IMG/VR virus record: IMGVR_UViG_3300028706_000553
Length of the DNA stretch: 64,000 nt
From: a virus
Reading direction: 5' to 3' (one strand)
Under the pieces are notes generated by a model. It had not been told where the DNA came from. It worked only from the letters and a program-made list of their open reading frames with translations, and ran no database searches. This document shows, one piece after another, positions 1 through 64,000 of this stretch. Positions within the stretch are counted from its first letter, which is position 1, and every line of letters starts with the position of its first letter. Made by a program: the position numbers and the translations under genes.

Positions 1-1
1 G

Positions 2-796
2 ATGCAACTGCCGAGGATGGGCTTCGAGATGACTTCCATGTCATACAGTCCCGAGAGAATGTTGCATCCCCTTAACCAACAAAAATCAATGTGGAAGGGT
101 CAAATTGGAGTAGTTAAAAGTCCAGTACCATATGATTACGCTTTCACATTGTCAGTGTTTGTAAAAAATGCGGATGACGGAACACAAATAATTGAACAGA
201 TAGTACCGTTTTTTCAACCCGATTTTACAGTAACTATAAATGCACTTCCAACAATGGGAATCAAGTTAGATGTTCCTATTATTTTAAATGGTGTTAATAT
301 TGAAGATTCATATGAAGGTGATTATCAAACACGAAGAGCAATAGTTTGGACATTAGATTTTACAGTTAAGGGTTTTCTTTATCCGAATATTAAAGGTAAA
401 GGATTTGGTGACGGTAGTGATGATCAGGCAACAGCATTAATACGCACATCAATTATCAATTTTCATATAATGCCGTATAGAGATCCAGGCTCGGTAGACG
501 CCGAAAGAATTTTATTAGAATCAGATACAGGGTTTGGAAAAGGTAGGGATGAAATATTAAATGAAGATGATTCCAAAATGTTATTAGAAACAACTAGAAC
601 AGATATTAATGCAACATTAGTAAAATCAAGATTTACATCTAAAGTACCTATAGATGTACCAGCTGGCGATGATTATTATGAACCAACAGAAACAAGAGAT
701 TTCTTTGCAGAAGGTCTTGAATGGGATCCAGCTACAGGTACTGATACAATGGGTGGTACATTAGATATAAACGCATTCGGTAATTCAAACAAATGA
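2..796 (+). CDS. gp15: tail sheath stabilizer/terminator gp15 (5' truncated by window edge)
   Basis: LPRMGFEM, PVPY..F.L, QIIEQIVPFFQPDF and RRAIVWTLDFTVKG motifs typical of T4 gp15; lies upstream of gp16. Confidence 0.9.
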   Translation: MQLPRMGFEMTSMSYSPERMLHPLNQQKSMWKGQIGVVKSPVPYDYAFTLSVFVKNADDGTQIIEQIVPFFQPDFTVTINALPTMGIKLDVPIILNGVNIEDSYEGDYQTRRAIVWTLDFTVKGFLYPNIKGKGFGDGSDDQATALIRTSIINFHIMPYRDPGSVDAERILLESDTGFGKGRDEILNEDDSKMLLETTRTDINATLVKSRFTSKVPIDVPAGDDYYEPTETRDFFAEGLEWDPATGTDTMGGTLDINAFGNSNK

Positions 797-1248
797 TTAA
801 AGATAAAATGGAAACTATTGAAAATATTGATAAGCAGGTTGACCCTAAAACGGTTGATACAAAATTAGATGAGGTATTTGAGATTACACCAACATCTAAA
901 AATGAACCTGTTGTATATAAAAAACCAGAAGTGAATGATGATGGAATGGATACTGATTTTCAGTATGCACGAGAAAATATATATAATGTGATAGAGAGAG
1001 GGTCTGACGCCATGGAGGGCTTACTTGAAGTAGCTAGGGAAACAGAACACCCGAGAGCATACGAAGTAGTAGGTCAGTTAGTTGATAAGTTAACAAATGC
1101 AAATAAAGAGTTAATGGGATTACATAAAACAAAAAAAAGCATGTCAGATGAAGTCGTAAGGTCACCTCAAAATGTTACTAACGCACTATTTGTAGGGAGT
1201 ACAGCTGATCTTCAGAAGATGCTGAAACAGAAATCTAAGGAGGCGTAA
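793..1248 (+). CDS. gp16: terminase small subunit
   Basis: DFQYARENIY, HPRAYEV and NALFVGSTADLQK motifs of marine T4-like gp16. Confidence 0.9.
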   Translation: MIKDKMETIENIDKQVDPKTVDTKLDEVFEITPTSKNEPVVYKKPEVNDDGMDTDFQYARENIYNVIERGSDAMEGLLEVARETEHPRAYEVVGQLVDKLTNANKELMGLHKTKKSMSDEVVRSPQNVTNALFVGSTADLQKMLKQKSKEA

Positions 1249-1250
1249 GC

Positions 1251-1601
1251 GTGGAATCGCTATTCAGTGCGGTAAATATAACAATGTTTGGGATTATATT
1301 ATTTTCCTCATTGTTCATATTTCTATTCAACTACAGACACGATAATAAAGACAAGTATCAGGGCAAGTATTCTCTAATTGTATTTGATCTTTTCATTAAC
1401 ATGGGTATGTCAATTACTGGTTATATTTTAGTATGGCTAGTATTTGAAAACGTTCCACAATTAGCTCCATTTAACACTTATAGATTTCCAGTAGGATATA
1501 TGTTTGGTTTGACTTCTAATATAAGCATTCCAATTGTTTTGAAGTGGTTTACATCACAAATCACTAAAAAGTTAAATGAAGCAGTGAAGAAAGGAGTATA
1601 A
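1251..1601 (+). CDS. hypothetical membrane protein (about 3 TM helices)
   Basis: three hydrophobic stretches; stop overlaps the next start. Confidence 0.6.
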   Translation: MESLFSAVNITMFGIILFSSLFIFLFNYRHDNKDKYQGKYSLIVFDLFINMGMSITGYILVWLVFENVPQLAPFNTYRFPVGYMFGLTSNISIPIVLKWFTSQITKKLNEAVKKGV

Positions 1602-2059
1602 TGGCGGTAAAACCTAAACAAACTACTGCTCCTGAAGAAGTTGCGGACGAACATGTCGAGGTAATGGAATTAGAACCAGTAAAAGCCATTGAAATAGAAA
1701 CTAAAAATCTAGTAGCATCAAGTAGAATATTCATATACACTATAATAGGATTACTGGCATATTTAATTTTCTTAGTAATACCAGATATTTCCGAGAAGGT
1801 TACATGGGTGGAAAAGGATCTTAATTCTGTATTAGTACAATCAGAAAGATTCAAAAAATCCACCAGAGTATTTGCAAGAGATAATCAATGTGCATCTTGT
1901 CACTTAGAGCCTGATTATCTTCTTCATAATCTCTTAACGAAGTATCCTAGTTTTTCAGATATTAAATCATTTATGTCTGTAGGACATCAACGATATTATA
2001 CAATGACTCAACCTATATCAGATGCTGAACTCTTAGCAATTTATAGGACTTTACAATGA
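1601..2059 (+). CDS. membrane-anchored single-heme c-type cytochrome
   Basis: TM helix IFIYTIIGLLAYLIFLVIP, then CASCH (CxxCH), then C-terminal M...ISDAELLAIY resembling the class I cytochrome c Met ligand and terminal helix. Confidence 0.7.
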   Translation: MAVKPKQTTAPEEVADEHVEVMELEPVKAIEIETKNLVASSRIFIYTIIGLLAYLIFLVIPDISEKVTWVEKDLNSVLVQSERFKKSTRVFARDNQCASCHLEPDYLLHNLLTKYPSFSDIKSFMSVGHQRYYTMTQPISDAELLAIYRTLQ

Positions 2060-3177
2060 TCATGGTTGGCAAACTTCTTGCATTTTTAATATTTTTAGTT
2101 ATATCAGCATATCCCGGTAAAGCCAAAGATTCTCCTCATGATCGTACTGGCGCAGTAGTTAGCAAAATAAAACAAATAGAATACATTCCAACATATGGAT
2201 CAACGTTTAAAAGAGTAAAAGAACGTGGTCATATAATATGTGGTGCCAAAGATTCTATGCCAGGTTTTGGAGAAGAGCTTTGGGATGCAGAAACAGGCGT
2301 ATTAAAATTTCAGGGCTTTGATATAGATATTTGTAGGGCAATTGCTACTGCAGTATTCGGAGATAAGGAAAAGGTTGAATATGAAATAATAGATGGTAAA
2401 ACAAGATTTAGTTATTTAATAGATGGAACGGTTGATGTGGTATCGGCTACTGTTACATACACATATACTAGAAATGTTCTTAAAAAATTAGAGTTCATGC
2501 CCACTACATATTATGATGGACAAGGATTTATTGTTCGAAAGACTCTTGGTGTATCATCTGCAAAGCAAATGGATGGTGCAAGAATATGTTATAGTTCAAC
2601 CGGAACTGCCGCAAAAAATACTAAGGATTTTTTTACAAAACATTTTCTTAATTATGTTCCAGTTGTGGTGCCAGTTGGAGAAAAATCTAAAGATTATTAC
2701 TTAGATCGTAAATGTGATATGTATGGCACAGATCGCTCCGGTTTAGCATCTAATAGAATTGGTTTTAAAAATCCGGAACAACATGTGATCCTTCCAGAAA
2801 TTATTTCAAAAGAACCTCTTGGTCCAGTAGTAAAATATGGAGATCAACAATGGTCTGATATTGTAAGGTGGACAATATATGTTCTGTTCATTGCAGAAGA
2901 AATGGGATTAAATTCAAATAATATATCTAAATTTAAAAATAATATAGATCCAAGTATACAACGATTTATGGGCGAATTAAATGGTAATGATCATCCTCAT
3001 CTAGGGGCTAAATTAGGATTAGATGCTACATGGGCATATGAAGTTATTAAACAAGTTGGAAATTATAAAGAAATATATGAAAGAAATCTTGGTGAAAATA
3101 CACCTCTAGCTCTTAAACGTGGGCTAAATAAATTGTACACTGAAGGTGGTTTATTATATGCACCTCCATTAAAATAG
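2056..3177 (+). CDS. aapJ: general L-amino acid ABC transporter periplasmic binding protein (AapJ/BztA-like)
   Basis: signal peptide; GFDIDICRAIATAVFGD, YYDGQGFIVRK, ILPEIISKEPLGPVV, GNYKEIYERNLG, GGLLYAPP. Confidence 0.88.
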   Translation: MIMVGKLLAFLIFLVISAYPGKAKDSPHDRTGAVVSKIKQIEYIPTYGSTFKRVKERGHIICGAKDSMPGFGEELWDAETGVLKFQGFDIDICRAIATAVFGDKEKVEYEIIDGKTRFSYLIDGTVDVVSATVTYTYTRNVLKKLEFMPTTYYDGQGFIVRKTLGVSSAKQMDGARICYSSTGTAAKNTKDFFTKHFLNYVPVVVPVGEKSKDYYLDRKCDMYGTDRSGLASNRIGFKNPEQHVILPEIISKEPLGPVVKYGDQQWSDIVRWTIYVLFIAEEMGLNSNNISKFKNNIDPSIQRFMGELNGNDHPHLGAKLGLDATWAYEVIKQVGNYKEIYERNLGENTPLALKRGLNKLYTEGGLLYAPPLK

Positions 3178-3184
3178 GGAAAAA

Positions 3185-3502
3185 ATGCCAGATGAATTAG
3201 TCGATAAAATGTCAAATGAAATAGCCGCAGCAGAAGATAACTTACGAATATGGACAGAAAAATATGAAATGGAAGTTAGGCGTGAAGCAGTGACTGCACA
3301 AGCGGATGCAAAGATGGCACTTGACGCGGCAAAAATAAGATTAGAGAAGTTGACAGCACAATATAAACCAGAATATTTAACTAGGTTTGAAGCACTTCCA
3401 GTTCCACCAAAGTTTAAGCCACCATTGCCTGTAATACCAGAAGAAATTAAAAAAGAAATTCTACCAAAGGTAACCAGAAGTAAGAAGAAAAAGAAAAAGT
3501 GA
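3185..3502 (+). CDS. hypothetical coiled-coil protein with basic tail
   Basis: ORF with RBS-like upstream sequence; helical N-half and Pro/Lys-rich C-terminus. Confidence 0.55.
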   Translation: MPDELVDKMSNEIAAAEDNLRIWTEKYEMEVRREAVTAQADAKMALDAAKIRLEKLTAQYKPEYLTRFEALPVPPKFKPPLPVIPEEIKKEILPKVTRSKKKKKK

Positions 3503-3541
3503 GTTAATAAAATATAAACATTATAATTAAAAAAGGATGAT

Positions 3542-3766
3542 ATGTCTTGGATTGGGAATATAATTAAAAAAGTTTTTAAAAATGAAGGTTTAAAACAACC
3601 AGAACCTGAACCTAAAAAAGCTGAGAAAAAAGTAAAAAAGAAAAATTTGAAAAGTATGACAAAAAAACAATTAGAGTCATACGGTAGAGAATTAGGTGTC
3701 GAATTGGATAGACGACATAATAAAGCTAAATTAATTGCACGACTGGAAGAGGCGGTTGCAAATTAA
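3542..3766 (+). CDS. small basic protein with Rho-N/LEM-like C-terminal domain
   Basis: MTKKQLESYGRELGVELDRRHNKAKLIARL resembles the Rho-N/HeH two-helix motif; AAGGA RBS. Confidence 0.55.
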   Translation: MSWIGNIIKKVFKNEGLKQPEPEPKKAEKKVKKKNLKSMTKKQLESYGRELGVELDRRHNKAKLIARLEEAVAN

Positions 3767-4040
3767 TAATACAATAAAAGAGTATTGGCGCGATTGGGCT
3801 GCACTCGTTTATTTGTTTATCTGCTTAGTAGATTTTTTTGTAGCGCCTTTGATATGGAACTTAATGATGGCGGAATATTGTGACACACATGATTGTATAA
3901 AAGAAGGTGTAACACGATGGATTCCTTTGACACTTGAAAGTGGCGCCATGTTTCATCTTTCATTCGGAGCAATCCTTGGTGCAACGTCATTTAATAAACA
4001 TAAAGAGATTCACGCTAGCACTAAGTCTACTGATACTTAG
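3756..4040 (+). CDS. small membrane protein (holin-like)
   Basis: WRDWAALVYLFICLVDFFVAPLIW TM plus a second hydrophobic segment; likely start TTG 3756 after GAGG (track start 3735). Confidence 0.5.
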   Translation: MQINNTIKEYWRDWAALVYLFICLVDFFVAPLIWNLMMAEYCDTHDCIKEGVTRWIPLTLESGAMFHLSFGAILGATSFNKHKEIHASTKSTDT

Positions 4041-4722
4041 TGGATGTGCTGAAAATAAAACTGATTCAAATAATGATCTTGATAGTGGAGATAAATCAAA
4101 TCTACCAGTCACAATATCATCTCTGATTGAACACGCAGAGTATTGTAAAGTAATTTACGATAGTGGTGGTAATCAAAAAGATGAAGTTGCATTTGATGTA
4201 AAACAAGATAGTGGAATAACAATAATTATTATTAGGGGCACTGCCAATGCAGAAAATGTCCAATCTGATATTGATGTAAGATTAGTAGATGATGCAGTCA
4301 CAGGAATCAAACTTCATAAAGGATTCAGAGATGCGTCTTTAGGTGTTATGGAGATTATTGATAGAGATCATACAGTTGAACATACTGTACATATTACAGG
4401 TCACAGTTTAGGTGGAGCTATTTCACAAATAATAGGAATGTGGCTTCATAAAAGAGGTCACAATGTTCAAATCTATTCTTACGGATCACCAAAAGTTACT
4501 TATCAAATTATGTCTGGAGGACAGCCCACTCATTGGCGTGTGGTTCGTCTTAGCGATCCTATCCCTTTTACTCCTCCCTGGCCTTATGCTCATACCGGTC
4601 TTTTTATAGATAGTCAGACTTTAGATTGGGGTCCAGATAATGATAATGGATTAATTTCTCAAACAGATGGCTTGACTCACGCCATAGCAAAATATGTGGA
4701 AACATTGAAAGCCGCTCAATGA
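3979..4722 (+). CDS. class 3 lipase-family lipoprotein
   Basis: lipobox LILSG-C, IIIRGT, GFRD, GHSLGG nucleophile elbow, YSYGSPKV, DPIP, C-terminal H; GTG start at 3979 after GGAG (track start 3934). Confidence 0.85.
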   Translation: MQRHLINIKRFTLALSLLILSGCAENKTDSNNDLDSGDKSNLPVTISSLIEHAEYCKVIYDSGGNQKDEVAFDVKQDSGITIIIIRGTANAENVQSDIDVRLVDDAVTGIKLHKGFRDASLGVMEIIDRDHTVEHTVHITGHSLGGAISQIIGMWLHKRGHNVQIYSYGSPKVTYQIMSGGQPTHWRVVRLSDPIPFTPPWPYAHTGLFIDSQTLDWGPDNDNGLISQTDGLTHAIAKYVETLKAAQ

Positions 4723-5441
4723 AGGGTGAAGAAAGACCTTACTTAAAAAAATATGGAATAGAAGAAAAGGTTAACCCATTTGAAAACATTCCAGAAGATA
4801 GAACAGCCGTAGATAACATTTTAAGAGTGAATCACGGTAATCAAATGAGATTAAACTTGATGGCTGATGCTAAAGCTAATATTATGATTACTGTTTCTTC
4901 TATTGTTTTTTCAGTCACTATAGCTAATTTAGATAATGAAATAATGAAATGGCCTTTAATAACATTTGCAGTTGGAAACTTTTTTACATTATTATTTGCC
5001 ATATTTGCAATTATTCCAAAAACAGCTTATCCTAAGCTACCACATTCCAATGAAATTGATAGAAAATCGCCTTGGTTTAATCCTTTATTTTTCGGACATT
5101 TTGCACATATTGATATTGATGAATATAAAAAAGATTACGCAGAAAAATTGTTGACTGATGATAAAATATATGATACTATGGTAGGAGATATATATGGCCA
5201 AGGAAAAGTACTTGCACTTAGTAAATATAAGTATCTCAAATGGTCATATAATTGTTTTCTTGGAGGGATGGCATCAGCAATGGCAGTTTTTGCATTACAA
5301 GGGGCTGCAGCAGATTTTATATTAGAGTATGGATTATGGTTAAAAGATATTATATTTGAGGAAATATCATTTACTTTTGATGGACTGAGAGAAGTAGCCT
5401 GTCAAATAAGTACTCCATGTCGACAGAAATATAACTTATAA
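4719..5441 (+). CDS. Pycsar effector-like membrane protein (DUF5706/PycTM family)
   Basis: MADAKANIMITVSSIVF followed by TM-TM, PLFFGHFA, then LALSKYKYLKWSY plus TM; pattern recalled for DUF5706. Confidence 0.7.
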   Translation: MKGEERPYLKKYGIEEKVNPFENIPEDRTAVDNILRVNHGNQMRLNLMADAKANIMITVSSIVFSVTIANLDNEIMKWPLITFAVGNFFTLLFAIFAIIPKTAYPKLPHSNEIDRKSPWFNPLFFGHFAHIDIDEYKKDYAEKLLTDDKIYDTMVGDIYGQGKVLALSKYKYLKWSYNCFLGGMASAMAVFALQGAAADFILEYGLWLKDIIFEEISFTFDGLREVACQISTPCRQKYNL

Positions 5442-5444
5442 ATA
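5437..5444 (+). promoter_or_regulatory. T4-type late promoter TATAAATA
   Basis: exact gp55 consensus upstream of ORF 5476. Confidence 0.7.
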
Positions 5445-5475
5445 TGATATACAGATAACTTTATGGAACGTATAA

Positions 5476-5856
5476 ATGAGTATATTGAATAGAAGTAAAC
5501 GTCAAGGTGACGATAAAATAAATACTGTTAAGGAATTGATTATTACATCAGAAGATAAATTATGGGAAAGTGATCCAATGAAAGCATTGACATTTGAAGG
5601 TACGGAACGTCGCAAAAAATTGAACTGGTGGACAAGAACATTTTTATCCATTGTTATAGTTCTTACTTTTTTATTCTTAGTGTGGTTACTCTTTATGGAG
5701 GACCTGCCTGATGCATCTCGCGATTTAATAAATATAATGACCGGGGCGTATGTGGCGGTACTCGCCAAAGCAACGGACTACTGGTTCAAAGATAAAGATG
5801 ATCCAGAACACAAAGAAACAGAACGAGAATTAGCAAAAGATGCTAGCGTAAGCTAA
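5476..5856 (+). CDS. two-TM membrane protein (holin-like)
   Basis: two hydrophobic helices ending in DYWF, then charged tail. Confidence 0.55.
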   Translation: MSILNRSKRQGDDKINTVKELIITSEDKLWESDPMKALTFEGTERRKKLNWWTRTFLSIVIVLTFLFLVWLLFMEDLPDASRDLINIMTGAYVAVLAKATDYWFKDKDDPEHKETERELAKDASVS

Positions 5857-5884
5857 TAAATTAAAATCTAAAAAAAGTAAAGCT

Positions 5885-6160
5885 ATGTCTTTAGAAAAAG
5901 AAAATTTAGAGGCCCATGTTGACTTATGTGCGGAGAGGTACCAGCGCTTGGAAGAAAAGTATCAACTGCTGAAAGATACTATTGATAAAAGTAATACGGT
6001 TATTCACGAAAGAATTTCCAAAATGAAAGATAGTATGGACGAAATGAAAGCATTATCAATAGAACAACATTTTAAACTAAATAGAATAATAATAACTACT
6101 GCTGTTGCTGTTATAGGTACTATTGTTGCCGCAGTTATTCAACAGTTGATCCATAATTAG
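5885..6160 (+). CDS. coiled-coil protein with C-terminal membrane anchor
   Basis: LEAHVDLCAERY start, coiled coil, C-terminal TM IIITTAVAVIGTIVAAVI. Confidence 0.6.
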   Translation: MSLEKENLEAHVDLCAERYQRLEEKYQLLKDTIDKSNTVIHERISKMKDSMDEMKALSIEQHFKLNRIIITTAVAVIGTIVAAVIQQLIHN

Positions 6161-6166
6161 GTTAAT

Positions 6167-6634
6167 ATGTTAACATTGATTGATATAATAGAAGAAGAAC
6201 TAGATGAATTATTAGAGCTTGAAGAAGATCTTGCTGAAGATGGTTTAACTTTAGAAGATTTCTATGAGTGGACTGATCAATTAGATGAAAAAGAATCCCA
6301 AGCAAATTATATTAATAGAATGAAAAAATTGGGTAGAAAAGCCAGACGTATAAACAAGTTATCTTCAACGAAAAGAAAAAAGAAAAGATCTCAATTAAGA
6401 CGAAAGACTGCTGCTAAGATTCAAAAATCAGCCCTACGTAAGGCCCAAGGTGATGTAATACCAAAAGCAGTAATGAAGGCTACAGGTACTGGTGGAATGA
6501 TTAAAAGAAAAAGATGGAAAGAAATGAAAAAGAAAATGGTTGATAGAAAGAAAGTAGTAAAAGCCCGTGAAGTTAAAAGAGGCGAACCCGCAAGGATGAA
6601 AGCAGCCCGTAGATCAATGGCCAAACGAGGATAA
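6167..6634 (+). CDS. gp68-like prohead core / internal protein (acidic N-terminus, very basic C-terminus)
   Basis: acidic leader ending at LDE, then K/R-rich body; same charge architecture as T4 gp68. Confidence 0.4.
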   Translation: MLTLIDIIEEELDELLELEEDLAEDGLTLEDFYEWTDQLDEKESQANYINRMKKLGRKARRINKLSSTKRKKKRSQLRRKTAAKIQKSALRKAQGDVIPKAVMKATGTGGMIKRKRWKEMKKKMVDRKKVVKAREVKRGEPARMKAARRSMAKRG

Positions 6635-6636
6635 AT

Positions 6637-6840
6637 ATGCATCATATTTCAGTAAAAGAAAAAATTGAACATACAAAGTCATACAGTTCTGATGGTGGAA
6701 GAAATGTTCGTAAAGTTATAAAAAAAAGAATTGTTTCCCGAAGAAGGACCGCAGTCACAGAATCAGGTGCTGAATTATTGAAAACCGCTCCAAAAGATGA
6801 AAACGGTCAAACCAATTGGAAAAAAATAATGAATAGCTAA
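6637..6840 (+). CDS. hypothetical basic protein
   Basis: ORF abutting the terminase start. Confidence 0.5.
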   Translation: MHHISVKEKIEHTKSYSSDGGRNVRKVIKKRIVSRRRTAVTESGAELLKTAPKDENGQTNWKKIMNS

Positions 6841-8493
6841 ATGCCAAGTACACATTATCTCGGAAATCCAAAATTAAAATCTGCTAATGTTCCAGTAGAA
6901 TTTGCTGAAGAAGAATTAGCTGAGTATATAAAATGTCAAAGTGATCCTGTATATTTTATTAAAAAATATGTAAAGATTATTCATGTTGATAAAGGCTTAG
7001 TGCCTTTTGATCTATATTCTTTTCAAGAGAATATGGTAGAGACATTTCACGACAATAGATTCGTGATTTGTAAGATGCCACGACAGTCTGGTAAGTCAAC
7101 CACTATTATTGCATTCTTTTTACATTACATACTTTTTAATGAAAATGTACAAGTAGGTATTCTTGCTAATAAAGGTTCACTCGCTAGAGAATTATTAGAT
7201 AGATTAAAACTATCTTATGAAAATTTACCCATGTGGTTACAGCAGGGTATTTTAGCATGGAATAAAGGTAATATAGAATTAGAGAATGGTTCAAAAGTAT
7301 TAGCGGCTGCTACATCATCATCCGCGGTACGGGGATCATCATTTAATATAATCTTCCTAGACGAGTTCGCCCACGTTCCAAAAGAATTAGCAGAAGAATT
7401 TTTTACTTCAGTATATCCAACTATTTCTTCTGGGCAAACTACCAAAGTCTTTATTGTATCTACACCTTTAGGGTTAAATCAATTCTATAAGATGTGGGTT
7501 GATGCAGAAGAAAAAAGAAGTAATTATATACCTATAGATGTTCATTGGTCTGAAATTCCAGGTAGAGATTCAAAATGGAAAGAAGAGACCATTCGAAATA
7601 CCAGTGAAAGACAATTTTCACAAGAATTCGAAACTGAATTTGTTGGTAGTACACAGACACTTATAGCAGGTTCTAAATTAAGACAATTGCCGTTTAAGAC
7701 ACCAATACATTCGCAAGAAAATATTGATATATTTGAAAATCCAATAGAAAAACATTCGTATACTATATGTGTTGATACGGCAAGAGGACAGGGATTAGAT
7801 TATTCCGCACTTACAGTTATAGATTCAACTGAAGTCCCTTATAAACTTGTAGCGAAATATAGATGTGATACTATATCACCTTTACTATATCCTAACATAA
7901 TTTATAAAATAGCTAAACATTATAATGAGGCATATGTATTAGTTGAAGTAAATGATATAGGCGAACAGGTAGCAGTTACCTTACACCAAGATTTAGAATA
8001 TGAAAATATGATGATGATGACTTGGAAAGGCAGAGGCGGACAACAGCTGGGCGGTGGGTTTGGTAAAAATGCTCAGTGGGGTGTAAGAACTACTAAACAA
8101 GTTAAACGTTTAGGATGTGCTACATTAAAGAGTTTAATCGAAGAAGATAAGTTAGTTATTACAGATTATGATGTAATATATGAACTTACTTCATTTTCAG
8201 CAAGAAAAGATTCATACGAAGCTGAAGAAGGTCATCATGATGACTTAGTAATCACGTTAGTCATCTTTGCGTGGTTAACTAATCAAGAATATTATAAAGA
8301 ATTAACAGATGTAGATTTACGTGAAAAGATGTACTCAGAAAAAATGAAAGAAATTGAAGAAAGCTATTTACCGTTTGGAATTATAGATGATGGATTGGAA
8401 GAAGAAGAAATCGTCGATAATGAAGGAAATAGGTGGCAAGTTGACCGAACCAATAGAGTTTTAGAAGATACAGGTCATCATACTTTTTTCTGA
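6841..8493 (+). CDS. gp17: terminase large subunit
   Basis: YLGNPKLK, Walker A PRQSGKS, Walker B IIFLDEFA, nuclease VDTARG, HDDLV. Confidence 0.97.
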   Translation: MPSTHYLGNPKLKSANVPVEFAEEELAEYIKCQSDPVYFIKKYVKIIHVDKGLVPFDLYSFQENMVETFHDNRFVICKMPRQSGKSTTIIAFFLHYILFNENVQVGILANKGSLARELLDRLKLSYENLPMWLQQGILAWNKGNIELENGSKVLAAATSSSAVRGSSFNIIFLDEFAHVPKELAEEFFTSVYPTISSGQTTKVFIVSTPLGLNQFYKMWVDAEEKRSNYIPIDVHWSEIPGRDSKWKEETIRNTSERQFSQEFETEFVGSTQTLIAGSKLRQLPFKTPIHSQENIDIFENPIEKHSYTICVDTARGQGLDYSALTVIDSTEVPYKLVAKYRCDTISPLLYPNIIYKIAKHYNEAYVLVEVNDIGEQVAVTLHQDLEYENMMMMTWKGRGGQQLGGGFGKNAQWGVRTTKQVKRLGCATLKSLIEEDKLVITDYDVIYELTSFSARKDSYEAEEGHHDDLVITLVIFAWLTNQEYYKELTDVDLREKMYSEKMKEIEESYLPFGIIDDGLEEEEIVDNEGNRWQVDRTNRVLEDTGHHTFF

Positions 8494-8505
8494 AACCGGT
8501 TTGTT

Positions 8506-8513
8506 TATAAATA
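8506..8513 (+). promoter_or_regulatory. late promoter TATAAATA
   Basis: exact consensus upstream of gp18. Confidence 0.8.
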
Positions 8514-8562
8514 ATCTTAGTAACTAATAATACATGAACTTAATGAATCATAGGAGAAGAAG

Positions 8563-10758
8563 ATGGCATTTACAGTAAGTCCAGGAGTAGTTACTCGTGA
8601 GATTGATTTAACTACAATTGTGCCTGAGACTGGAACAACTGCAGGTGCTTTTGCTGGGGCTTTTCGCTGGGGACCCTTAGAAGAGGTTGTCAATGTTAGC
8701 AGTGAAGATCTACTCGTAGAAAATTTCCAGAAGCCTGACTCTTCAACATATCTATCTTTTTTCACAGCGGCGAACTTCTTAGCCTACGGTCAAAATTTAA
8801 ATGTTGTTCGAGTAGCAAATTCACAAGCATATAACGCAACGACAGATGCGGCAAATACTGTCTTAATTAAAAGTGACACAGCCTATTACAATACATATTA
8901 CACCGAATTTGGAGGCTCAGGAGCTTCTGATAATTACGGTGAATTTGCAGCGAAATATGCAGGGGAACTAGGTAACTCACTTAAAGTCGGATTATGTGGT
9001 GCTGACATACCAGAGCTAATTTTGACAGGAGCTGTAGCTATTGCCTTTTCAGGAAATGAAGGTACTGTTACAGGAACGTCAACTCTTTTTACAATGGAAT
9101 TACAAGTCAATGACGTTATTAAAAATAACGATGCTAGCACATATTTCATAGTAACAGCAATAGCGTCCGATACATCAGCAACAGTTCAGTCTTCAAGTAA
9201 TACTGCTGTGACTGGTTCAAATTTATTTACTAGAATGAAATCATCACATTACGAATCACCATCAACAAGTGTAATGGGAACAGTTCAAGTTTCCGATACC
9301 GCACGAAAAGTAATGACTGGAACAGGAACATATTTTGATATCAACTTGATAGCCGGTGACAAAGTAACACTTAATGGTGAAACACATTCAGTAGCTTCTA
9401 TTACAAGTAATACAAGCGCAACCTTAGAAACAGCAATTTCACCAAGTTCGACAGCAATTTCAGGTTCAATTGCATGGTCCAGAGAATGGGAGTTCGCAGG
9501 TAATTTTGATTATGCGCCTACCACTTCAGACTTTGGAACACGAAGAGGTGTAACACGAGATGAAGTTCATGTAGTTGTAGTAGATGAGGACGGAGAATGG
9601 ACAGGTGTTAAGGGAACAGTATTAGAAACTTTTCCAGCACTGTCCGTTGCCTCAGATGCTAAATCAGAAGATGGTCAAGCACTTTATTATAAAGAAGCTA
9701 TTAATAGACGGTCTAAATACATTTGGTGGATGAAACACCCTTCAGGAACGGCTGCGAGTACAGCACCTAATACTGCACTATGGGGAACTTCCGCTAATTC
9801 AGCTTCCAAGCCTGCATTTACACAGAATAGAATAACTGTTAATGCAAGCATGACAGGTGGAGCAGATGGTCAAACGTTAACTGATGCTATTACAATTACA
9901 GGATTCGATAAATTTAAGTCTTCAGAAGACATAGACATTTCATTAATGATTGCTGGATCTTGTTCTTCAACAGTTGCCAGTTATTTAATTAGTAATATTG
10001 CTGAAGTTCGAAAAGATTGTATGGTATTCATCAGTCCAGAACAAAGCGATGTTGTTAATAATGACGGCGGAGAAGTTACAGCAATTAATGATTTTAGAAA
10101 TAATTTACCTAGCACATCATATGCGGTTATTGATTCTGGATGGAAATATCAGTATGATAAATACAATGATACGTTCAGATATGTTCCGTTAAATCCAGAT
10201 GTCGCCGGACTCGTTGTACGAACAACATTGGAAAGAGATTTTTTCTTCTCACCAGCAGGCTTTAATAGAGGCCAGGTTAAAAATGTTGCTCGCCTCGCAT
10301 GGAATCCTAATAAAACGGAAAGAGACAATCTTTATAAAAATGGTGTAAACCCAGTTGTTTCGTTTTCAGGTCAAGGTACATTATTATTCGGTGACAAAAC
10401 ATTGTTGGCTAAGCCTTCGGCATTTGACCGTATTAATGTACGTAGATTGTTTATTACTTTAGAAAAATCAATTGCTATCTTCGCACAATTTTCAATGTTT
10501 GAATTTAACGATGATTTTACGCGTTCATCATTTGTTTCGGCAGTAGAACCTTTCCTTAGAGATATTCAAGGAAGAGGTGGAATTACAGATTTTGCTGTAA
10601 TTTGTGACGAATCAAATAATACACAGGAAGTTATAGATAGAAATGAGTTCATCGGAAGTATATTCGTGAAACCAACCAAATCTATTAACTTCATCTTACT
10701 CAACTTTGTTGCTGTTAGAAGCGGTGTAGAGTTTGAAGAAGTTGTGAATGCTGTATAA
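8563..10758 (+). CDS. gp18: tail sheath protein
   Basis: SPGVVTREIDLT, WGP, SPAGFNRG, LLFGDKT, FDRINVRRLF, FEFND, KPTKSINFI. Confidence 0.97.
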   Translation: MAFTVSPGVVTREIDLTTIVPETGTTAGAFAGAFRWGPLEEVVNVSSEDLLVENFQKPDSSTYLSFFTAANFLAYGQNLNVVRVANSQAYNATTDAANTVLIKSDTAYYNTYYTEFGGSGASDNYGEFAAKYAGELGNSLKVGLCGADIPELILTGAVAIAFSGNEGTVTGTSTLFTMELQVNDVIKNNDASTYFIVTAIASDTSATVQSSSNTAVTGSNLFTRMKSSHYESPSTSVMGTVQVSDTARKVMTGTGTYFDINLIAGDKVTLNGETHSVASITSNTSATLETAISPSSTAISGSIAWSREWEFAGNFDYAPTTSDFGTRRGVTRDEVHVVVVDEDGEWTGVKGTVLETFPALSVASDAKSEDGQALYYKEAINRRSKYIWWMKHPSGTAASTAPNTALWGTSANSASKPAFTQNRITVNASMTGGADGQTLTDAITITGFDKFKSSEDIDISLMIAGSCSSTVASYLISNIAEVRKDCMVFISPEQSDVVNNDGGEVTAINDFRNNLPSTSYAVIDSGWKYQYDKYNDTFRYVPLNPDVAGLVVRTTLERDFFFSPAGFNRGQVKNVARLAWNPNKTERDNLYKNGVNPVVSFSGQGTLLFGDKTLLAKPSAFDRINVRRLFITLEKSIAIFAQFSMFEFNDDFTRSSFVSAVEPFLRDIQGRGGITDFAVICDESNNTQEVIDRNEFIGSIFVKPTKSINFILLNFVAVRSGVEFEEVVNAV

Positions 10759-10761
10759 ATA
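10754..10761 (+). promoter_or_regulatory. late promoter TATAAATA
   Basis: exact consensus overlapping the gp18 stop, upstream of the tail tube genes. Confidence 0.8.
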
Positions 10762-10795
10762 AAGATAATTATACAACAATATTAGGGGAATTTAA

Positions 10796-11362
10796 ATGAG
10801 TTTTCAAGTTGATGGACAGAATAGTTTCATTTCGAAACTAGCTAAAGGAGGCGCGAGAGCTTCCCTTTTTGATGTAAATATTTCACTCAAAGGGGATGCG
10901 TCAACTACTGGTACCAATCCAAACTTCAAATTTATGTGTAAAGGTGTGCAAATCCCTGCTAACGCATTAGGTATAACTACTGTTAATTATTTTGGTCGTG
11001 CGGTTAAGATTCCAGGCAATAGAACGTTTGAGGATTTAACAACAACTGTTATAAATGATGAGGGATATTTCATCAGAAACCAATTGGAAAGTTGGATGCA
11101 TAAATTGAATTCGCACCAAGGTAATGTACGTGATGCAACCATGGTAAAAAAGTTAGATGGTTACACTGCGGATATGACAGTATGGACCTATGCGAAAACA
11201 GGGGATTTTGATCAAGGATATAAATTTGAAAATTGTTTTCCAACTGCACTAGATCAAATTGATGTAAATTGGGATCCAAATGATGCAGTAATGGAATATA
11301 CAGTTACCTGGTCTTACGATTATTGGGAGCACATAGGTATAACCGCTGATTTTGACGGATAA
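10796..11362 (+). CDS. gp19: tail tube protein (copy 1)
   Basis: GGAR, FMCK..QIP, YFGR.VKIPG.RTF, VIND, YTVTWSYDYW. Confidence 0.92.
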   Translation: MSFQVDGQNSFISKLAKGGARASLFDVNISLKGDASTTGTNPNFKFMCKGVQIPANALGITTVNYFGRAVKIPGNRTFEDLTTTVINDEGYFIRNQLESWMHKLNSHQGNVRDATMVKKLDGYTADMTVWTYAKTGDFDQGYKFENCFPTALDQIDVNWDPNDAVMEYTVTWSYDYWEHIGITADFDG

Positions 11363-11389
11363 ACGAGATAATTTTTAAGGATAGAAAAA

Positions 11390-11938
11390 ATGCCAGATTT
11401 TAGAATAAGCTCTTTTACGAGCAAGTTACAAGGTGGTGGAGCAAGATCCAATCTCATGGAAATGACATTGGGGACAGTCCCAGGAGGCGGCACTGCTACA
11501 GATTGGAAATATTTGTGTAAGGGTTCTCAAATACCACCATCAAATATTACACCAATTGAGGTACCTTATTTTGGCCGCCAAGTGAAAGTTGCTGGGGAAA
11601 GTAGAGAATTTCCTGCCTTATCTACCATAGTCGTTAATGATGAAATGCATACCCTGAAAAGCGCACTTGAGAAGTGGATGGCGATTCTTAACGGCCACAA
11701 ATCAAATAAGGCCAAAGAAGGCATATTCGCGACCAGAAGTAGTTATACTACTCAAATGACATTAAAAATGTTTAAAAAAGATGGTGAAAAAGATCAAGAG
11801 TGGAAGTTTATCGGCGCTTGGCCATCAAATGTATCAGCTATTGATTTAAGTTGGGATTCAGGGAACACAATTCAAGAATTCACCGTAGATTGGCAGTATG
11901 ACTACTACACACATGAGCAAGCAAACGTTACGTCATAA
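11390..11938 (+). CDS. gp19: tail tube protein (copy 2, diverged paralogue)
   Basis: GGARSNL, YLCK..QIP, PYFGRQVKVAG, GAWPSNVSAIDLSWD, EFTVDWQYDYY. Confidence 0.9.
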   Translation: MPDFRISSFTSKLQGGGARSNLMEMTLGTVPGGGTATDWKYLCKGSQIPPSNITPIEVPYFGRQVKVAGESREFPALSTIVVNDEMHTLKSALEKWMAILNGHKSNKAKEGIFATRSSYTTQMTLKMFKKDGEKDQEWKFIGAWPSNVSAIDLSWDSGNTIQEFTVDWQYDYYTHEQANVTS

Positions 11939-11977
11939 TAACCCGTTTGCTTTAATACTTATAGATAGAAATATATT

Positions 11978-13666
11978 ATGAAATTATTTGGATTTAATAT
12001 TGAGAGAGATCGTAAACCCGACTTACCTGCACTAAGTTTCCCGGAAAATCAGGAAGGTGCTATCGAAGCCACTTCGGCTGGTGGTGCCTTTGCTTCTTAT
12101 CTTGATTTAGAGGCATCTGCTAAAACTGACGCTGATTTAATAATGAAATATAGGGAAATGGCAGAGCATCCCGAATGTGATATGGCAATTGAAAATATTA
12201 TTCAGGAAGCCATTGTTACCAACCAAGCAAGAAATCCCGTTGATTTAGACTTAACTCATACAGATTTATCAAAAAATCTTCAAGATAGAATTTCGGATGA
12301 ATTTGAAATTATCTTGAAATTACTTGATTTTAATAATCAAGCATATGATATTTTTAAGCGTTGGTATATTGAAGGTAGAATCTTTTATCATGCAATGATA
12401 GATCCAAAAGAAATTGAAAAAGGAATTCAAGAATTAAGATTAATTGATTCTTTTAAAATTAAAAAAGTTAGACAAATAATCCCAGATCAAAAACAAGCAC
12501 CTGGTGTTTTCAAATTACCTAAATTTGAAGAGTATTATTTGTTCAATGAAAAAGGATTATTAACACCAAGTCAAATGGGTGTTAAGGTAGCTCCAGATTC
12601 TATGATAATGGCACATTCAGGAATAATGACAAGAGATAAGAAATTCGTTGTTTCTCATTTACATAAAGCCATTAAAGGATTAAATCAATTAAGAATGTTG
12701 GAAGATGCTGTCGTAATTTATAGAATAGCAAGAGCACCAGAACGAAGAATATTCTATATTGATGTAGGCAACTTGCCCAAGCAAAAAGCTGAGCAGTATC
12801 TAAAAGATATTATGACAAGATATAAAAATAAGCTTGTATATGATGCAGCATCTGGGGAGATCAAAGACGATAGACGACATCAATCAATGTTAGAGGATTA
12901 TTGGCTTCCACGAAGAGAAGGTGGAAGAGGAACGGAAATTTCTACTTTACCTGGTGGACAAAATCTAGGTGAAATGGAAGATGTTGATTATTTCAGAAAG
13001 AAATTATATCAATCATTAAATGTTCCTTTATCCCGATTAGAAGCTGATACACCTTTTGTATTAGGTAGAGCATCTGAAATTAGTAGAGATGAATTAAAAT
13101 TTTCAAGATTTATTGATAGAATTAGAATAAGATTTTCTCATCTATTTTTTCAAATAATGGAAAAGCAATTGATTCTTAAAAACGTTATTCATACATCTGA
13201 ATGGCCAAAATTAAGAGAAACTATCAGATTTAATTATGCAATGGATAATCACTTTGCTGAATTAAAAGAACAAGAATTAATGACTGATAGATTAAATATG
13301 ATGAGGGACGTAGAAGAATTAGTTGGAAATTATTATTCTAAGCAGTTTGTTAAAGATAAGATTCTTAGACTTACACCAGAAGAACAAAAGAGAATCGAAA
13401 AAGAAATTAAAAAAGAAGAAAAAGAAGCTGAAGCAGATGGTGATCAATATCCGCCACAAGCAGGAATGCCACCGGTAGTTCCACCAGTTAATAAAATTAA
13501 TGTACAGCCGGGAGCTGATCCAGGTGGTGGAACCTTTACGCCGGCGGATCAGGGCCTGGCAACATCTCAAGGAATGCAACAAGCTCAAGATGAAGTACAA
13601 CCAGAATTATTAGCAGGACAAAATTTATTAACGCTAAATAAGAAAAGAATATATGGTGGAAAATAA
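11978..13666 (+). CDS. gp20: portal vertex protein
   Basis: RWYIEGR, HKAIK..NQLRMLEDAVVIYRIARAPERRIFYIDVGNLP, EDYWLPRREGGRGTEI. Confidence 0.97.
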   Translation: MKLFGFNIERDRKPDLPALSFPENQEGAIEATSAGGAFASYLDLEASAKTDADLIMKYREMAEHPECDMAIENIIQEAIVTNQARNPVDLDLTHTDLSKNLQDRISDEFEIILKLLDFNNQAYDIFKRWYIEGRIFYHAMIDPKEIEKGIQELRLIDSFKIKKVRQIIPDQKQAPGVFKLPKFEEYYLFNEKGLLTPSQMGVKVAPDSMIMAHSGIMTRDKKFVVSHLHKAIKGLNQLRMLEDAVVIYRIARAPERRIFYIDVGNLPKQKAEQYLKDIMTRYKNKLVYDAASGEIKDDRRHQSMLEDYWLPRREGGRGTEISTLPGGQNLGEMEDVDYFRKKLYQSLNVPLSRLEADTPFVLGRASEISRDELKFSRFIDRIRIRFSHLFFQIMEKQLILKNVIHTSEWPKLRETIRFNYAMDNHFAELKEQELMTDRLNMMRDVEELVGNYYSKQFVKDKILRLTPEEQKRIEKEIKKEEKEAEADGDQYPPQAGMPPVVPPVNKINVQPGADPGGGTFTPADQGLATSQGMQQAQDEVQPELLAGQNLLTLNKKRIYGGK

Positions 13667-13832
13667 TGGTAGAGAAATTATAGCAACAATTATTGATGAT
13701 ATTGTTGCAGGCAGAGATTATAACGCACTGACTTCAGTCCAGAATGTATTACAAAAAAATACTGCTACAAGATTAACAGATTTTAAAAAAGACCAAGCTG
13801 AAACAATGTTTAAGGAAAAACAAGATGTTTAA
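13653..13832 (+). CDS. small prohead core protein, gp67-like (59 aa, below track cutoff)
   Basis: read by hand: MVENNGREIIATIIDDIVAGRDYNALTSVQNVLQKNTATRLTDFKKDQAETMFKEKQDV; syntenic with gp67 after gp20. Confidence 0.7.
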   Translation: MVENNGREIIATIIDDIVAGRDYNALTSVQNVLQKNTATRLTDFKKDQAETMFKEKQDV

Positions 13833-14112
13833 ATACGATAGAAAAACCTTTTTACCAACAGATCAACGTCAGGAATTGAATGAAATTAGTGACGATCAAA
13901 ATCCTGAATTTATGTTTCAAACAATGCATATGAAGCTTGTGATTGCTATAGCGAATGGAAAAATTAACGCTAAAAAAGCGGCATTAGAAGAGTTGGCTAA
14001 TCGTGGTTATGATAAAAACGGTAAATGGGTCGGATGGGATGAGAATCCTGCAAAAACTGCTCGAGAAACAAAAAGACGCGCAAAATTAAAATGGCTGTAC
14101 CCTTCCGGGTAG
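13825..14112 (+). CDS. hypothetical protein in head operon
   Basis: ORF overlapping the gp67-like gene; contains an LNE motif. Confidence 0.55.
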   Translation: MFKYDRKTFLPTDQRQELNEISDDQNPEFMFQTMHMKLVIAIANGKINAKKAALEELANRGYDKNGKWVGWDENPAKTARETKRRAKLKWLYPSG

Positions 14113-14148
14113 GAACGACAGAGCCAGTAAACTACGACATTAAATTAG

Positions 14149-14156
14149 TATAAATA
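14149..14156 (+). promoter_or_regulatory. late promoter TATAAATA
   Basis: exact consensus. Confidence 0.8.
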
Positions 14157-14181
14157 AAACATACACTTTAGAAAGTAGACA

Positions 14182-14448
14182 ATGAAATTAAAAGCTGCAA
14201 ATACTGCTAGTACAACAACAAATTTGAGTTTAGGAAACGCTACTGCTGTAGCCGTAACTACTACCGCTGTTACATTAATTACTATTATAGATAGTGACGG
14301 AACAGCATCGGGCACAGACGGAACTGTAGTTGGCTCAATTTCATTACCTGCTGGTTCAGTACAAATTATACAAAAAGATGCAGACCAGTTTATTAAGGCT
14401 AGTGTAACAAATGCGCAGTATACACCGGTTGCTAGGTCAAGTTATTAA
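14182..14448 (+). CDS. small virion-associated beta-rich protein
   Basis: Thr/Ala-rich ORF between a late promoter and gp21. Confidence 0.55.
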   Translation: MKLKAANTASTTTNLSLGNATAVAVTTTAVTLITIIDSDGTASGTDGTVVGSISLPAGSVQIIQKDADQFIKASVTNAQYTPVARSSY

Positions 14449-14457
14449 GGAAAACAA

Positions 14458-15108
14458 ATGAAACTAATTTGCGAAGTAAATGAAGAAATAGAAACTCTGG
14501 TTGAATCAGAGGGAGACAAAAAAGGTTATTTCATTAAAGGTGTTTTCCTTCAAGCAGAACAGAAAAACAGAAATGGTCGCATATACCCTATGGAGACTAT
14601 GGCGAAAGAAGTTGATCGTTATAGTAACCAATACATTAAAACAAATAGGGCTTTTGGCGAACTAGGTCATCCAGATGGACCCACGATTAATCTGGAAAGG
14701 GTATCGCACATGATTAAAGAGTTGAAGCAGGATGGACCCAATTTTACGGGTAAGGCGAAAATCATGGAAACTCCCTACGGGAAAATTGTTAAGAACCTAA
14801 TTGACGAAGGTGCGAAGTTAGGTGTAAGTTCCAGAGGAATGGGTTCTCTGAAAACTACAGGTGGAGCACAAATTGTGCAAAACGATTTTCATCTTGCAAC
14901 GGCTGGTGATATTGTTGCAGATCCTTCCGCCCCCATGGCTTTCGTAGAAGGCATCATGGAAGGTAGGGAATGGGTTTGGGATAACGGTATTTTAAAAGAA
15001 GCTGAAGTACAAGAAATTAAAAACGTTATAGTTAAAGAATTTGCTAAGAAAACGAGGGACGAATCGGTTTACGCTGAGTCTTTTGAAAAGTTTTTATCAA
15101 AGCTTTAA
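14458..15108 (+). CDS. gp21: prohead protease
   Basis: NRNGRIYP, GELGHP, LGVSSRGMGSL, DIVADPSAP, EGIMEG. Confidence 0.97.
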   Translation: MKLICEVNEEIETLVESEGDKKGYFIKGVFLQAEQKNRNGRIYPMETMAKEVDRYSNQYIKTNRAFGELGHPDGPTINLERVSHMIKELKQDGPNFTGKAKIMETPYGKIVKNLIDEGAKLGVSSRGMGSLKTTGGAQIVQNDFHLATAGDIVADPSAPMAFVEGIMEGREWVWDNGILKEAEVQEIKNVIVKEFAKKTRDESVYAESFEKFLSKL

Positions 15109-15111
15109 TTT

Positions 15112-15119
15112 TATAAATA
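15112..15119 (+). promoter_or_regulatory. late promoter TATAAATA
   Basis: exact consensus upstream of gp22. Confidence 0.8.
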
Positions 15120-15153
15120 TATACAGTAACTAAAAATTCATAGGAGATTGTAA

Positions 15154-16446
15154 ATGTCTGAACAAGAAACTGTCCAAAAACAGCAGTCTCTTGCCAATAG
15201 TGTGAACGAACTAGAGACTTTAGCTCAACAAGCATTGGAATTAGATGGCGAGGCAAGGGAAGAGCTCGTTGAACAGATTAAAACACGATGCGAAGAAGAG
15301 GGTCTGTCTTCCCAAGAAACTGATGAGCTATTGGAAGAGATAGGTCTTGTTCAGGAAGCACGAGTGGTACAAGAGGCTGATAATAAACCTAAAGCTGGCA
15401 AGGGCGAATCTGCTGAAAAAGTAGATGGCGACCATGGTAAAGAACAACCTGATCCAAATCAAGTAAAAGGATCTGGTACAGCTATGGGCAACCCAGTTAA
15501 GGGAAAAGCAAAATGGAGCGATAAGGGTGAATCAATGGAAAAGGTAAAAGAAGATTCCTTACCTAAAACAAAAGCCGGTATGATGGCTGCTGTTTATGAG
15601 AGATTAGGAAAACTGAAGAAAGATCAGATTTCTTCTAATTACGAATCCATTCTAAAATCCTTAGATGTAGTAACAGAAGGCACAGAAGAGTCTACTGATA
15701 CAAAACCAATTGATGTCGCTGATGATATCAACGCATTAACCGAAGGCGAAGAGCTTTCTGATACATTCAAAGAAAAAGCAAGTACTATCTTTGAAGCCGC
15801 GGTGCAAGCTAAAGTAAATTCAGTAATAATTGAAAGAGAGCAAGAACTTGAAGAACAAATGACAGTTCAGCTTTCTGAAGAGATTGACGAATATAAAGAA
15901 GAGCTAGTTAATAAGGTAGATAGCTATCTTAACTATGTTTCTGAAGAATGGGTCAAGGAAAATAAACTTGCCATTGAAAAAGGAATCCGCACAGAATTAA
16001 CAGAAGGATTCTTAGTTGGTCTTAAAAATCTATTTACTGAACATTACATTACAATCCCGGAAGAGAAAGTTGATGTTGTGGACGATCTATTTACAAAAGT
16101 AGAAGGTCTTGAAGAGCAACTCAACGGTCAAATTCAGAAAAATGTAGAAGTTCAATCAGAACTTACTAAGTTTAAAAAAGAAAAGGTCTTAGGCACTATT
16201 ACAAAAGACTTGACGGAAACCCAAAAAGAAAAAGTAGCAGATTTAGCTGAAAATGTTGATGCTGAAGACGCAGAGGACTTTGAACAGAAGGTTGAAGTAC
16301 TGAAGGAAAATTATTTTCCATCGGAAGACAAAAAAGTCGCAATGGTCGAAGACATAGAATCATCAAATGATGATGAATCCAATCCCACTCATTTACAAGA
16401 GGGAATGGATAAATACATGTCGGCTATTTCACGACAAGTTAGATAA
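15154..16446 (+). CDS. gp22: prohead scaffold/core protein
   Basis: acidic; FKEKASTIFEAAV, KVDSYLNYVSEEW, ENYF; lies between gp21 and gp23. Confidence 0.93.
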   Translation: MSEQETVQKQQSLANSVNELETLAQQALELDGEAREELVEQIKTRCEEEGLSSQETDELLEEIGLVQEARVVQEADNKPKAGKGESAEKVDGDHGKEQPDPNQVKGSGTAMGNPVKGKAKWSDKGESMEKVKEDSLPKTKAGMMAAVYERLGKLKKDQISSNYESILKSLDVVTEGTEESTDTKPIDVADDINALTEGEELSDTFKEKASTIFEAAVQAKVNSVIIEREQELEEQMTVQLSEEIDEYKEELVNKVDSYLNYVSEEWVKENKLAIEKGIRTELTEGFLVGLKNLFTEHYITIPEEKVDVVDDLFTKVEGLEEQLNGQIQKNVEVQSELTKFKKEKVLGTITKDLTETQKEKVADLAENVDAEDAEDFEQKVEVLKENYFPSEDKKVAMVEDIESSNDDESNPTHLQEGMDKYMSAISRQVR

Positions 16447-16497
16447 TAATAACAACTTTTTTTAGTAGTTTATAATAAAACATTTAGGAGATTAATA

Positions 16498-17826
16498 ATG
16501 TTTTTATCCGAAAATTTACAAGAGAAGTGGGGTCCTGTTCTTGACCATCCTGATCTTCCTCAAATCAAAGACTCTTACCGAAAAGCTGTTACAGCAGTTC
16601 TGTTAGAGAATGAGGAGAAGTCGATCCAGGAAGAAGGCGGTTCTTCACTTTTATTTGAGAGCTCTCCTACGAACGCTGTTGGTGCCGGTATAGGTAATAC
16701 AGCTGGAAATATCAAGGGTTATGACCCAGTACTTATTTCTTTAGTTCGCAGAAGTATGCCTCTCTTAATCGCATACGATGTTTGTGGTGTTCAACCTATG
16801 ACAGGTCCGACTGGCTTAATTTTCGCCATGAAGTCCCGTTATGCAAGCCAGACTGGTTCAGAAGCACTTTTCAGTGAGTCTGATTCCGGAGTATCTGGAT
16901 TGAAAGCTGGTGGAACTTCCGCTCACACATCAAATGGTAACCCCGCGGCTGCCTCATCTAGTTCACTTGCATATCTCCCAGGTCGTGGAATGACTACGAC
17001 TACGGGTGAAGCACTTGGCGATTCAGCTTCCAATGCTTTCGCAGAAATGGCCTTCTCAATTGATAAGGTAACTGTTACAGCGAAAACACGTGCTCTCAAA
17101 GGTGAGTACACGATGGAATTGGCACAAGACTTAAAAGCAATTCATGGTCTTGATGCTGAAACTGAACTTTCAAATATTTTGAGTTCAGAGATTCTGTCGG
17201 AGATTAACCGCGAAGTTATCCGAACAATTTACGGTAACGCCAAAACTGGTGCCCAAACCAACGTAGCCTCCGCCGGTACATTCGATATGGATGTCGATTC
17301 AAACGGTCGCTGGATGGTTGAGAAATTTAAGGGTCTCATGTTCCAGATTGAGCGCGAAGCTAATGCAATCGGGCACGACACACGTAGAGGAAAAGGGAAT
17401 ATCCTTATGACTTCTTCGGATGTTGCTTCCGCACTGCAAATGGCAGGAGTGCTTGATTATCAATCTGCCGTTCCAGGTGGATCGTTGAATGTTGATGATA
17501 CACAATCAACTTTTGCTGGTACTCTTAATGGTCGTTACAAAGTATATGTTGATCCATATGCAACTATTCAAGACACAAACTGGTTTGTGATTGGATATAA
17601 AGGTTCGTCAGCTTATGACGCAGGACTTTTCTACTGCCCATACGTTCCACTACAAATGGTACGTGCGGTTGGTGAGAATTCCTTCCAGCCAAAGATTGGA
17701 TTCAAAACACGATACGGAATGGTATCGAATCCTTTCTCAACAGGAACCGCTGCATCCAGTGATGGATCACTCACATATAACACAAACGTTTATTACAGAC
17801 GATGTCTTGTTACAAACTTGATGTAA
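16498..17826 (+). CDS. gp23: major capsid protein
   Basis: LVRRSMP, GVQPMTGPTGLIFAM, ELAQDLKAIHGLDAE, FYCPYVPL, FQPKIGFKTRYG. Confidence 0.98.
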   Translation: MFLSENLQEKWGPVLDHPDLPQIKDSYRKAVTAVLLENEEKSIQEEGGSSLLFESSPTNAVGAGIGNTAGNIKGYDPVLISLVRRSMPLLIAYDVCGVQPMTGPTGLIFAMKSRYASQTGSEALFSESDSGVSGLKAGGTSAHTSNGNPAAASSSSLAYLPGRGMTTTTGEALGDSASNAFAEMAFSIDKVTVTAKTRALKGEYTMELAQDLKAIHGLDAETELSNILSSEILSEINREVIRTIYGNAKTGAQTNVASAGTFDMDVDSNGRWMVEKFKGLMFQIEREANAIGHDTRRGKGNILMTSSDVASALQMAGVLDYQSAVPGGSLNVDDTQSTFAGTLNGRYKVYVDPYATIQDTNWFVIGYKGSSAYDAGLFYCPYVPLQMVRAVGENSFQPKIGFKTRYGMVSNPFSTGTAASSDGSLTYNTNVYYRRCLVTNLM

Positions 17827-17846
17827 TCTTGTATTAAATTAAGTGA

Positions 17847-17854
17847 TATAAATA
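17847..17854 (+). promoter_or_regulatory. late promoter TATAAATA
   Basis: exact consensus abutting the terminator hairpin. Confidence 0.65.
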
Positions 17855-17892
17855 AGGGTAAGGGGTCTTAGATTTCCTTACCCTTTTTTTTT
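17854..17892 (+). terminator. rho-independent terminator after gp23
   Basis: AAGGGTAAGG / CCTTACCCTT 10-bp stem followed by a T run. Confidence 0.85.
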
Positions 17893-17900
17893 GAGGTTTC

Positions 17901-18416
17901 ATGGCAGCAACAAAACAACCAGACAATATAAATTATCTTTCGCCTACTGGATTCAGGTTCTCTTGTCAAGCTCTTCCTGAAACACAATTCTATTGCTCAC
18001 AGGCGGTAATACCTGGAGTATCTATCACAGAAATACCAGTAGCAACCCCCCACAGACAACATTGGGTAGCAGGTGATAATCTTGTATATGATGAATTTAC
18101 TATCACAATGATAGTAGATGAATATATGCGAAATTGGCAAGAAATTCAGGAATGGATACTTGGATTAGGTAAGCCAGAAAGTTTTCAACAATATGAAAGA
18201 GCTAAAGCTGCAGATAAAATTAAAACACAAGGCTCTTTATTTGTACTCACCGGTTCAAAAAACCCAGCATTAAGATTTGACTTTTATGACCTATGGCCAA
18301 AATCAATATCATCAATAAACTTTGATATTCAGGCCTCTGAAATTACATATGCAACAGCAGATGTAGCTTTTCAATATAACTATTATGAAATGACGAGATT
18401 AAAACCATCAATGTAA
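17901..18416 (+). CDS. gp3: tail completion protein gp3
   Basis: NYLSPTGFRF, IVDEYMRNWQEIQEW, ADVAFQYNYY; position after gp23. Confidence 0.88.
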   Translation: MAATKQPDNINYLSPTGFRFSCQALPETQFYCSQAVIPGVSITEIPVATPHRQHWVAGDNLVYDEFTITMIVDEYMRNWQEIQEWILGLGKPESFQQYERAKAADKIKTQGSLFVLTGSKNPALRFDFYDLWPKSISSINFDIQASEITYATADVAFQYNYYEMTRLKPSM

Positions 18417-18417
18417 T

Positions 18418-18861
18418 ATGAAATTAAGTGAAATACAGTTGTTATGGCAAAAAGATTGTCATATCGACGATACTAAATTAGATGTTGAATTATTAAAAAT
18501 ACCCAATCTTCATAGTAAATATTTGGAGTTATATAATGATGAATGTCTCCAACAAAGAAAATATTTCTACGAAAAAAAGAAGCTTCTAAAGTTAAAGACT
18601 ATTTACTATGCTGGTAAAATGAGTCAAGATGAATTAGAGGAACTCGGTTGGGAACCATTCATGTATAAAATTATTAAAGGATATGAACCTAAAATAGAAA
18701 CATATCTTGCCGGTGATAATGATTTAATTAAAGCAGATGAAAAATTAGACTATATAAAACAGAAAGTAGATTTTCTAGAGTCAATTATCAAGTCCCTAAA
18801 TACTAGAGGATATAATATTCGATCAGCAATTGACTTTTTAAGATTTACAATGGGATCATGA
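18418..18861 (+). CDS. uvsY: recombination mediator UvsY
   Basis: WQKD..IDD..LD.E...IP.LHSKY, RGYNIRSAIDF. Confidence 0.9.
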   Translation: MKLSEIQLLWQKDCHIDDTKLDVELLKIPNLHSKYLELYNDECLQQRKYFYEKKKLLKLKTIYYAGKMSQDELEELGWEPFMYKIIKGYEPKIETYLAGDNDLIKADEKLDYIKQKVDFLESIIKSLNTRGYNIRSAIDFLRFTMGS

Positions 18862-20306
18862 AGCTAAGTAAAGTAGATGATGTACATATGTTTATTGATT
18901 GTGATGCTTCGCAGGCTGCAGAGCTAAACGACTACTTTACTTTTGAAATTCCAAATGCGAAATTTACTCCGTCATACAGAAATGGTTTCTGGGATGGAAA
19001 AATCAGATTGTTTGATGTTAGAAAAAGGCAACTGTACTATGGGTTATATGAATACGTTAAAAAGTTTTGTGAAACCGGAGACTATGAGTTACAAATTGAC
19101 GAAGGTGTTACGGTCGGGGATCATAATTTTAGTGATATTGATTGCACTAGATATAGTGAACGGCTTAATTTAAACTTAACTCCGAGAGATTATCAATTAC
19201 AAGCTGTTAGGCATTGTATTAATATGGATAGATGTTTACTTCTATCACCGACAGCATCTGGTAAATCTTTCATAATATATTTGTTACTTAGGTATTTTAA
19301 TACAAGAAGTTTAATAGTGGTACCAACTGTATCACTAGTACAACAAATGTATACCGATTTTCAAGAATATAGTGATGATTGGAATGTTGAAGAACATTGT
19401 CATTTAATCACTGCTGGTACAGAAAAAGAAACCGATAAACAAGTTGTAATCTCTACATGGCAATCTATCTATGCTTTGCCTAAAGATTACTTTAAAGAGT
19501 TCCGCTTTATGGTTGGCGATGAAGCACATTTATTTAAAGCAAAATCTTTAACCTCAGTAATGAGTAAGCTAAAAAACTGTCGTTGGAAGTTTGGAACTAC
19601 TGGAACTTTAGATGATTCCCAAACTCATAAATTGATCCTTGAAGGGTTATTTGGTCCTGTTTTTCAAGTTACACAAACAAAAGATTTAATTGATGCAGGA
19701 TACTTAGCTCAATTTAATATACAATGTATAGTATTCAGATATACACAAGAAGAAAAGTTATCAGCTAAAAAGTTTAATTACCAAGATGAGATTTCTTTCC
19801 TTATTAATCATGAAAAACGAAATAAATTCATTCGTAATCTTGCATGTGATCAAACAGGAAATACATTATTATTGTATCAATTCGTTGAAAAACATGGTGA
19901 AATATTATATAATATAATACAAGAAAAGGTAAATAAAGATAGAAAAGTATTTTTTGTTCATGGAGGAGTAGATGGATCAGACAGAGAAGAAATCAGAAGA
20001 ATTACTGAACAAGAGCGAGATGCTATTATCATTGCAAGCTTTGGTACCTTTAGTACTGGTATTAATATTAGGAACCTTCACAATATCATTTTTGCTAGCC
20101 CTTCTAAATCTAAAATAAGGAACTTACAATCAATAGGTAGAGGGTTACGAAAAGGAAGTAAAAAAGAGGAAGCTACTTTGTATGATATTTCTGATGATTT
20201 GTCTTATAAAACGTATACTAATTATACACTCAAACATTTTAAAGAGAGAATTTCTCAATATAATGAACAACAATTTAAATATCGTATGTTTCACATTGGA
20301 ATCTAA
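18858..20306 (+). CDS. uvsW: DNA helicase UvsW
   Basis: PRDYQ, SPTASGKS, GDEAH, GTTGT, FSTGINI, QSIGRGLR. Confidence 0.96.
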   Translation: MKLSKVDDVHMFIDCDASQAAELNDYFTFEIPNAKFTPSYRNGFWDGKIRLFDVRKRQLYYGLYEYVKKFCETGDYELQIDEGVTVGDHNFSDIDCTRYSERLNLNLTPRDYQLQAVRHCINMDRCLLLSPTASGKSFIIYLLLRYFNTRSLIVVPTVSLVQQMYTDFQEYSDDWNVEEHCHLITAGTEKETDKQVVISTWQSIYALPKDYFKEFRFMVGDEAHLFKAKSLTSVMSKLKNCRWKFGTTGTLDDSQTHKLILEGLFGPVFQVTQTKDLIDAGYLAQFNIQCIVFRYTQEEKLSAKKFNYQDEISFLINHEKRNKFIRNLACDQTGNTLLLYQFVEKHGEILYNIIQEKVNKDRKVFFVHGGVDGSDREEIRRITEQERDAIIIASFGTFSTGINIRNLHNIIFASPSKSKIRNLQSIGRGLRKGSKKEEATLYDISDDLSYKTYTNYTLKHFKERISQYNEQQFKYRMFHIGI

Positions 20307-20338
20307 ATTATATATTCCTCTGTGGCAACAACATATTT

Positions 20339-20367
20339 ATTATAACATATCTAAATAAAAAAATCAA
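20339..20367 (-). promoter_or_regulatory. sigma70-type promoter, antisense to uvsW
   Basis: minus strand TTGATT-N17-TATAAT. Confidence 0.55.
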
Positions 20368-20391
20368 GGAAAAAATAAAAAAAATAAATCC

Positions 20392-20420
20392 TTGATTTTA
20401 TTACAGAAATAGGGTATAAT
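20392..20420 (+). promoter_or_regulatory. sigma70-type promoter
   Basis: TTGATT-N17-TATAAT preceded by A-tracts (UP-like). Confidence 0.7.
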
Positions 20421-21725
20421 ATGTCATTAAAGAAAAAATCCATCGAAGTTTTATTTGAAGATGGTAGGATATTGTTGCCTAATAATAGGTGGACACCTTA
20501 TCATCAATTAGAACACGAATATATTCATGAGAATAGTATTGATTCTACATTCAGAAATACTGTTGATCTAGACTTATCTAAATGGGTCAGTGTTCTCGTA
20601 GATTATGGATATGGGGATATAGTTTGTAATTTAAATTATTGGTTATGGTTAAATGAAATAAGACCTATTAAAATAAAGATTTTAATTGACATTACCCATG
20701 AGAAAAAAAGCTTTAATAATAAAGAATCTACAAAAGATAAAATTGAATATTTAATACACAAACAATGGCAATCAAATATTGAATATAAGTATGTTACAAT
20801 ACGAAGATCTTTTGGTAATATGTTAAGGACTTATAAAAGTGCATTCCGTGGTAAGGGATTAATGAAACATACTGATAAGAATTACCGAAGAATGTGGCAT
20901 AAGTATGTACCTGTTAATTTAGAACAATATTGGTTTACTCCTCTTTCAATGCAATTAGAATGGTTTCCAACAAAATCACAATGGGAAAATCCTAAAGAAA
21001 AAAAAGCAGTATTATATAGATATTCACCTCCTAGAGATTGGGATCTAATTACAAATTATTCTTTTGCAAATATTGGTGATAAAATGATATCACAAGATGA
21101 AAAGGAAGTTAGTAAATATTGGTCTAATTTAGAGAAAGCTTTAAAGAAAGAAAAATATAGTGTTGAATATCTTGATTATAATATGACACCGAATCAGTTA
21201 TTTACAAAATTGTCTAAAGCTACAATGTTGATATCATCTAGAGGAGGCTTTTCATACTTATCGCAGCACATTGGAACCCCCACAGTTACAATTTTTCCTC
21301 CTGCGAGTATGGTTCTTAATAGAAATTATAATGGACAACATGTTCAATTTCATAATAGATCAATTAAATTATTCGAACCAGAACATATTGCAAAAGTTGA
21401 AATTGATGAATTGGCTAAAAGAAGTACATTAGAAAAATCTACAGCGTATTGGAAACAAACAGTATATAATACTCTTGAAAAAATGCAAACATTAGAAAAT
21501 GATGTTGGGTCATTTAATTCAGCTACATCAAAAGTTTACAGAGAAGCATTACGAAAAGACGCGAACGAAAAACCGAATGAAGATTTAAGTAAAATACTCC
21601 CTATTATTCAATCGAAAGAGAATGAAGATTGGGAAGGGAAAACTGTGAAATCAAGTATTAAAAAAGCTTTAACCAAAAAACCTAAAAAGAAAAAAGTGAA
21701 GAAGGCAAGTGGCAAGAAAAACTAA
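20421..21725 (+). CDS. GT-B/GT9-like glycosyltransferase-related protein with basic tail
   Basis: GYGDIV near the N-terminus; LSKATMLISSRGGFSYLSQHIGTPTVTIF resembles the GT9 C-terminal motif. Confidence 0.5.
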   Translation: MSLKKKSIEVLFEDGRILLPNNRWTPYHQLEHEYIHENSIDSTFRNTVDLDLSKWVSVLVDYGYGDIVCNLNYWLWLNEIRPIKIKILIDITHEKKSFNNKESTKDKIEYLIHKQWQSNIEYKYVTIRRSFGNMLRTYKSAFRGKGLMKHTDKNYRRMWHKYVPVNLEQYWFTPLSMQLEWFPTKSQWENPKEKKAVLYRYSPPRDWDLITNYSFANIGDKMISQDEKEVSKYWSNLEKALKKEKYSVEYLDYNMTPNQLFTKLSKATMLISSRGGFSYLSQHIGTPTVTIFPPASMVLNRNYNGQHVQFHNRSIKLFEPEHIAKVEIDELAKRSTLEKSTAYWKQTVYNTLEKMQTLENDVGSFNSATSKVYREALRKDANEKPNEDLSKILPIIQSKENEDWEGKTVKSSIKKALTKKPKKKKVKKASGKKN

Positions 21726-21753
21726 GGGTATTATTCATAGTATAAAGAAAGGT

Positions 21754-21852
21754 GTGAAAAAGAGAACTAGTATTGGTAAATCTCGACGTTCAACACCTAA
21801 AAATAAATCTAAAAAAGCTAACTTTAAAAAATATAGGGGGCAAGGAAAATAG
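21754..21852 (+). CDS. tiny basic protein (32 aa) ending KKYRGQGK
   Basis: read by hand; GTG start after GAAAGGT; ends 3 nt before gp55. Confidence 0.6.
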   Translation: MKKRTSIGKSRRSTPKNKSKKANFKKYRGQGK

Positions 21853-21855
21853 ATT

Positions 21856-22446
21856 ATGGCTAGAAAGAAATCAATACATTATGTAGACAATAAAAAGTTC
21901 CATGAGGAAATGGTTGCTTATAAAACCCATTGTGCAGACGTGAAAAATGATGATCCTGAAGCATTAATTCCAATTATACCAGATTATATTGGTGATTGTT
22001 TTATGAAGATAGCGGAGAGATTGAGTTTAAGACCTAACTTCGTTAATTATGCATTCAGAGATGAAATGATATCAGATGGCATTGAAAATTGTGTTCAATC
22101 TGCTCATAATTTCAATCCAGAAAAATCATCCAACCCTTTTTCATATTTTACACAAATCATTTACTTCGCCTTTATAAGACGTATTCAAAAAGAAAAGAAA
22201 CAATTATACATAAAATATAAATCCATACATAATAATAGTATGATATCAGATAGTGTTTCAATTTCTGATCATGATAGTGAAGGAGCATATAATGTTGAAG
22301 TATTATCTGAAGAACAAAAGGCTAACATATATAAATTTGTAGGCGATTTTGAAGCTGCTAAAGCTTCTAAGAAAAAACAGACTCCTAAAACGGGGGCAAA
22401 TACATTAATCCCACATATGGTAGAGGCTACTGAATCCACGTCATGA
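21856..22446 (+). CDS. gp55: late transcription sigma factor
   Basis: HYVDNKKF, IAERLSLRPNFVNY, EMISDGIENC, NPFSYFTQIIYFAFIRRI. Confidence 0.96.
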   Translation: MARKKSIHYVDNKKFHEEMVAYKTHCADVKNDDPEALIPIIPDYIGDCFMKIAERLSLRPNFVNYAFRDEMISDGIENCVQSAHNFNPEKSSNPFSYFTQIIYFAFIRRIQKEKKQLYIKYKSIHNNSMISDSVSISDHDSEGAYNVEVLSEEQKANIYKFVGDFEAAKASKKKQTPKTGANTLIPHMVEATESTS

Positions 22447-23486
22447 GATCAGCTATTATAACCGATACTCATTTCGGTGCCAGAAACGACAGCTTAGCAT
22501 TTAGTACATATTTTGCTAAGTTTTATAAAGATATATTTTTCCCTTATTTAAAAAATCATAATATAACACACGTTATTCATATGGGTGACGTATTTGATAG
22601 ACGAAAGTTTGTTAATTATAAGACGTTATATGATGCACGTAGATTTTTCTTCGATCCTTTAAAGGAAAATAATATTGAATGTTGGATGTTAGCGGGTAAT
22701 CACGATACCTTTTATAAAACAACAAATGAGGTAAATTCAGTAAGTTTACTATTAAAAGATTATAATAATATTCAAGTTTTTCACAATGCTACTGAAATGG
22801 AAAATTGTGTTTTAATGCCTTGGGTATGCAATGATAATTATGAAGAAAGTATTAAGATAATAAAAAACACTAAACACGATTTAATGTTTGGTCATCTTGA
22901 GATTATTGGTTTTGAAATGATACCAGGACAATTTAGTCCAGAAGGATTAGATCGCAAATTATTTAATAAATTTGATATGGTGTTTAGTGGGCACTTTCAT
23001 CATAAAAGCGATAATGGAACTGTTTATTACACAGGAAATCCTTATCAAACTAATTGGTTAGATTATAAGGATCCGCGCGGGTTCCATATTTTCGATTTCG
23101 ATTCGAGAGAATTAACGTTCATTCAAAATCCATATGAAATGTTTCATAAATTTCATTATAATGATATGGAATGGACTAATGAAGAAGTTAATCAAATGGA
23201 TTTTGATGATTGGCAACAATGTTATGTAAAGATTATTGTTGAGAATAAAACAAATCCATTTCTTTTTGATATTATTTTAGACAAGATGTATAAGTCCGGA
23301 GTTGGTAATATTAGCGTGGTTGAAGCATTCGCAGAGCTTGATAACGATGTTGATATTATTGATGAAGCACAAGATACAATATCAATTTTATCCACATATA
23401 TTGAAGGGTTGGAAACAAGGGTCAATAAAAAAAGCCTTGACATTTTGATGAGAAACCTGTATAATGAATCATTAACCTTAGAGTAG
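22443..23486 (+). CDS. gp47: recombination nuclease (Mre11/SbcD-like)
   Basis: DTHFG, GDVFD, GNHD, GHFH metallophosphoesterase motifs. Confidence 0.95.
   Translation: MRSAIITDTHFGARNDSLAFSTYFAKFYKDIFFPYLKNHNITHVIHMGDVFDRRKFVNYKTLYDARRFFFDPLKENNIECWMLAGNHDTFYKTTNEVNSVSLLLKDYNNIQVFHNATEMENCVLMPWVCNDNYEESIKIIKNTKHDLMFGHLEIIGFEMIPGQFSPEGLDRKLFNKFDMVFSGHFHHKSDNGTVYYTGNPYQTNWLDYKDPRGFHIFDFDSRELTFIQNPYEMFHKFHYNDMEWTNEEVNQMDFDDWQQCYVKIIVENKTNPFLFDIILDKMYKSGVGNISVVEAFAELDNDVDIIDEAQDTISILSTYIEGLETRVNKKSLDILMRNLYNESLTLE
23437..23465 (+). promoter_or_regulatory. perfect sigma70 promoter inside the gp47 3' end
   Basis: TTGACA-N17-TATAAT, 22 nt upstream of the ORF 23488 start. Confidence 0.7.
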
Positions 23487-23487
23487 T

Positions 23488-23799
23488 ATGAGTGACAACG
23501 CATCCTGGTTTTATGGTGAGCGTTTACCTGAAATAGCCAGAGAACATAATTGTTCGTTGAAAGAAGCAGAGAGAATATTTAGAGACGAGAAAGACATGTC
23601 AACCCCCGAAGAAACAAAATATGAAGAAGTTGAAATTGAATTAGAAAAAGAAGTTTTACACAATTTAATGTTAATGGCACATGAACGTGATATTTCATTA
23701 AATAAATTAATTGGTATAGCATTAGAAGATCAAATAAAACAATTCGAATACAAATTTGAACATGGTCCAAGCCCGCAATTTTTAGCTGAAAATAAATGA
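23488..23799 (+). CDS. small protein with C-terminal ribbon-helix-helix (HicB-like) domain
   Basis: VEIELEKEVLHNLMLMAHERDISLNKLIGIAL has the strand-helix-helix pattern. Confidence 0.5.
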   Translation: MSDNASWFYGERLPEIAREHNCSLKEAERIFRDEKDMSTPEETKYEEVEIELEKEVLHNLMLMAHERDISLNKLIGIALEDQIKQFEYKFEHGPSPQFLAENK

Positions 23800-25508
23800 T
23801 TCTATTTAAAAATGTTCGTTACAAGAACTTTTTAAGTAGCGGAAATATATTTACAGATATACAACTGGACAGGTCTAAAACGACCTTAATTACAGGTGAG
23901 AATGGTGCTGGTAAAAGTACTATGCTGGATGCAATAACATTCAGTCTATTCGGTAGACCATTTCGTAAAGTTAATAAGCCTCAATTAGTAAATTCTATCA
24001 ACGAAAAATCAACTGTTGTTGAGGCGGAATTTATGATTGGGAAAAAACATATATTAGTTCGTAGAGGAATAAGACCCAACTTATTTGAGATTGAAGTTGA
24101 TGGAGTTCAGCTACAACAAGATGCTAATATAAGAGATTTTCAAGAGTTTTTAGAAAAGAGTATTCTAAAGTTAAATTATAAGTCATTCACTCAGATTATA
24201 ATTTTAGGAAACTCTTCTTTTGTCCCCTTCATGCAATTGAGAGCTCATGATCGAAGAGCTATTATAGAGGACCTTTTAGATATTCAAATATTTTCATCCA
24301 TGAGTAATGTGTTAAAGACATATGTGGCTGAAAATAAAGTAAAGTTAGATGATAATCGATCCACAAAAGATTTAGTTGAAAATAAAATTAGCTTAAAAGA
24401 TGACTATATAACTCAATTAAAGAATAAAACAAAAAATTTAGTTACAAGATTTGAAAAAGAAATTAAATCCAATTTAGATCAAAAGACATCTCTTTTAACA
24501 GAGATGGATGAAACAAATAATAAGGTCCAAGAGCTTTTAGGACAAGTAAACGATGCAAAACAGGTAAGCGAAAAACATGATAAACTTACAGAATATCAAC
24601 GTTCCATTCTCCGAAATGTTGATTCCGAACAAAAGAATATCACCTTCTTTGAGTCAAACGATGACTGTCCGACATGTAAGCAGAACATCGACCACGCCTT
24701 CAAACACAAGGAAATTGTTCAAAAGCAAGAAAAGATCAAAGAATATGAAAACGCAGTGTCAGAAATTGACGACAAATTGGATGAAGTTAGATCAAGACTT
24801 CAAGCAATACAATCAATCCAAGAAGATATACAGTCTCACCAAACTAAAACACAGACACTCAATAATAGTATAAGTGCAATTAATCAGTATGTTGATAAAA
24901 TTGAAAAACAGATACAGGAAACAGAACAGGATACTGGTGATATAAAAGAGGAGAAGAAAAAATTAAAAGAATTTCAAAAAGAATTAGATGATATTCAAGA
25001 AAAAAGAGAAACACTTATAGATGATAATGAGTTATATTCTGTGGCTAGGAATATTTTAAAAGATGAAGGTATTAAAGCAAGAATAGTTAAACAATATTTG
25101 CCAATCATGAATAAATTGATTAACAAATATTTGACTCAAATGAATTTCTTTGTATCTTTTAATTTAGATGAAAATTTCAATGAAGAAATTAAATCAAGAT
25201 ATAGAGATGATTTTACGTATGATTCTTTCAGTGAAGGAGAGAAGATGCGAATTGATTTAGCATTATTGTTTACATGGAGAGCAATAGCTAAATTAAAAAA
25301 CTCTGTCAATACAAATTTATTAATATTAGATGAAGTATTTGATAGTTCCTTAGATGGCGAAGGTACAGATGAATTTATGAAGATAGTAAATGAACAAGGA
25401 AGTTCTACAAATGTGTTTGTTATTAGTCATAAAGGTGATACATTATATGATAAGTTTAGAGTTCATATGAGATTTGAGAAACGTAAAAATTTTAGTGTAA
25501 TAATATGA
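23796..25508 (+). CDS. gp46: recombination ATPase (Rad50/SbcC-like)
   Basis: GENGAGKS, zinc hook CPTC, FSEGE, LILDEVFD, ISH. Confidence 0.96.
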   Translation: MILFKNVRYKNFLSSGNIFTDIQLDRSKTTLITGENGAGKSTMLDAITFSLFGRPFRKVNKPQLVNSINEKSTVVEAEFMIGKKHILVRRGIRPNLFEIEVDGVQLQQDANIRDFQEFLEKSILKLNYKSFTQIIILGNSSFVPFMQLRAHDRRAIIEDLLDIQIFSSMSNVLKTYVAENKVKLDDNRSTKDLVENKISLKDDYITQLKNKTKNLVTRFEKEIKSNLDQKTSLLTEMDETNNKVQELLGQVNDAKQVSEKHDKLTEYQRSILRNVDSEQKNITFFESNDDCPTCKQNIDHAFKHKEIVQKQEKIKEYENAVSEIDDKLDEVRSRLQAIQSIQEDIQSHQTKTQTLNNSISAINQYVDKIEKQIQETEQDTGDIKEEKKKLKEFQKELDDIQEKRETLIDDNELYSVARNILKDEGIKARIVKQYLPIMNKLINKYLTQMNFFVSFNLDENFNEEIKSRYRDDFTYDSFSEGEKMRIDLALLFTWRAIAKLKNSVNTNLLILDEVFDSSLDGEGTDEFMKIVNEQGSSTNVFVISHKGDTLYDKFRVHMRFEKRKNFSVII

Positions 25509-26074
25509 GAGAATTAGTCCCAGAAGAACATAATTTACTTAACCAAGAAACCATTCCATTTAGCCGACTGGCTCCTCCAATGGATGCTCGTCAACTTCAA
25601 GATGAATTGATTGAAGGTATGTATCACTATAATGGTGTGGGATTATCAGCAAATCAAATAGGATACAAATATAAAGTATTTTCAATGAATCATGAAGGCC
25701 AATCAATGGCGTTATTTAATCCAGAAATAATAGAAGTATCCGATGAATTAGTTTATGAAACAGAAGGATGTTTGAGTTATCCAGGATTATATGTTAAAAT
25801 ATTAAGACCGAAAAGTTTATCAGCGTCATGGGAAGATGCATCAGGTGAGAATTTTTCAGGTTATTTTTCAGATCTTTCAGCACGCATTTTCCTACATGAA
25901 ATGGACCATATGGAAGGTAATATATATTATGAGAGAGCCAAAGTTGTTCATTTACAAAGTGCTAGAAGAAAACGTAGGACTAATCTTAAAGCTTTAAAAC
26001 AGCAGAGCCCCGAATTATGGCAAAGTCATATAAACAACAAAAAACTAAAGAAAAATTTAGTAAAGATATCTTAG
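25505..26074 (+). CDS. def: peptide deformylase
   Basis: GVGLSANQIG, EGCLSYPG, HEMDH: all three PDF motifs. Confidence 0.93.
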   Translation: MRELVPEEHNLLNQETIPFSRLAPPMDARQLQDELIEGMYHYNGVGLSANQIGYKYKVFSMNHEGQSMALFNPEIIEVSDELVYETEGCLSYPGLYVKILRPKSLSASWEDASGENFSGYFSDLSARIFLHEMDHMEGNIYYERAKVVHLQSARRKRRTNLKALKQQSPELWQSHINNKKLKKNLVKIS

Positions 26075-26193
26075 ATAAACAATCTAAGAAACAACGGCGA
26101 TTCGGTAAAGAATTAGCTGATAATTATGTCATCGATTGGAAAGACGATGAACTCGAAGAAGAGGAATATGAGTACAATAACACTAGAGAATAA
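26017..26193 (+). CDS. small protein with basic N-terminus and acidic C-terminus (58 aa)
   Basis: read by hand: MAKSYKQQKTKEKFSK...WKDDELEEEEYEYNNTRE; overlaps def and queD. Confidence 0.5.
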   Translation: MAKSYKQQKTKEKFSKDILDKQSKKQRRFGKELADNYVIDWKDDELEEEEYEYNNTRE

Positions 26194-26701
26194 TCAACCT
26201 AGAACATATAAGTATAATAGTACGAAGGAATATGTAGATAAATTTCCAGTTGCTTATCGACAATGGAAAGCAGATAGTCATTGTAATGTCATTCATGGCT
26301 ACAGTTTTAGTATGAGATTCTTTTTTGGTACAGATCATTTAGATGTTAGAAATTGGGTGGCAGATTATGGTGGCATGGGAGAACTTAAACAATTTTTAGA
26401 TGAACAGTTTGATCATACGTTGTTAGTAGCAGAAGACGATCCACATATTGATTGGTATAAGGAAGCAAAGAAAAAAGGTATTGCAAATGTTATTACATTA
26501 CCTAAACTCGGATGTGAGGGTTTAGCAGATCAATTATACAAATATGTAAACGGTATATTCATTCCAGATATGTGGGGTCCAGGTGAAGCAGATAGGCTTT
26601 GGTGTTTTAGAGTAGAAGTACGAGAAACACAAACTAATATGGCTTGGCGCGAAGGACACAGAGAATGGGGTGAAGATTTATTTAACATAGATGAAGGATA
26701 A
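26168..26701 (+). CDS. queD: 6-carboxytetrahydropterin synthase QueD/PTPS family
   Basis: HCNVIHGYS, DYGG...LK, FDH, VEVRET; likely ATG 26168 after GAGG (track start 26126). Confidence 0.85.
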   Translation: MSTITLENNQPRTYKYNSTKEYVDKFPVAYRQWKADSHCNVIHGYSFSMRFFFGTDHLDVRNWVADYGGMGELKQFLDEQFDHTLLVAEDDPHIDWYKEAKKKGIANVITLPKLGCEGLADQLYKYVNGIFIPDMWGPGEADRLWCFRVEVRETQTNMAWREGHREWGEDLFNIDEG

Positions 26702-26703
26702 CA

Positions 26704-26922
26704 ATGGAAACAAGAGTAGCAAAAGAAGATTATAGTACTTGTGGTAGTATGGAAGTTAAAGAGTGTGTAAATGAATGTGTTGAACCAATATGTTATGTGC
26801 GAGATTTACGAGAAGCGGTTTCTGGCACGGGTGTTGAATCAATGGTGGAAATGGCATTAGAGGAACATTGGTTTACAGCATATAATGTTGGAATAAAAGA
26901 TTGGCCTTTACTTCAAGGATAA
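26704..26922 (+). CDS. hypothetical Cys-containing protein
   Basis: ORF between queD and queE. Confidence 0.45.
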   Translation: METRVAKEDYSTCGSMEVKECVNECVEPICYVRDLREAVSGTGVESMVEMALEEHWFTAYNVGIKDWPLLQG

Positions 26923-27782
26923 AAGGTAACATGTCAAAATTAAGATATTCTGAAATGTTTTATAGCGTTCAGGGTGAAGGTAAGTTTATAGGAGTACCAA
27001 GTGTCTTTTTAAGATTATATGGTTGTAATTTTGAATGTCCAGGTTTCGGTCAGGAAAGAGGTATACCTCTTCTTCCACGTGATGATATGCCTTGGAAGAA
27101 TCTTGATATTAGTAAATATAAATCTGTACAAGAATTACCAGTTATGCATATTGGATGTGATAGTTCAGCTAGCTGGGCTAAAGAATATATGCATCTTTCT
27201 GTGTTTGAACAAGCTGATGATATAGCTGAAAAATTATTAGAGTTAACTCCCAATAATAGTTGGGATAATGATGGCCAAGATATTCATTTAATATTAACTG
27301 GCGGTGAACCACTAATGTGGCAAAAACAATTACCAGATTTATTAAATGCTCCAGCTATGAAAGGGCTTAGAAATATTACATTTGAGACTAATAGTACATT
27401 TCCACTCACCGAAGATTTTTATCAATGTTTAATGAGAAAGAGTTCTGTTGATGTAACATGGTCTTGCAGTCCTAAATTAAGTATTAGTGGAGAGGAACAT
27501 GAAAAAGCAATTAAACCAGAGAATTGGGATCAATATAGTACAATAGCTCACAGTAATCTTTATTTAAAATTTGTTGTTCAAGATGAAGAAGATTTAAATG
27601 AAATAGCAGATATACAACATCGAGAACAATTAAAATACGATATATATTGCATGCCTTGTGGAGGGACTAGTGAAATGCTAGCTAAAACAAAATTCAATAT
27701 TGCTGAAAAAGCTATGGCAAGAGGGTGGAGATATTCGCCCAGATTACATGTAGATTTATTTGGTAATAGGTGGGGCACATGA
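26901..27782 (+). CDS. queE: 7-carboxy-7-deazaguanine synthase (radical SAM)
   Basis: SVQGEG, FLRLYGCNFEC...GCD, LTGGEP, ETN, SPKL, PRLH; next to queD. Confidence 0.88.
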   Translation: MAFTSRIKGNMSKLRYSEMFYSVQGEGKFIGVPSVFLRLYGCNFECPGFGQERGIPLLPRDDMPWKNLDISKYKSVQELPVMHIGCDSSASWAKEYMHLSVFEQADDIAEKLLELTPNNSWDNDGQDIHLILTGGEPLMWQKQLPDLLNAPAMKGLRNITFETNSTFPLTEDFYQCLMRKSSVDVTWSCSPKLSISGEEHEKAIKPENWDQYSTIAHSNLYLKFVVQDEEDLNEIADIQHREQLKYDIYCMPCGGTSEMLAKTKFNIAEKAMARGWRYSPRLHVDLFGNRWGT

Positions 27783-28526
27783 ATGAAAATTTATGTTAGT
27801 GGTCCTGGTGTTTCTATAGCGGCCAGAGGAATAGGTTTAGAACGATATACATATTGGTCTAAACGTTCTGAGATGGAAGAAAACGGATCTGGAACAGGAG
27901 AGGATTTGTTTAATTATTCTTGGAATATATCAGATCGCGATAGAATGAATGTTCCAGAAGACGTAGATTTTTTAGAAGATAAAGCATGGAATGATCCTGG
28001 AAATTGGGTTATAAATGCATGCAATTATGAATTAGCTGATATATGCATAGAAGATGGTGGTGTAGTTAATAGATATCGACCACATGATATTCCTCACGTA
28101 AAACATGTATTAGTAAAGTTTAAGCCCCAATTACGTCCGAAAGGATGGGATCTGCCCGGACAGCAAGCTGCTGCTCCTCCTCTCAATCATCATACCCACC
28201 GTTATTTTTTCTATACAGGCTTTTCATCTGAAAGCGGTTATTGGCAACATAAACAATATAATAACTCAATACCTCTTGAAAAGTTTAGGTTACAAATAAT
28301 AGAGGTCTCAAACAGAAATTGGATCGTAGGTCTGGAAACAACACAAGAATATAGTCATGTTATATCCAAAGAAATGTGTGTAAATAGACTTCCTGTTAGA
28401 AATCGTGTATTCTTAGAAGACTGGATGAAGGCAACCAACTTACCTTTAGACTATGATATGTTTACAGGTAATCACAAGAGAGATTGTTCTAATTTTAAAA
28501 TTCATAATAGATATTTTTGGGAATAG
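27783..28526 (+). CDS. hypothetical protein
   Basis: long ORF abutting queE; no motif recognised. Confidence 0.55.
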   Translation: MKIYVSGPGVSIAARGIGLERYTYWSKRSEMEENGSGTGEDLFNYSWNISDRDRMNVPEDVDFLEDKAWNDPGNWVINACNYELADICIEDGGVVNRYRPHDIPHVKHVLVKFKPQLRPKGWDLPGQQAAAPPLNHHTHRYFFYTGFSSESGYWQHKQYNNSIPLEKFRLQIIEVSNRNWIVGLETTQEYSHVISKEMCVNRLPVRNRVFLEDWMKATNLPLDYDMFTGNHKRDCSNFKIHNRYFWE

Positions 28527-28535
28527 ATAAGGTAT

Positions 28536-28543
28536 TATAAATA
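28536..28543 (+). promoter_or_regulatory. late promoter TATAAATA
   Basis: exact consensus heading the tail-fibre cluster. Confidence 0.8.
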
Positions 28544-28562
28544 GTACATTAGGAGAAATTAT

Positions 28563-28946
28563 ATGGCATCTATTGTAAATTTATTTGTTGATCAAGGCTC
28601 GGATTATACTTTAACATTAACTGTTAAAGATGATGATGGCAACGCAACAGATATAACGGGATATACCGTTGAATCCCATTTTCAAAAGTGGACTGGCTCA
28701 AACAAAGTATACAAATTTACCCCAACCGTAACAGACGCGACTGCCGGTAAACTACAAATAAAATTATTGGGGTCTGTATCTGATGATATTTCACCAGGAC
28801 GTTATAATTACGATGTTGTTATTAATAATTCAACATATGATATAACTAGACGCGTTATCCAAGGTCAAGTAACGTTAAATCCCGCAGCAAGTCCTAAAGG
28901 TGCAACTTTATTAGAAACCGGTAATAAATTATTACTTGAAAGTTAG
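28563..28946 (+). CDS. virion structural protein (BppU-N-like baseplate/fibre adaptor)
   Basis: DQGSDYTLTLTVKDDDG..TDITGYT, GRYNYDV, RRVIQGQVT. Confidence 0.65.
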   Translation: MASIVNLFVDQGSDYTLTLTVKDDDGNATDITGYTVESHFQKWTGSNKVYKFTPTVTDATAGKLQIKLLGSVSDDISPGRYNYDVVINNSTYDITRRVIQGQVTLNPAASPKGATLLETGNKLLLES

Positions 28947-28954
28947 GAGTGTGA

Positions 28955-29980
28955 ATGGCCAATACAATAAATATAGGTGAAGTAACCGCCGTAGTGAATT
29001 CCGGTGGCGGAGTTTCGGTACTTGTTGGGGGTTCAAATCAACCAGGTAAATCAGTCACTACCCGTATTGCTTCAGATGATACTGTAGTTCATTTAGGTAT
29101 TGTTGATTTAGAAAATCTAACAGTCAACTTAAAACCTAAGGCTCCGGAACCTGGACAAAAACCTGCCGGGCTTGGTTCTAATACTCAACCCTTTGGGGAT
29201 TTATATCTTCAAGGAAATACCTTAACATTATCTACACGATCACTTGGAATAACAGAAGTAGGCGGAGCAGAATATTTAGATTTTGGTTCTAATACTATTA
29301 TCGGCGCTACACAAATTACTGGTAATAGATTACTAGCTTTTGCAGATCAATTAAAAATATCTCAATTAACTGATGTCACGCTGTCCGGACTTCAAAATGG
29401 ATATATTTTAAAATGGAATACTAACACAGGTAAATGGCAACCGGGTGACCCCTCAACAACTGCTGCAGTTGATCTTTCTGCTAGTGAAATAGGAGATTTA
29501 TCAGACGTTGCAGCATCAGACTATGCAAATAATTCTGTATGGCAATATAATGCAGGATTGGGCGCTTGGAGATCCGTTGATATAGATGTTTTATCATTTA
29601 CAGACTTTCAAACAGCGGGAACTCTCACTGTTAATACCGAAGTAGTTTATTCAACAACAAGAACTATTCAAGGTGTAGCAGGTGAAGTTGTTGCGGATAC
29701 TTTTAATATAAATACTTACAGAACTGCTAAATATCTAATAACATGTGAAGACTATACAGTCGATAATCAAGGATATTGGACGGGTGAAGTAAATTTAGCA
29801 CATGATGGTACTAGTACAGCATTGACAGTTTATGGTGAAGTAGAGTTAGGTTCAATTACAATGAGTCCAACAGTTGCTTCAGATATAACAGCAAATAATG
29901 TTCGATTAAAAGTAACTACACAGTCAGATCAACAAGTAGTTACAGTTCATCGCACAGTATGTACCAAATATACAGCGTAA
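28955..29980 (+). CDS. tail fibre / virion protein
   Basis: two LxDV...G.(L)xWn..xxKW repeats; C-terminal YRTAKYLI domain of marine T4-like fibres. Confidence 0.7.
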   Translation: MANTINIGEVTAVVNSGGGVSVLVGGSNQPGKSVTTRIASDDTVVHLGIVDLENLTVNLKPKAPEPGQKPAGLGSNTQPFGDLYLQGNTLTLSTRSLGITEVGGAEYLDFGSNTIIGATQITGNRLLAFADQLKISQLTDVTLSGLQNGYILKWNTNTGKWQPGDPSTTAAVDLSASEIGDLSDVAASDYANNSVWQYNAGLGAWRSVDIDVLSFTDFQTAGTLTVNTEVVYSTTRTIQGVAGEVVADTFNINTYRTAKYLITCEDYTVDNQGYWTGEVNLAHDGTSTALTVYGEVELGSITMSPTVASDITANNVRLKVTTQSDQQVVTVHRTVCTKYTA

Positions 29981-30001
29981 AACATCTGAGGAATTTAGTC
30001 A

Positions 30002-31327
30002 ATGGCACAACAACAGTTTAGAGTAAGAGGTGGTTTAAAATCAGATGCCAATGTAACTCTGCTTAATACTCCCACCGCAGGCGCAGTAGCAACTAATGGT
30101 AAAATTTTACAAATGGACAATAATTCTAATGTCCATTCTCGCACATTTTCACAAGTAAAAGCTGATATAGATGCTGGAGAATTAAATGCAGTAGTTGCTG
30201 GTAATGGTATTACGGTTACGGCTAAACAAGCCGGAGGCGTTGGTACTGATACACAAACTGTAACATTAGGTACTCCAGACACATTAACAGCAGTAACTAC
30301 AGACGCTGTCACTACATCTTCACATACTCACGCAATAACAACATCTAATGATACAAGTGGTGCATCAGCCGCAGTAGTCCTAGCAGCTAATACAACCGGT
30401 GGTTTAAAAGTAAAGAACTTCGCAGCAGGCGGAGATGCCACATTTTCTGCTAATGTAACTATTGATGGTAGTTTATTTGTTGATGGCGCACTCACATATG
30501 TTAATGCAACGAATTTAAGTGTTAGTGATCCTTTAATTACTTTATCTGCAAATGGTGATTCAGTTGCTCCTACACATGACCAAGGACTTATGGTCAACAG
30601 GGGCACCTCAGCAAACGTTGCTTTTATATGGGATGAATCAGAAGATGAATTTGCATTTATTCAAACCACTTCCGGTGGATTATCAACAGGTAGCATAAAT
30701 GTTTCAGATTATGTTGATACGAATCAAGGCGCAATAACAGCACAAGATTCTATAACAGTTGAAGGTACAACAGATTCAACAAGTGGGACATCTGGTTCAA
30801 TTCAAACTGATGGTGGTATAGGTGTTGCTTTATCACTTTTTGCTAATGTTGTACATGCAGATGGAACATCAAATTCTACATCTAATACAACAGGACAGTT
30901 ACTATCATCCGGTGGTTTAGGAGTTGCAAAAGCTGCTGTAATTGGTGGTGATTTAACAGTCCATACAGATATCTATCATAAAGATATTTCTAGAACCCTA
31001 GTTACTTCCGCTACTATTGCACATAATGGTAATGCTTTTCTGTTTCAGATTCCTATAGCCACTTATTCTGCTGGCGAAACAATTTTAAAGATGAAAGCAG
31101 GCGCTAATGAAACAGCAATTCATAAGTACACATTCTGTGAAAGTGGAAGTGGCGCTGTGGATAATAACGAATATGCTTCGTTAGGACATGATATAACAAC
31201 AACTATAACTTTTGAAATGACAGATGGTTCTGGATCGTCCGGATCAACACATATAGGAATGAAAGTAGCTAATGCAGATGGTGTTTCCATAGTTTGTAAA
31301 GCAGAAGCGACCTTCTTTACGGTATAA
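30002..31327 (+). CDS. tail fibre / virion protein
   Basis: Thr/Ser/Gly-rich; TNLSVSDPLITL, NRGTSANVAFIWDESED, GGIGV/GGLGVAK repeats. Confidence 0.72.
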   Translation: MAQQQFRVRGGLKSDANVTLLNTPTAGAVATNGKILQMDNNSNVHSRTFSQVKADIDAGELNAVVAGNGITVTAKQAGGVGTDTQTVTLGTPDTLTAVTTDAVTTSSHTHAITTSNDTSGASAAVVLAANTTGGLKVKNFAAGGDATFSANVTIDGSLFVDGALTYVNATNLSVSDPLITLSANGDSVAPTHDQGLMVNRGTSANVAFIWDESEDEFAFIQTTSGGLSTGSINVSDYVDTNQGAITAQDSITVEGTTDSTSGTSGSIQTDGGIGVALSLFANVVHADGTSNSTSNTTGQLLSSGGLGVAKAAVIGGDLTVHTDIYHKDISRTLVTSATIAHNGNAFLFQIPIATYSAGETILKMKAGANETAIHKYTFCESGSGAVDNNEYASLGHDITTTITFEMTDGSGSSGSTHIGMKVANADGVSIVCKAEATFFTV

Positions 31328-31332
31328 TCAAC

Positions 31333-31542
31333 ATGGCAGTAAAAGTATTTGAAGTCGCCAACGGAATAAAAATAACAGGTGATACAGAATGCACCGGCGA
31401 TGTGGATCTTGCATCCTCCAAATCATATAAAATAAATAATACACTCATAGCAAATTCATCTCAGTTAGGAACTACGATAAGAACTGAGGTTTTAAACAAA
31501 GCGGAGTCAGATGCGCTTGCTTTAGCTATTGCACTTGGATGA
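31333..31542 (+). CDS. small virion protein
   Basis: in the late fibre operon; ends ALALAIALG. Confidence 0.6.
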   Translation: MAVKVFEVANGIKITGDTECTGDVDLASSKSYKINNTLIANSSQLGTTIRTEVLNKAESDALALAIALG

Positions 31543-31552
31543 TGGAGATTAA

Positions 31553-31909
31553 ATGGCAAATACATTTAAAAATGCTTGGGTAGAGGATATAAGTAACAGT
31601 TCCGGCAGCCCCACAACAGTTTTAACATGTCCAAGTGGAAATAGTTCAAGGTGTGTTTTAATTGGTATACATGTAACTAATAAGCATGCTTCAGCCGACA
31701 TCAAAATATCTGTAGAACTAACAGATAGTAGTGCTTCCACAAATGCAATAATTTTTATAAATGACGTTGGCGTTTCCGTTAATTCCACATTAGATATCCT
31801 AGATAGCAGCAAGCTCATTTTAGAAGAATCAGATATATTAAAGGTATGGTCAGATACTGCCACATCAGTTAATGTTTTTCTTTCATATCTATTAGTAGAT
31901 AGTACATGA
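31553..31909 (+). CDS. small virion structural protein
   Basis: MANTFKN start, KLILEESDILKVWSD, beta-rich. Confidence 0.65.
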   Translation: MANTFKNAWVEDISNSSGSPTTVLTCPSGNSSRCVLIGIHVTNKHASADIKISVELTDSSASTNAIIFINDVGVSVNSTLDILDSSKLILEESDILKVWSDTATSVNVFLSYLLVDST

Positions 31910-32510
31910 GATTTGTAAATTTATCCGCAACCAGTGAAAGGGTAGGTAAAGGCCATCGCAAACGGCTGATACTTAGAAAAGATGCTGCTGGGCAGTCTGC
32001 CGCCTTACCTGTTTTAGCTTTTGGTGATGCAGATACTGGTTTTTTTCAAAGTTCCGATGATGTTTTAGAATTAACAACTGCTGGCGTTTCAAGAATGAAG
32101 TGGGACGCATCCGGTATAACAACCGTTTCCGGAAATTTAGTTGTTAGTGGTACCACAACTACGATCGGTAGTACAACTCTTACAGTAGATGATAAGAATA
32201 TTGAATTGGGTAGTGTTGCAACCCCATCAGATACAACTGCCGATGGTGGTGGTATTACTCTTAAGGGCGCGACCGATAAGACTTTTAACTGGATCAATTC
32301 AACTGATGCTTGGACTTCGTCTGAACATATTAATCTTGCTTCTGGTAAAACCTTTCAGTTGAATGGTACATCTATAACATCAACGGCTGCAGAACTTAAT
32401 CTCCTAAGCAGCGTCCCTGGTCTTGTTCAAGCAGATTTAACAAAATTGGCAGCAATAACTTCATCTGCCGCAGAACTCAATTATACTGATGGTGTAACTT
32501 CTGCTATTCA
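31906..32510 (+). repeat. copy 1 of a ~605-bp diverged direct repeat (fibre N-terminus)
   Basis: collinear with 34078..34682 at a constant offset of 2172 (checked at start and end). Confidence 0.9.
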
Positions 32511-33801
32511 GACTCAGCTTACAGCAAGGCTTCCTCTTACAGGTGGAGCAATGACAGGTGCTATCACAACCAACAGTACATTTGATGGAGTAGACATAGC
32601 CGCGCGGGATGCAGTCTTAACCAGTACAACGACTACAGCAGGTGCGGCATTGCCTAAAGCTGGTGGAGCAATGACAGGCAATATTACAAGTGCCTCTGAT
32701 TTATCTTTAGATGTAGAAGGTGATATAACTTTAACTGCACTTTCAGATATTATTCATCAGTCAACATCTACAAATTCAACAGCAGGACATCATATCTTTA
32801 AATCTTATAACACAGAAATTATGAGGATTGATGGATCGCAGAATAGAGTAGGCATCGGGGATTCTGCACCTAATGATAAGTTGCAAGTTGCAGGTACAAT
32901 TACTTCTCAACACAATATAGTTTCTGATGAAGTCTATAACCTATTTTCTGCAAGAAGTTCTCGAACCAATAATGACTATGGTGGTGTAGATAAGCAGTAC
33001 ATGCAGATGAACCTTGTGACACCGGGTGGCACTAATACTCCAGGGGAGGGTAATGCCCACGCATATGGTGATTTAAGATTTGCTTTTGTTGATGGTGCAG
33101 ATACTACATTTCATGATAGAGTTACATTCCGATATAATGGCAACGTAGGCATCCGGACAGTGCAGCCGCATGCTGTTCTTGCGATACGAGGCCAAAATGA
33201 AAATACTGGCAGTAGCACTCACGGTGCCGAAGAACCTATAACAATGCTCAGAGGTTCTAATGGGTCTACTGTTCAAGAATGGGTTCATGGCAGTAGAGCA
33301 ACTGTTAGTCCCTCCCATACCACGATGTATTCATGGTATAAACTTTTTTCACCCGGAGGATATTCTAGTGCGGGAACCCCCGGAGCGTGGGAAATCCATT
33401 GTCATATAGGTGGAGGTCATGCTTCGTCTGGAATGGTTCAAAAGTTTACTCTTTTGCAATCGAATACTCACAGCGGCGTTGCTGATCATGGGGGCGCAAA
33501 CTACTCACTTGTCAATAGATATTGTACTATGGGTGCTACAGGTGGTGGGGCATATGGTGCTGGACTAACTGTAACTTTTTGGTATCTTAGCAGTGGTGCT
33601 GGCAACAATGGTGCCACATTTTTCGTTAGGGCTCAGCATTATGCTAGAGAACCCCAGATGACTTTTTATGCAAAATATATTGGTGGTACTGGAGCAGGAA
33701 TTGGGAACCATGAACAGTCTTTCTCGTTCTTAGGAACACAAGACAATAATAATCATCAACCGTCTAATATTACTAGTATCGGAATCACCACCGTTCATTA
33801 A
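31906..33801 (+). CDS. tail fibre / receptor-binding protein A
   Basis: VDDKNIELG, ADGGGITLKG, GNVGI repeats; N-terminal ~200 aa shared with 34078..35517. Confidence 0.8.
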   Translation: MRFVNLSATSERVGKGHRKRLILRKDAAGQSAALPVLAFGDADTGFFQSSDDVLELTTAGVSRMKWDASGITTVSGNLVVSGTTTTIGSTTLTVDDKNIELGSVATPSDTTADGGGITLKGATDKTFNWINSTDAWTSSEHINLASGKTFQLNGTSITSTAAELNLLSSVPGLVQADLTKLAAITSSAAELNYTDGVTSAIQTQLTARLPLTGGAMTGAITTNSTFDGVDIAARDAVLTSTTTTAGAALPKAGGAMTGNITSASDLSLDVEGDITLTALSDIIHQSTSTNSTAGHHIFKSYNTEIMRIDGSQNRVGIGDSAPNDKLQVAGTITSQHNIVSDEVYNLFSARSSRTNNDYGGVDKQYMQMNLVTPGGTNTPGEGNAHAYGDLRFAFVDGADTTFHDRVTFRYNGNVGIRTVQPHAVLAIRGQNENTGSSTHGAEEPITMLRGSNGSTVQEWVHGSRATVSPSHTTMYSWYKLFSPGGYSSAGTPGAWEIHCHIGGGHASSGMVQKFTLLQSNTHSGVADHGGANYSLVNRYCTMGATGGGAYGAGLTVTFWYLSSGAGNNGATFFVRAQHYAREPQMTFYAKYIGGTGAGIGNHEQSFSFLGTQDNNNHQPSNITSIGITTVH

Positions 33802-33811
33802 GGGCATTCTA

Positions 33812-34081
33812 ATGGAAATTTATATGGAATACAAAAAATCAGATATGTCCATTACTGGATTTGTGTTTGAAGATAATACACATTATGAAGAAACAGATAC
33901 ACACAATATTTCAACTAACAAGATTGAATGGTTAGAAGAAAAAACAGTAGTTTATTATAATATTCAATCATTTGATGATATGACCATGATAAAAACTTAT
34001 GAGGATGTTATGGATACAATAAATAATACACATCAAGTAAGTGAATTAGGAGTAGTAAGTTTAATAGAAGATGGCACATGA
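33812..34081 (+). CDS. small acidic protein downstream of fibre A (possible chaperone)
   Basis: position between the two fibres. Confidence 0.5.
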   Translation: MEIYMEYKKSDMSITGFVFEDNTHYEETDTHNISTNKIEWLEEKTVVYYNIQSFDDMTMIKTYEDVMDTINNTHQVSELGVVSLIEDGT

Positions 34082-34682
34082 GATTTGTAAATTTACAGAC
34101 AACTAGTGAAAGGGTAGGTAAGGGTCAAGTACGACAACTGCTACTTCGAAGACCTATTGCTTCGCAGTCTGCCACCTTACCTGTTTTAGCTTTTGGTGAT
34201 GCAGATACTGGTTTGTTTCAAAGTGCCGATGATGTTTTAGAATTTTCAACCGCCGGCGTGTCAAGATTTAAAATAATATCAGATGGAACAGTTGCTGTTG
34301 CGGGAAATTTAGTTGTTAATGGTACCACAACCACAGTAAATAGTACTACTCTTACAGTTGATGATAAGAATATTGAATTAGGGTCCGTTGCAACACCATC
34401 TGATACAACCGCTGATGGTGGTGGTATTACCCTCAAAGGTGCAACTGACAAGACCTTTAACTGGGTCGACTCAACTGATGCTTGGACTTCGTCTGAACAC
34501 ATTAATCTTGCTTCTGGCAAAACCTTTCAGTTGAATGGTACGGCTATAACATCAACGGCTGCAGAACTCAATCTCCTAAGCAGTGTCTCTGGTCTTGTTC
34601 AAGCAGATTTAACAAAATTGGCTGCGGTAGATGCATCCGCGACAGAACTCAATTATACTGATGGTGTAACTTCTGCTATTCA
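34078..34682 (+). repeat. copy 2 of the fibre N-terminal repeat
   Basis: collinear with 31906..32510. Confidence 0.9.
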
Positions 34683-35517
34683 AACACAATTGGATGCAAA
34701 AGCTCCAATAGCTAGTCCTACGTTTACTGGCAACTTTACCTCAGTTGGTATAGATGACAATGCAGATGCAACAGCAATTACTATTGATTCTAGTGAGAAC
34801 GTAGGCATCGGCACTACGGCTCCATACTGTAAATTAGATGTTCGTGGTGGCGTCGAAGACCCAACTTTAGACTTTCATAGTACTGGTTATTTCTCGATTG
34901 GGGCAAACGTTCAGCTAGCATTTGGGTCTTGGGAGTCAAGTCCGTGGGCAATTTGGATGCAGACAAGAAATGCTACTGTGAATGGTTCTTCGTATCCTCT
35001 TGCTATAAATCCTTTGGGTGGCAACGTAGGCATCGGTACTGCGGCTCCAGACGCAAAATTAACAATAACAAATGCTGGAGCTAACTCTCTGAGATTAAAA
35101 ACAACAGGGGTACACGGAACTAAACCTTACATCTCATTTGATTCAGGATTAGCTGGTACTAATTACGCAGAAAAGGCGAGAATAACTGGTGGGTATGATA
35201 GTGCAACAGGTGGTAGTGGTGGATATTTTAATATCGCCACTAAAACTACAGGTGAATCCTTAACTACTAGATTTTCTATAGATTCTTCAGGTCATATTAC
35301 TCCCGGTACTGACAATACACAAAATTTAGGTTCTACAACATTAAGATGGGCAAATTTTTATGTTGGAGATATGCACTTTTCAAATGAGGGTAAGGAAGGT
35401 GGAAACGAAGTTGACGGATCCACTGGTAATTGGACTATCCAAGAGGGTGATGAAAATTTATTTGTAATTAATAGGAAAACAGGTAAGAAGTTTAAAATGA
35501 ATTTAACAGAGGTTTAA
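34078..35517 (+). CDS. tail fibre / receptor-binding protein B
   Basis: shared N-terminus, GNVGIGT repeats, C-terminal DMHFSNE..VDG..GNWTIQEG..KKFK domain. Confidence 0.82.
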   Translation: MRFVNLQTTSERVGKGQVRQLLLRRPIASQSATLPVLAFGDADTGLFQSADDVLEFSTAGVSRFKIISDGTVAVAGNLVVNGTTTTVNSTTLTVDDKNIELGSVATPSDTTADGGGITLKGATDKTFNWVDSTDAWTSSEHINLASGKTFQLNGTAITSTAAELNLLSSVSGLVQADLTKLAAVDASATELNYTDGVTSAIQTQLDAKAPIASPTFTGNFTSVGIDDNADATAITIDSSENVGIGTTAPYCKLDVRGGVEDPTLDFHSTGYFSIGANVQLAFGSWESSPWAIWMQTRNATVNGSSYPLAINPLGGNVGIGTAAPDAKLTITNAGANSLRLKTTGVHGTKPYISFDSGLAGTNYAEKARITGGYDSATGGSGGYFNIATKTTGESLTTRFSIDSSGHITPGTDNTQNLGSTTLRWANFYVGDMHFSNEGKEGGNEVDGSTGNWTIQEGDENLFVINRKTGKKFKMNLTEV

Positions 35518-35520
35518 AAA

Positions 35521-36000
35521 ATGCCAATACATGCTGATGTAATTAATTGCAAAAATACTTTAAGGGCGCAGGGGCACCAAGTCTGGACTACTGAGGGGGC
35601 AACCGCTCCTTATATCCCTTATGGTGGTGGTTATTACACTTCTCTTTTTTATAATGTTGGTGGTTATGCCGCCATGACCGGCCGGATGTATGTTAATTGC
35701 AGTATTTCACAACAACATCAAGGCACGTATGATTTTACATTAAGTAGATATGGAGGTGGTGTTTCAAATAGGTCATCAGGTGGCATGAACAGTTATATAA
35801 GTTGGGACACACCTCTGATCGGCACAAATGAATATATGCGTTGGACAAATACTAATGGTAGTTCTTGGGGTAATGGGACATTGGATATTACTTGCATTAT
35901 CTGGGGCGCAGGTGCAGATAGGTTTGTTTCTGGTTATCCTGGAATGGACGATAATTTCTCATCTTCACAAACGGGGAACTTTTTTGTACGAGCAGCATAA
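35521..36000 (+). CDS. Gly/Ser-rich beta protein (fibre tip-like)
   Basis: composition and position after fibre B. Confidence 0.5.
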   Translation: MPIHADVINCKNTLRAQGHQVWTTEGATAPYIPYGGGYYTSLFYNVGGYAAMTGRMYVNCSISQQHQGTYDFTLSRYGGGVSNRSSGGMNSYISWDTPLIGTNEYMRWTNTNGSSWGNGTLDITCIIWGAGADRFVSGYPGMDDNFSSSQTGNFFVRAA

Positions 36001-36303
36001 ATGGAAAAACACGAATTAGACGATGATAGAGAAATTTTATACTGGGTTTCTCCAGGTGTAGAAGGCACACTACTAGAAAGTGACCGATATGCTTGGTTTG
36101 AAGATGAGAAACGACACTATACAAATATATTGAGAAATCAACGGAATGAATTATTAGCAGAGAGTGATTGGACACAAGCTCCAGACTCACCCTTATCAGA
36201 AGATAAAAAAGTGGAATGGCAAACATACAGACAGACACTAAGGGATATTACAATAACAAACTGGCAACTAGAAGGTACTGTTTGGCCTCAAATACCTGAA
36301 TAA
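36001..36303 (+). CDS. phage tail fibre assembly chaperone
   Basis: LRNQRNELLAESDWTQAPDSPL...EWQTYRQTLRDIT...WP. Confidence 0.88.
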   Translation: MEKHELDDDREILYWVSPGVEGTLLESDRYAWFEDEKRHYTNILRNQRNELLAESDWTQAPDSPLSEDKKVEWQTYRQTLRDITITNWQLEGTVWPQIPE

Positions 36304-36306
36304 TAT

Positions 36307-37539
36307 ATGAAAATTGTAATCATTGGAGGTGGTAATGCTGGTGTATGGACAGCATTACATTATGGACACTGGACACGACACCTTACAGACATTGAAGTAG
36401 AATTAATACATGACCCCGAAATTGATTCATTTCCAGTAGGTCAGGGTACGACATTAGATGTGGTTGAATTATTGTGGTTAGCATGCGGTACTGATTGGTA
36501 TCATAATGAAATCCGAGCCACACCAAAATTAGGTATCTTATATGAAAATTTTAGTAAGGAAAATCCAAATATATATCATACATTTCCTTTCAATTCTATT
36601 GCAATGCAAATGGATCCAAAATATTTACAGGGATACATATTAAATTCTGGATTGTTTAATGTAAAAGAAGAAAATGTTACTGATCTTGATACTGTAGATG
36701 CTGATGTTATTTTTGATTGTAGGGGAAATACTAAAAAGGATGATATTGAATATGTACCATTATACAGTCCAGTAAATTCGGTTTTATTAGCATTAGGTCC
36801 GAGCCCAACTGATCCTCAACTATGGAGTAGGCATGTAGCAACACCTGATGGTTGGACATTTGTAATTCCAAACACTACAGATACTATTTCTTATGGTTAT
36901 GTTTATAATGCAGATATCACTCCTCTGGAAACTGCCAAGACTAATTTTAGGGAACTTTTCCCGGAAGCTTCAGAATCTTACAGTAAACATTTTGACCACA
37001 AACAGGAAGTGGTTAATTTACCATTTGAATCATATATAGCAAACGAACCTGTACGAATAGACTCTAATGGAAGAAAAATAATATTAAATGGTAATAGATT
37101 ATCATTTCTTGAACCGATGGAATCTACTGCAATAGGATTTTATCTGGAAGTGGCTATAAAAACTTTTGATTGGGTTATTAATAGAGACCCCTTTTTATCC
37201 CCGAAAGCAGGGTTAGAGATGAAGGTTTTTCACTCTAAAGAAGTAATAACCAATATCCATAAAGAATTTCATGAAATACAAAAATTTATTTTATGGCACT
37301 ATACAAAAGGATCCGTATATGATACACCATTTTGGAAGGCTGCCCAAACAAAAACAACTACTGTATTTGAACAACCAGATGAAAGATTTCAAGAGATAGT
37401 TAATTTAGCAAAATCGATTGATAGTACGGATTGCCGTGCTTTACCAACTCCCGCGGGCGGCCCTCCTGTAACATACGGTCAATGGCCTCCATTATCAATT
37501 AAAACATGGTATGACAAGTACATACAGAGCCCTGAATAA
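36307..37539 (+). CDS. flavin-dependent (tryptophan) halogenase-like protein
   Basis: IIGGGNAG, DCRG, GWTFVIP (WxWxIP-like), FLEPMESTAIG, YDTPFW. Confidence 0.8.
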   Translation: MKIVIIGGGNAGVWTALHYGHWTRHLTDIEVELIHDPEIDSFPVGQGTTLDVVELLWLACGTDWYHNEIRATPKLGILYENFSKENPNIYHTFPFNSIAMQMDPKYLQGYILNSGLFNVKEENVTDLDTVDADVIFDCRGNTKKDDIEYVPLYSPVNSVLLALGPSPTDPQLWSRHVATPDGWTFVIPNTTDTISYGYVYNADITPLETAKTNFRELFPEASESYSKHFDHKQEVVNLPFESYIANEPVRIDSNGRKIILNGNRLSFLEPMESTAIGFYLEVAIKTFDWVINRDPFLSPKAGLEMKVFHSKEVITNIHKEFHEIQKFILWHYTKGSVYDTPFWKAAQTKTTTVFEQPDERFQEIVNLAKSIDSTDCRALPTPAGGPPVTYGQWPPLSIKTWYDKYIQSPE

Positions 37540-37550
37540 TATAAAATATA

Positions 37551-38990
37551 ATGTGTGGTTTTTTTGGTATAAGTGATCGTTCATTAGTTAAAACAGATTT
37601 TCAAGATATAAATGAAAGAGGCGAAGATAATTTCACTTTCATTGAAAATAACGTTTTAATACATCAAAGTGTTTTATCTGTTACCGGCATTTTCCCAGGC
37701 CAGCATGTATTTGATGCAGGACATTTTCACTTTACCTTTACGGGAGAGATTTATAATGCACCTACAAAAGGCTATTCAAATGATACAGAGTGGTTAGCAG
37801 AGAAGATTGCAAGAGAAGATTATAATTTTGATGATGTAAACGGCCAGTATGCTATTTCAGTGTATGATAAGAAAAAACAAACAATAACCTTGATTAGAGA
37901 TCCAGTTGGTCAAGTTCCTTTATTTTATTATAATCATAATTGTCTTATCTATAGCAATACTATAAAGTCAATTGCTACTACTATTGGTGCTAAATTAGAT
38001 AAAACTTTTATTAAAAAATGGCATCAGCTAAGACATTATACATTAGACAATACACATTATAAGAAAATTAAATTATTTCCTAAGGGGTTGATAATAACTT
38101 ATAACATGCGTGGTAGAGCTCTTAAATCGCGCGTTATTAGACCTAAAAGAATAAACGATGGCAATGTATACAGTTTATTAAAGAATATGCAACCCGCATA
38201 TTCGAGTCATCGAGCTAATTGTGGAATAGTTTCAGGTGGAGTAGATAGTTCTGTTGTATCAGCTCTTTTTAAAGATAACTTAGATTGTTATGTAACGACT
38301 ATTAATGAAGATAAGTGTTGGGCTTCAGCAGATATTAAAAAATATGGATTTCCAACTTCCTTAGTAGAAGTTAAAAATGATGAAAAACAATGGTGTGAAG
38401 CGGCTATAGAATATATTCAAAAATCTTATATGATTCCATATACCTGGAGTTATGTTGGTTATTATATAATGGGTAAATCAATGAGTCCACGTGTAAAAGT
38501 AATGCTGACCGGTGAAGGAGCAGATGAAATTTTCGGTGGGTATGATGTATATAATACTAATAAACTTTCAAAGTATTCACTAAGAAAAGATGGAAATGGT
38601 TTGAATGATAAATACAAACAGCAGGTATCAAAACAAGTCTCAAAATTTAATAATGTAGCACAAGCAAATAAGTATTTGGATCAACGATCCTTTCTCCCCT
38701 GTGCGGCAATTGGCGCTAATTTAGCATTAGGAATGAGTTGCATAGAGTCACGAAACCCCTTTTTGGATCATTCTATATTCTACAATGATGCCTTTGTAGA
38801 AGATATAGGAAAACAACGATTAATAAAAATATTCAAAGATGTCTTCAATTTTGACCCACCAAAGAAACAAGGTTTTTCAGGGTATATGAATGAATTGTAT
38901 AATTATGTCAATAATACTGAAATAACAAATGACCCTAAAGATATAAGTCTTTGGAAAAATGCTTGTTATCAAATTATGGAGAATGTATGA
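37551..38990 (+). CDS. asparagine synthetase-like (class II glutamine amidotransferase + ATP-PPase)
   Basis: N-terminal MCG, RDPVGQVPLFY, SGGVDSS, LTGEGADEIFGGY, ESRNPFLD. Confidence 0.88.
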   Translation: MCGFFGISDRSLVKTDFQDINERGEDNFTFIENNVLIHQSVLSVTGIFPGQHVFDAGHFHFTFTGEIYNAPTKGYSNDTEWLAEKIAREDYNFDDVNGQYAISVYDKKKQTITLIRDPVGQVPLFYYNHNCLIYSNTIKSIATTIGAKLDKTFIKKWHQLRHYTLDNTHYKKIKLFPKGLIITYNMRGRALKSRVIRPKRINDGNVYSLLKNMQPAYSSHRANCGIVSGGVDSSVVSALFKDNLDCYVTTINEDKCWASADIKKYGFPTSLVEVKNDEKQWCEAAIEYIQKSYMIPYTWSYVGYYIMGKSMSPRVKVMLTGEGADEIFGGYDVYNTNKLSKYSLRKDGNGLNDKYKQQVSKQVSKFNNVAQANKYLDQRSFLPCAAIGANLALGMSCIESRNPFLDHSIFYNDAFVEDIGKQRLIKIFKDVFNFDPPKKQGFSGYMNELYNYVNNTEITNDPKDISLWKNACYQIMENV

Positions 38991-39658
38991 TAGATTTTTG
39001 GGTTGGTTATACTCCAGGTAGAGAGATTGCAAATAGGAAATGTCGGCAGTCTTTAGAACAATTTGGAGTGGTCACACACGATGTACCGCATTATTGGGTA
39101 CCTAAAACGAACAATCCTTTTGCGAGGACGCGATACTTAGTTCCATTGATAGATTATAAATCAGATAATAAATGGGTTGCTTTTGTAGATGATGATTTCT
39201 TATTTTTTAGGAATCCATTATCTTTATATAAAACATTAGATGATAATAAAATGTTATATGTAGCAAAACACCCTGAATATGTATCTGTGACTACAATGAA
39301 AATGGCAGGTAAAGAAAAACATAAAGGTTGGCGAAATATTAATTATCCTAGAAAGAATTGGTCTAGTTTAATGATTTTCAATAAAGAAAAGTTTCCTTTA
39401 ACTATTAAGGAAATTTTTCATTCTCCGATGAGCTTTTTACACCAATTAGAATGGGCGGAACCGGAAGAAAATAATATAGGTTCTATTCCTTTAGAATGGA
39501 ATTGGTTGGTTGGGGAATTACATTGTCCCGATCGTGAAAATATTAATGCTGCTCATTATACCTTAGGAGGACCATGGTATGAAAAGTGGCCAAAATCAGT
39601 TTATGATAAATCATGGATAGAAATGGAAGAATATGATTACAGTAAAGATTTCGCATAA
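38987..39658 (+). CDS. GT-A fold glycosyltransferase (GT8-like)
   Basis: FVDDDFLF DxD motif, YPRKNWSSLMIFN, LEWNWLV, HYTLGGPW; ATG 38987 in ATGA overlap. Confidence 0.8.
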   Translation: MIDFWVGYTPGREIANRKCRQSLEQFGVVTHDVPHYWVPKTNNPFARTRYLVPLIDYKSDNKWVAFVDDDFLFFRNPLSLYKTLDDNKMLYVAKHPEYVSVTTMKMAGKEKHKGWRNINYPRKNWSSLMIFNKEKFPLTIKEIFHSPMSFLHQLEWAEPEENNIGSIPLEWNWLVGELHCPDRENINAAHYTLGGPWYEKWPKSVYDKSWIEMEEYDYSKDFA

Positions 39659-39881
39659 GGATAATCGTGATAATCAAGGGAAAGTAATAAAAGCTATGCA
39701 AAAGCTAAAGCAAATAGTTTCCCGTGAAGGCACTCTCAATGAGGTGAAAAGGCGACGTTATTATGTAAAACCGTCGATGCAAAAACGACTAAAGCGTGAA
39801 GAGGCAGAAAGACAACGAATAAAAGATATTCGTAATGACATTAAACAAGCAGAACGCTTAGAACAACAAATGTGGGGATAG
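39633..39881 (+). CDS. rpsU: ribosomal protein bS21
   Basis: KAMQKLKQIVSREGTLNEVKRRRYYVKPS aligns with the S21 core. Confidence 0.85.
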   Translation: MITVKISHKDNRDNQGKVIKAMQKLKQIVSREGTLNEVKRRRYYVKPSMQKRLKREEAERQRIKDIRNDIKQAERLEQQMWG

Positions 39882-39885
39882 ACAT

Positions 39886-40098
39886 TTGAATTACCTAGAG
39901 AAGTTAGAATCCAACCCTAGATGTAGAAGAAGATATAGAGATAGTCTTATGAATTACATCATGTCCATGCTCCCTATGGATCATGAAAAAACTATTGCTT
40001 TATTCGCAGAGAGAGCATTAAATGAAGCATATAATAATGGCCGCCACGATGGTCATAGAGGACCCCAAGCTCACACAGAAATCAAAAAAAGATATTGA
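39886..40098 (+). CDS. hypothetical protein
   Basis: short ORF, TTG start. Confidence 0.45.
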   Translation: MNYLEKLESNPRCRRRYRDSLMNYIMSMLPMDHEKTIALFAERALNEAYNNGRHDGHRGPQAHTEIKKRY

Positions 40099-40123
40099 TT
40101 TTTTAATAAAAATATAGTATAAT
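40095..40123 (+). promoter_or_regulatory. sigma70-type promoter
   Basis: TTGATT-N17-TATAAT upstream of ORF 40154. Confidence 0.65.
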
Positions 40124-40153
40124 ATAATCTAATATTTAATAATAGGATGTATT

Positions 40154-40567
40154 ATGCCGAAAATATATGATAATGTGGGGATAAATTATAATAAAGGTAC
40201 TAAACGTGTTAACTCTGTAGCTCCCGGCTGCACAATTGAATACGAAGCAGATATCTATGAAGAAAGAGATAAGAGAGTTCGAAAAGCTTCAAGACATCGT
40301 TCGCAAGAGACCAACGCAGCATTATTGGCTTTCAAACGAAGTCGCGAACAACTCGGAATCCAAAGACCAGGAGACATCGAGGCCTCGCCAGGATTTACTG
40401 TCAAAATTACTTCGATGGCTGAAAAAGACCTGAGAGGTTGGAATACAGGTAAGGAAAAAACAACAGGGGATGTTCCCAGTGGTTTTACTATTGCCCCTGC
40501 TTATAATAAAGGCGCATATCAAGTAGTACCTTCTACTGATACAGATGCATACACACATAGGAAATAA
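40154..40567 (+). CDS. conserved phage hypothetical protein
   Basis: C-terminal FTIAPAYNKGAYQVV motif. Confidence 0.6.
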   Translation: MPKIYDNVGINYNKGTKRVNSVAPGCTIEYEADIYEERDKRVRKASRHRSQETNAALLAFKRSREQLGIQRPGDIEASPGFTVKITSMAEKDLRGWNTGKEKTTGDVPSGFTIAPAYNKGAYQVVPSTDTDAYTHRK

Positions 40568-40569
40568 GT

Positions 40570-40734
40570 ATGATTAGCTATTCAACAGAATTGTTATATC
40601 ATTTTAATTGTGGTGATTGTAAGAATTGGTGGAGTTATGCTTCAACAGAAGATTACAAACCACACGTAATGCATTGTCCTCATTGTGGGGAAATGGATAA
40701 AATTAAACCTATAGACAATAAAGAAGATGAGTGA
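40570..40734 (+). CDS. small zinc-ribbon protein (54 aa)
   Basis: read by hand: HFNCGDCKNWWS...CPHCG. Confidence 0.65.
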   Translation: MISYSTELLYHFNCGDCKNWWSYASTEDYKPHVMHCPHCGEMDKIKPIDNKEDE

Positions 40735-41047
40735 AGAAATTAAAATTTTAAAGTTGAGTACAGGTGAAGAAGTAATTGCTAAGATTAACGAATTAGAAGA
40801 TTCTTATGAAATGATAGAAGCAGTATCATTTCGATGGGGGATTGAATATGATGCTGACTTAGGGCGAAATGTTGAAAGATTGCAGCCAGGCTCATATCCA
40901 ATTAATTCAGCATTAGGTCGTTATGAAATTAAGAAAGATCATGTATTGGTAACAGCACCTCCACGTCCGGAAGCACTTGCAGTTTATCATGGATTTGTAG
41001 CAAGTGTGTTAAATTATAATTCGGGTCAGCCAAAAGCAAATTCTTGA
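40727..41047 (+). CDS. T4-like small beta-barrel (Sm-like) protein
   Basis: IKILKLSTGEEVIAK N-terminus. Confidence 0.55.
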   Translation: MSEEIKILKLSTGEEVIAKINELEDSYEMIEAVSFRWGIEYDADLGRNVERLQPGSYPINSALGRYEIKKDHVLVTAPPRPEALAVYHGFVASVLNYNSGQPKANS

Positions 41048-41078
41048 TAAATAAAGTATAATATAGAAAAGGATTCTT

Positions 41079-41270
41079 ATGAGAACTCGATATGCAAGTG
41101 TAGGCACTGCTCATTTAGGGCATCCAAAAAATGACGTGGAAGAATCTACAAAAGAATATGCTAAATCTCTTGAGAAAATAGCAAATGATAAAGCATTAAA
41201 AATGCTTACTAAATCTGAAAGAGCAAATCTTCTGAAGATTAGGGATTTACTCGCTAAAGAGGAGAAGTAG
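41079..41270 (+). CDS. hypothetical protein
   Basis: short ORF directly upstream of iscU. Confidence 0.5.
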   Translation: MRTRYASVGTAHLGHPKNDVEESTKEYAKSLEKIANDKALKMLTKSERANLLKIRDLLAKEEK

Positions 41271-42649
41271 TGGCGTATAGTGAAAAAGTTGTAGATCATT
41301 TTACGAACCCTAAGAATGTGGGAAGTCTTGATAAAAACGATGTTAATGTAGGAACTGGCCTTGTCGGCGCACCTGAATGTGGCGATGTGATGAAACTCCA
41401 AATTAAAGTAGATGATAATCAAAACATAATTGATGCAAAGTTTAAGACATTCGGTTGTATTGGATCTAATAGTCCAATTGCAACTCCTAACGGATTTAAA
41501 AATATTTCAACTCTTTCGGTAGGAGAGGAAATTTGGGCTTGGAATGGAAAAGAAGTTGTAAAAAATACTATTTCTAAAATAAAAACAAAAGAAGTTGATT
41601 ATAGAGATTTATTAAGAATTGTTTTTGAAAAAGGAAGACAGCCTATAATTTGCTCCAAAGATCATATTTGGTGGGGGTCTGACAATAAGCCGATTGAAGC
41701 CATAGATTTAGAAGCTGGAAAAGAATTATTAGAAATCACTGAAAATGAAATTCGTTCTTTAAATAATGTAAGACAACAACAATGGTTAAAAGATAAAAAT
41801 TCTGTTAATATATCGGAACGTAATAAATTGGGTTTGATGAAACAAAACACCCTTCCTCAAAATCAAAAAGGATATAAACATACAGATGAAGCTAAACTAA
41901 ACCACTCAATCGCTTCAAAAAAAGTGTGGAAAAATCCTGAATATAGAAAAAATTGGGAAAGGGGAATGCAGGGGGCAGCTCAAAATAGACCAACTAAATT
42001 AGAAATTGAATATATTAATTTATTTGAAAAACATAAATTAGATGTAAGATATATTGGTGATGGTAGTTTTTGGTGTGGTTCTTCTCATCTAAATCCAGAT
42101 TTTAAAGTAAATGGCCAGAAAAAAGTAATAGAAGTTTATACTTCAAAGCTTCCTAAATTTATGATGGATAGAAGTGATGAGAATTGGATTGTAGAAAGAA
42201 AAGAAAAATTAGAAAACGCGGGATTTAAAAGTTTGTTTCTTGATATAAAGAACATTGAAAATTCGATACCTGAAGTAACTAAATTTATTCATAACGGATT
42301 TAAAATTAAAAAAATAAGTCCAATAGAAGATAAAAGACAATTAAGAGGGCAAGAAAGAAATGGTGATTTGGTTAAACTTTATGATTTATCACTAAAAGAA
42401 GGAGCCAACATATTTTTTGTTCATAGGGCCATGAGTCATAATTGTGGATCTGCAATTGCAGCATCATCATTGGCTACAGAATGGGTAAAGGATAGACACG
42501 TTGATGCCGCTATGGAAGTAAATAATACAGAGATTGTCGAAGAACTTTCTCTACCACCGGTTAAGATTCATTGTAGTGTATTAGCTGAAGATGCAATAAA
42601 AGCAGCGATTGCAGATTATAAACAAAAACAAGAAGGTATTGGGCCATGA
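41270..42649 (+). CDS. iscU: Fe-S cluster scaffold IscU precursor containing an intein (130 aa after splicing)
   Basis: YSEKVVDHF, APEC37GD39VM, FKTFG|C63GSAIA, LPPVKIHC. Confidence 0.93.
   Translation: MAYSEKVVDHFTNPKNVGSLDKNDVNVGTGLVGAPECGDVMKLQIKVDDNQNIIDAKFKTFGCIGSNSPIATPNGFKNISTLSVGEEIWAWNGKEVVKNTISKIKTKEVDYRDLLRIVFEKGRQPIICSKDHIWWGSDNKPIEAIDLEAGKELLEITENEIRSLNNVRQQQWLKDKNSVNISERNKLGLMKQNTLPQNQKGYKHTDEAKLNHSIASKKVWKNPEYRKNWERGMQGAAQNRPTKLEIEYINLFEKHKLDVRYIGDGSFWCGSSHLNPDFKVNGQKKVIEVYTSKLPKFMMDRSDENWIVERKEKLENAGFKSLFLDIKNIENSIPEVTKFIHNGFKIKKISPIEDKRQLRGQERNGDLVKLYDLSLKEGANIFFVHRAMSHNCGSAIAASSLATEWVKDRHVDAAMEVNNTEIVEELSLPPVKIHCSVLAEDAIKAAIADYKQKQEGIGP
41456..42442 (+). mobile_element. intein (329 aa) with NUMOD3-like and Vsr/DUF559-like endonuclease domain
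   Basis: block A CIGSNSPIATPNG, block B CSKDH, block F LYDLSL..ANIFFV, block G SHN followed by +1 Cys. Confidence 0.92.
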
Positions 42650-43536
42650 AACGTTTTATAGAAACATTAGAAGAGCCAGCAGAATATAATGAATTGCGTG
42701 ATATTATAGAGTCAAAACTCACGAGTGAAGAAGTGTTCCAGCATCATATAGTTCAGGGAAACACTGAAAAAGGTAAAGTGGCGCACACCGGAACGTTGAA
42801 ACAAATGCAAAAAAAGATAAGAGACCCCAAAACGGGCCCAAATCACGTTCTTGTAAAAACCCGGCATAAACTAAAAACAGGTGATACTTGGAAAAAACAC
42901 ATGCATGCCGAGAGTCTAGACACAGTGAATTCACTCAGAAGACCTCAATATACTATTAAAAACACAAAAACTGGTCAACATTATAGTACAAGTAGATATC
43001 AGGATGATGGAAAATTAAATAAGATTCGTAAAGGGGGAGGTGACCATAAACATGCCGCCCATTACAAAGATGGAAAACAACTTGAGGAAAGCCAGAATCT
43101 ACAAGCTAAAATGGCATTAGATGATGCAGGAATACCATGGACAATGAAGAGAAATAGGATAACTGTTAAGAAAAAAGATAAAAAGAAAGCTCAATTAGCA
43201 TGGGAAAAATCTTTCAAAAAAGGTGGATGGCCTAGTCTTAACATAGAGGACAATTCTCCTGTAATTGAAATAATAGGTGAAGAAGATATGCAAGAAGCGT
43301 TTTTCAAAGTCAAGATTCCAGATATTGCACAACCTACGTTTGTGGAAGCTGGTAGCGAATCACAAGTTAAAATGTCTTTGAGAAAGATTCTGAGACCAGA
43401 TAGTATGAAAGAACTAGAAATTGAAAAGGTTACCCCTACTGCAATGAAAAAGATGTACCGTGCTATGGCAAAGGGAGAAGATGATGTTGATGAAGCATGT
43501 GGGACTACACATAGCAAAGTAAAAAAAAAGTATTAG
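42646..43536 (+). CDS. probable internal head protein (multi-module, LxE cleavage-like sites)
   Basis: MKRFIETLEE start; modules follow LEE/MQE/VDE; possibly extended by -1 frameshift. Confidence 0.5.
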   Translation: MKRFIETLEEPAEYNELRDIIESKLTSEEVFQHHIVQGNTEKGKVAHTGTLKQMQKKIRDPKTGPNHVLVKTRHKLKTGDTWKKHMHAESLDTVNSLRRPQYTIKNTKTGQHYSTSRYQDDGKLNKIRKGGGDHKHAAHYKDGKQLEESQNLQAKMALDDAGIPWTMKRNRITVKKKDKKKAQLAWEKSFKKGGWPSLNIEDNSPVIEIIGEEDMQEAFFKVKIPDIAQPTFVEAGSESQVKMSLRKILRPDSMKELEIEKVTPTAMKKMYRAMAKGEDDVDEACGTTHSKVKKKY

Positions 43537-43541
43537 AGAAG

Positions 43542-43667
43542 TTGACTAAAAAGTCATCTACGGGTGATTACATTGATGACTTCAGTAAGTCCGACGCTCC
43601 TCAATTCAAAGGTAAATCCAAAGAAAAACGAAGGCAGATGGCTATTGCTGCCAAAATGAATGCATGA
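43542..43667 (+). CDS. DFxKSDAPQFKGKSKEKRRQMAIAA module (short ORF or frameshift extension)
   Basis: read by hand in the -1 frame; ends in ATGA overlap with iscA. Confidence 0.6.
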   Translation: MTKKSSTGDYIDDFSKSDAPQFKGKSKEKRRQMAIAAKMNA

Positions 43668-44026
43668 TAGAACTTACAGAACGAGCTAGTAAAAACTTTC
43701 ATAGGCTATTGGAGGATGAAGGTGTGGATGATGGTCGCCTAAGAGTGACTGTCACAGGTGGTGGATGTGCTGGATATGAATATAAACTTACTTTTGATAG
43801 CGCACCCAGCAAATTTGATTTAGAATTTGAATCCCTTGGTATAAATATTCTAGTTGATAAAAAAAGTCATTTATTAACTAATGGTTTAACAATAGATTGG
43901 AGTAATGATTTATCAGCTCCCGGACCAAGATTTGAAAATCCTGTGGCCACGTCGACATGTGGTTGCTCTACTAGTTTTAATGTTAAACAAAACACTTTTC
44001 AAAACAAACCATCATGGATGCCATAG
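43664..44026 (+). CDS. iscA: A-type Fe-S carrier IscA/HesB family
   Basis: LRVTVTGGGCAGYEY, VDKKS, FENP, CGCSTSF. Confidence 0.92.
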   Translation: MIELTERASKNFHRLLEDEGVDDGRLRVTVTGGGCAGYEYKLTFDSAPSKFDLEFESLGINILVDKKSHLLTNGLTIDWSNDLSAPGPRFENPVATSTCGCSTSFNVKQNTFQNKPSWMP

Positions 44027-44263
44027 ATGAAAGTAGTAAATAAAGCATACGGTCAACGGGATATTGGAATATATAGAACAGCTAATATTGCTAATCCCGC
44101 AGTGACTAAACAAGATCATGAAATGAGTGTTGGAAATACCGAAATAAGACATTTTACATGTGTTTCTTGTAAATTACCTTTTTCTATGAATTTGCCACCA
44201 GGATTAACAGAAGCAAAAACAAAAGCAAAGTGTCCTAATTGTTATACTGAGCAGGTGGCATGA
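44027..44263 (+). CDS. zinc-ribbon protein
   Basis: CVSC...CPNC. Confidence 0.6.
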   Translation: MKVVNKAYGQRDIGIYRTANIANPAVTKQDHEMSVGNTEIRHFTCVSCKLPFSMNLPPGLTEAKTKAKCPNCYTEQVA

Positions 44264-44269
44264 TATAAT

Positions 44270-44947
44270 ATGTTTTTTATGCATTGTATTGAAGATGATG
44301 AAAAATCTGAAAAATATTATAAAGACGGCATCGAACACTTTAAAAAAGAATTTGATATTGAAATAACATTGTTTCCTGCCTGTACTCCGGAAACCCTATC
44401 CCCAGAGTTAAGATTCGCCGATTTTAAAGTTCCAACACATAAAAGAAAAATAAGACATCCTTTATCAGGAACAGAAAAAGCCTGTTTTTCGACTCATTTT
44501 GAGTTATGGAAAAGATGTGTTAAATTGAATATACCTATTATGTGTCTCGAACATGATGCGCGTAAAAATCCCAAAATAACAGAGCCCTACGATTTAAAAC
44601 AAAAGTTTGAATGGTTTTGTAAAAAAGGAAAAGATTATCGAAGAGACGATGGTATATGCTTTATGGGTCAGCCTCCGGCGACAGCATATATGATATCACC
44701 AGAATATGCATTGCGTTTAGTTCATTGGGTATATAAGTTTCAAAAAACACGGAGGCATATTGATAATCCAAATTCTAAAGGCATTAATATGCAATTAGAT
44801 ACATTTATAAATGAATATCATAATGGTATAATGTTTATTAGAAGTGAAGATGAAAATAAGCAAGGTAGATATTGGAAAAAAAGAGAAGTTTTTATTCAAG
44901 ATAATTCTTATGGGAAGGTAGTATATCACGGACCACTTGATGCTTGA
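44270..44947 (+). CDS. GT25-like glycosyltransferase
   Basis: EKACFSTHFELWKRC...MCLEHDA and ATAYMISP..A motifs. Confidence 0.75.
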   Translation: MFFMHCIEDDEKSEKYYKDGIEHFKKEFDIEITLFPACTPETLSPELRFADFKVPTHKRKIRHPLSGTEKACFSTHFELWKRCVKLNIPIMCLEHDARKNPKITEPYDLKQKFEWFCKKGKDYRRDDGICFMGQPPATAYMISPEYALRLVHWVYKFQKTRRHIDNPNSKGINMQLDTFINEYHNGIMFIRSEDENKQGRYWKKREVFIQDNSYGKVVYHGPLDA

Positions 44948-44993
44948 TAAATAAACTAAAGAATAAATTAACTATTAACAACGAGTAATACAT

Positions 44994-45449
44994 ATGAAGA
45001 CCTTTATGTTTGCTATGATTGTGGTTGGAATAATTATAGGATGTGCACATAAAGAACCCGTTATCCCTGTACCAACAGATAACGTAACAGCAACACCAAC
45101 ACATGATCCACATACAGGATTACGTTTAGAAAAATGGCCAGAAGAAGATAAGAAATTTTGGGTGGCAATGTATTTTGTGCGCCTATCATGGGATCCGCGA
45201 GTTAGATCAAAATTTTTACCATTCTGGTTATATAAGGTAGCCAATTGTGTTGTTGATAGATCTGAAAAAGTATATGATTTTGAAATATGGAAAACGACTA
45301 TAGCAGAAAATCAGAATAATCTTTCTCCACAAGATGCCAAATTTATTTATGATATAACATATGGATGTGCGAGAGTGCAAGGTGCTGAGCAAGAAAAGTT
45401 CTTTAGAGAAAAAGGTATGTTAGTTCCGAACCTAAAGGAATCTGTTTAA
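44994..45449 (+). CDS. hypothetical lipoprotein
   Basis: MKTFMFAMIVVGIIIG-C lipobox. Confidence 0.65.
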   Translation: MKTFMFAMIVVGIIIGCAHKEPVIPVPTDNVTATPTHDPHTGLRLEKWPEEDKKFWVAMYFVRLSWDPRVRSKFLPFWLYKVANCVVDRSEKVYDFEIWKTTIAENQNNLSPQDAKFIYDITYGCARVQGAEQEKFFREKGMLVPNLKESV

Positions 45450-45480
45450 ATAAATATATCATACTATAAGTTTATGGAGA

Positions 45481-46962
45481 ATGATAATGAGTTTTTTTAG
45501 TTTTAAAGCTTCTTTGCATGAGGCTACTTTCAAGGGCACTACTTTACAGCCGATTTGTGATAGAATAAAAGCTATTCTTGAAAGACGTCTAGGTAAAAAG
45601 ATGTATCAGTATGGTGGTGAAAACTATGCACAGCAGTTTCAAAAAGCTACCACTGGTGAAGGAATGGGTATTCTATATCTATTGGATGTCAAAGGCGAAG
45701 CATTTAGATTAAATTGGGAAAAGACGAACGCGAAACAGATTAGCATAACATCTTGTGATTACTGGAAAAGTTGGAAAATAGGAGAAGAGGACCACCCTAA
45801 TCCTGATAGAGTCATAACGGGACTTGAATGGCTAAATTCAGTACAGTTAGTAAATGCCTTACAGAGTTTTTTAAAAGCTCCTACACAAAGAGAAGTTAAA
45901 TTAACTATAGATGAAGCTGCCGGCTCATTAGATTTAGCTACAGTAGCCCGCGCCGCTTATCATGAATTGGGTACTGCAGAAATATCTGTTAAAGATTTGA
46001 AACAGATTTCTCGTAGATTGGGTAGAAAAGTAAATCAATATCAATTATCTAAATTACCTAGAGGAAAGCGTGGGACTGTTAATGTTACCATGTTATTAGA
46101 TACTGATGTTGGTGAATCAGAATCAACTATCGATCCTGTAGCAGATAAAATTGAAACAGCAGTTGATAAGGTTCCAGTTGATGTATTATTTAAAGATTTA
46201 GCAGATTTATCAGATTTAGTAATTAATGGAAATAGACCATCTTTAGTAGTTACTGGTGCCGGTGGAACAGGGAAATCATTTACCGTTAAAGAACGAATAA
46301 AAGCATCTGGCCTTGCTAAAGGTAGGGAATATAATATTCAAAAGGGTGCCACATCTGTATTTGGTTTGTATCAGTCATTCTTTTTAAACAGGAATGAAAA
46401 ATTATTAGTATTTGATGATTGTGATGATGTATTTAAAGATATAACATCACAAAATCTTTTAAAAGCTGCATTAGATAGTGATGAACCCAGAGAATTATCA
46501 TGGGCATCAAGAAATACTATTCCTATCGATCAAGGTTTAGATGCAAGTGTAATTAATAATATCGAGATGGGGATAGAACAATCCATAATGGCCGGGGGTG
46601 ATGAAGAAGGTAAAACAGCTAAATTGCCATCAACATTTAGATTTAAAGGTAGAGTAATCTTTATTTCTAATTTGGCTTTCGATAAAATACCTCAACCAGT
46701 TGTTTCCCGCTCATTATTAATCGATGTAACTTTAACAGATAATGAGATGTTAGAGAGAATGAAAAGCGTGACTAGTGTTATAGCTAAAGACACTGGAGTT
46801 AGTGAAATAGAAGCAAGTAATGTATTAAATAGATTAATATCTCTTGCTGACGAAGGAAAAATTTCAAAACCAACCATGAGGACGTTACCTGCTGCTATTA
46901 ACATTATGAAATCAGGAATGCCTCGATGGGAAAGCTTATTAAAGTACGCTGCTGTTAACTAA
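45481..46962 (+). CDS. P-loop (AAA+-like) ATPase with novel N-terminal domains
   Basis: Walker A GAGGTGKS, Walker B LVFDDCD, IFISN, SRS, TMR. Confidence 0.8.
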   Translation: MIMSFFSFKASLHEATFKGTTLQPICDRIKAILERRLGKKMYQYGGENYAQQFQKATTGEGMGILYLLDVKGEAFRLNWEKTNAKQISITSCDYWKSWKIGEEDHPNPDRVITGLEWLNSVQLVNALQSFLKAPTQREVKLTIDEAAGSLDLATVARAAYHELGTAEISVKDLKQISRRLGRKVNQYQLSKLPRGKRGTVNVTMLLDTDVGESESTIDPVADKIETAVDKVPVDVLFKDLADLSDLVINGNRPSLVVTGAGGTGKSFTVKERIKASGLAKGREYNIQKGATSVFGLYQSFFLNRNEKLLVFDDCDDVFKDITSQNLLKAALDSDEPRELSWASRNTIPIDQGLDASVINNIEMGIEQSIMAGGDEEGKTAKLPSTFRFKGRVIFISNLAFDKIPQPVVSRSLLIDVTLTDNEMLERMKSVTSVIAKDTGVSEIEASNVLNRLISLADEGKISKPTMRTLPAAINIMKSGMPRWESLLKYAAVN

Positions 46963-47144
46963 TGAAAGACTGGGTCACTAAACGACTTAAAGAAATTAAA
47001 TTACCAGGTAAAGTACTACAGTTTCCTTTAAGAACGGAAGATGTAGAACGGAAGATAAAAGCTGGCTTAAATTATGATAGATTCTGCGGAGATGATGATC
47101 ACACCACCCTCTATTCTCAAAGCAAAGAACAACCAGACAGTTAA
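46962..47144 (+). CDS. hypothetical protein
   Basis: TAATG overlap with the ATPase stop. Confidence 0.45.
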   Translation: MKDWVTKRLKEIKLPGKVLQFPLRTEDVERKIKAGLNYDRFCGDDDHTTLYSQSKEQPDS

Positions 47145-47613
47145 GATATATTCCTACCACCTAAATATATCTAATGATGAAATAATTGACACGATCTATA
47201 GTAATATTTCTAATAGAGAACGAGAAACCCCTGCTAAAGCGGATTTAACAGGATGGCATTTACCTGGTTGTAAAGAATTAAAACAGATAGTTGAAGATCT
47301 AACATATAAACAAGCAGTTGAGCATTATCATAGAGGATTTGGACAGTTAAAGATAACACAGTGTTGGGGTATAGTTTATAATCGTGACGACTTTGCTAAA
47401 ACACATAATCACTTCCCGAATACATGGTCTGCAGTATATTATCCTAAATTAACTGATGATAGTGGTACATTATGTTTTACTGATTTAGATGTAAGAATTA
47501 AACCTGAAGTAGGAAAGCTTTTGATATGGGAAAGCTATATAAAACATTGTGTAACTAAAGTTAGAGGTGAACGACTAGCTATTGCATTCAATATGAATCA
47601 TGAACATGAATAA
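47074..47613 (+). CDS. 2OG-Fe(II) oxygenase-like protein
   Basis: WG..Y...HNH..TWSAVYY, LLIWESYIKHCV, RLAIAFN. Confidence 0.8.
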   Translation: MIDSAEMMITPPSILKAKNNQTVKIYSYHLNISNDEIIDTIYSNISNRERETPAKADLTGWHLPGCKELKQIVEDLTYKQAVEHYHRGFGQLKITQCWGIVYNRDDFAKTHNHFPNTWSAVYYPKLTDDSGTLCFTDLDVRIKPEVGKLLIWESYIKHCVTKVRGERLAIAFNMNHEHE

Positions 47614-47812
47614 ATATGAAGAACTGAGAGAAAATACTGAATCTATAGGTGGCACAAATCAATTTGAAGTGCGCACGTTTAGATCATCAGGTAATTTTCT
47701 AATCATTGATGAAGATGGTGACTTTATCATCATAGATCGAGACCACGCTGAATTCGTTGGTTCATGTATCTTGACGCACTTAATGCAAACAAAAGAGATT
47801 GTACCGTCATGA
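47600..47812 (+). CDS. hypothetical protein
   Basis: overlapping ORF chain. Confidence 0.5.
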   Translation: MNMNKYEELRENTESIGGTNQFEVRTFRSSGNFLIIDEDGDFIIIDRDHAEFVGSCILTHLMQTKEIVPS

Positions 47813-48408
47813 ATTATTATAAAAATTATTTAAAAGAAAATTTAGATCTTTTACTATTAAGTGAATTAAAAACTATTAAAGACTGGAAAGACTTTAATCG
47901 TAATAATAGTCATATGAAAGAATATTATGGTGAGGGTAAATTTATTAATAGAATACGACAATATTTTCATTCTAAGGAATGTATAAAATGGATTGAAAAA
48001 GAGACAGGTATAGATGGTCTGCTTGTTGACCCTTACAGTGTTGGAGAAGGGGTTTCTTTAATGGAATCACAAGATCAACTCGATCCTCATATAGATTTTA
48101 ATTGGAATGATAGAATTAAAATGCATCGCGCTGTTAATTTATGCGTATATCTTGGTGAGTGCGAAGGCGGTGAACATTGTCAATATGATGATAAAAAAGA
48201 AAATGTTGTTTCTAATCACATACCAGAACATAATTCTGCTATATTATTTAAACACAGTGAAACAAGTCCACACGGTGTCAAGCCTGTAACTAGCGGTCAA
48301 CGATTTACAATGAGACAGTTTTATTATAAAAGTGAAGCCACCGTAGTTAATCCCCACCAATCACTTTACTGGTATAACCCAGATAGACAAATGCCAACAA
48401 ATTCGTAA
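47809..48408 (+). CDS. 2OG-Fe(II) oxygenase (prolyl hydroxylase-like)
   Basis: LDPHIDFN (HxD), R.VNL..YL, SPHGV, RFTMRQFYY; ATG 47809 in ATGA overlap. Confidence 0.85.
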   Translation: MNYYKNYLKENLDLLLLSELKTIKDWKDFNRNNSHMKEYYGEGKFINRIRQYFHSKECIKWIEKETGIDGLLVDPYSVGEGVSLMESQDQLDPHIDFNWNDRIKMHRAVNLCVYLGECEGGEHCQYDDKKENVVSNHIPEHNSAILFKHSETSPHGVKPVTSGQRFTMRQFYYKSEATVVNPHQSLYWYNPDRQMPTNS

Positions 48409-48435
48409 ATTAAAAAATGATTAAAGGATTATAAA

Positions 48436-49329
48436 ATGATATATTTGTATGGTGATAGTTTTGTAGAAAATGAAGCAGCTGAAAACTTAGGTCAGCGTGA
48501 CCATGAGCGATGGTATCAAATGCTTTCTAAAAATCTTGATGAAGAGCATGAAAATTTTGGTGAATGTGGTGAAGGCCCTGCTTCGTCATTAGCAAAATTT
48601 CACCGGCATTACGAGCAAGGATATTTTAAACCAAATCCTAAGTTTGTATTTTTCTTATCTAGTCCATATAGAATTCCTTGGACTTGGTTAAAGCCACAAG
48701 AAGATCCAAAATATAGTCCTAGTGGTAAGATGGATAGAACCTCCGGAATTGGGATATCTTCAGCATATCAAGATTGGGATGTTGAATATGAGAAAATTAA
48801 TCACCCTCACCCTCGAGATGTTCCACTATACGCAGAATATTATTATACACCAGAAGAATATTTCGCGCAAACATCGGTTTATGAGTCATTACAGGATGAA
48901 TTGGATCATCAAAACTTAAAGAATGTTGCATATCTTCATACACTATCTAAGTTGAATAATTGGCCAATGATGGTTTTTCGCGTCTTTGGTATGAATCCTA
49001 ATCCTTTCAGAAAAAAATACGATGTATCGCTCTTTGATTTTGAAAAACTTAATGACGATACATTTCATTTTTATTCAACTCCAATGAATGATCACTCATC
49101 TAAAGAATGGGTTGATGAATGGATAGCTGAGGCAGGAACAATGAATCACTTTACTCATCGTAATCATATAATATTAAGTAATATAATGACAAATCATTTT
49201 CTACAAACATATGGCACCGCCTCATTTTTAACAGAACAATGGCACGAACATTTTATCCGCAGTGTGGAAAATCAACAGCATCGACGTGATCGCGACCCAA
49301 ATACCTTTGTAGATTTTATATATGAATGA
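48436..49329 (+). CDS. SGNH hydrolase/acyltransferase-like protein
   Basis: YGDSF at the N-terminus, NH near the C-terminus. Confidence 0.65.
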   Translation: MIYLYGDSFVENEAAENLGQRDHERWYQMLSKNLDEEHENFGECGEGPASSLAKFHRHYEQGYFKPNPKFVFFLSSPYRIPWTWLKPQEDPKYSPSGKMDRTSGIGISSAYQDWDVEYEKINHPHPRDVPLYAEYYYTPEEYFAQTSVYESLQDELDHQNLKNVAYLHTLSKLNNWPMMVFRVFGMNPNPFRKKYDVSLFDFEKLNDDTFHFYSTPMNDHSSKEWVDEWIAEAGTMNHFTHRNHIILSNIMTNHFLQTYGTASFLTEQWHEHFIRSVENQQHRRDRDPNTFVDFIYE

Positions 49330-50234
49330 AATTTTATATTACCCCACCAACAGTTAATAATCCAGATCTAACACCCTTATTAAACGTTGAAGGCCCCATA
49401 GAGGTCTATGATGTATGGGAGGTGTTTAGAGAAGATATTATTAAGTTTTTAGAAGACTTACCTAATGAAGTAACGTATCATACTGCTGATGGTAATCTAA
49501 AGAATGATAAACTTAAAATAGTTTATGAACCTTATTCTTTCCTAACAGAAATTAGTCAACGCAGTAGGGACATATATTATGATCACCCAGACCTTCACGG
49601 ACCTATAAAATATAATTTTATTAGCTTATGTTCTGCTCCTCAAGAATACAAGTATGATTTATTAGATAGATTCCACACCAATAAATACTTTATATACTCT
49701 AATTATCCTTATTCTAAAGTCAACGCAACAGATTATAAATGGCATCCGGACACTCCATTAATCGAATATAAAGGTAAAAATGGGTTTTCTAATCTTGACA
49801 TAGTAAAACTTACAGAGATAGAATTTGATCATCGGGGATTTCAAGAATTAATACCGTTAGAATATTATCAGACTAATTGTGATTTAGTATTAGAGTCAAC
49901 TATTGACACTCTTTTTATTACAGAAAAGACATGGAAGCCTATAGTATTTAAAAAACCATTCTTAGTTTGGGGCAGTCAAGGACTTCACGCTAAGTTAAAA
50001 GATCTTGGTTTTGAATTATATGATGAGTTATTTGATTATAGTTTCGACGGCGGAGTGTTTGATCCTAATTGGAGGCGCCTAGGTAGATTGTGTGAATCAA
50101 TAAAACCTTATATGCAAATGGAGCCTGATACATTTAAGAAGAAGATTAAAACAGTTAAAGATAAAATAGAATTTAATTATAAACATTATTGCGAGTTATT
50201 TGATGTGGAGACACGTAACAGAGTTCGAAGATAA
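49326..50234 (+). CDS. GT10-like glycosyltransferase-related protein (paralogue 1)
   Basis: LVLES..FITEKTWKPI..KPFLV.G..LGFELYDELFDYSFD. Confidence 0.55.
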   Translation: MKFYITPPTVNNPDLTPLLNVEGPIEVYDVWEVFREDIIKFLEDLPNEVTYHTADGNLKNDKLKIVYEPYSFLTEISQRSRDIYYDHPDLHGPIKYNFISLCSAPQEYKYDLLDRFHTNKYFIYSNYPYSKVNATDYKWHPDTPLIEYKGKNGFSNLDIVKLTEIEFDHRGFQELIPLEYYQTNCDLVLESTIDTLFITEKTWKPIVFKKPFLVWGSQGLHAKLKDLGFELYDELFDYSFDGGVFDPNWRRLGRLCESIKPYMQMEPDTFKKKIKTVKDKIEFNYKHYCELFDVETRNRVRR

Positions 50235-50826
50235 GATAGCAGAGTATGCTGGTTCTAAATATGCTGTTGCAATGGATAGTTGCACCAATGCTATATTCAT
50301 GTGTGCTAGATATCTTAGAAAAAGACAAATGTGGAAAAAGGTAAGGATAGATTTACCTAAACAGATATATGTAAGTGTTCCACAAATGCTATGGCATCTA
50401 GGATATTGGCTTCACTTTGAAGATATAAAATGGAAGGGATATTATCCAATAAAGCCGTTGAATATAGTAGATTCAGCATGTCGATTTACTAAGGATATGT
50501 ATATACCTAATACCTATTATTGTATAAGCTTTCACCATAGGAAGATATTATCAACAGTAAGAGGTGGTATGGTATTAACAGATGATAAGGATTTTGTTGA
50601 CTGGTTAAGGCCTCGAATCTATATGGGTAGGAATAAAGATGTTATGTCTAAAGATGATAATGTATCTATAGTTGATGCTTATAATATGTATATGCCACCA
50701 GAGACAGCAATGGAAGGGTTACTTAAATTTAGAGAGCTACCCATGGATAATCAGGATTGCGGTGACAGTAATATGTATCAGGATATAAGTGGATTAAATT
50801 GGACAAGAACTATATACGATGATTAA
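50200..50826 (+). CDS. DegT/DnrJ/StrS PLP aminotransferase (short)
   Basis: FEDKIAEYAG..YAVAMDSCTNA, DSAC, SFHHRK (PLP Lys), GGMVLTDD. Confidence 0.85.
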   Translation: MMWRHVTEFEDKIAEYAGSKYAVAMDSCTNAIFMCARYLRKRQMWKKVRIDLPKQIYVSVPQMLWHLGYWLHFEDIKWKGYYPIKPLNIVDSACRFTKDMYIPNTYYCISFHHRKILSTVRGGMVLTDDKDFVDWLRPRIYMGRNKDVMSKDDNVSIVDAYNMYMPPETAMEGLLKFRELPMDNQDCGDSNMYQDISGLNWTRTIYDD

Positions 50827-51939
50827 ATGATATTTTGTGATATACCTAAGATAGAAGAAGTTCAGGGATTTCCTGGAGTTATTACAGAAGACTTAAAAAA
50901 GCAATTCAAATCTCTTCCTAAAAATAGTGATATTTGCATAATAGATAGATCTGAGGTTGAAAGATTATGGCCTTTAAATCCTTTGGAAGCCACAACTGTA
51001 CATGATTTAAATGATGCATTATCCGAACACTCTGGCAAAATATATTATCTTTGTGCTGATTTAAATATAAAAGAAAGAATATCAAAAACTGATTATAAAT
51101 TTATACCACTAGTTCATCCATATTGTTTTCGTCCTAATATTAGTAATGCTTTACAATATGAAATAAAAACAGAATATACACATAACTTTATAAATTTAAC
51201 CAGTGCTCCTAAAGCATTTAGAATAGTACTTTTAGAAAAATACTATAAGCATCCTAAGTTTGAATATTCATTGAATCCATTCTTTCATGGAAAACAATTT
51301 AAGCATGTATCTATAAAACATCCGTTACAATGGAATCATGATTATATTCAAAATATTTCCCCTTATCATTTTATATTAACAGATGTCCCCACAAGGGAGT
51401 TGACAGAGTTCTCTGAAAATTGGAAACCAGGGATGTTAGATAAGTCATACTTTGATGATTATCTACCTAAAGAAGCATATAATTGTTGTTGTGATGTTGT
51501 TACTGAATCTTACGTTGCATATGATTCTATATTATTTACTGAGAAAATATTCAAAGAAATATTATTTAAGAGACCTTTCATAGCTCTGGGAGCAAAGAAT
51601 CAAAATCATATAATGGAGGAATTAGGATTTAAGCTATATGATGAAATATTTGATTATAGCTTTGATAAAGCTAACACTCTTCAAGGGAGATTTGAAGGAT
51701 TTTGTAATCAAATAGACCGCTACATTGATGAAGAGGTTGAAGAGTTTTCAGAAAAGTTATCTGTATTGTCAGATAAAATTGAGTATAATAAAGATTTACT
51801 TGAGAGAAGGTATAATGAATATGAAGACTGGTTTAGGGTGATAGGCTTATGTCATGCAAGTGATGATATATTTGTTGAATCTTTAGAATTAGATAATCTA
51901 TTTAAAAAAGTGTTAAATGATAGCGTTAAACCTAGATAA
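50827..51939 (+). CDS. GT10-like protein (paralogue 2)
   Basis: DVVTES..FTEKIFK..RPFIALG..LGFKLYDEIFDYSFD. Confidence 0.55.
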   Translation: MIFCDIPKIEEVQGFPGVITEDLKKQFKSLPKNSDICIIDRSEVERLWPLNPLEATTVHDLNDALSEHSGKIYYLCADLNIKERISKTDYKFIPLVHPYCFRPNISNALQYEIKTEYTHNFINLTSAPKAFRIVLLEKYYKHPKFEYSLNPFFHGKQFKHVSIKHPLQWNHDYIQNISPYHFILTDVPTRELTEFSENWKPGMLDKSYFDDYLPKEAYNCCCDVVTESYVAYDSILFTEKIFKEILFKRPFIALGAKNQNHIMEELGFKLYDEIFDYSFDKANTLQGRFEGFCNQIDRYIDEEVEEFSEKLSVLSDKIEYNKDLLERRYNEYEDWFRVIGLCHASDDIFVESLELDNLFKKVLNDSVKPR

Positions 51940-53044
51940 TTTCTTTTTTGATGAATCAGAAATAGATGAATTATTAAAGGACTTAGATGATGATATCTTA
52001 CTGTTTGATTTACCAGAGGGATCTAGATTTGATGGAGTATTTTCTAAAGTCCATGATACATTAGAAGATAATAATGTATGGTATCTTTGTTCTGATTTAA
52101 ATATTAAAGAAAGATATAAGAAGTGGTGTATAGATAATAAAAGGCCTGAAATATATAATACTCTATATTTTCCTTTTACTGTTAGGATAGACAGTATGCA
52201 TTTTGTAAAGCAAGAAACCATTGATGAGTTAAATAGTTTTCAAAAAAATAAAAATTTTATACAATTAACAAGTAGCCCTGCTCCTTATAGAATAGCAACG
52301 CTTAGTAATTATTATAAGCATTCAAATTATGAATATTCCCTAACACCTCAATTTCATTTTACAAAAGATGATGAGAATAGCTGGATAGATCGTGTGCATT
52401 CATGTTTATTTGATGAATTTGATATATTATCTAATACGAGAACACTTACAGAGATAGATATATCAGAAGAGTGGATAGAAGAAACTAAAGGATACATAGG
52501 CCCTAAAGAGCTAACCACTATTAATAATAAACTTTTTGATAAAGATGTATTTAATACTTTTCTTCCCAAAGAATGCTTTCAATCAAATTGTGATGTAGTA
52601 GTTGAAACATATGTCGAAGGACCTATCTACTATACAGAAAAAACCTGGAAAGAAATATTATTTCAACGTCCTTTTATTTTGTTAGGTAATAAAGGAAGCA
52701 ATCACAAATTAGAAGAATTGGGTTTCAAACTTTATAATGAAATATTTGATTATAGTTTTGATTTATTAGATAACCCTAAAGAAAGAATGAGAGGTTTCCA
52801 TAAACAAATCGAAAGATATTTAGAAAGTGATATAGAAGCATTCACTAATAAGCTTAGAGACATAGAAGAGAAGCTTATATATAATAGGAATAAATATATA
52901 AGTACCGTTGTAGATATAGAACAAAAGTTAGAATTTAAACCATACGAATTATATCACTATTTGTTTTTAAGTTCATTTTCAGAGAAAAGAGAATATCTTC
53001 CTAAACCTAAATTTGATATTATAAAAAACATTGCTAGATTTTGA
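51917..53044 (+). CDS. GT10-like protein (paralogue 3)
   Basis: DVVVET..YTEKTWK..RPFILLG..LGFKLYNEIFDYSFD. Confidence 0.55.
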   Translation: MIALNLDNFFFDESEIDELLKDLDDDILLFDLPEGSRFDGVFSKVHDTLEDNNVWYLCSDLNIKERYKKWCIDNKRPEIYNTLYFPFTVRIDSMHFVKQETIDELNSFQKNKNFIQLTSSPAPYRIATLSNYYKHSNYEYSLTPQFHFTKDDENSWIDRVHSCLFDEFDILSNTRTLTEIDISEEWIEETKGYIGPKELTTINNKLFDKDVFNTFLPKECFQSNCDVVVETYVEGPIYYTEKTWKEILFQRPFILLGNKGSNHKLEELGFKLYNEIFDYSFDLLDNPKERMRGFHKQIERYLESDIEAFTNKLRDIEEKLIYNRNKYISTVVDIEQKLEFKPYELYHYLFLSSFSEKREYLPKPKFDIIKNIARF

Positions 53045-53717
53045 TTTCACTATATCAAGCTATTGTAATGCAGCTTGCCCTTCCTGTAAAAGATATGAAG
53101 ACCATAATTTTATAGAATATAATCCTGATCAATCATTGCATCCAGGACTAAAACAACTACATATGGATTTTGATACCTACAAGTCCATTATAGAAAGAGA
53201 TATCGAACTGTTTAAAGATAAAAGCGTTACATTTGAGGGAGAATTAGGAGATGCTCTCGTTCACCCAAATATATTAAAATTTATAGATTATAGCACCGGC
53301 GTATTTAAAAGACTCAAAATAGTTACTAATGGAGGGCTTCGATCATCTAGGTTTTTTAATGATTGTGGAAATAAATATAACAACTTGGAGTTTCAATTCT
53401 CTATTGATGGATTAGATAATGAAAGCAATCAAAAATATAGAAGACGCGTCAACACACCAAAAGCATATGAGAACATGATCGCCTATAAACAAAGTAAATA
53501 TGGTGCTAGAATGTCATCCTGGCAGTATGTAATTTTTCAACATAATTGGTTTGAAATCCCGGAGATATTAGATATTGCAAAAAAGTATGATATAATGATT
53601 GATATGAAAATCAATAGCCGACCTAAGTTCCGAATTGAAGAGAAATATATTCCAAACGTTATAGAGATGTATGAACAAAATAAGTTCGAAAGAAGCAGAT
53701 TGATATTGGCAAATTAA
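53031..53717 (+). CDS. radical SAM protein core without SPASM
   Basis: CNAACPSC, GELGD, TNGGLR, FSIDGL, WQYVIFQHN. Confidence 0.88.
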   Translation: MLDFDFTISSYCNAACPSCKRYEDHNFIEYNPDQSLHPGLKQLHMDFDTYKSIIERDIELFKDKSVTFEGELGDALVHPNILKFIDYSTGVFKRLKIVTNGGLRSSRFFNDCGNKYNNLEFQFSIDGLDNESNQKYRRRVNTPKAYENMIAYKQSKYGARMSSWQYVIFQHNWFEIPEILDIAKKYDIMIDMKINSRPKFRIEEKYIPNVIEMYEQNKFERSRLILAN

Positions 53718-54382
53718 TGTTAGATACTGAAGATTGTTTATTTAATTTCGAAATCTCATCACATTGTAATGCAAAGTGTCCTAGTTGTTTTAGAACTGAG
53801 TTTAATGAATATGTTCCTAAACCTTATAAGCATTTAAAAGCGGATGATTTCGAAGATATAGTTTATAAGAATATAAGTTGGTTTAGAAATCATTCATATA
53901 GTAAGATACAGGCTAGATTTTGTGGGGAGATAGGCGACCCTTTAATGAATCCAGAATTAGATAGATTAACTTTTATAGCAGAGAATGTATTTGATTCAGT
54001 TGAAATATTTACTAACGGCGGTCTGCGCAATCCAAAGTGGATAAAGGAGTTTTTAATTAAGCACAAAACAACTAATTTAGTATTTGGAATAGATGGCTTA
54101 ACAGATGAAACCAATCAAATGTATAGAGTAAGTGTTAATACTGATTTAGCTTTTCGTAATATGAAAGAAGCTGTTAAACATGGACATACAAGATGGGATT
54201 ATACTATTTTTAGTCATAATTATCATGAAGTATCAGATGTTATAAAATTAGGTAAAGAATTAGAAGTAGATTTGCTATGTAGATTTAATGGAAGACAATA
54301 CAACAAATTAGATGATGAGTATTATGAACATTGTGAGAATCTCTTAAAAACTAATGAAATAAAGTACTATATATGCAAATAG
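53717..54382 (+). CDS. radical SAM protein core without SPASM (paralogue)
   Basis: CNAKCPSC, GEIGDP, TNGGLR, FGIDGL, WDYTIFSHN. Confidence 0.88.
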   Translation: MLDTEDCLFNFEISSHCNAKCPSCFRTEFNEYVPKPYKHLKADDFEDIVYKNISWFRNHSYSKIQARFCGEIGDPLMNPELDRLTFIAENVFDSVEIFTNGGLRNPKWIKEFLIKHKTTNLVFGIDGLTDETNQMYRVSVNTDLAFRNMKEAVKHGHTRWDYTIFSHNYHEVSDVIKLGKELEVDLLCRFNGRQYNKLDDEYYEHCENLLKTNEIKYYICK

Positions 54383-54648
54383 AGTGTGGATTCTATAATA
54401 CTAAGTTTAAGATATGGGATCAATATGAAATAGATATGGATATGAACTTATGGCCGTGCTGTCATATATATTTGCAGCATTTAGAATTTGGTAAAGTAGA
54501 TGAATGTATCTCTCATATTGATAATAACTTAAGAACTAATACTATAGAAAATATACGCAATGAGTTTAGTAAAGTTTTAAATGAAGAAAATTGGAAAGAT
54601 GAAAAAACATGTCCACCCCGCTGTATAAAAATTTGCCAAAAGAAATAA
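54373..54648 (+). CDS. stand-alone SPASM/twitch domain
   Basis: C...IDMDMNLWPCC...C..IC. Confidence 0.7.
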   Translation: MQIECGFYNTKFKIWDQYEIDMDMNLWPCCHIYLQHLEFGKVDECISHIDNNLRTNTIENIRNEFSKVLNEENWKDEKTCPPRCIKICQKK

Positions 54649-54974
54649 ACAAAACGGCTCGGAATTTGTCTGAAGCTCATGAAGATTTAGTTTATTGTAT
54701 AGGCTGGCATGAAAATAAAGAATGGAAAGAGGTTGAAGTTGCATCTGATTTCTCCGTTTATCCCTGCTGTTCCCTTCACGCTGAGCATCAACTAAACGAT
54801 ACATACTTCGATAAAAAATTAGATAGCATGGACAAAGATTGGAATAATTTAAAGCATAATAAATTAAAAGATATTTTAGAAATATGGCATCAACATATAA
54901 AACCTGAATATTGGAAAGATGAAAAAACTTTACCAGGCTGTTGTAATCACATCTGTAGGATAAAAAATGATTAA
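54609..54974 (+). CDS. stand-alone SPASM/twitch domain (paralogue)
   Basis: C...VASDFSVYPCC...CC.HIC; true start possibly TTG ~54633. Confidence 0.7.
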   Translation: MSTPLYKNLPKEINKTARNLSEAHEDLVYCIGWHENKEWKEVEVASDFSVYPCCSLHAEHQLNDTYFDKKLDSMDKDWNNLKHNKLKDILEIWHQHIKPEYWKDEKTLPGCCNHICRIKND

Positions 54975-55674
54975 TGTAATAGAATATAACGCAGCATATT
55001 ATCAGTTTAAGCTTATGTTTGAAGGATGTTTAGGACCATTAGAAGATATCCATTTAAATCATGATTTAAAACCCTCACCATATAATACAAAAGGTGGTAT
55101 TCAAGACCCTGATGATAATACATTTTATGGTCTAATTGAAAAACTATTTAAAGAAGTAGTTCATAATGGCTGGGAATTTAAATTGAGGTGGAAAGAGTTT
55201 CAACAAAAAGTATTAAAACCTATTTTTGATGAGGAAAAGATTGTAGTCCAAGAGCTTCCCTCTATTAAGATATTTCCATCTGGATATGAATGGCTCTATG
55301 TAGAAAATCCTATAGAAATCGATGGAAGAAAAGTTAATCGGCATTTAGAGAGTGATTCTCCCTTTTATCATCCCATATTTGAAACGACCTTTGTATTGCC
55401 TCTTACAGATATGGATGAAGATAATGGATTGTTTGTAGAGGATGAAATGTATACAAACAAATATGGAGAGATGTTATATTTTAACAATATTCATCATCAT
55501 GGAGGGTATGTATATAATAGATCAAAAAATAGTAGAGTGACTTTAGATTTTAAAGCATTACCCCATAGTAAGTATGACGTTAACATTTTAACAGATAAGC
55601 TAATTAAAAAAAGAGGCAAATTAATTGAACAAAAAGAATTTTATAGAATAGGTAATTATTATACATTAATATGA
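54967..55674 (+). CDS. StrG-like oxygenase-fold protein
   Basis: Q..P.I, H.E..YH..E..F.LPLTD, YGE..F...H...N....RVTLDF. Confidence 0.6.
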   Translation: MINVIEYNAAYYQFKLMFEGCLGPLEDIHLNHDLKPSPYNTKGGIQDPDDNTFYGLIEKLFKEVVHNGWEFKLRWKEFQQKVLKPIFDEEKIVVQELPSIKIFPSGYEWLYVENPIEIDGRKVNRHLESDSPFYHPIFETTFVLPLTDMDEDNGLFVEDEMYTNKYGEMLYFNNIHHHGGYVYNRSKNSRVTLDFKALPHSKYDVNILTDKLIKKRGKLIEQKEFYRIGNYYTLI

Positions 55675-56429
55675 ATAAGATAATAATCTTTGGTGATAGC
55701 TTTGGGGATCCTGACTATAATAAGAAAAAAGCCACAGCTTGGTATGAGATGTTTAAAGGTTATGAAGTTACTAATCATTGCTTAGCTGGAACCGGGCCTC
55801 ATTATTCTATTAAGAACTATTATGACTTTATAAGGAATGAATCCCACAAAGATGAGTGTATAATTATATTCTTATTAAGTGGAGAAGATAGAATAGCATT
55901 TCCTAATACAGATCCTCAGCACATATCTCATATAAATTGGGATTTTGTAGCAGATCAAAGTTGGTTTGCTGATAACTCAAAACTCGTTAAGGAAAAAGAA
56001 TATTATCATAAACATAGATTAGAAATAGATTATATGTTTAAAACGATGAGAGAGGAGATATTATGGAGCAATTATAAAAATTTATCAATGCTATGGATGA
56101 ACTCATTCTTATTTAATATTAAAACAATTACCTGTTTTATTTCGTATCCACACGAGTCTATATATGGACTTACATTAAAAGAGATTTCGTTATTATTCAA
56201 GTCACGATTAGCCTTAACGGATAATGATAATTTTTTACTATATCCATATTCTTTATCGGATGTGGCTGAAGGAGAGAAGGAAGCTAAAGATGTTGACGAT
56301 AGGAGAAATCATTTATCTCAATATAATCATGAAATATTATATAATAACTTAAATACTTTTCTAAACGGCTCTAATAATTTTACAGATCATATAACAAAAG
56401 TTAGTAATAATGATTTTATCTACGATTAA
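55671..56429 (+). CDS. SGNH-like protein (paralogue of 48436)
   Basis: FGDSF, RRNHLS..NH. Confidence 0.65.
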   Translation: MNKIIIFGDSFGDPDYNKKKATAWYEMFKGYEVTNHCLAGTGPHYSIKNYYDFIRNESHKDECIIIFLLSGEDRIAFPNTDPQHISHINWDFVADQSWFADNSKLVKEKEYYHKHRLEIDYMFKTMREEILWSNYKNLSMLWMNSFLFNIKTITCFISYPHESIYGLTLKEISLLFKSRLALTDNDNFLLYPYSLSDVAEGEKEAKDVDDRRNHLSQYNHEILYNNLNTFLNGSNNFTDHITKVSNNDFIYD

Positions 56430-56434
56430 ATATT

Positions 56435-57448
56435 ATGAATTTTAATACTCATATTCAATCATGTAATGGTTGGGATCCTCTTAAAGAGATAATCGTTGGC
56501 GATGTAACAGGTGCGAGGATCCCACCACTAAATCCCTCCATGAAAAACTTCATGTTTGCTAATCTAACTGATTCAGAGATAGTTAGCATATGTAAACCGT
56601 GGATGTACCCAACTCGAGTTATAGAAGAAACACAAGAAGATCTAGATTTATTAGCAAAGACATTATACGCTTTACATATTCGCGTATATAGGCCTGAGAA
56701 GAAAGTATATGGGTGGATGAATTACTGTCCACGTGATATATTCTTAGTGTTAAATGATACTATCATCGAAACACCATGTGTAATGAGTGAAAGAATAAAC
56801 GAATCATTTGCTTATAGACATATGTTAAATAATATTGATGATTATAGTAAGTGGATACAGGCACCCACCCCACAATACTTAGATATATCATTTAATTTTA
56901 CTGATTTATCTAAGCCCACGTTACAAAATACAGAAATTATGTTCGATGCTCCCAATGTCGTTAGATTAGGCACAGATTTATTATATCAGGTGAGCAATAG
57001 TGGTAATGAAAAAGGATATGATTGGTTAAAACATACATTCCCTGAGTATACTATACATCCAGCATATCAGTATTCAGGAGCACATTTTGATAGCACAGTA
57101 ATACCGTTAAGACCAGGCCTCGTATTATTAAATGGACATAGATGTAATGAAGATAATTACCCAGAAATATTTAAGAAGTGGGATAAGATATTCTTTACAG
57201 ATATAGTAGATCAGGACTCTGAGAATAGTGCAATAGCATCTAGCGCAATCGGATTAAATATATTAAGTATTAATGAACATACAGTTGTTATAGATAAGAA
57301 TCAAAAACCACTAATGAAAGAGTTAAAAAAGTGGGGTATAGATTCAATACCATTACAACTACGACACGCAAAGACGTTAGGTGGCGGATTCCATTGTGTG
57401 ACTCTGGACTTACATAGAGAAGGTAAGTTAGAACAATATGACTACTAA
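56435..57448 (+). CDS. amidinotransferase (glycine / inosamine-phosphate StrB1 family)
   Basis: NGWDPLKEIIVG, YCPRD, FDAPN, SNSGN..G, HFDST, LGGGFHC.TLD.HR. Confidence 0.92.
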   Translation: MNFNTHIQSCNGWDPLKEIIVGDVTGARIPPLNPSMKNFMFANLTDSEIVSICKPWMYPTRVIEETQEDLDLLAKTLYALHIRVYRPEKKVYGWMNYCPRDIFLVLNDTIIETPCVMSERINESFAYRHMLNNIDDYSKWIQAPTPQYLDISFNFTDLSKPTLQNTEIMFDAPNVVRLGTDLLYQVSNSGNEKGYDWLKHTFPEYTIHPAYQYSGAHFDSTVIPLRPGLVLLNGHRCNEDNYPEIFKKWDKIFFTDIVDQDSENSAIASSAIGLNILSINEHTVVIDKNQKPLMKELKKWGIDSIPLQLRHAKTLGGGFHCVTLDLHREGKLEQYDY

Positions 57449-58292
57449 GAAGTGCGCTGCATTATATAATCATACTCATATAAGACCCGGAGGTATAATA
57501 TATCCTTGTTGTAGATTTAAAAAGCAATTAGGGTATTTTGATGGTGATTTTGATAGCGTATTACACTCAAAGGAGTATGTCGAGTTACGTGAAAGGTTTG
57601 AGAAAGAGGAGATACCTGAATGTCAGAAATGCTGGGATCATGAGAACGCTGGCATACAATCAGAGAGACAAGTCTTTAATGAGAAGTGGAATTGTGATGA
57701 AATAAAATTAAGAGAGCTATGGATAGGAATAGATAATATATGTAATTTAAAATGTGTTATGTGTAATAAGGAGTATTCTAATCAATTTACAGGAGAGGTT
57801 ATTTCTACTAACGAGATAAAAAGTATTCCTGATATAGATAAGGTGGTGTTTTTAGGAGGAGAGCCTTTGATGAATGAAAGGTATTTCCGTCTACTACGAC
57901 AAATGAATAGAAGCATATTACATCTAACAATAATCACTAACGGTATGTTTAAATTACAAGATAAATGGAAGGAGATGTTAAGAGAATGTAAGCATGTAGT
58001 ATTTTTTGTAAGTATAGATGCGTGTGGTGAGCTTTGTGAAAGAGTTAGGGATGGTTCCAAGTGGGAAACAGTAGTAGAAACGGTAGAGGATTTAGAAACA
58101 GAGTGGCCAGTAACTGTTAATACTGTTATTCATAAAGATAATGTTAAGGGTATAGATGATTTGAAGAAATGGATAGATAAGAGACCGTGGCAAATCAATA
58201 TACTTACATATCCTTTTCATTTGAGGGTGACATCAGATGATAAACAAAGAATTATGAGAGACTTTAATCAATATTTTACTTATACGATATGA
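57438..58292 (+). CDS. radical SAM protein with N-terminal SPASM/twitch
   Basis: N-terminal C..YPCC..C..CW, then CNLKCVMC, GGEP, TNG, SID. Confidence 0.88.
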   Translation: MTTKKCAALYNHTHIRPGGIIYPCCRFKKQLGYFDGDFDSVLHSKEYVELRERFEKEEIPECQKCWDHENAGIQSERQVFNEKWNCDEIKLRELWIGIDNICNLKCVMCNKEYSNQFTGEVISTNEIKSIPDIDKVVFLGGEPLMNERYFRLLRQMNRSILHLTIITNGMFKLQDKWKEMLRECKHVVFFVSIDACGELCERVRDGSKWETVVETVEDLETEWPVTVNTVIHKDNVKGIDDLKKWIDKRPWQINILTYPFHLRVTSDDKQRIMRDFNQYFTYTI

Positions 58293-60079
58293 AACGCATT
58301 GCTTTTGTCGAGCTATCACATATATTTTCTAATCAAATAAAGTTACCATATTCTACAGGATGTATATGGAGCTATTGTAGGACAGACGATGAGATTACAA
58401 ATAATTATTCTTTTGATGTTCACGACTGGGTATATGTACTTAATGATTCATTTGATGTAGATAAAACAGCTCAACACTTAGCTGAGTGTGACATTGTGGG
58501 TATCTCATATTTTGTATGGAATACTCATGCATGCGATAAAGTATGTGCTAAGATAAAAAAGATAAACCCTAAATGTATAATCATATACGGTGGATTAGGC
58601 ACTCCAAAATATGGTCGATGTGATCAGTTTTTAAAAGATAGACCGTTCATTGATATGATAGTACATAATGAGGGTGAGATTGTCTTTAAGAATATATTAA
58701 AAGCATTATTATATAAACAGGATCTTAGGGACATTAAAGGTATTACTACTCATTTATTTCAAACACCATTAGATGGCAGGGTGAAAGATATGTCATCTAT
58801 GCCTAGTCCATATCTCGATGGATTATTCGACGATCTTATAGCAATTAAAAAACACACGTATGCATGGGAAAGTTTAATAGAATTAGAACGCGGCTGCCCA
58901 TATACATGTACATTCTGTGAGGTAGGCGATAGGCATTGGACTAAAATATTTAAACAAGATTATAATAAGTTAGTAAAAGAGATTGATTGGATATCGAATA
59001 AAAAGATAGATTACTTGCATCTTATAGATAATAATTTCGGAATGTATAAGGAACATAAGATTATATCTGATTTGCTTATAGATAAACTTAAAACAACTGG
59101 TTATCCTAATGCACTTAATATAACATGGGCAAAGCATAAAAAACCATACTTATTTGATATAGCAGAAGACTTATGGAAGGTTGGTCTTAATAAAAGTGTC
59201 ACGATCGCTCTACAGTCGATGAATTCACTTACATTAAAGGCGATCGAAAGAGCTAATGAGAATACTAATCTAAAAGAGGTAGTAGGTTATTTAAAAAGTA
59301 GAGGCATGCCTGCTTATATAGAAACTATTCTTGGTCTACCGGAGGAATCATTAGATAGTTTTAAAGAGGGTCTTTATAGATTGATTGACGACGTGAATTA
59401 TCATAATTATATTGGAATATATGTAATGGTTGCTCTTCCTAATACTCCATTTGGAGATCCTGAATATCTTAAAAAATATGGTGTACAAATAAAGCAAACA
59501 TCTCCCGCATTCTTTCATCATGAACATCCACCAGACCAATTATTAGAAGACGTTAACGATGTAGTAGTCGGCTCTAATAACATGTCGTTTGATGATTACT
59601 TAGAAGCAACAGGATGGAAGTGGTTTATGATATCTCTACATTTCCTAGGATGGCTTAGAATATTAGCTTTAGAATTAAAGAATAATCATAACATATCAAT
59701 GAGAGAGTTTTATAATGGATTATTTGAATGGTTTACAAACAACGACAGATCATTATTGTATAGAGAGTATACAGTAACAATGAGACTATTAAGGAAGGTA
59801 TTTAATAGAGAGATTCCATGGGGACGTAGAGTATCAGGCGCTTCTAATATCTATTGGGAGTATGAAGAAGCAACTGCTATACACATTGCTAAAGAGAAAG
59901 ACCGTTTCTATGGAGAAATAGGTGACTATTTAAAAGATGAATATGGTTTTGGATATTCAATAGTTAATGATCAATACAATAAGATGAAAGACCCTTACGA
60001 AGTCTATAATGGTAACTTAGAAAAGTGGGCTCGCGAATGTATGTGGTGGGGTCGGAGAGCAGAGAGGTTTTTTGTATGA
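58289..60079 (+). CDS. cobalamin-binding radical SAM protein
   Basis: N-terminal B12-like GISYFVWN..IIYGG..NEGE, then RGCPYTCTFC, DNNFG, ILGLP. Confidence 0.88.
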   Translation: MKRIAFVELSHIFSNQIKLPYSTGCIWSYCRTDDEITNNYSFDVHDWVYVLNDSFDVDKTAQHLAECDIVGISYFVWNTHACDKVCAKIKKINPKCIIIYGGLGTPKYGRCDQFLKDRPFIDMIVHNEGEIVFKNILKALLYKQDLRDIKGITTHLFQTPLDGRVKDMSSMPSPYLDGLFDDLIAIKKHTYAWESLIELERGCPYTCTFCEVGDRHWTKIFKQDYNKLVKEIDWISNKKIDYLHLIDNNFGMYKEHKIISDLLIDKLKTTGYPNALNITWAKHKKPYLFDIAEDLWKVGLNKSVTIALQSMNSLTLKAIERANENTNLKEVVGYLKSRGMPAYIETILGLPEESLDSFKEGLYRLIDDVNYHNYIGIYVMVALPNTPFGDPEYLKKYGVQIKQTSPAFFHHEHPPDQLLEDVNDVVVGSNNMSFDDYLEATGWKWFMISLHFLGWLRILALELKNNHNISMREFYNGLFEWFTNNDRSLLYREYTVTMRLLRKVFNREIPWGRRVSGASNIYWEYEEATAIHIAKEKDRFYGEIGDYLKDEYGFGYSIVNDQYNKMKDPYEVYNGNLEKWARECMWWGRRAERFFV

Positions 60080-60939
60080 CGGAGAATTGGAATGTTCTAC
60101 AGGGAAGTGCAAATGATAGACCCTCAAGTGCTAGAGATATGTTTACTTCCCGATTACGAAAATATAGAGAATTATATCATCCTGTAGAAGATGTTGATGT
60201 TCCTAAAAAATATCGGGTGATTAGTATGGTTAATCAACCGAGAATAGCTAGAATATTAACACTTAGAGAATTAGCGGGACTACCTGGTTTTATATATTCA
60301 TATAACAATACAGAAATTAATACTGTAGGAGAAAAGGGAGAAGCTACAGATGAGTCATTTATGAATTATGTGGATAGATTACAATCATATAAATCTTGGA
60401 ATTGGGTGAAAGACGGAAACGCTATAAAGTACAAGAATATATTTGATCTCGCGGATGAGACAATATATGTTGATTTACCATGTGAATATAATATGAGTAA
60501 TGACGTATTCGATATGACTAAACGAATTACTTTTCAGACACCATTTACAGATGGTTTTGAAGACGACACAGATGCATTTTATGATTTCTTACCAGTGCAG
60601 GAGTGGTTAGAGTCGGAGATAGATTTAGTTTGTGAAACACAACAAGTAAAGCAATGGCATTTTAGCGAGAAAACGTGTAAGCCATTAGGACACTGTAAGC
60701 CATTTCTAGTTATCGGATGTGTTGGGTGGTATAAGATATTTGAAGAGTTAGGGTTTAAATTATACGATGAGTTATTCGATTATAGCTTTGATGAGATAGA
60801 ATCATTTAAAGATAGACATCAAGCAATAATGGCTCAGATAAAAGACATCCTAAATATGGATAGAGATGTATTAAAGAAGAAACTACTTGACATCCGAGAC
60901 AAAATATATTATAATAAAAGACAATTATTAGAGAAATGA
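60076..60939 (+). CDS. GT10-like protein (paralogue 4)
   Basis: DLVCET..FSEKTCKP..KPFLVIG..LGFKLYDELFDYSFD; ATG 60076 in ATGA overlap. Confidence 0.55.
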   Translation: MTENWNVLQGSANDRPSSARDMFTSRLRKYRELYHPVEDVDVPKKYRVISMVNQPRIARILTLRELAGLPGFIYSYNNTEINTVGEKGEATDESFMNYVDRLQSYKSWNWVKDGNAIKYKNIFDLADETIYVDLPCEYNMSNDVFDMTKRITFQTPFTDGFEDDTDAFYDFLPVQEWLESEIDLVCETQQVKQWHFSEKTCKPLGHCKPFLVIGCVGWYKIFEELGFKLYDELFDYSFDEIESFKDRHQAIMAQIKDILNMDRDVLKKKLLDIRDKIYYNKRQLLEK

Positions 60940-60944
60940 GTTAA

Positions 60945-61325
60945 ATGGTAAAAACGTACACGCCGGTATATTTTATAAAGAAGCTTTTAATATATTTAAT
61001 AATAATGATTCCTGTAAGCATATTCATTATGAATCTTACAGTAGCAAGAGCGGAAGATAATAGAACACAAAAATTCAACGGGAACTTTCCCACACTTCAA
61101 GTTAGAGAACTATGGCAATTATGTAGTCAGACATTTCAGGGAAGTCATCCAGGACTATCTCAAGCATTACGATGGTTAGTGTGTGACTGTTATGTGGATG
61201 TTATAAGAAGAGAATTGACACCGGAAACAGCAAGTAAGTTAGAGCCAGATGCTCAAAGAGATTTGACGTCAAATTTGATTCTGGAATGTAATAAGATATT
61301 ACCCAATAATGATATAGAGACATGA
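60945..61325 (+). CDS. secreted or membrane-anchored hypothetical protein
   Basis: N-terminal hydrophobic helix; C-x-C...C pattern. Confidence 0.55.
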   Translation: MVKTYTPVYFIKKLLIYLIIMIPVSIFIMNLTVARAEDNRTQKFNGNFPTLQVRELWQLCSQTFQGSHPGLSQALRWLVCDCYVDVIRRELTPETASKLEPDAQRDLTSNLILECNKILPNNDIET

Positions 61326-61376
61326 TATGAAGAAAACAAGACATCCAGGCAATGAAGGAACAGTCGCGTTCTGGCT

Positions 61377-61799
61377 ATGGATGAAAGCTCTTTACAAAGA
61401 CGTCGATTGATTATCGATACCACAAAATATAAAAATGCCATCCCAGCATTACGAGAAGCATTAGAGATGCAGTTCAGACATCAATTCTATAAAGATCCCA
61501 AATTTCCTTTCCTACAATCAGTGGGCATCAAAGACGTATTTCAATCATTCGCATCAGAAGAGTTCGGAGATATAGGAACTCTTCGTTTATACTACGATCA
61601 CAAGGAATGGAAAGCCCAATGGTTTAACTCCCATGAAGACGCGCTCCCAATAGTTAATAATCTCTACACACATTTCAGAGTCGAAAAGGTATACGAACTC
61701 TTCGCGAAAGTTCAATACGATCTCTTTAAGAAACAACAGAGAAAACAAAAAACCGAGGAAGAGGAGGATCTCTCCTGTCCTGTAGAATTACTTAACTAA
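61377..61799 (+). CDS. hypothetical protein
   Basis: ORF only. Confidence 0.5.
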   Translation: MDESSLQRRRLIIDTTKYKNAIPALREALEMQFRHQFYKDPKFPFLQSVGIKDVFQSFASEEFGDIGTLRLYYDHKEWKAQWFNSHEDALPIVNNLYTHFRVEKVYELFAKVQYDLFKKQQRKQKTEEEEDLSCPVELLN

Positions 61800-61800
61800 T

Positions 61801-62163
61801 ATGAGTATTGCTTCACGTGCTTGCACGCCTTTCGCGTCACTCAACAACCAACTCCAACACCTCAACAAAGAACTAAACCGATGTGAGACCATGTCAGAAC
61901 GTATAACAGTACGCGAAGACATCAAACTCATACAAGAAGAGCTACGCTCACTTGAGACGCTAGACTCTAAACAACAACTTCAGCAAATAACTCAGAACGG
62001 ATCAATGAACCAAATCAAAATCCATTACAGATTAAGAGACCGAGCAAAACCTGCTTTGTGTAGAAAATACAACAGCGAAGACAGAGCACGGCAGTGGCTT
62101 TCAGAACTGAACAGCAAACCTCAGTATGTATTAGAGAGGGTGGAAGGAATGAAACTACTATGA
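61801..62163 (+). CDS. hypothetical protein
   Basis: ORF only. Confidence 0.45.
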   Translation: MSIASRACTPFASLNNQLQHLNKELNRCETMSERITVREDIKLIQEELRSLETLDSKQQLQQITQNGSMNQIKIHYRLRDRAKPALCRKYNSEDRARQWLSELNSKPQYVLERVEGMKLL

Positions 62164-62188
62164 CACAAACATCAAAGATTTTGGAACT

Positions 62189-62332
62189 ATGTTACAAGTG
62201 ATCTATATGAAAGCCCTAGTGATAAAGTATCTAGGCGTAACGACGTGGAAGATAATTGAAGCCGCGATCTATGGAATGGGAATAAGTGCATTTATTACAG
62301 TAATGATAATGCAAATCTTTAATATCCCCTAA
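62189..62332 (+). CDS. small membrane peptide (47 aa)
   Basis: read by hand; hydrophobic AAIYGMGISAFITVMIMQIF. Confidence 0.4.
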   Translation: MLQVIYMKALVIKYLGVTTWKIIEAAIYGMGISAFITVMIMQIFNIP

Positions 62333-62413
62333 GATAAACTATATGTAGTTCATCTACATGTATAGAGAGAAGAACCAATGATTACAGCAATCATTTGGAA
62401 CAACATAGTGTAT

Positions 62414-62431
62414 GAGGATACTAGTATCCTC
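62414..62431. repeat. perfect 18-bp palindrome GAGGATACTAGTATCCTC
   Basis: direct inspection. Confidence 0.9.
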
Positions 62432-62915
62432 TATTAGAGAAGACTACACTATTTTAACACCCATTTATAAACGGTTAATTAATATGGTTTTCCTGTGTTA
62501 GAAGGCGCGTATACAGCGATATATCAGGGGTTAATGCTCAGTTAATAGCAGATACAGCCGTTTGCAGTGGTGTAGTAGTGTATACAACAGCGAAGAAACA
62601 GAGAGAAGTGTTGAGTATAGTAGAGTAACAGTAGAGAAATGGTGGTGGTTGTATGGATCTAAACAGCCTCTCGCGAATCGCAACAACTTTTTTTGAAACG
62701 ATATATTTTTTATCAACCATTTGATTTCAGATATCCTCAACCAACAACCCATATTCTCCCCACAACCGCTGTATTGGTAGCGTCCCGCAACAACGGCAGC
62801 AAATTATACGTGCAGTAGGAGCACGTGCTTCTATTTCTACAGGCAAGAGAATACCTGTATTCTAATTAATTGCGTAAAGCATTGAAATCATTGCTTTTAA
62901 TAATTCATTTTTCTG

Positions 62916-62944
62916 TTGACATTTCTCTCTAGTTGTGGTATAAT
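62916..62944 (+). promoter_or_regulatory. strong early sigma70 promoter with extended -10
   Basis: TTGACA-N17-TATAAT with TGn and an AT-rich UP region. Confidence 0.85.
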
Positions 62945-62973
62945 ATATTATAAACAATTAAGAGAGAGTTGCT

Positions 62974-63318
62974 ATGATGAACGTTGAAGTGAGTACGCAG
63001 ATAAGAGAGAATTACGGCGCCCATGAATGGGATGGTGTCGGAGAGTGTCCACAATATTGGAAATCCAAAGGCGGAGAAGACTGGGTTATTATGAATGCCC
63101 CCACCGTTGAGGATGCCGAGCATTTTGTGGAGCATTATATTGTAGGTGAAGACAATGAGTACTCTACGGAGTCGGTTGTCTCTGCTTCTGAAGTTCCCAT
63201 TGACCACCGCACCTGGTTAGAAGGAATCACTGGAGAGGTCGACCATATCTTCCGCGTTGAGTGGACTGATCGTTTCCACCATTTCCCCAACCCTAAATCC
63301 GAACAAGCTTATGCCTAA
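62974..63318 (+). CDS. conserved early phage protein
   Basis: TQIRENYGAHEWDGVGECPQYWKSKGG motif; follows the early promoter. Confidence 0.7.
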   Translation: MMNVEVSTQIRENYGAHEWDGVGECPQYWKSKGGEDWVIMNAPTVEDAEHFVEHYIVGEDNEYSTESVVSASEVPIDHRTWLEGITGEVDHIFRVEWTDRFHHFPNPKSEQAYA

Positions 63319-63520
63319 CATGGAACCACGAGATGAACTCGCTATAGAGATAGAGACTAACCTCAGCACACTAGAGAAAGATATAGAAGAGTGGAAGGCT
63401 GGTGATAGGACTGACTATGATGAGTGGAACCGTTTGAATTATACTATATCTAATCTTAATAATGAAGTCAACGAACTCGAACACCTAGAGCATATACATG
63501 AGGGCGGTCTAATCTCTTAG
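63311..63520 (+). CDS. small acidic early protein
   Basis: likely ATG 63311 (track start 63257). Confidence 0.55.
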   Translation: MPNMEPRDELAIEIETNLSTLEKDIEEWKAGDRTDYDEWNRLNYTISNLNNEVNELEHLEHIHEGGLIS

Positions 63521-63528
63521 ACGCCTCA

Positions 63529-63576
63529 ACTCCGCTGTCTCTTCTTCCTATCTCTCTCGCCGGAGAACAGCGGAGT
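63529..63576 (+). other. stable hairpin after the early operon (terminator or processing site)
   Basis: ACTCCGCTGT / ACAGCGGAGT 10-bp stem, extendable by CTC/GAG. Confidence 0.6.
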
Positions 63577-64000
63577 CTTATTAAGTAGAGAGAACAACAA
63601 TCAGAGCTCAGCTCCTGCTGCGTCCGCGTGGAGAACATGCTGTGGCTCTGACAACCCCCCCCACCTATAATATGCGGTCAAGGAAATCGCTCGACCCTAT
63701 AGGCCTAGCATCACCGCTACATCTCAATCTCAAACAAAATTTTTTTTCTTCTATAACAACCACTTACAAAGCGTTTGTCTCTTCTATAATATCAATGCCA
63801 ACCACAGCAACACCCGGTGATCGATCCAAAATTTTTTTTTCTATTAAAGACAAGCTTGGCTTTCAGCTACTATGTTTGATCGACTGCTCTGAGCGATCTT
63901 CTGTGGGTTCTCTATTCATGGCGTTCAACTAGTTGAATTCATTGATGAATTTAATTACATATCTTATTGTTATTATTACAGATATTTGTTTATCAATGAT

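What the first reader, a model, noticed from the sequence alone, without database searches (positions are those of the whole stretch)
41270..42649. Phage IscU interrupted by an intein exactly at the Fe-S ligand Cys63
Seen: the exteins join into a complete 130-aa IscU with Cys37, Asp39, Cys63, LPPVK and His-Cys. The 329-aa insert (41456-42442) starts with Cys, ends His-Asn, and uses Cys63 as the +1 nucleophile. Known: phage inteins usually sit in terminases, RNR, polymerases and helicases, and the mycobacterial SufB intein is a described redox/metal-sensitive switch in Fe-S assembly. Inference: the scaffold is non-functional until spliced, so splicing could couple phage Fe-S assembly to iron or oxidative status. 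I am not aware of described IscU inteins, but cannot check this.
Basis: partly seen in the sequence, partly recalled or inferred. Interest (0 to 1): 0.9.

Follow-up and report, generated by a model that had tools for sequence, protein, structure and literature searches.

The report
Intein inside a phage IscU gene
A marine T4-like phage's iron-sulfur scaffold gene (iscU) is interrupted, exactly before the cluster-binding Cys63, by a canonical self-splicing intein that carries a homing endonuclease. The same insertion is unannotated but widespread in phages, giant viruses and a few bacteria, and I found no paper that describes it.

Summary
ORF 41270-42649 (+) encodes a 459-aa precursor. Its 62-aa and 68-aa flanks join into a complete 130-aa IscU (TIGR01999, 1e-60). 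The 329-aa insert (41456-42442) is a class-1 intein: Cys1, block B SxxH, block F Asp, His-Asn, and +1 Cys63. Structure prediction and profile searches match it to gp41-1, DnaB and Prp8 inteins. Its middle domain is a Vsr-like homing endonuclease; the best match is I-Bth0305I (Z 11.1).

It is not a one-off. More than 120 protein clusters carry this intein at this site. So do 39 complete IMG/VR viral loci, jumbo phages and a giant-virus-like contig. Bona fide bacterial isc operons carry it too (Achromatium, Polyangiaceae, an alphaproteobacterium). Some IscUs hold a second intein before Cys37.

A 99.6%-identical sister allele has a clean 516-bp deletion of the endonuclease. This fits the decay stage of a homing cycle.

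The best reading is a selfish mobile intein that must splice to give active IscU. The iron/redox-sensor idea is plausible, because the +1 nucleophile is a metal ligand, but it is untested. Literature searches found no description of an IscU or NifU intein. I class it as a new member of a known kind. Notes from this same scan had already flagged the endonuclease type.

The parts
41270..41455 (+). IscU N-extein, residues 1-62 (GTG start; contains Cys37 and Asp39)
   Evidence: TIGR01999 profile positions 1-62 and NifU_N 1-62; alignment A1
41456..41740 (+). Intein N-terminal Hint lobe: block A Cys1 (41456-41458) and block B S-K-D-H (41654-41665)
   Evidence: C1, T72/P73 and H132 are invariant in A1. 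The profile hits the gp41-1 intein at 4.8e-5, with ICSKDHIWW aligned to ICSEEHLW. Foldseek hits inteins.
41741..42292 (+). Homing-endonuclease domain inserted in the intein: helical NUMOD3-like DNA-binding part followed by a Vsr/DUF559-like nuclease (conserved D277 at 42098-42100, K285, E288 at 42131-42133)
   Evidence: Free-standing ~270-aa relatives: 27 of 50 carry NUMOD3, and some carry DUF559 or Vsr. AF2 model pLDDT 87. Matches I-Bth0305I 3r3p at Z 11.1, rmsd 2.7 A, 90 residues, and Vsr at Z 9.1. The profile hits 3r3p at 2.9e-5.
41737..42262 (+). Stretch bounded by a 10-bp direct repeat. 516 bp (172 codons) of it are missing in a 99.6%-identical sister allele (L019), which removes the endonuclease in frame.
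   Evidence: blastn of L019 against the window; protein alignment of P0005 with P0001
42293..42442 (+). Intein C-terminal Hint lobe: block F Asp372 (42383-42385) and block G His390-Asn391 (42437-42442)
   Evidence: D372, H390 and N391 are invariant or nearly so in A1. HN|C is present in 121 of 121 alleles.
42443..42649 (+). IscU C-extein with stop codon: +1 Cys (= IscU Cys63, 42443-42445), LPPVK, His105-Cys106
   Evidence: TIGR01999 and NifU_N second stretch. In the AF2 precursor the exteins fold as IscU, TM 0.88 to ISCU2 and E. coli IscU.
43664..44026 (+). A-type Fe-S carrier (IscA/HesB family), the conserved partner gene of iscU in these phages and in bacterial isc operons
   Evidence: PF01521, 2.9e-15. 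The same pairing occurs in L002, L005, L007, L017, L018 and L064.

Best explanation
This is a canonical class-1 intein with an embedded homing endonuclease, living as a selfish mobile element in the iscU auxiliary metabolic gene of a marine T4-like myovirus.

The gene is translated as a 459-aa precursor. The Hint domain then carries out the standard four steps: (1) an N-S acyl shift at Cys1; (2) transesterification onto the +1 Cys, which is IscU Cys63; (3) cyclisation of Asn391; (4) an S-N shift. This releases a 329-aa intein and a seamless 130-aa IscU, which works with the phage IscA-type carrier to supply clusters to phage and host Fe-S enzymes.

At the DNA level, the NUMOD3-like plus Vsr-like nuclease domain is expected to cut intein-free iscU alleles at the conserved GCGSAIA-coding site during co-infection, or in a host. 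Recombinational repair then copies the intein in.

The site is explained by the usual intein logic: an invariant DNA target plus an obligatory Cys nucleophile. No regulatory role is needed.

Shown here: the anatomy, the folds, residue conservation, intein-free and intein-bearing alleles, and endonuclease-deleted alleles. Inferred: actual splicing, endonuclease activity and its target.
For: - IscU identity and the split.
- Phage identity: tail sheath, portal, large terminase and gp46-like genes. The nearest portal is from Pelagibacter phage Mosig, followed by cyanophages.
- Splicing residues: invariant across 30 aligned alleles, and HN|C is present in 121 of 121.
- Relatives in other exteins: the same intein family sits in radical SAM, PolB and transglutaminase-like proteins and scores above Pfam thresholds for Intein_splicing and Hint.
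- Precursor model: AF2 pLDDT 81.6. The exteins superpose on IscU and the insert superposes on gp41-1, DnaB, Prp8 and VMA inteins. The profile hits gp41-1 at 4.8e-5.
- Endonuclease: matches I-Bth0305I at Z 11.1 and by profile at 2.9e-5. The window copy carries every residue listed as invariant or near-invariant for the family.
- Intein-free phage alleles exist: Phage C48C1 and Acinetobacter phage MD-2021a.
- Homing-cycle stages are all seen: full-length inteins (most are 329-343 aa), alleles with a shrunken endonuclease (270-295 aa), mini-inteins (152-163 aa), and a 99.6%-identical allele with a clean in-frame endonuclease deletion.
- Scattered distribution across T4-like phages, jumbo phages, an NCLDV-like contig and four bacterial lineages.
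Against: - No experiment shows splicing or DNA cleavage.
- The window's own Hint region is below Pfam thresholds. Its NUMOD3 is not detected by Pfam (member 1).
- The nuclease domain has no invariant His, so I did not find the EDxHD catalytic signature of I-Bth0305I. Activity could differ or be lost.
- Intein and extein identities are correlated (Spearman 0.68). This indicates much vertical co-descent rather than rampant homing. Long retention could also reflect a benefit to the host gene.
Confidence: 0.85

Rival explanations
1. Conditional protein splicing. The intein acts as a post-translational switch. The +1 nucleophile is the Fe-S/Zn ligand Cys63, and the extein halves can pre-assemble an IscU-like fold. 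Metal binding, persulfidation by IscS, or a Cys1-Cys+1 disulfide would therefore block transesterification. Production of active scaffold would then be tied to iron, sulfur or redox status during infection.
For: - In the AF2 precursor the two exteins already pack as IscU (TM 0.88 over both halves), so the ligand pocket could form before splicing.
- A second IscU intein uses the other ligand, Cys37, as its +1 residue.
- The insertion has been retained across very different viruses and bacteria, with correlated intein and extein divergence.
- Precedent from the literature: the M. tuberculosis SufB intein is reported as an oxidative/nitrosative stress sensor (Topilina 2015, cited in PMC4760082).
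- From my own knowledge, not checked here: Zn2+ inhibits several inteins by binding the +1 Cys.
Against: - Nothing in the sequence distinguishes this intein from an ordinary selfish one.
- Ligand cysteines lie in the most conserved DNA and supply the required nucleophile. Both sites are therefore expected targets without any function.
- Intein-free alleles work in related phages.
- Most alleles keep an endonuclease, which is typical of active parasites.
- The model coordinates could not be inspected for Cys-Cys distances.
Confidence: 0.12
2. Dead element. The insert no longer splices and the phage iscU is a pseudogene, or it encodes a protein with another role.
For: The Pfam Hint score of this copy is sub-threshold. 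Block B has Ser instead of the commoner Thr.
Against: - The reading frame is open over 1,380 nt and is translationally coupled at both ends.
- All nucleophiles and assisting residues are intact.
- The exteins keep every IscU ligand and pass the equivalog cutoff.
- The nearest alleles (P0003, P0004, P0015, P0016) share the Ser variant and are also intact.
- The endonuclease-deleted sister allele keeps the Hint lobes in frame with one substitution.
Confidence: 0.03

Closest known systems
Mycobacterium tuberculosis SufB (Pps1) intein
   Same: It is an intein inside a core Fe-S cluster assembly protein. Catalytic cysteines make redox control conceivable.
   Different: The extein is different (the SUF scaffold SufB, not the ISC scaffold IscU). 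The SufB intein is not at a cluster-ligand residue as far as I know. I ran no direct comparison of the two inteins. The IscU intein is mainly viral.
gp41-1 and other phage-type inteins from marine metagenomes (Dassa et al. 2009, PMC2677866)
   Same: It is the closest solved Hint domain by profile (4.8e-5) and by fold. It also comes from marine phage-like sequences and is also associated with Vsr-like homing endonucleases.
   Different: gp41-1 is a naturally split mini-intein in a helicase, with the endonuclease gene free-standing between the two halves. Here the intein is contiguous and the endonuclease is fused in frame inside it.
I-Bth0305I / 'EDxHD' Vsr-like homing endonuclease family (Taylor et al. 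2011, PMC3239194; PDB 3r3p)
   Same: It has the same domain order (N-terminal NUMOD-type DNA-binding region, C-terminal Vsr-like nuclease). It is the best structural match (Z 11.1) and a significant profile match.
   Different: I-Bth0305I is encoded in a group I intron and uses NUMOD2 motifs. Relatives of this one carry NUMOD3. The conserved residues here are PDF...K..IEV, with no invariant His, so I did not find the EDxHD signature.
Phage-encoded IscU and A-type carrier auxiliary metabolic genes in marine T4-like viral genomes (Nishimura et al. 2017, PMC5332604)
   Same: Same gene pair (iscU plus an A-type carrier), same kind of phage, and the same co-occurrence with radical SAM genes.
   Different: That paper does not mention an intein (0 occurrences).

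Membership tests
Intein (class 1, Hint superfamily) | Hint fold | tested here: met
   AF2 precursor (pLDDT 81.6) matches gp41-1, DnaB, Prp8 and VMA inteins by Foldseek, E 3e-6 to 1e-3. The profile of 6 alleles hits gp41-1 at 4.8e-5. Homologues score above threshold for PF14890 and PF07591. The window copy alone is sub-threshold.
Intein (class 1, Hint superfamily) | N-terminal nucleophile (Cys1/Ser1) and block B TxxH | tested here: met
   Cys63 of the precursor is invariant. Block B reads S129-K-D-H132, with His invariant and Ser/Thr alternating among alleles.
Intein (class 1, Hint superfamily) | C-terminal His-Asn followed by a +1 Cys/Ser/Thr | tested here: met
   H390-N391|C392; HNC in 121 of 121 alleles.
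Intein (class 1, Hint superfamily) | In-frame insertion in a conserved host protein that also exists without the insert | tested here: met
   The IscU equivalog model matches in two stretches that abut at profile position 62/63. Intein-free 123-aa iscU is present in Phage C48C1 and others.
Intein (class 1, Hint superfamily) | Autocatalytic splicing that yields ligated exteins | not testable with these tools
   Needs expression of the precursor and detection of the spliced products.
IscU (ISC Fe-S scaffold, TIGR01999) | Score above the equivalog cutoff; ligands Cys37, Asp39, Cys63, His105, Cys106 and the LPPVK chaperone motif | tested here: met
   203.2 bits against a cutoff of 192.4. All of these residues are present in the joined exteins. 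The fold has TM 0.88-0.89 to human ISCU2 and E. coli IscU.
Vsr-like / EDxHD homing endonucleases | Vsr-type nuclease fold after an N-terminal NUMOD DNA-binding region | tested here: met
   3r3p at Z 11.1, rmsd 2.7 A, 90 of 97 residues; Vsr 1cw0 at Z 9.1. Profile to 3r3p at 2.9e-5. NUMOD3 is found in 27 of 50 free-standing relatives, but Pfam does not call it in the window copy itself.
Vsr-like / EDxHD homing endonucleases | EDxHD catalytic residues | tested here: inconclusive
   The Glu of IEV aligns with I-Bth0305I, and D277, K285, E288 and R301 are invariant. No invariant His was seen in the nuclease domain. I did not make a residue-by-residue structural superposition.
Vsr-like / EDxHD homing endonucleases | Site-specific cleavage of the insert-free allele | not testable with these tools
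   Needs a cleavage assay on intein-free iscU DNA.

The most novel reading that the evidence does not exclude
IscU inteins are not mere parasites but a conserved conditional-splicing switch. Both known insertion sites use a cluster-ligand cysteine (Cys37 or Cys63) as the splice-junction nucleophile. Metal occupancy, persulfide loading or oxidation of the half-assembled scaffold pocket would therefore gate maturation of IscU. This would let phages, giant viruses and some bacteria tune Fe-S biogenesis to iron and redox status.
Probability: 0.12. Interest if true: 0.8.

Novelty: new member of a known kind. Interest (0 to 1): 0.58.

Why it matters
- It adds the ISC scaffold IscU to the list of intein host proteins. 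That list is otherwise dominated by replication, repair and nucleotide-metabolism enzymes.
- It is, as far as I could find, an undescribed case in which the splice-junction nucleophile is itself a metal-cluster ligand. It happens at two sites in the same small protein.
- That makes a clean, small (130-aa extein) natural system for testing whether ligand binding controls protein splicing.
- The allele is abundant and spans phages, jumbo phages, giant-virus-like contigs and bacteria. It is therefore a useful marker for gene flow between viruses and hosts.
- It is also an annotation trap. These genes are currently labelled 'NifU-like' or 'hypothetical', with no mention of an intein.
- The contiguous intein with an in-frame Vsr-like endonuclease may represent the integrated state that the 'fractured gene' model predicts.

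Tried and rejected
- Megablast of 20 kb of the window against INPHARED phages found nothing, so there is no close cultured relative.
- No whole genome is held for this window, so other inteins elsewhere in the phage could not be sought. Within the window, HMMs of the intein and of the endonuclease hit only this ORF.
- Foldseek alone gave only weak matches for the endonuclease (best E 9e-3). The VIA re-alignment was needed.
- A single-protein scan of IMG/VR found one locus. The alignment-based scan found 43.
- My first regular expression for the Cys37-site intein found none. The corrected one found seven.
- Nine literature searches were run. Those aimed at inteins (intein with IscU, with NifU, with iron-sulfur cluster assembly, with giant virus, with Achromatium) gave no paper that describes this intein. 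The eukaryote, Anaeramoeba and Novikova 2015 surveys do not mention it in their main text, and the Novikova supplements are not held.
- InBase could not be consulted, so prior cataloguing cannot be excluded.
- I considered a bacterial intein-like (BIL) domain and rejected it: the insert has His-Asn, a +1 Cys and a conserved-site insertion.
- I considered an assembly artefact for the endonuclease-deleted allele and judged it unlikely: the junction is a 10-bp repeat in a k=141 assembly, and the deletion is in frame.

Full report
**1. The observation**

The window encodes, on the + strand, an ORF from 41270 to 42649 (459 aa). Its GTG start overlaps the stop of the upstream ORF by one base, and its stop overlaps the ATG of the next ORF.

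NCBIfam's IscU equivalog model (TIGR01999) scores 203 bits against a cutoff of 192, in two stretches. The first covers residues 3-65 and profile positions 1-62. Pfam NifU_N gives 2e-48, also in two stretches.

Residues 1-62 and 392-459 join to a 130-aa IscU with Cys37, Asp39, Cys63, LPPVK and His105-Cys106. The 329 residues between them (nt 41456-42442) begin with Cys and end with His-Asn, and the next residue is the IscU Cys63.

**2. It is an intein**

The window copy on its own gets only a sub-threshold Pfam Hint match (PT-HINT, E 0.009), so I sought other evidence.

- **Recurrence.** A search of 5.8 billion proteins returned at least 718 hits. The best 120 were almost all IscUs of about 460 aa with the same insert, 50-60% identical over the full length.
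- **Conserved splicing residues.** In an alignment of 30 of them, these positions are invariant or nearly so: Cys1, T72-P73, the block B His (I-C-[ST]-x-[DE]-H), the block F Asp372, and His390-Asn391-Cys392. Among the 269 proteins fetched, 121 carry the insert at this site, and all 121 have HN|C.
- **Relatives in other host proteins.** An exhaustive phmmer search with the insert alone found 1,583 relatives. They include inserts in radical SAM enzymes, a family-B DNA polymerase and a transglutaminase-like protein. These score above Pfam thresholds for Intein_splicing and Hint.
- **Predicted structure.** An AlphaFold2 model of the precursor (pLDDT 81.6) shows the two exteins packed together as IscU (TM 0.88-0.89 to human ISCU2 and E. 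coli IscU). The insert matches the gp41-1, Ssp and Npu DnaB, Prp8 and VMA inteins (Foldseek E 3e-6 to 1e-3).
- **Sequence profile.** A profile of six alleles hits the gp41-1 intein at 4.8e-5.

**3. The endonuclease**

Residues 158-341 of the precursor match a large family of free-standing proteins of about 270 aa. Of 50 sampled, 27 carry NUMOD3 motifs, and a few reach DUF559, Vsr or MTES_1575.

[quoted passage not shown] Next come a DUF559-like protein (Z 9.2) and Vsr (Z 9.1). The family profile also hits 3r3p by sequence (2.9e-5).

This is the Vsr-like homing endonuclease lineage first predicted in marine 'fractured genes' (PMC2677866) and characterised as the EDxHD family (PMC3239194). The window copy keeps every family-conserved residue (D277, K285, E288, R301). 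I saw no invariant His, however, so membership of the EDxHD subgroup in the strict sense remains open.

**4. The host genome**

The window is a T4-like myovirus. It encodes a tail sheath, portal, large terminase and a gp46-like nuclease, and all genes lie on one strand. It has no close cultured relative. Its portal is nearest to those of Pelagibacter phage Mosig, cyanophages and Methylophilales phages, at 52-55% identity.

An IscA-type carrier gene lies 1 kb downstream (43664-44026). The window also encodes at least two radical SAM enzymes and a ribosomal protein S21.

Phage iscU and A-type carrier genes in marine T4-like genomes are known auxiliary metabolic genes (PMC5332604). That paper does not mention inteins.

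**5. Distribution**

The same intein at the same site occurs in the following contexts:

| Context | Evidence |
|---|---|
| Jumbo-phage contigs of 245-353 kb, next to DnaB, RNR and an IscA gene | |
| Another 104-kb phage contig | |
| 43 IMG/VR viral loci; 39 are complete and sit in iscU at the identical junction | |
| An 85-kb contig with poxvirus-type PARP_regulatory, myosin, SET and kinase genes, i.e. giant-virus-like; its IscU has a presequence-like N-terminal extension | |
| Bacterial iscR-iscS-iscU-iscA-hscBA or iscS-iscU-iscA operons: an alphaproteobacterial MAG, Candidatus Achromatium, a Polyangiaceae MAG and a Bacteroidota-like contig | |

Among representative genomes of 185,579 prokaryotic species, only seven loci matched the two search patterns. 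One of these (a 2-kb contig binned as Crocinitomicaceae) has exteins identical to two viral contigs, over the 20 residues compared on each side of the intein, and is probably viral. On these pattern-based scans, viruses look like the main reservoir.

Source annotations call these proteins 'NifU-like' or 'hypothetical'.

**6. A second site**

Seven of the fetched IscUs carry another intein of 149-222 aa, some with an HNH domain. It is inserted as GAPx|C...N|CGDV, that is, immediately before Cys37. Five of the seven (P0018, P0022, P0041, P0045, P0120) were read as carrying the Cys63 intein as well. Both cluster-ligand cysteines of the N-terminal half therefore serve as +1 nucleophiles in some lineages.

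**7. Life-cycle evidence**

Intein-free iscU exists in other phages: Phage C48C1 (123 aa) and Acinetobacter phage MD-2021a.

Lengths of the intein-bearing alleles:

- Most are full-length, at 329-343 aa.
- A few have a shrunken endonuclease, at 270-295 aa.
- Three are mini-inteins, at 152-163 aa.

Most tellingly, a 1,160-bp contig from a sister sample (L019) is 99.5-99.7% identical in DNA to the window on both sides. It lacks exactly 516 bp (172 codons), bounded by a 10-bp direct repeat. This removes the endonuclease in frame and leaves the Hint lobes with a single substitution. This is the endonuclease-loss stage of the homing cycle, seen within what is apparently the same phage population (the contig comes from a neighbouring sample accession). 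It also indicates selection to keep splicing.

Across 107 full alleles, intein and extein identities correlate (Spearman 0.68). Mean identity is 56% for inteins against 73% for exteins. Much of the history is therefore co-descent within lineages.

**8. Mechanism**

The best-supported reading (0.85) is an ordinary class-1 intein:

1. N-S acyl shift at Cys1.
2. Transesterification onto the +1 Cys (IscU Cys63).
3. Cyclisation of Asn391.
4. S-N shift, giving a 130-aa IscU and a free intein.

The intein's nuclease would cut empty iscU alleles and so spread the element. The choice of site follows from the extreme conservation of the GCGSAIA-coding DNA and from the need for a Cys.

The precursor model already docks the extein halves into an IscU-like fold, so metal or persulfide at the ligand pocket could occupy the +1 thiol. 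The SufB intein also offers a precedent. No data here test the idea, and every observation is expected of a selfish element. A dead intein or pseudogene is unlikely (0.03), given the intact residues and open frame.

**9. Novelty**

Nine literature searches were run. Those combining intein with IscU, NifU, iron-sulfur cluster assembly, giant virus or Achromatium gave no description of an IscU or NifU intein. Nor did targeted reading of three intein surveys. InBase and the survey supplements could not be checked.

I class it as a new member of a known kind: a new host protein and two new insertion sites for inteins, with a known endonuclease lineage. Interest is moderate to good. The element itself is conventional. 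Its position on a metal-ligand nucleophile, its breadth across virus types, and the ready natural set of full, mini and empty alleles make the conditional-splicing question directly testable.

Earlier notes of this scan on the same stretch had already suggested the NUMOD3 plus Vsr/DUF559-like endonuclease and the Fe-S supply context. I reached the former independently, before that look-up, and confirmed it further afterwards. I confirmed the latter in part.

Noticed in passing
L003:8001-9893 (also L004), proteins P0041, P0045, P0027: A giant-virus-like contig (PARP_regulatory, myosin head, SET, RING and kinase genes) encodes an IscU with an N-terminal presequence-like extension and two inteins, before Cys37 and before Cys63. 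It looks like a mitochondrial-type ISCU carried by an NCLDV.
   Followed up: partly
L019:1-1160 against window 41127-42802: A sister-sample allele is 99.6% identical to the window but lacks 516 bp between 10-bp direct repeats. This converts the 329-aa intein into a 157-aa mini-intein.
   Followed up: yes
window 39633-39881 (+): Phage-encoded ribosomal protein S21 (PF01165, 3e-12), 1.4 kb upstream of iscU.
   Followed up: partly
L005:7145-7999: In the alphaproteobacterial isc operon, a Bro-N domain gene sits between iscS and the intein-bearing iscU. That allele's intein also has a 50-residue extra insert. There may be a second mobile element at the same locus.
   Followed up: no
L014 (MAG binned as Crocinitomicaceae, 2,139-bp contig): Its iscU exteins, over the 20 residues compared on each side of the intein, are identical to those of IMG/VR contigs L045 and L046. 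It is probably a viral contig mis-binned into a bacterial MAG.
   Followed up: partly
window 42646-43536 (+): A 296-aa lysine-rich ORF lies between iscU and iscA and is translationally coupled to iscU. It has no Pfam match and only a weak PHROG hit to a 'major head protein' family (1.8e-7). Its function is unknown.
   Followed up: no
window 57438-60079 (+): Two adjacent radical SAM proteins, one with an N-terminal SPASM domain. They are likely clients of the phage Fe-S supply genes.
   Followed up: partly
window 41651-41653 (precursor Cys128): A Cys immediately before the block B Ser/Thr is invariant in the 30 aligned IscU inteins, but it is absent from the two most divergent alleles (P0127, P0130). 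Its role is unknown (structural or redox).
   Followed up: no

What the first reader, a model, noticed from the sequence alone, without database searches (positions are those of the whole stretch)
47074..60939. ~14 kb phage cluster resembling an aminocyclitol/aminosugar (streptidine-like) tailoring pathway
Seen, contiguous and translationally coupled: two 2OG oxygenases, two SGNH proteins, four GT10-like proteins, a DegT aminotransferase, three SPASM-associated radical SAMs, a StrG-like protein, an amidinotransferase and a B12 radical SAM. Known: streptidine synthesis uses DegT-type aminotransferases plus the StrB1 amidinotransferase; BtrN is a SPASM radical SAM dehydrogenase in aminocyclitol synthesis; B12 radical SAMs often methylate such scaffolds. 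Inference: the phage builds an amidinated/acylated/methylated sugar and transfers it to its DNA, virion proteins or the host surface (receptor masking), or makes a small molecule. This is the best candidate for an undescribed system.
Basis: inference. Interest (0 to 1): 0.85.

Follow-up and report, generated by a model that had tools for sequence, protein, structure and literature searches.

The report
Phage guanidino-sugar tailoring and transfer island
A marine T4-like phage carries a real, conserved 14-kb row of soluble enzymes, including a streptomycin-type amidinotransferase, that most likely builds an unusual amino/guanidino sugar and attaches it to a target nobody has identified.

Summary
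47074-60939 is one co-directional, overlap-coupled row of 18 ORFs. They comprise two 2OG oxygenases, a third StrG/PhyH-like one, two SGNH-fold proteins and four paralogous GT-B glycosyltransferases of a family with no Pfam model. There is also a 208-aa mini-DegT that keeps the PLP Lys and Asp. Two radical SAM cores have their twitch domains split off as separate ORFs, and there is one N-terminal-twitch radical SAM. The amidinotransferase matches StrB1 (PDB 1bwd, E 2e-75, catalytic motifs intact), and the last enzyme is a TokK/CysS-like cobalamin radical SAM methylase.

A core (2OG, SGNH, GT-B, mini-DegT, StrG-like, amidinotransferase, B12 radical SAM) is syntenic in six viral contigs. In more distant T4-like contigs the same amidinotransferase sits among NDP-sugar dehydratase/epimerase, RmlC-like, PhyH and GT genes. 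This supports amino-sugar tailoring.

An aminocyclitol (streptidine) pathway is not supported: I found no cyclitol synthase, kinase or exporter. DNA glycosylation is disfavoured, because a complete relative lacks ThyA-family and TGT genes and the GTs are acidic. The acceptor remains unknown.

Similar modules were noted in Campylobacter phages (2010), pelagimyophage host-recognition clusters (2020) and cyanophage S-SCSM2R (2025), always without a function. This scan has flagged the same kind of island on other DNA: 77 notes in at least 64 genomes.

The parts
47074..47613 (+). 2OG-Fe(II) oxygenase (2OGa). Variable: not found in the syntenic relatives.
   Evidence: Pfam PF13759, E 3.5e-13. No tblastn match in L003-L008.
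47600..47812 (+). 70-aa acidic protein of unknown function, conserved upstream of 2OGb.
   Evidence: Present in L003-L006 at 41-93% identity, evenly conserved, not precursor-like.
47764..48408 (+). 2OG-Fe(II) oxygenase (2OGb), a core member.
   Evidence: Pfam PF13640, E 3.1e-13. Syntenic in L003-L008 and L047.
48436..49329 (+). SGNH-fold esterase/acyltransferase-like protein (SGNH1).
   Evidence: Same family as 55671, with invariant GDS, H214 and H220.
49326..50234 (+). GT-B glycosyltransferase paralogue a.
   Evidence: BLASTP to the other three paralogues, E 3e-20 to 3e-28. 82-90% identical in L003-L006.
50200..50826 (+). Mini-DegT: a 208-aa sugar aminotransferase-like PLP protein that lacks the C-terminal domain.
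   Evidence: Pfam PF01041, 46.6 bits against a cut-off of 19.8. Best NCBIfam hit PseC, best PDB hit perosamine synthase. VD(S/A)A Asp and SFHxxK Lys are invariant in 7 loci.
50827..51939 (+). GT-B glycosyltransferase paralogue b.
   Evidence: 39% identity to 51917, E 4e-52.
51917..53044 (+). GT-B glycosyltransferase paralogue c (the one modelled).
   Evidence: AF2 pLDDT 86, pTM 0.89. All Foldseek PDB hits are GT-B enzymes. VIA Z 10.2 to T4 BGT, 9.1 to T4 AGT, 9.0 to FUT9. Invariant E241-K242.
53031..53717 (+). Radical SAM core 1 (CX3CX2C) without an auxiliary-cluster domain.
   Evidence: NCBIfam N_Twi_rSAM core region, E 5e-9. Paralogue of 53717, E 9e-37.
53717..54382 (+). Radical SAM core 2.
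   Evidence: Pfam PF04055, E 9.6e-10. 26% identity to CP220 gp083.
54373..54648 (+). Free twitch/SPASM-like Cys-rich domain 1.
   Evidence: Paralogue of 54609. Aligns to the C-terminus of 358-aa single-chain radical SAMs in L014/L015.
54609..54974 (+). Free twitch/SPASM-like Cys-rich domain 2.
   Evidence: BLASTP E 6e-7 to residues 261-320 of L014/L015 radical SAMs, sharing the YPCC and CxxC motifs.
54967..55674 (+). StrG/PhyH-like 2OG oxygenase, always directly upstream of the amidinotransferase block.
   Evidence: Invariant H126-x-E/D, H178 and R190. ESM atlas neighbour 'StrG', PhyH, score 0.95. Synteny.
55671..56429 (+). SGNH-fold esterase/acyltransferase-like protein (SGNH2).
   Evidence: AF2 model pLDDT 69. 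VIA top hits are GDSL esterases and OatA/PatB O-acetyltransferases, Z 9-10.9.
56435..57448 (+). StrB1-type L-arginine amidinotransferase.
   Evidence: PDB 1bwd E 2.1e-75, SxtG 1.7e-47, AGAT 4e-37. FDAPN, HFDST and GGGFHC motifs are invariant.
57438..58292 (+). Radical SAM with an N-terminal twitch domain. It is an insertion specific to this window.
   Evidence: NF033640 164.4 bits against a cut-off of 170. Pfam SPASM at 6-66 plus Radical_SAM at 100-245. Absent between AmT and B12RS in L003-L008.
58289..60079 (+). Cobalamin-dependent (class B) radical SAM methyltransferase.
   Evidence: KedN5 family, E 5e-64. PDB TokK 1.3e-58, CysS 7.8e-41. Follows AmT in 6 of 6 close loci and in many distant ones.
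60025..60939 (+). GT-B glycosyltransferase paralogue d. The likely start is ATG 60076.
   Evidence: BLASTP to 51917, E 1e-21. ATGA overlap. A perfect TTGACA-17-TATAAT at 60887-60915 marks the next transcription unit.
41270..44947 (+). Upstream syntenic context: intein-bearing IscU, IscA and a GT25 glycosyltransferase.
   Evidence: PHROG NifU-like. Pfam GT25, E 1.9e-14. The 43664, 44027 and 44270 families are syntenic in L004-L006.

Best explanation
The row is a cytoplasmic sugar-tailoring and glycosyl-transfer module.

Shown. The enzyme types are established, and so are their tight linkage, a conserved core, and the embedding of the same amidinotransferase among NDP-sugar enzymes in other T4-like phages.

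Inferred pathway. A host nucleotide sugar is oxidised to a keto-sugar. The twitch radical SAM enzymes probably do this in a BtrN-like way, whereas related loci carry SDR dehydratases instead. The mini-DegT then transaminates the keto-sugar. The StrB1-like enzyme converts the new amine to a guanidino group, using arginine as donor. The cobalamin radical SAM C-methylates the sugar, the 2OG/PhyH-like oxygenases hydroxylate it, and the SGNH proteins edit O-acyl groups. The four GT-B paralogues, together with a nearby GT25, attach the product or build a short glycan. The phage's own IscU and IscA feed the many Fe-S enzymes.

Acceptor. It is not identified. I favour a protein or envelope glycoconjugate, meaning virion fibres or capsid, or the host surface, over DNA or a free metabolite.
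For: - StrB1 is by far the closest solved relative of the amidinotransferase, and the catalytic motifs are kept.
- The core order 2OG-SGNH-GTB-miniDegT...StrG-like-AmT-B12 is kept in L003-L008 and L047 at 50-97% identity.
- In other architectures AmT sits beside a GDP-mannose-dehydratase-like SDR, an RmlC-like epimerase, PhyH, a TPP enzyme, GT7 and the same GT-B family.
- GT-B fold, pLDDT 86. One BFVD relative is fused to a UDP-Glc/GDP-Man dehydrogenase domain.
- SGNH fold.
- Every cluster protein is soluble and acidic, with no TM segment.
- S-SCSM2R and CP220 carry homologous AmT with radical SAM and GT genes.
- Contigs from seawater RNA libraries tile the cluster at 99% identity or more. This is weak evidence, because DNA carry-over is possible.
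Against: - No step has biochemical support.
- The window cluster itself has no nucleotidyltransferase, SDR dehydratase or RmlC, so the starting sugar is guessed.
- StrB1's known substrate is a cyclitol phosphate, not a nucleotide sugar.
- The twitch radical SAMs belong to an unstudied family, and SPASM/twitch enzymes often act on peptides.
- The mini-DegT lacks a whole domain and may not be an aminotransferase.
- No acceptor, flippase or lipid-carrier enzyme was found.
Confidence: 0.55

Rival explanations
1. The cluster makes a free aminoglycoside- or aminocyclitol-like small molecule (a streptidine-type guanidino compound). It would be released or kept in the cell, for example to inhibit competing phages or microbes.
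For: StrB1-like, StrG-like and StrS/DegT-like proteins occur together. From established knowledge of aminoglycoside pathways, they also use twitch radical SAM dehydrogenases (BtrN), cobalamin radical SAM methylases (GenK), PhyH-type oxygenases (KanJ) and GT-B transferases. PMC12801897 calls the S-SCSM2R homologues 'antibiotic synthesis genes'.
Against: None of the 18 ORFs is a cyclitol synthase, kinase, phosphatase, exporter or resistance gene. Related loci carry NDP-deoxysugar enzymes rather than cyclitol enzymes. Four paralogous GTs are more than a pseudo-oligosaccharide needs.
Confidence: 0.15
2. The module hypermodifies phage DNA, by glycosylation or amidination of a modified base, to evade restriction, as T-even glucosyltransferases do.
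For: The top VIA-align neighbours of the GT model are T4 beta- and alpha-glucosyltransferase, Z 10.2 and 9.1. The phage is T4-like. A QueE-like gene lies upstream.
Against: Those Z scores are tied with FUT9, OGT and others. The 100%-complete relative G001, which carries the cluster, has no ThyA-family gene and no TGT/DpdA. ThyA-family enzymes are needed for hmC, hmU and 5hoC (PMC13326640). The GTs are strongly acidic, pI 4.9-5.5. Five or more GTs exceed known DNA systems.
Confidence: 0.1
3. The radical SAM/twitch, 2OG and B12 enzymes mature a peptide or protein in a RiPP-like way. This could include amidination of Orn/Lys side chains, and the GTs would glycosylate the same protein.
For: SPASM/twitch enzymes are mostly peptide maturases. 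There are weak NCBIfam hits to YhhB/YhhC, sactipeptide and ranthipeptide maturases and to RiPP C-methyltransferases. A small conserved ORF, 47600, lies next to 2OGb.
Against: All these hits are far below family cut-offs. ORF 47600 is evenly conserved like a folded protein and is absent from L007. The AmT context in other phages is NDP-sugar enzymes. The nearest solved AmT acts on a small molecule.
Confidence: 0.1
4. The GTs and tailoring enzymes rewrite the host's LPS O-chain or another envelope glycan during infection, to block superinfection. This is the reading given for pelagimyophage host-recognition clusters. It is a sub-case of the best explanation with a specific acceptor.
For: PMC7029224 proposes this for GT-rich, radical-SAM-bearing hypervariable islands of pelagimyophages and cyanomyophages. 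A GT25 (LPS family) is syntenic upstream. In type-B loci the module abuts neck gene gp15, the place where the paper locates the island.
Against: No lipid-carrier transferase, flippase, polymerase or membrane protein lies in the cluster. Lytic T4-like phages have little time to remodel the surface. There is no direct evidence.
Confidence: 0.2

Closest known systems
Radical SAM plus 'glycine amidinotransferase' module of Campylobacter phages CP220/CPt10 (Timms et al. 2010, PMC2853527)
   Same: Both are T4-like myoviruses. CP220 has a homologous amidinotransferase (25-28% identity, E 1e-26) flanked by homologous radical SAM genes and two NDP-sugar-transferase-like genes. Its function is also unknown.
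   Different: CP220 has five or six single-chain radical SAMs. It has no B12 radical SAM, GT-B family, mini-DegT, SGNH or StrG-like gene detectable by tblastn. The host is an epsilonproteobacterium, not marine plankton.
Streptomycin streptidine branch: StrB1 (PDB 1bwd) with StrS and StrG
   Same: The AmT is most similar to StrB1 (E 2e-75) with conserved catalytic motifs. DegT/StrS-family and StrG/PhyH-like neighbours are present.
   Different: There is no inositol/cyclitol-forming enzyme, kinase, phosphatase, exporter or resistance gene. The context is nucleotide-sugar enzymes and many GTs. Phage AmTs form their own clades apart from the Streptomyces and main bacterial clade.
Host recognition cluster (HRC) of pelagimyophages and cyanomyophages (Zaragoza-Solas et al. 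2020, PMC7029224)
   Same: It is a hypervariable island of marine T4-like phages near tail-fibre genes, rich in glycosyltransferases and with radical SAM cassettes. Type-B loci here abut the gp15 neck gene.
   Different: The paper describes the island only in outline and reads the GTs as LPS O-chain modifiers. It does not describe the amidinotransferase, B12 radical SAM, mini-DegT or this GT-B family. Whether this window's cluster lies between VrlC and gp14 was not tested.
Synechococcus phage S-SCSM2R ORF301-310 ('antibiotic synthesis genes', PMC12801897)
   Same: It is the only cultured phage with the mini-DegT (39% identity) and the AmT (37.5%), next to 2OG oxygenases, a radical SAM maturase and GTs including GT25.
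   Different: tblastn detects no B12 radical SAM and none of this GT-B family. Its AmT falls in a different clade, on a long branch. The authors offer no mechanism.
T4 DNA beta- and alpha-glucosyltransferases (PDB 1c3j, 1y6f)
   Same: GT-B fold. They are the top VIA-align neighbours of the modelled paralogue, Z 10.2 and 9.1.
   Different: 6-8% identity, and the scores are tied with many unrelated GT-B enzymes. The proteins here are acidic, and no hydroxymethylase partner is present in the complete relative.

Membership tests
Amidinotransferase (StrB1/AGAT/SxtG, pentein fold) | Full-length sequence similarity to characterised members | tested here: met
   1bwd E 2.1e-75 over residues 10-337. 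SxtG 1.7e-47, HsvA 1.8e-45, AGAT 4e-37.
Amidinotransferase (StrB1/AGAT/SxtG, pentein fold) | Catalytic Cys-His-Asp residues (the Cys lies in GG.FHC) | tested here: met
   FDAPN, HFDST and GGGFHCVT align with the StrB1 motifs and are invariant in 11 phage and metagenome sequences. Which residues are catalytic comes from my own knowledge of StrB1/AGAT.
Amidinotransferase (StrB1/AGAT/SxtG, pentein fold) | Arginine-dependent amidino transfer to a defined amine acceptor | not testable with these tools
   Needs an enzyme assay.
Streptidine/aminocyclitol (aminoglycoside) pathway | A cyclitol-forming enzyme (inositol-phosphate synthase or 2-deoxy-scyllo-inosose synthase) | tested here: not met
   None of the 18 ORFs gives such a Pfam, NCBIfam or PHROG hit, and all are otherwise assigned.
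Streptidine/aminocyclitol (aminoglycoside) pathway | Inosamine kinase/phosphatase, exporter or self-resistance gene | tested here: not met
   No kinase, phosphatase, transporter or TM protein lies in 47074-60939.
CAZy GT10 fucosyltransferases | Match to the family model (Pfam Glyco_transf_10) | tested here: not met
   No Pfam hit at E <= 0.01 for the four paralogues, nor at E <= 0.001 for 48 relatives from the profile search.
CAZy GT10 fucosyltransferases | GT-B fold with the conserved E-K of the 'TEK' nucleotide-sugar motif | tested here: inconclusive
   The GT-B fold is clear and E241-K242 are invariant. However, FUT9 at Z 9.0 is tied with T4 BGT at 10.2 and many others.
SGNH/GDSL hydrolases | SGNH fold with a block-I Ser in G-D-S | tested here: met
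   VIA top 50 hits are almost all GDSL/SGNH enzymes, Z up to 10.9. G8-D9-S10 are invariant in 17 members.
SGNH/GDSL hydrolases | Block-V catalytic His with Asp (DxxH) | tested here: inconclusive
   H214 and H220 are invariant, but no conserved DxxH Asp was found. There is no Pfam hit for the window ORFs. hhalign gives 93-94% probability to a Pfam-positive relative over the N-terminal part only.
DegT/DnrJ/EryC1/StrS sugar aminotransferases | Family model match, PLP-Lys and pyridine-N Asp | tested here: met
   PF01041 46.6 bits against a cut-off of 19.8. SFHHRK aligns with the Lys of perosamine synthase. The Asp and Lys are invariant.
DegT/DnrJ/EryC1/StrS sugar aminotransferases | Full two-domain architecture of about 360-390 aa | tested here: not met
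   The protein has 208 aa. It matches profile positions 24-97 and about 174-214 only and has no C-terminal domain. This short form is conserved in 7 loci.
Class B cobalamin-dependent radical SAM methyltransferases | CX3CX2C radical SAM core and homology to characterised members | tested here: met
   TokK E 1.3e-58, CysS 7.8e-41. KedN5 subfamily E 5e-64, but below its cut-off. The CPYTCTFC motif is in the sequence.
Class B cobalamin-dependent radical SAM methyltransferases | N-terminal B12-binding domain | tested here: inconclusive
   PF02310 21.2 bits against a cut-off of 32.1. The relative in L015 scores 38 bits.
NCBIfam NF033640 N_Twi_rSAM | Score above the curated cut-off with an N-terminal twitch domain | tested here: inconclusive
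   57438-58292 scores 164.4 bits against a cut-off of 170. Pfam SPASM lies at residues 6-66, ahead of the radical SAM core.
T-even type DNA glycosylation system | ThyA-family dCMP/dUMP hydroxymethylase or hydroxylase that supplies the acceptor base | tested here: not met
   PF00303 is absent from the 100%-complete relative G001 and from four partial relatives. The requirement is taken from PMC13326640.
Pelagimyophage/cyanomyophage host recognition cluster | Position between VrlC and neck gene gp14 | not tested
   The window shows tail-fibre-like genes at 31906-35517 upstream, but no gp14 or VrlC was identified. Type-B loci abut gp15.

The most novel reading that the evidence does not exclude
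Marine and freshwater T4-like phages make a guanidino-bearing, C-methylated deoxy-amino sugar, a sugar class not known from any glycan, using a StrB1-type amidinotransferase on a nucleotide sugar. A large Pfam-less GT-B family then attaches it to their own virion proteins (fibres or capsid). The result would be a positively charged glycan coat that alters adsorption or shields virions.
Probability: 0.25. Interest if true: 0.85.

Novelty: new variant of a known kind. Interest (0 to 1): 0.62.

Why it matters
The amidinotransferase alone has more than 7,000 close homologues in public metagenome proteins. The GT-B family has about 12,000 50%-identity representatives and no Pfam model. This is therefore a very common block of ocean-virus coding capacity whose function is unknown. 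If the product is a guanidino sugar on virions or host envelopes, it would add a new sugar chemistry. It would also extend StrB1-type, cobalamin and twitch radical SAM enzymes to a new substrate class, and it would reveal a new layer of phage-host recognition. Two cultured phages, S-SCSM2R and CP220, carry homologous modules, so the question can be tested now.

Tried and rejected
- **Megablast.** The cluster and the structural region gave no match against GenBank phages.
- **tblastn against isolated phages.** The GT-B paralogue found nothing, and the B12 radical SAM found only one weak gut-phage hit.
- **Sequence-profile searches of PDB.** The GT-B family, the StrG-like family and the f3 family gave nothing useful.
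- **hhalign.** It did not link the StrG-like family to the PhyH or f1 families, nor f3 to the mini-DegT. Those links rest on motifs only.
- **Whole genome.** No genome is held for this window.
- **Promoter and terminator scans.** Counts were not above shuffles.
- **T4 late-promoter motif TATAAATA.** Nine copies, all on the + strand and mostly just upstream of structural genes. None lies within 44000-62000, but the total is not above chance and read-through from 43840 cannot be excluded, so expression timing stays open.
- **RiPP precursor idea for ORF 47600.** Rejected, because conservation is even along the ORF and it is absent in L007.
- **RNA-library contigs.** They cover most of the cluster, but uncovered bins and possible DNA carry-over mean expression is not proven.
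- **Complex prediction.** Not used. The fused single-chain homologues already link the radical SAM cores with the free twitch ORFs.
- **AmT tree.** It used 15 phage representatives and 69 genome rows of 300-420 aa. It had no AGAT outgroup, only a midpoint root and the quick method, and CP220, S-SCSM2R and L035 sit on long branches.

Full report
**What the window is.** PHROG hits to large terminase, tail sheath, portal, scaffold and major head protein show a T4-like myovirus. The capsid protein is 63-65% identical to those of OM43 phage Melnitz, cyanophage P-TIM40 and pelagiphage HTVC008M. GC content is about 33%. No GenBank phage matches at the DNA level. The stretch 54967-60939 occurs almost word for word in 14 seawater or marine metagenome runs.

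**Checking the observation.** From 47074 to 60939 there are 18 ORFs, all on the + strand. They overlap by 1-55 nt or are separated by at most 27 nt. The last gene most likely starts at ATG 60076, in an ATGA overlap with the previous stop codon. A perfect TTGACA-17-TATAAT at 60887-60915 lies just before the next ORF and marks the 3' boundary.

**Components.**
- *2OG oxygenases.* Pfam confirms two, at 47074 and 47764.
- *DegT-family protein, 50200-50826.* It scores above Pfam's cut-off but has only 208 aa. It keeps the PLP lysine (SFHHRK, aligned with the lysine of perosamine synthase) and the upstream VDSA aspartate. Both are invariant in seven loci. The C-terminal domain is missing.
- *Radical SAM proteins, 53031, 53717, 57438 and 58289*.
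  - 57438 has its SPASM/twitch domain at the N-terminus and scores 164 bits against NCBIfam N_Twi_rSAM, whose cut-off is 170.
  - 53031 and 53717 are paralogous cores without an auxiliary domain.
  - The two following Cys-rich ORFs, 54373 and 54609, are paralogues of each other. They align to the C-terminal 100 residues of 358-aa single-chain homologues in other phage contigs, sharing the YPCC and CxxC motifs (E 6e-7). This is a split gene, not stray peptides.
- *B12 radical SAM, 58289-60079.* It is homologous to the cobalamin C-methylases TokK (E 1e-58) and CysS and to the KedN5 subfamily.
- *Amidinotransferase, 56435-57448.* It matches StrB1, the inosamine-phosphate amidinotransferase of streptomycin synthesis, at E 2e-75. 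That is far better than its matches to SxtG or AGAT, and the FDAPN, HFDST and GGGFHC motifs are kept.
- *StrG-like oxygenase, 54967-55674.* It has no Pfam hit. It shows an invariant HxE/D...H...R pattern typical of 2OG oxygenases, and a language-model neighbour cluster is named StrG with PhyH.
- *Four GT paralogues, 49326, 50827, 51917 and 60025*. A confident AF2 model (pLDDT 86) has a GT-B fold. T4 beta-glucosyltransferase (Z 10.2), T4 alpha-glucosyltransferase (9.1), FUT9 (9.0) and many others are effectively tied.
  - E241-K242 are invariant. This recalls the GT10 'TEK' motif, a resemblance I draw from memory.
  - Neither these proteins nor 48 relatives hit any Pfam model. The family has about 12,000 50%-identity representatives.
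  - I therefore call them a Pfam-less GT-B family, not GT10.
- *SGNH proteins, 48436 and 55671.* They share invariant GDS and His residues. The model of 55671 matches almost only GDSL esterases and the SGNH domains of O-acetyltransferases such as OatA and PatB (Z up to 10.9).

**Is there a conserved core?** Thirty-nine viral contigs encode a relative of the amidinotransferase. Six of them (L003-L008, 50-97% identity), plus a 'MAG' contig that is clearly phage (L047), keep the same order: 2OGb, SGNH, GT-B, mini-DegT, then StrG-like, amidinotransferase and B12 radical SAM.
- The split radical SAM block is present in some of these loci and replaced by extra SGNH genes in others.
- The N-twitch radical SAM at 57438 is an insertion found only in this window.
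- 2OGa (47074) is not conserved.
- IscA and the GT25 gene upstream (44270) are syntenic too.

**What the wider context says.** Three other neighbourhood types exist for the same amidinotransferase.
- *Type B.* About 25 contigs, next to neck gene gp15. The order is an uncharacterised 294-aa protein with an invariant D...SLSK motif, the amidinotransferase, one or two small cupin/2OG-like proteins, a GDP-mannose-dehydratase-like SDR and, often, the B12 radical SAM.
- *Type C.* An RmlC-like epimerase, SGNH proteins and a radical SAM upstream of the amidinotransferase.
- *Type D.* Two GT7-lectin fusions, two N-twitch radical SAMs, three members of the same GT-B family, the amidinotransferase, PhyH, three SDRs, RmlC and a TPP enzyme.

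A structural relative of the GT in BFVD is fused to a UDP-glucose/GDP-mannose dehydrogenase domain. These contexts point to nucleotide-sugar tailoring.

Among cellular genomes, StrB1-like genes are widespread, but in about 50 genomes they sit in a different conserved context. In a quick maximum-likelihood tree the window's protein falls in a well-supported phage-only clade, apart from the Streptomyces and main bacterial clade. That tree has no outgroup and only a midpoint root.

**Mechanism proposed (inferred).**
1. A host nucleotide sugar is oxidised to a keto-sugar. Here the twitch radical SAMs probably do this, in the manner of BtrN, while SDRs take this role in other architectures.
2. The mini-DegT transaminates it.
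3. The StrB1-like enzyme amidinates it to a guanidino group, with arginine as donor.
4. The cobalamin radical SAM C-methylates it.
5. The 2OG/PhyH-type enzymes hydroxylate it, and the SGNH proteins edit its acyl groups.
6. The GT-B paralogues transfer it.

All cluster proteins are soluble and acidic (pI 4.5-7.6) with no TM segment. The chemistry is therefore cytoplasmic, and the phage-encoded IscU/IscA upstream fit the Fe-S demand.

**Which target?**
- *DNA is disfavoured.* The 100%-complete relative that carries the cluster has no ThyA-family gene and no TGT/DpdA. ThyA-family enzymes are required for hmC, hmU and 5hoC glycosylation (PMC13326640). The GTs are also very acidic.
- *A free aminocyclitol antibiotic is disfavoured.* There is no cyclitol synthase, kinase, exporter or resistance gene.
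- *A RiPP-type reading is not excluded but has only sub-threshold hits*.
- *What remains.* The acceptor is most likely a protein or envelope glycoconjugate, on the virion or the host surface. I could not discriminate between these.

**Literature.** Timms et al. 2010 noted an interchangeable module of five radical SAM genes plus a putative glycine amidinotransferase in CP220/CPt10 and assigned no function. Zaragoza-Solas et al. 2020 described GT-rich hypervariable 'host recognition clusters' with radical SAM cassettes in pelagimyophages and proposed O-chain modification. The 2025 S-SCSM2R paper listed its homologues as unexplained 'antibiotic synthesis genes'. I found no paper that assigns a product.

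**Earlier notes of this scan.** They describe the same kind of island in many other genomes. I treated them as leads only.

**Expression.** Contigs of four seawater RNA libraries tile the cluster at 99% identity or more. This is compatible with expression in situ, but DNA carry-over is not excluded.

**Verdict.** This is a real, conserved and very widespread phage tailoring island. Its enzyme types are now well defined, but its product and acceptor remain unknown. It is a new variant of phage glycan and sugar-tailoring islands that have been noted before but never characterised.

Noticed in passing
window:4719-5441 (+), with 3934-4722 and 2056-3177: A phage ORF with a PycTM (Pycsar effector) domain (Pfam E 7.7e-20). 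It lies next to a class-3 lipase ORF and a solute-binding-protein family 3 ORF. A defence-effector domain in a lytic phage is odd.
   Followed up: no
window:26901-27782 (+): A QueE-like radical SAM (PHROG E 7.6e-59), although the complete relative has no TGT/DpdA gene. The role of a 7-deazaguanine step is unclear.
   Followed up: partly
window:50200-50826 (+); L001:12299-12886; L007:12327-12914: A conserved 195-211-aa 'mini' DegT. It keeps the PLP Lys and Asp but lacks the C-terminal domain and part of the large domain. It may be a minimal sugar aminotransferase or may have been repurposed.
   Followed up: partly
window:53031-54974 (+); L014:4253-5329; L015:6604-7680: Radical SAM cores and twitch domains are split into four ORFs in the order core-core-twitch-twitch. 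The same protein is a single 358-aa chain in type-B loci.
   Followed up: yes
window:49326-53044 and 60025-60939; P0169-P0312: The GT-B family has about 12,000 representatives at 50% identity, 8,058 of them at E <= 1e-10. None of 48 sampled members hits Pfam. Many are 680-830-aa proteins that match it in two to four stretches.
   Followed up: partly
L015:9114-9998 and 20 relatives (alignment A4): An uncharacterised 294-aa family always directly upstream of the amidinotransferase in type-B loci. It has invariant D152 and S-L-S-K181, which looks like a PLP-enzyme motif. There is no Pfam or PDB sequence hit.
   Followed up: partly
L055-L126 (bacterial genome loci): StrB1-like amidinotransferases in about 50 diverse bacterial genomes (Halieaceae, Hyphomicrobiaceae and others) share a different conserved neighbourhood that includes a protein of about 1,420 aa. 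I did not work out what it makes.
   Followed up: no
window:60887-60915 (+); TATAAATA sites at 5437, 8506, 10754, 14149, 15112, 17847, 28536, 29707 and 43840: A perfect sigma-70 consensus lies directly after the cluster. All nine T4-late-promoter-like motifs are on the + strand, mostly just upstream of structural genes, and none lies inside the cluster.
   Followed up: partly
L047-L054 (genome contigs): Contigs binned as Chloroflexota, Bdellovibrionota, Verrucomicrobiales, Puniceispirillum and Synechococcus lacustris genomes carry the phage-type module. L047 has phage genes at 94-100% identity to L007/L008. These are probably mis-binned phage contigs or prophage-like islands.
   Followed up: partly
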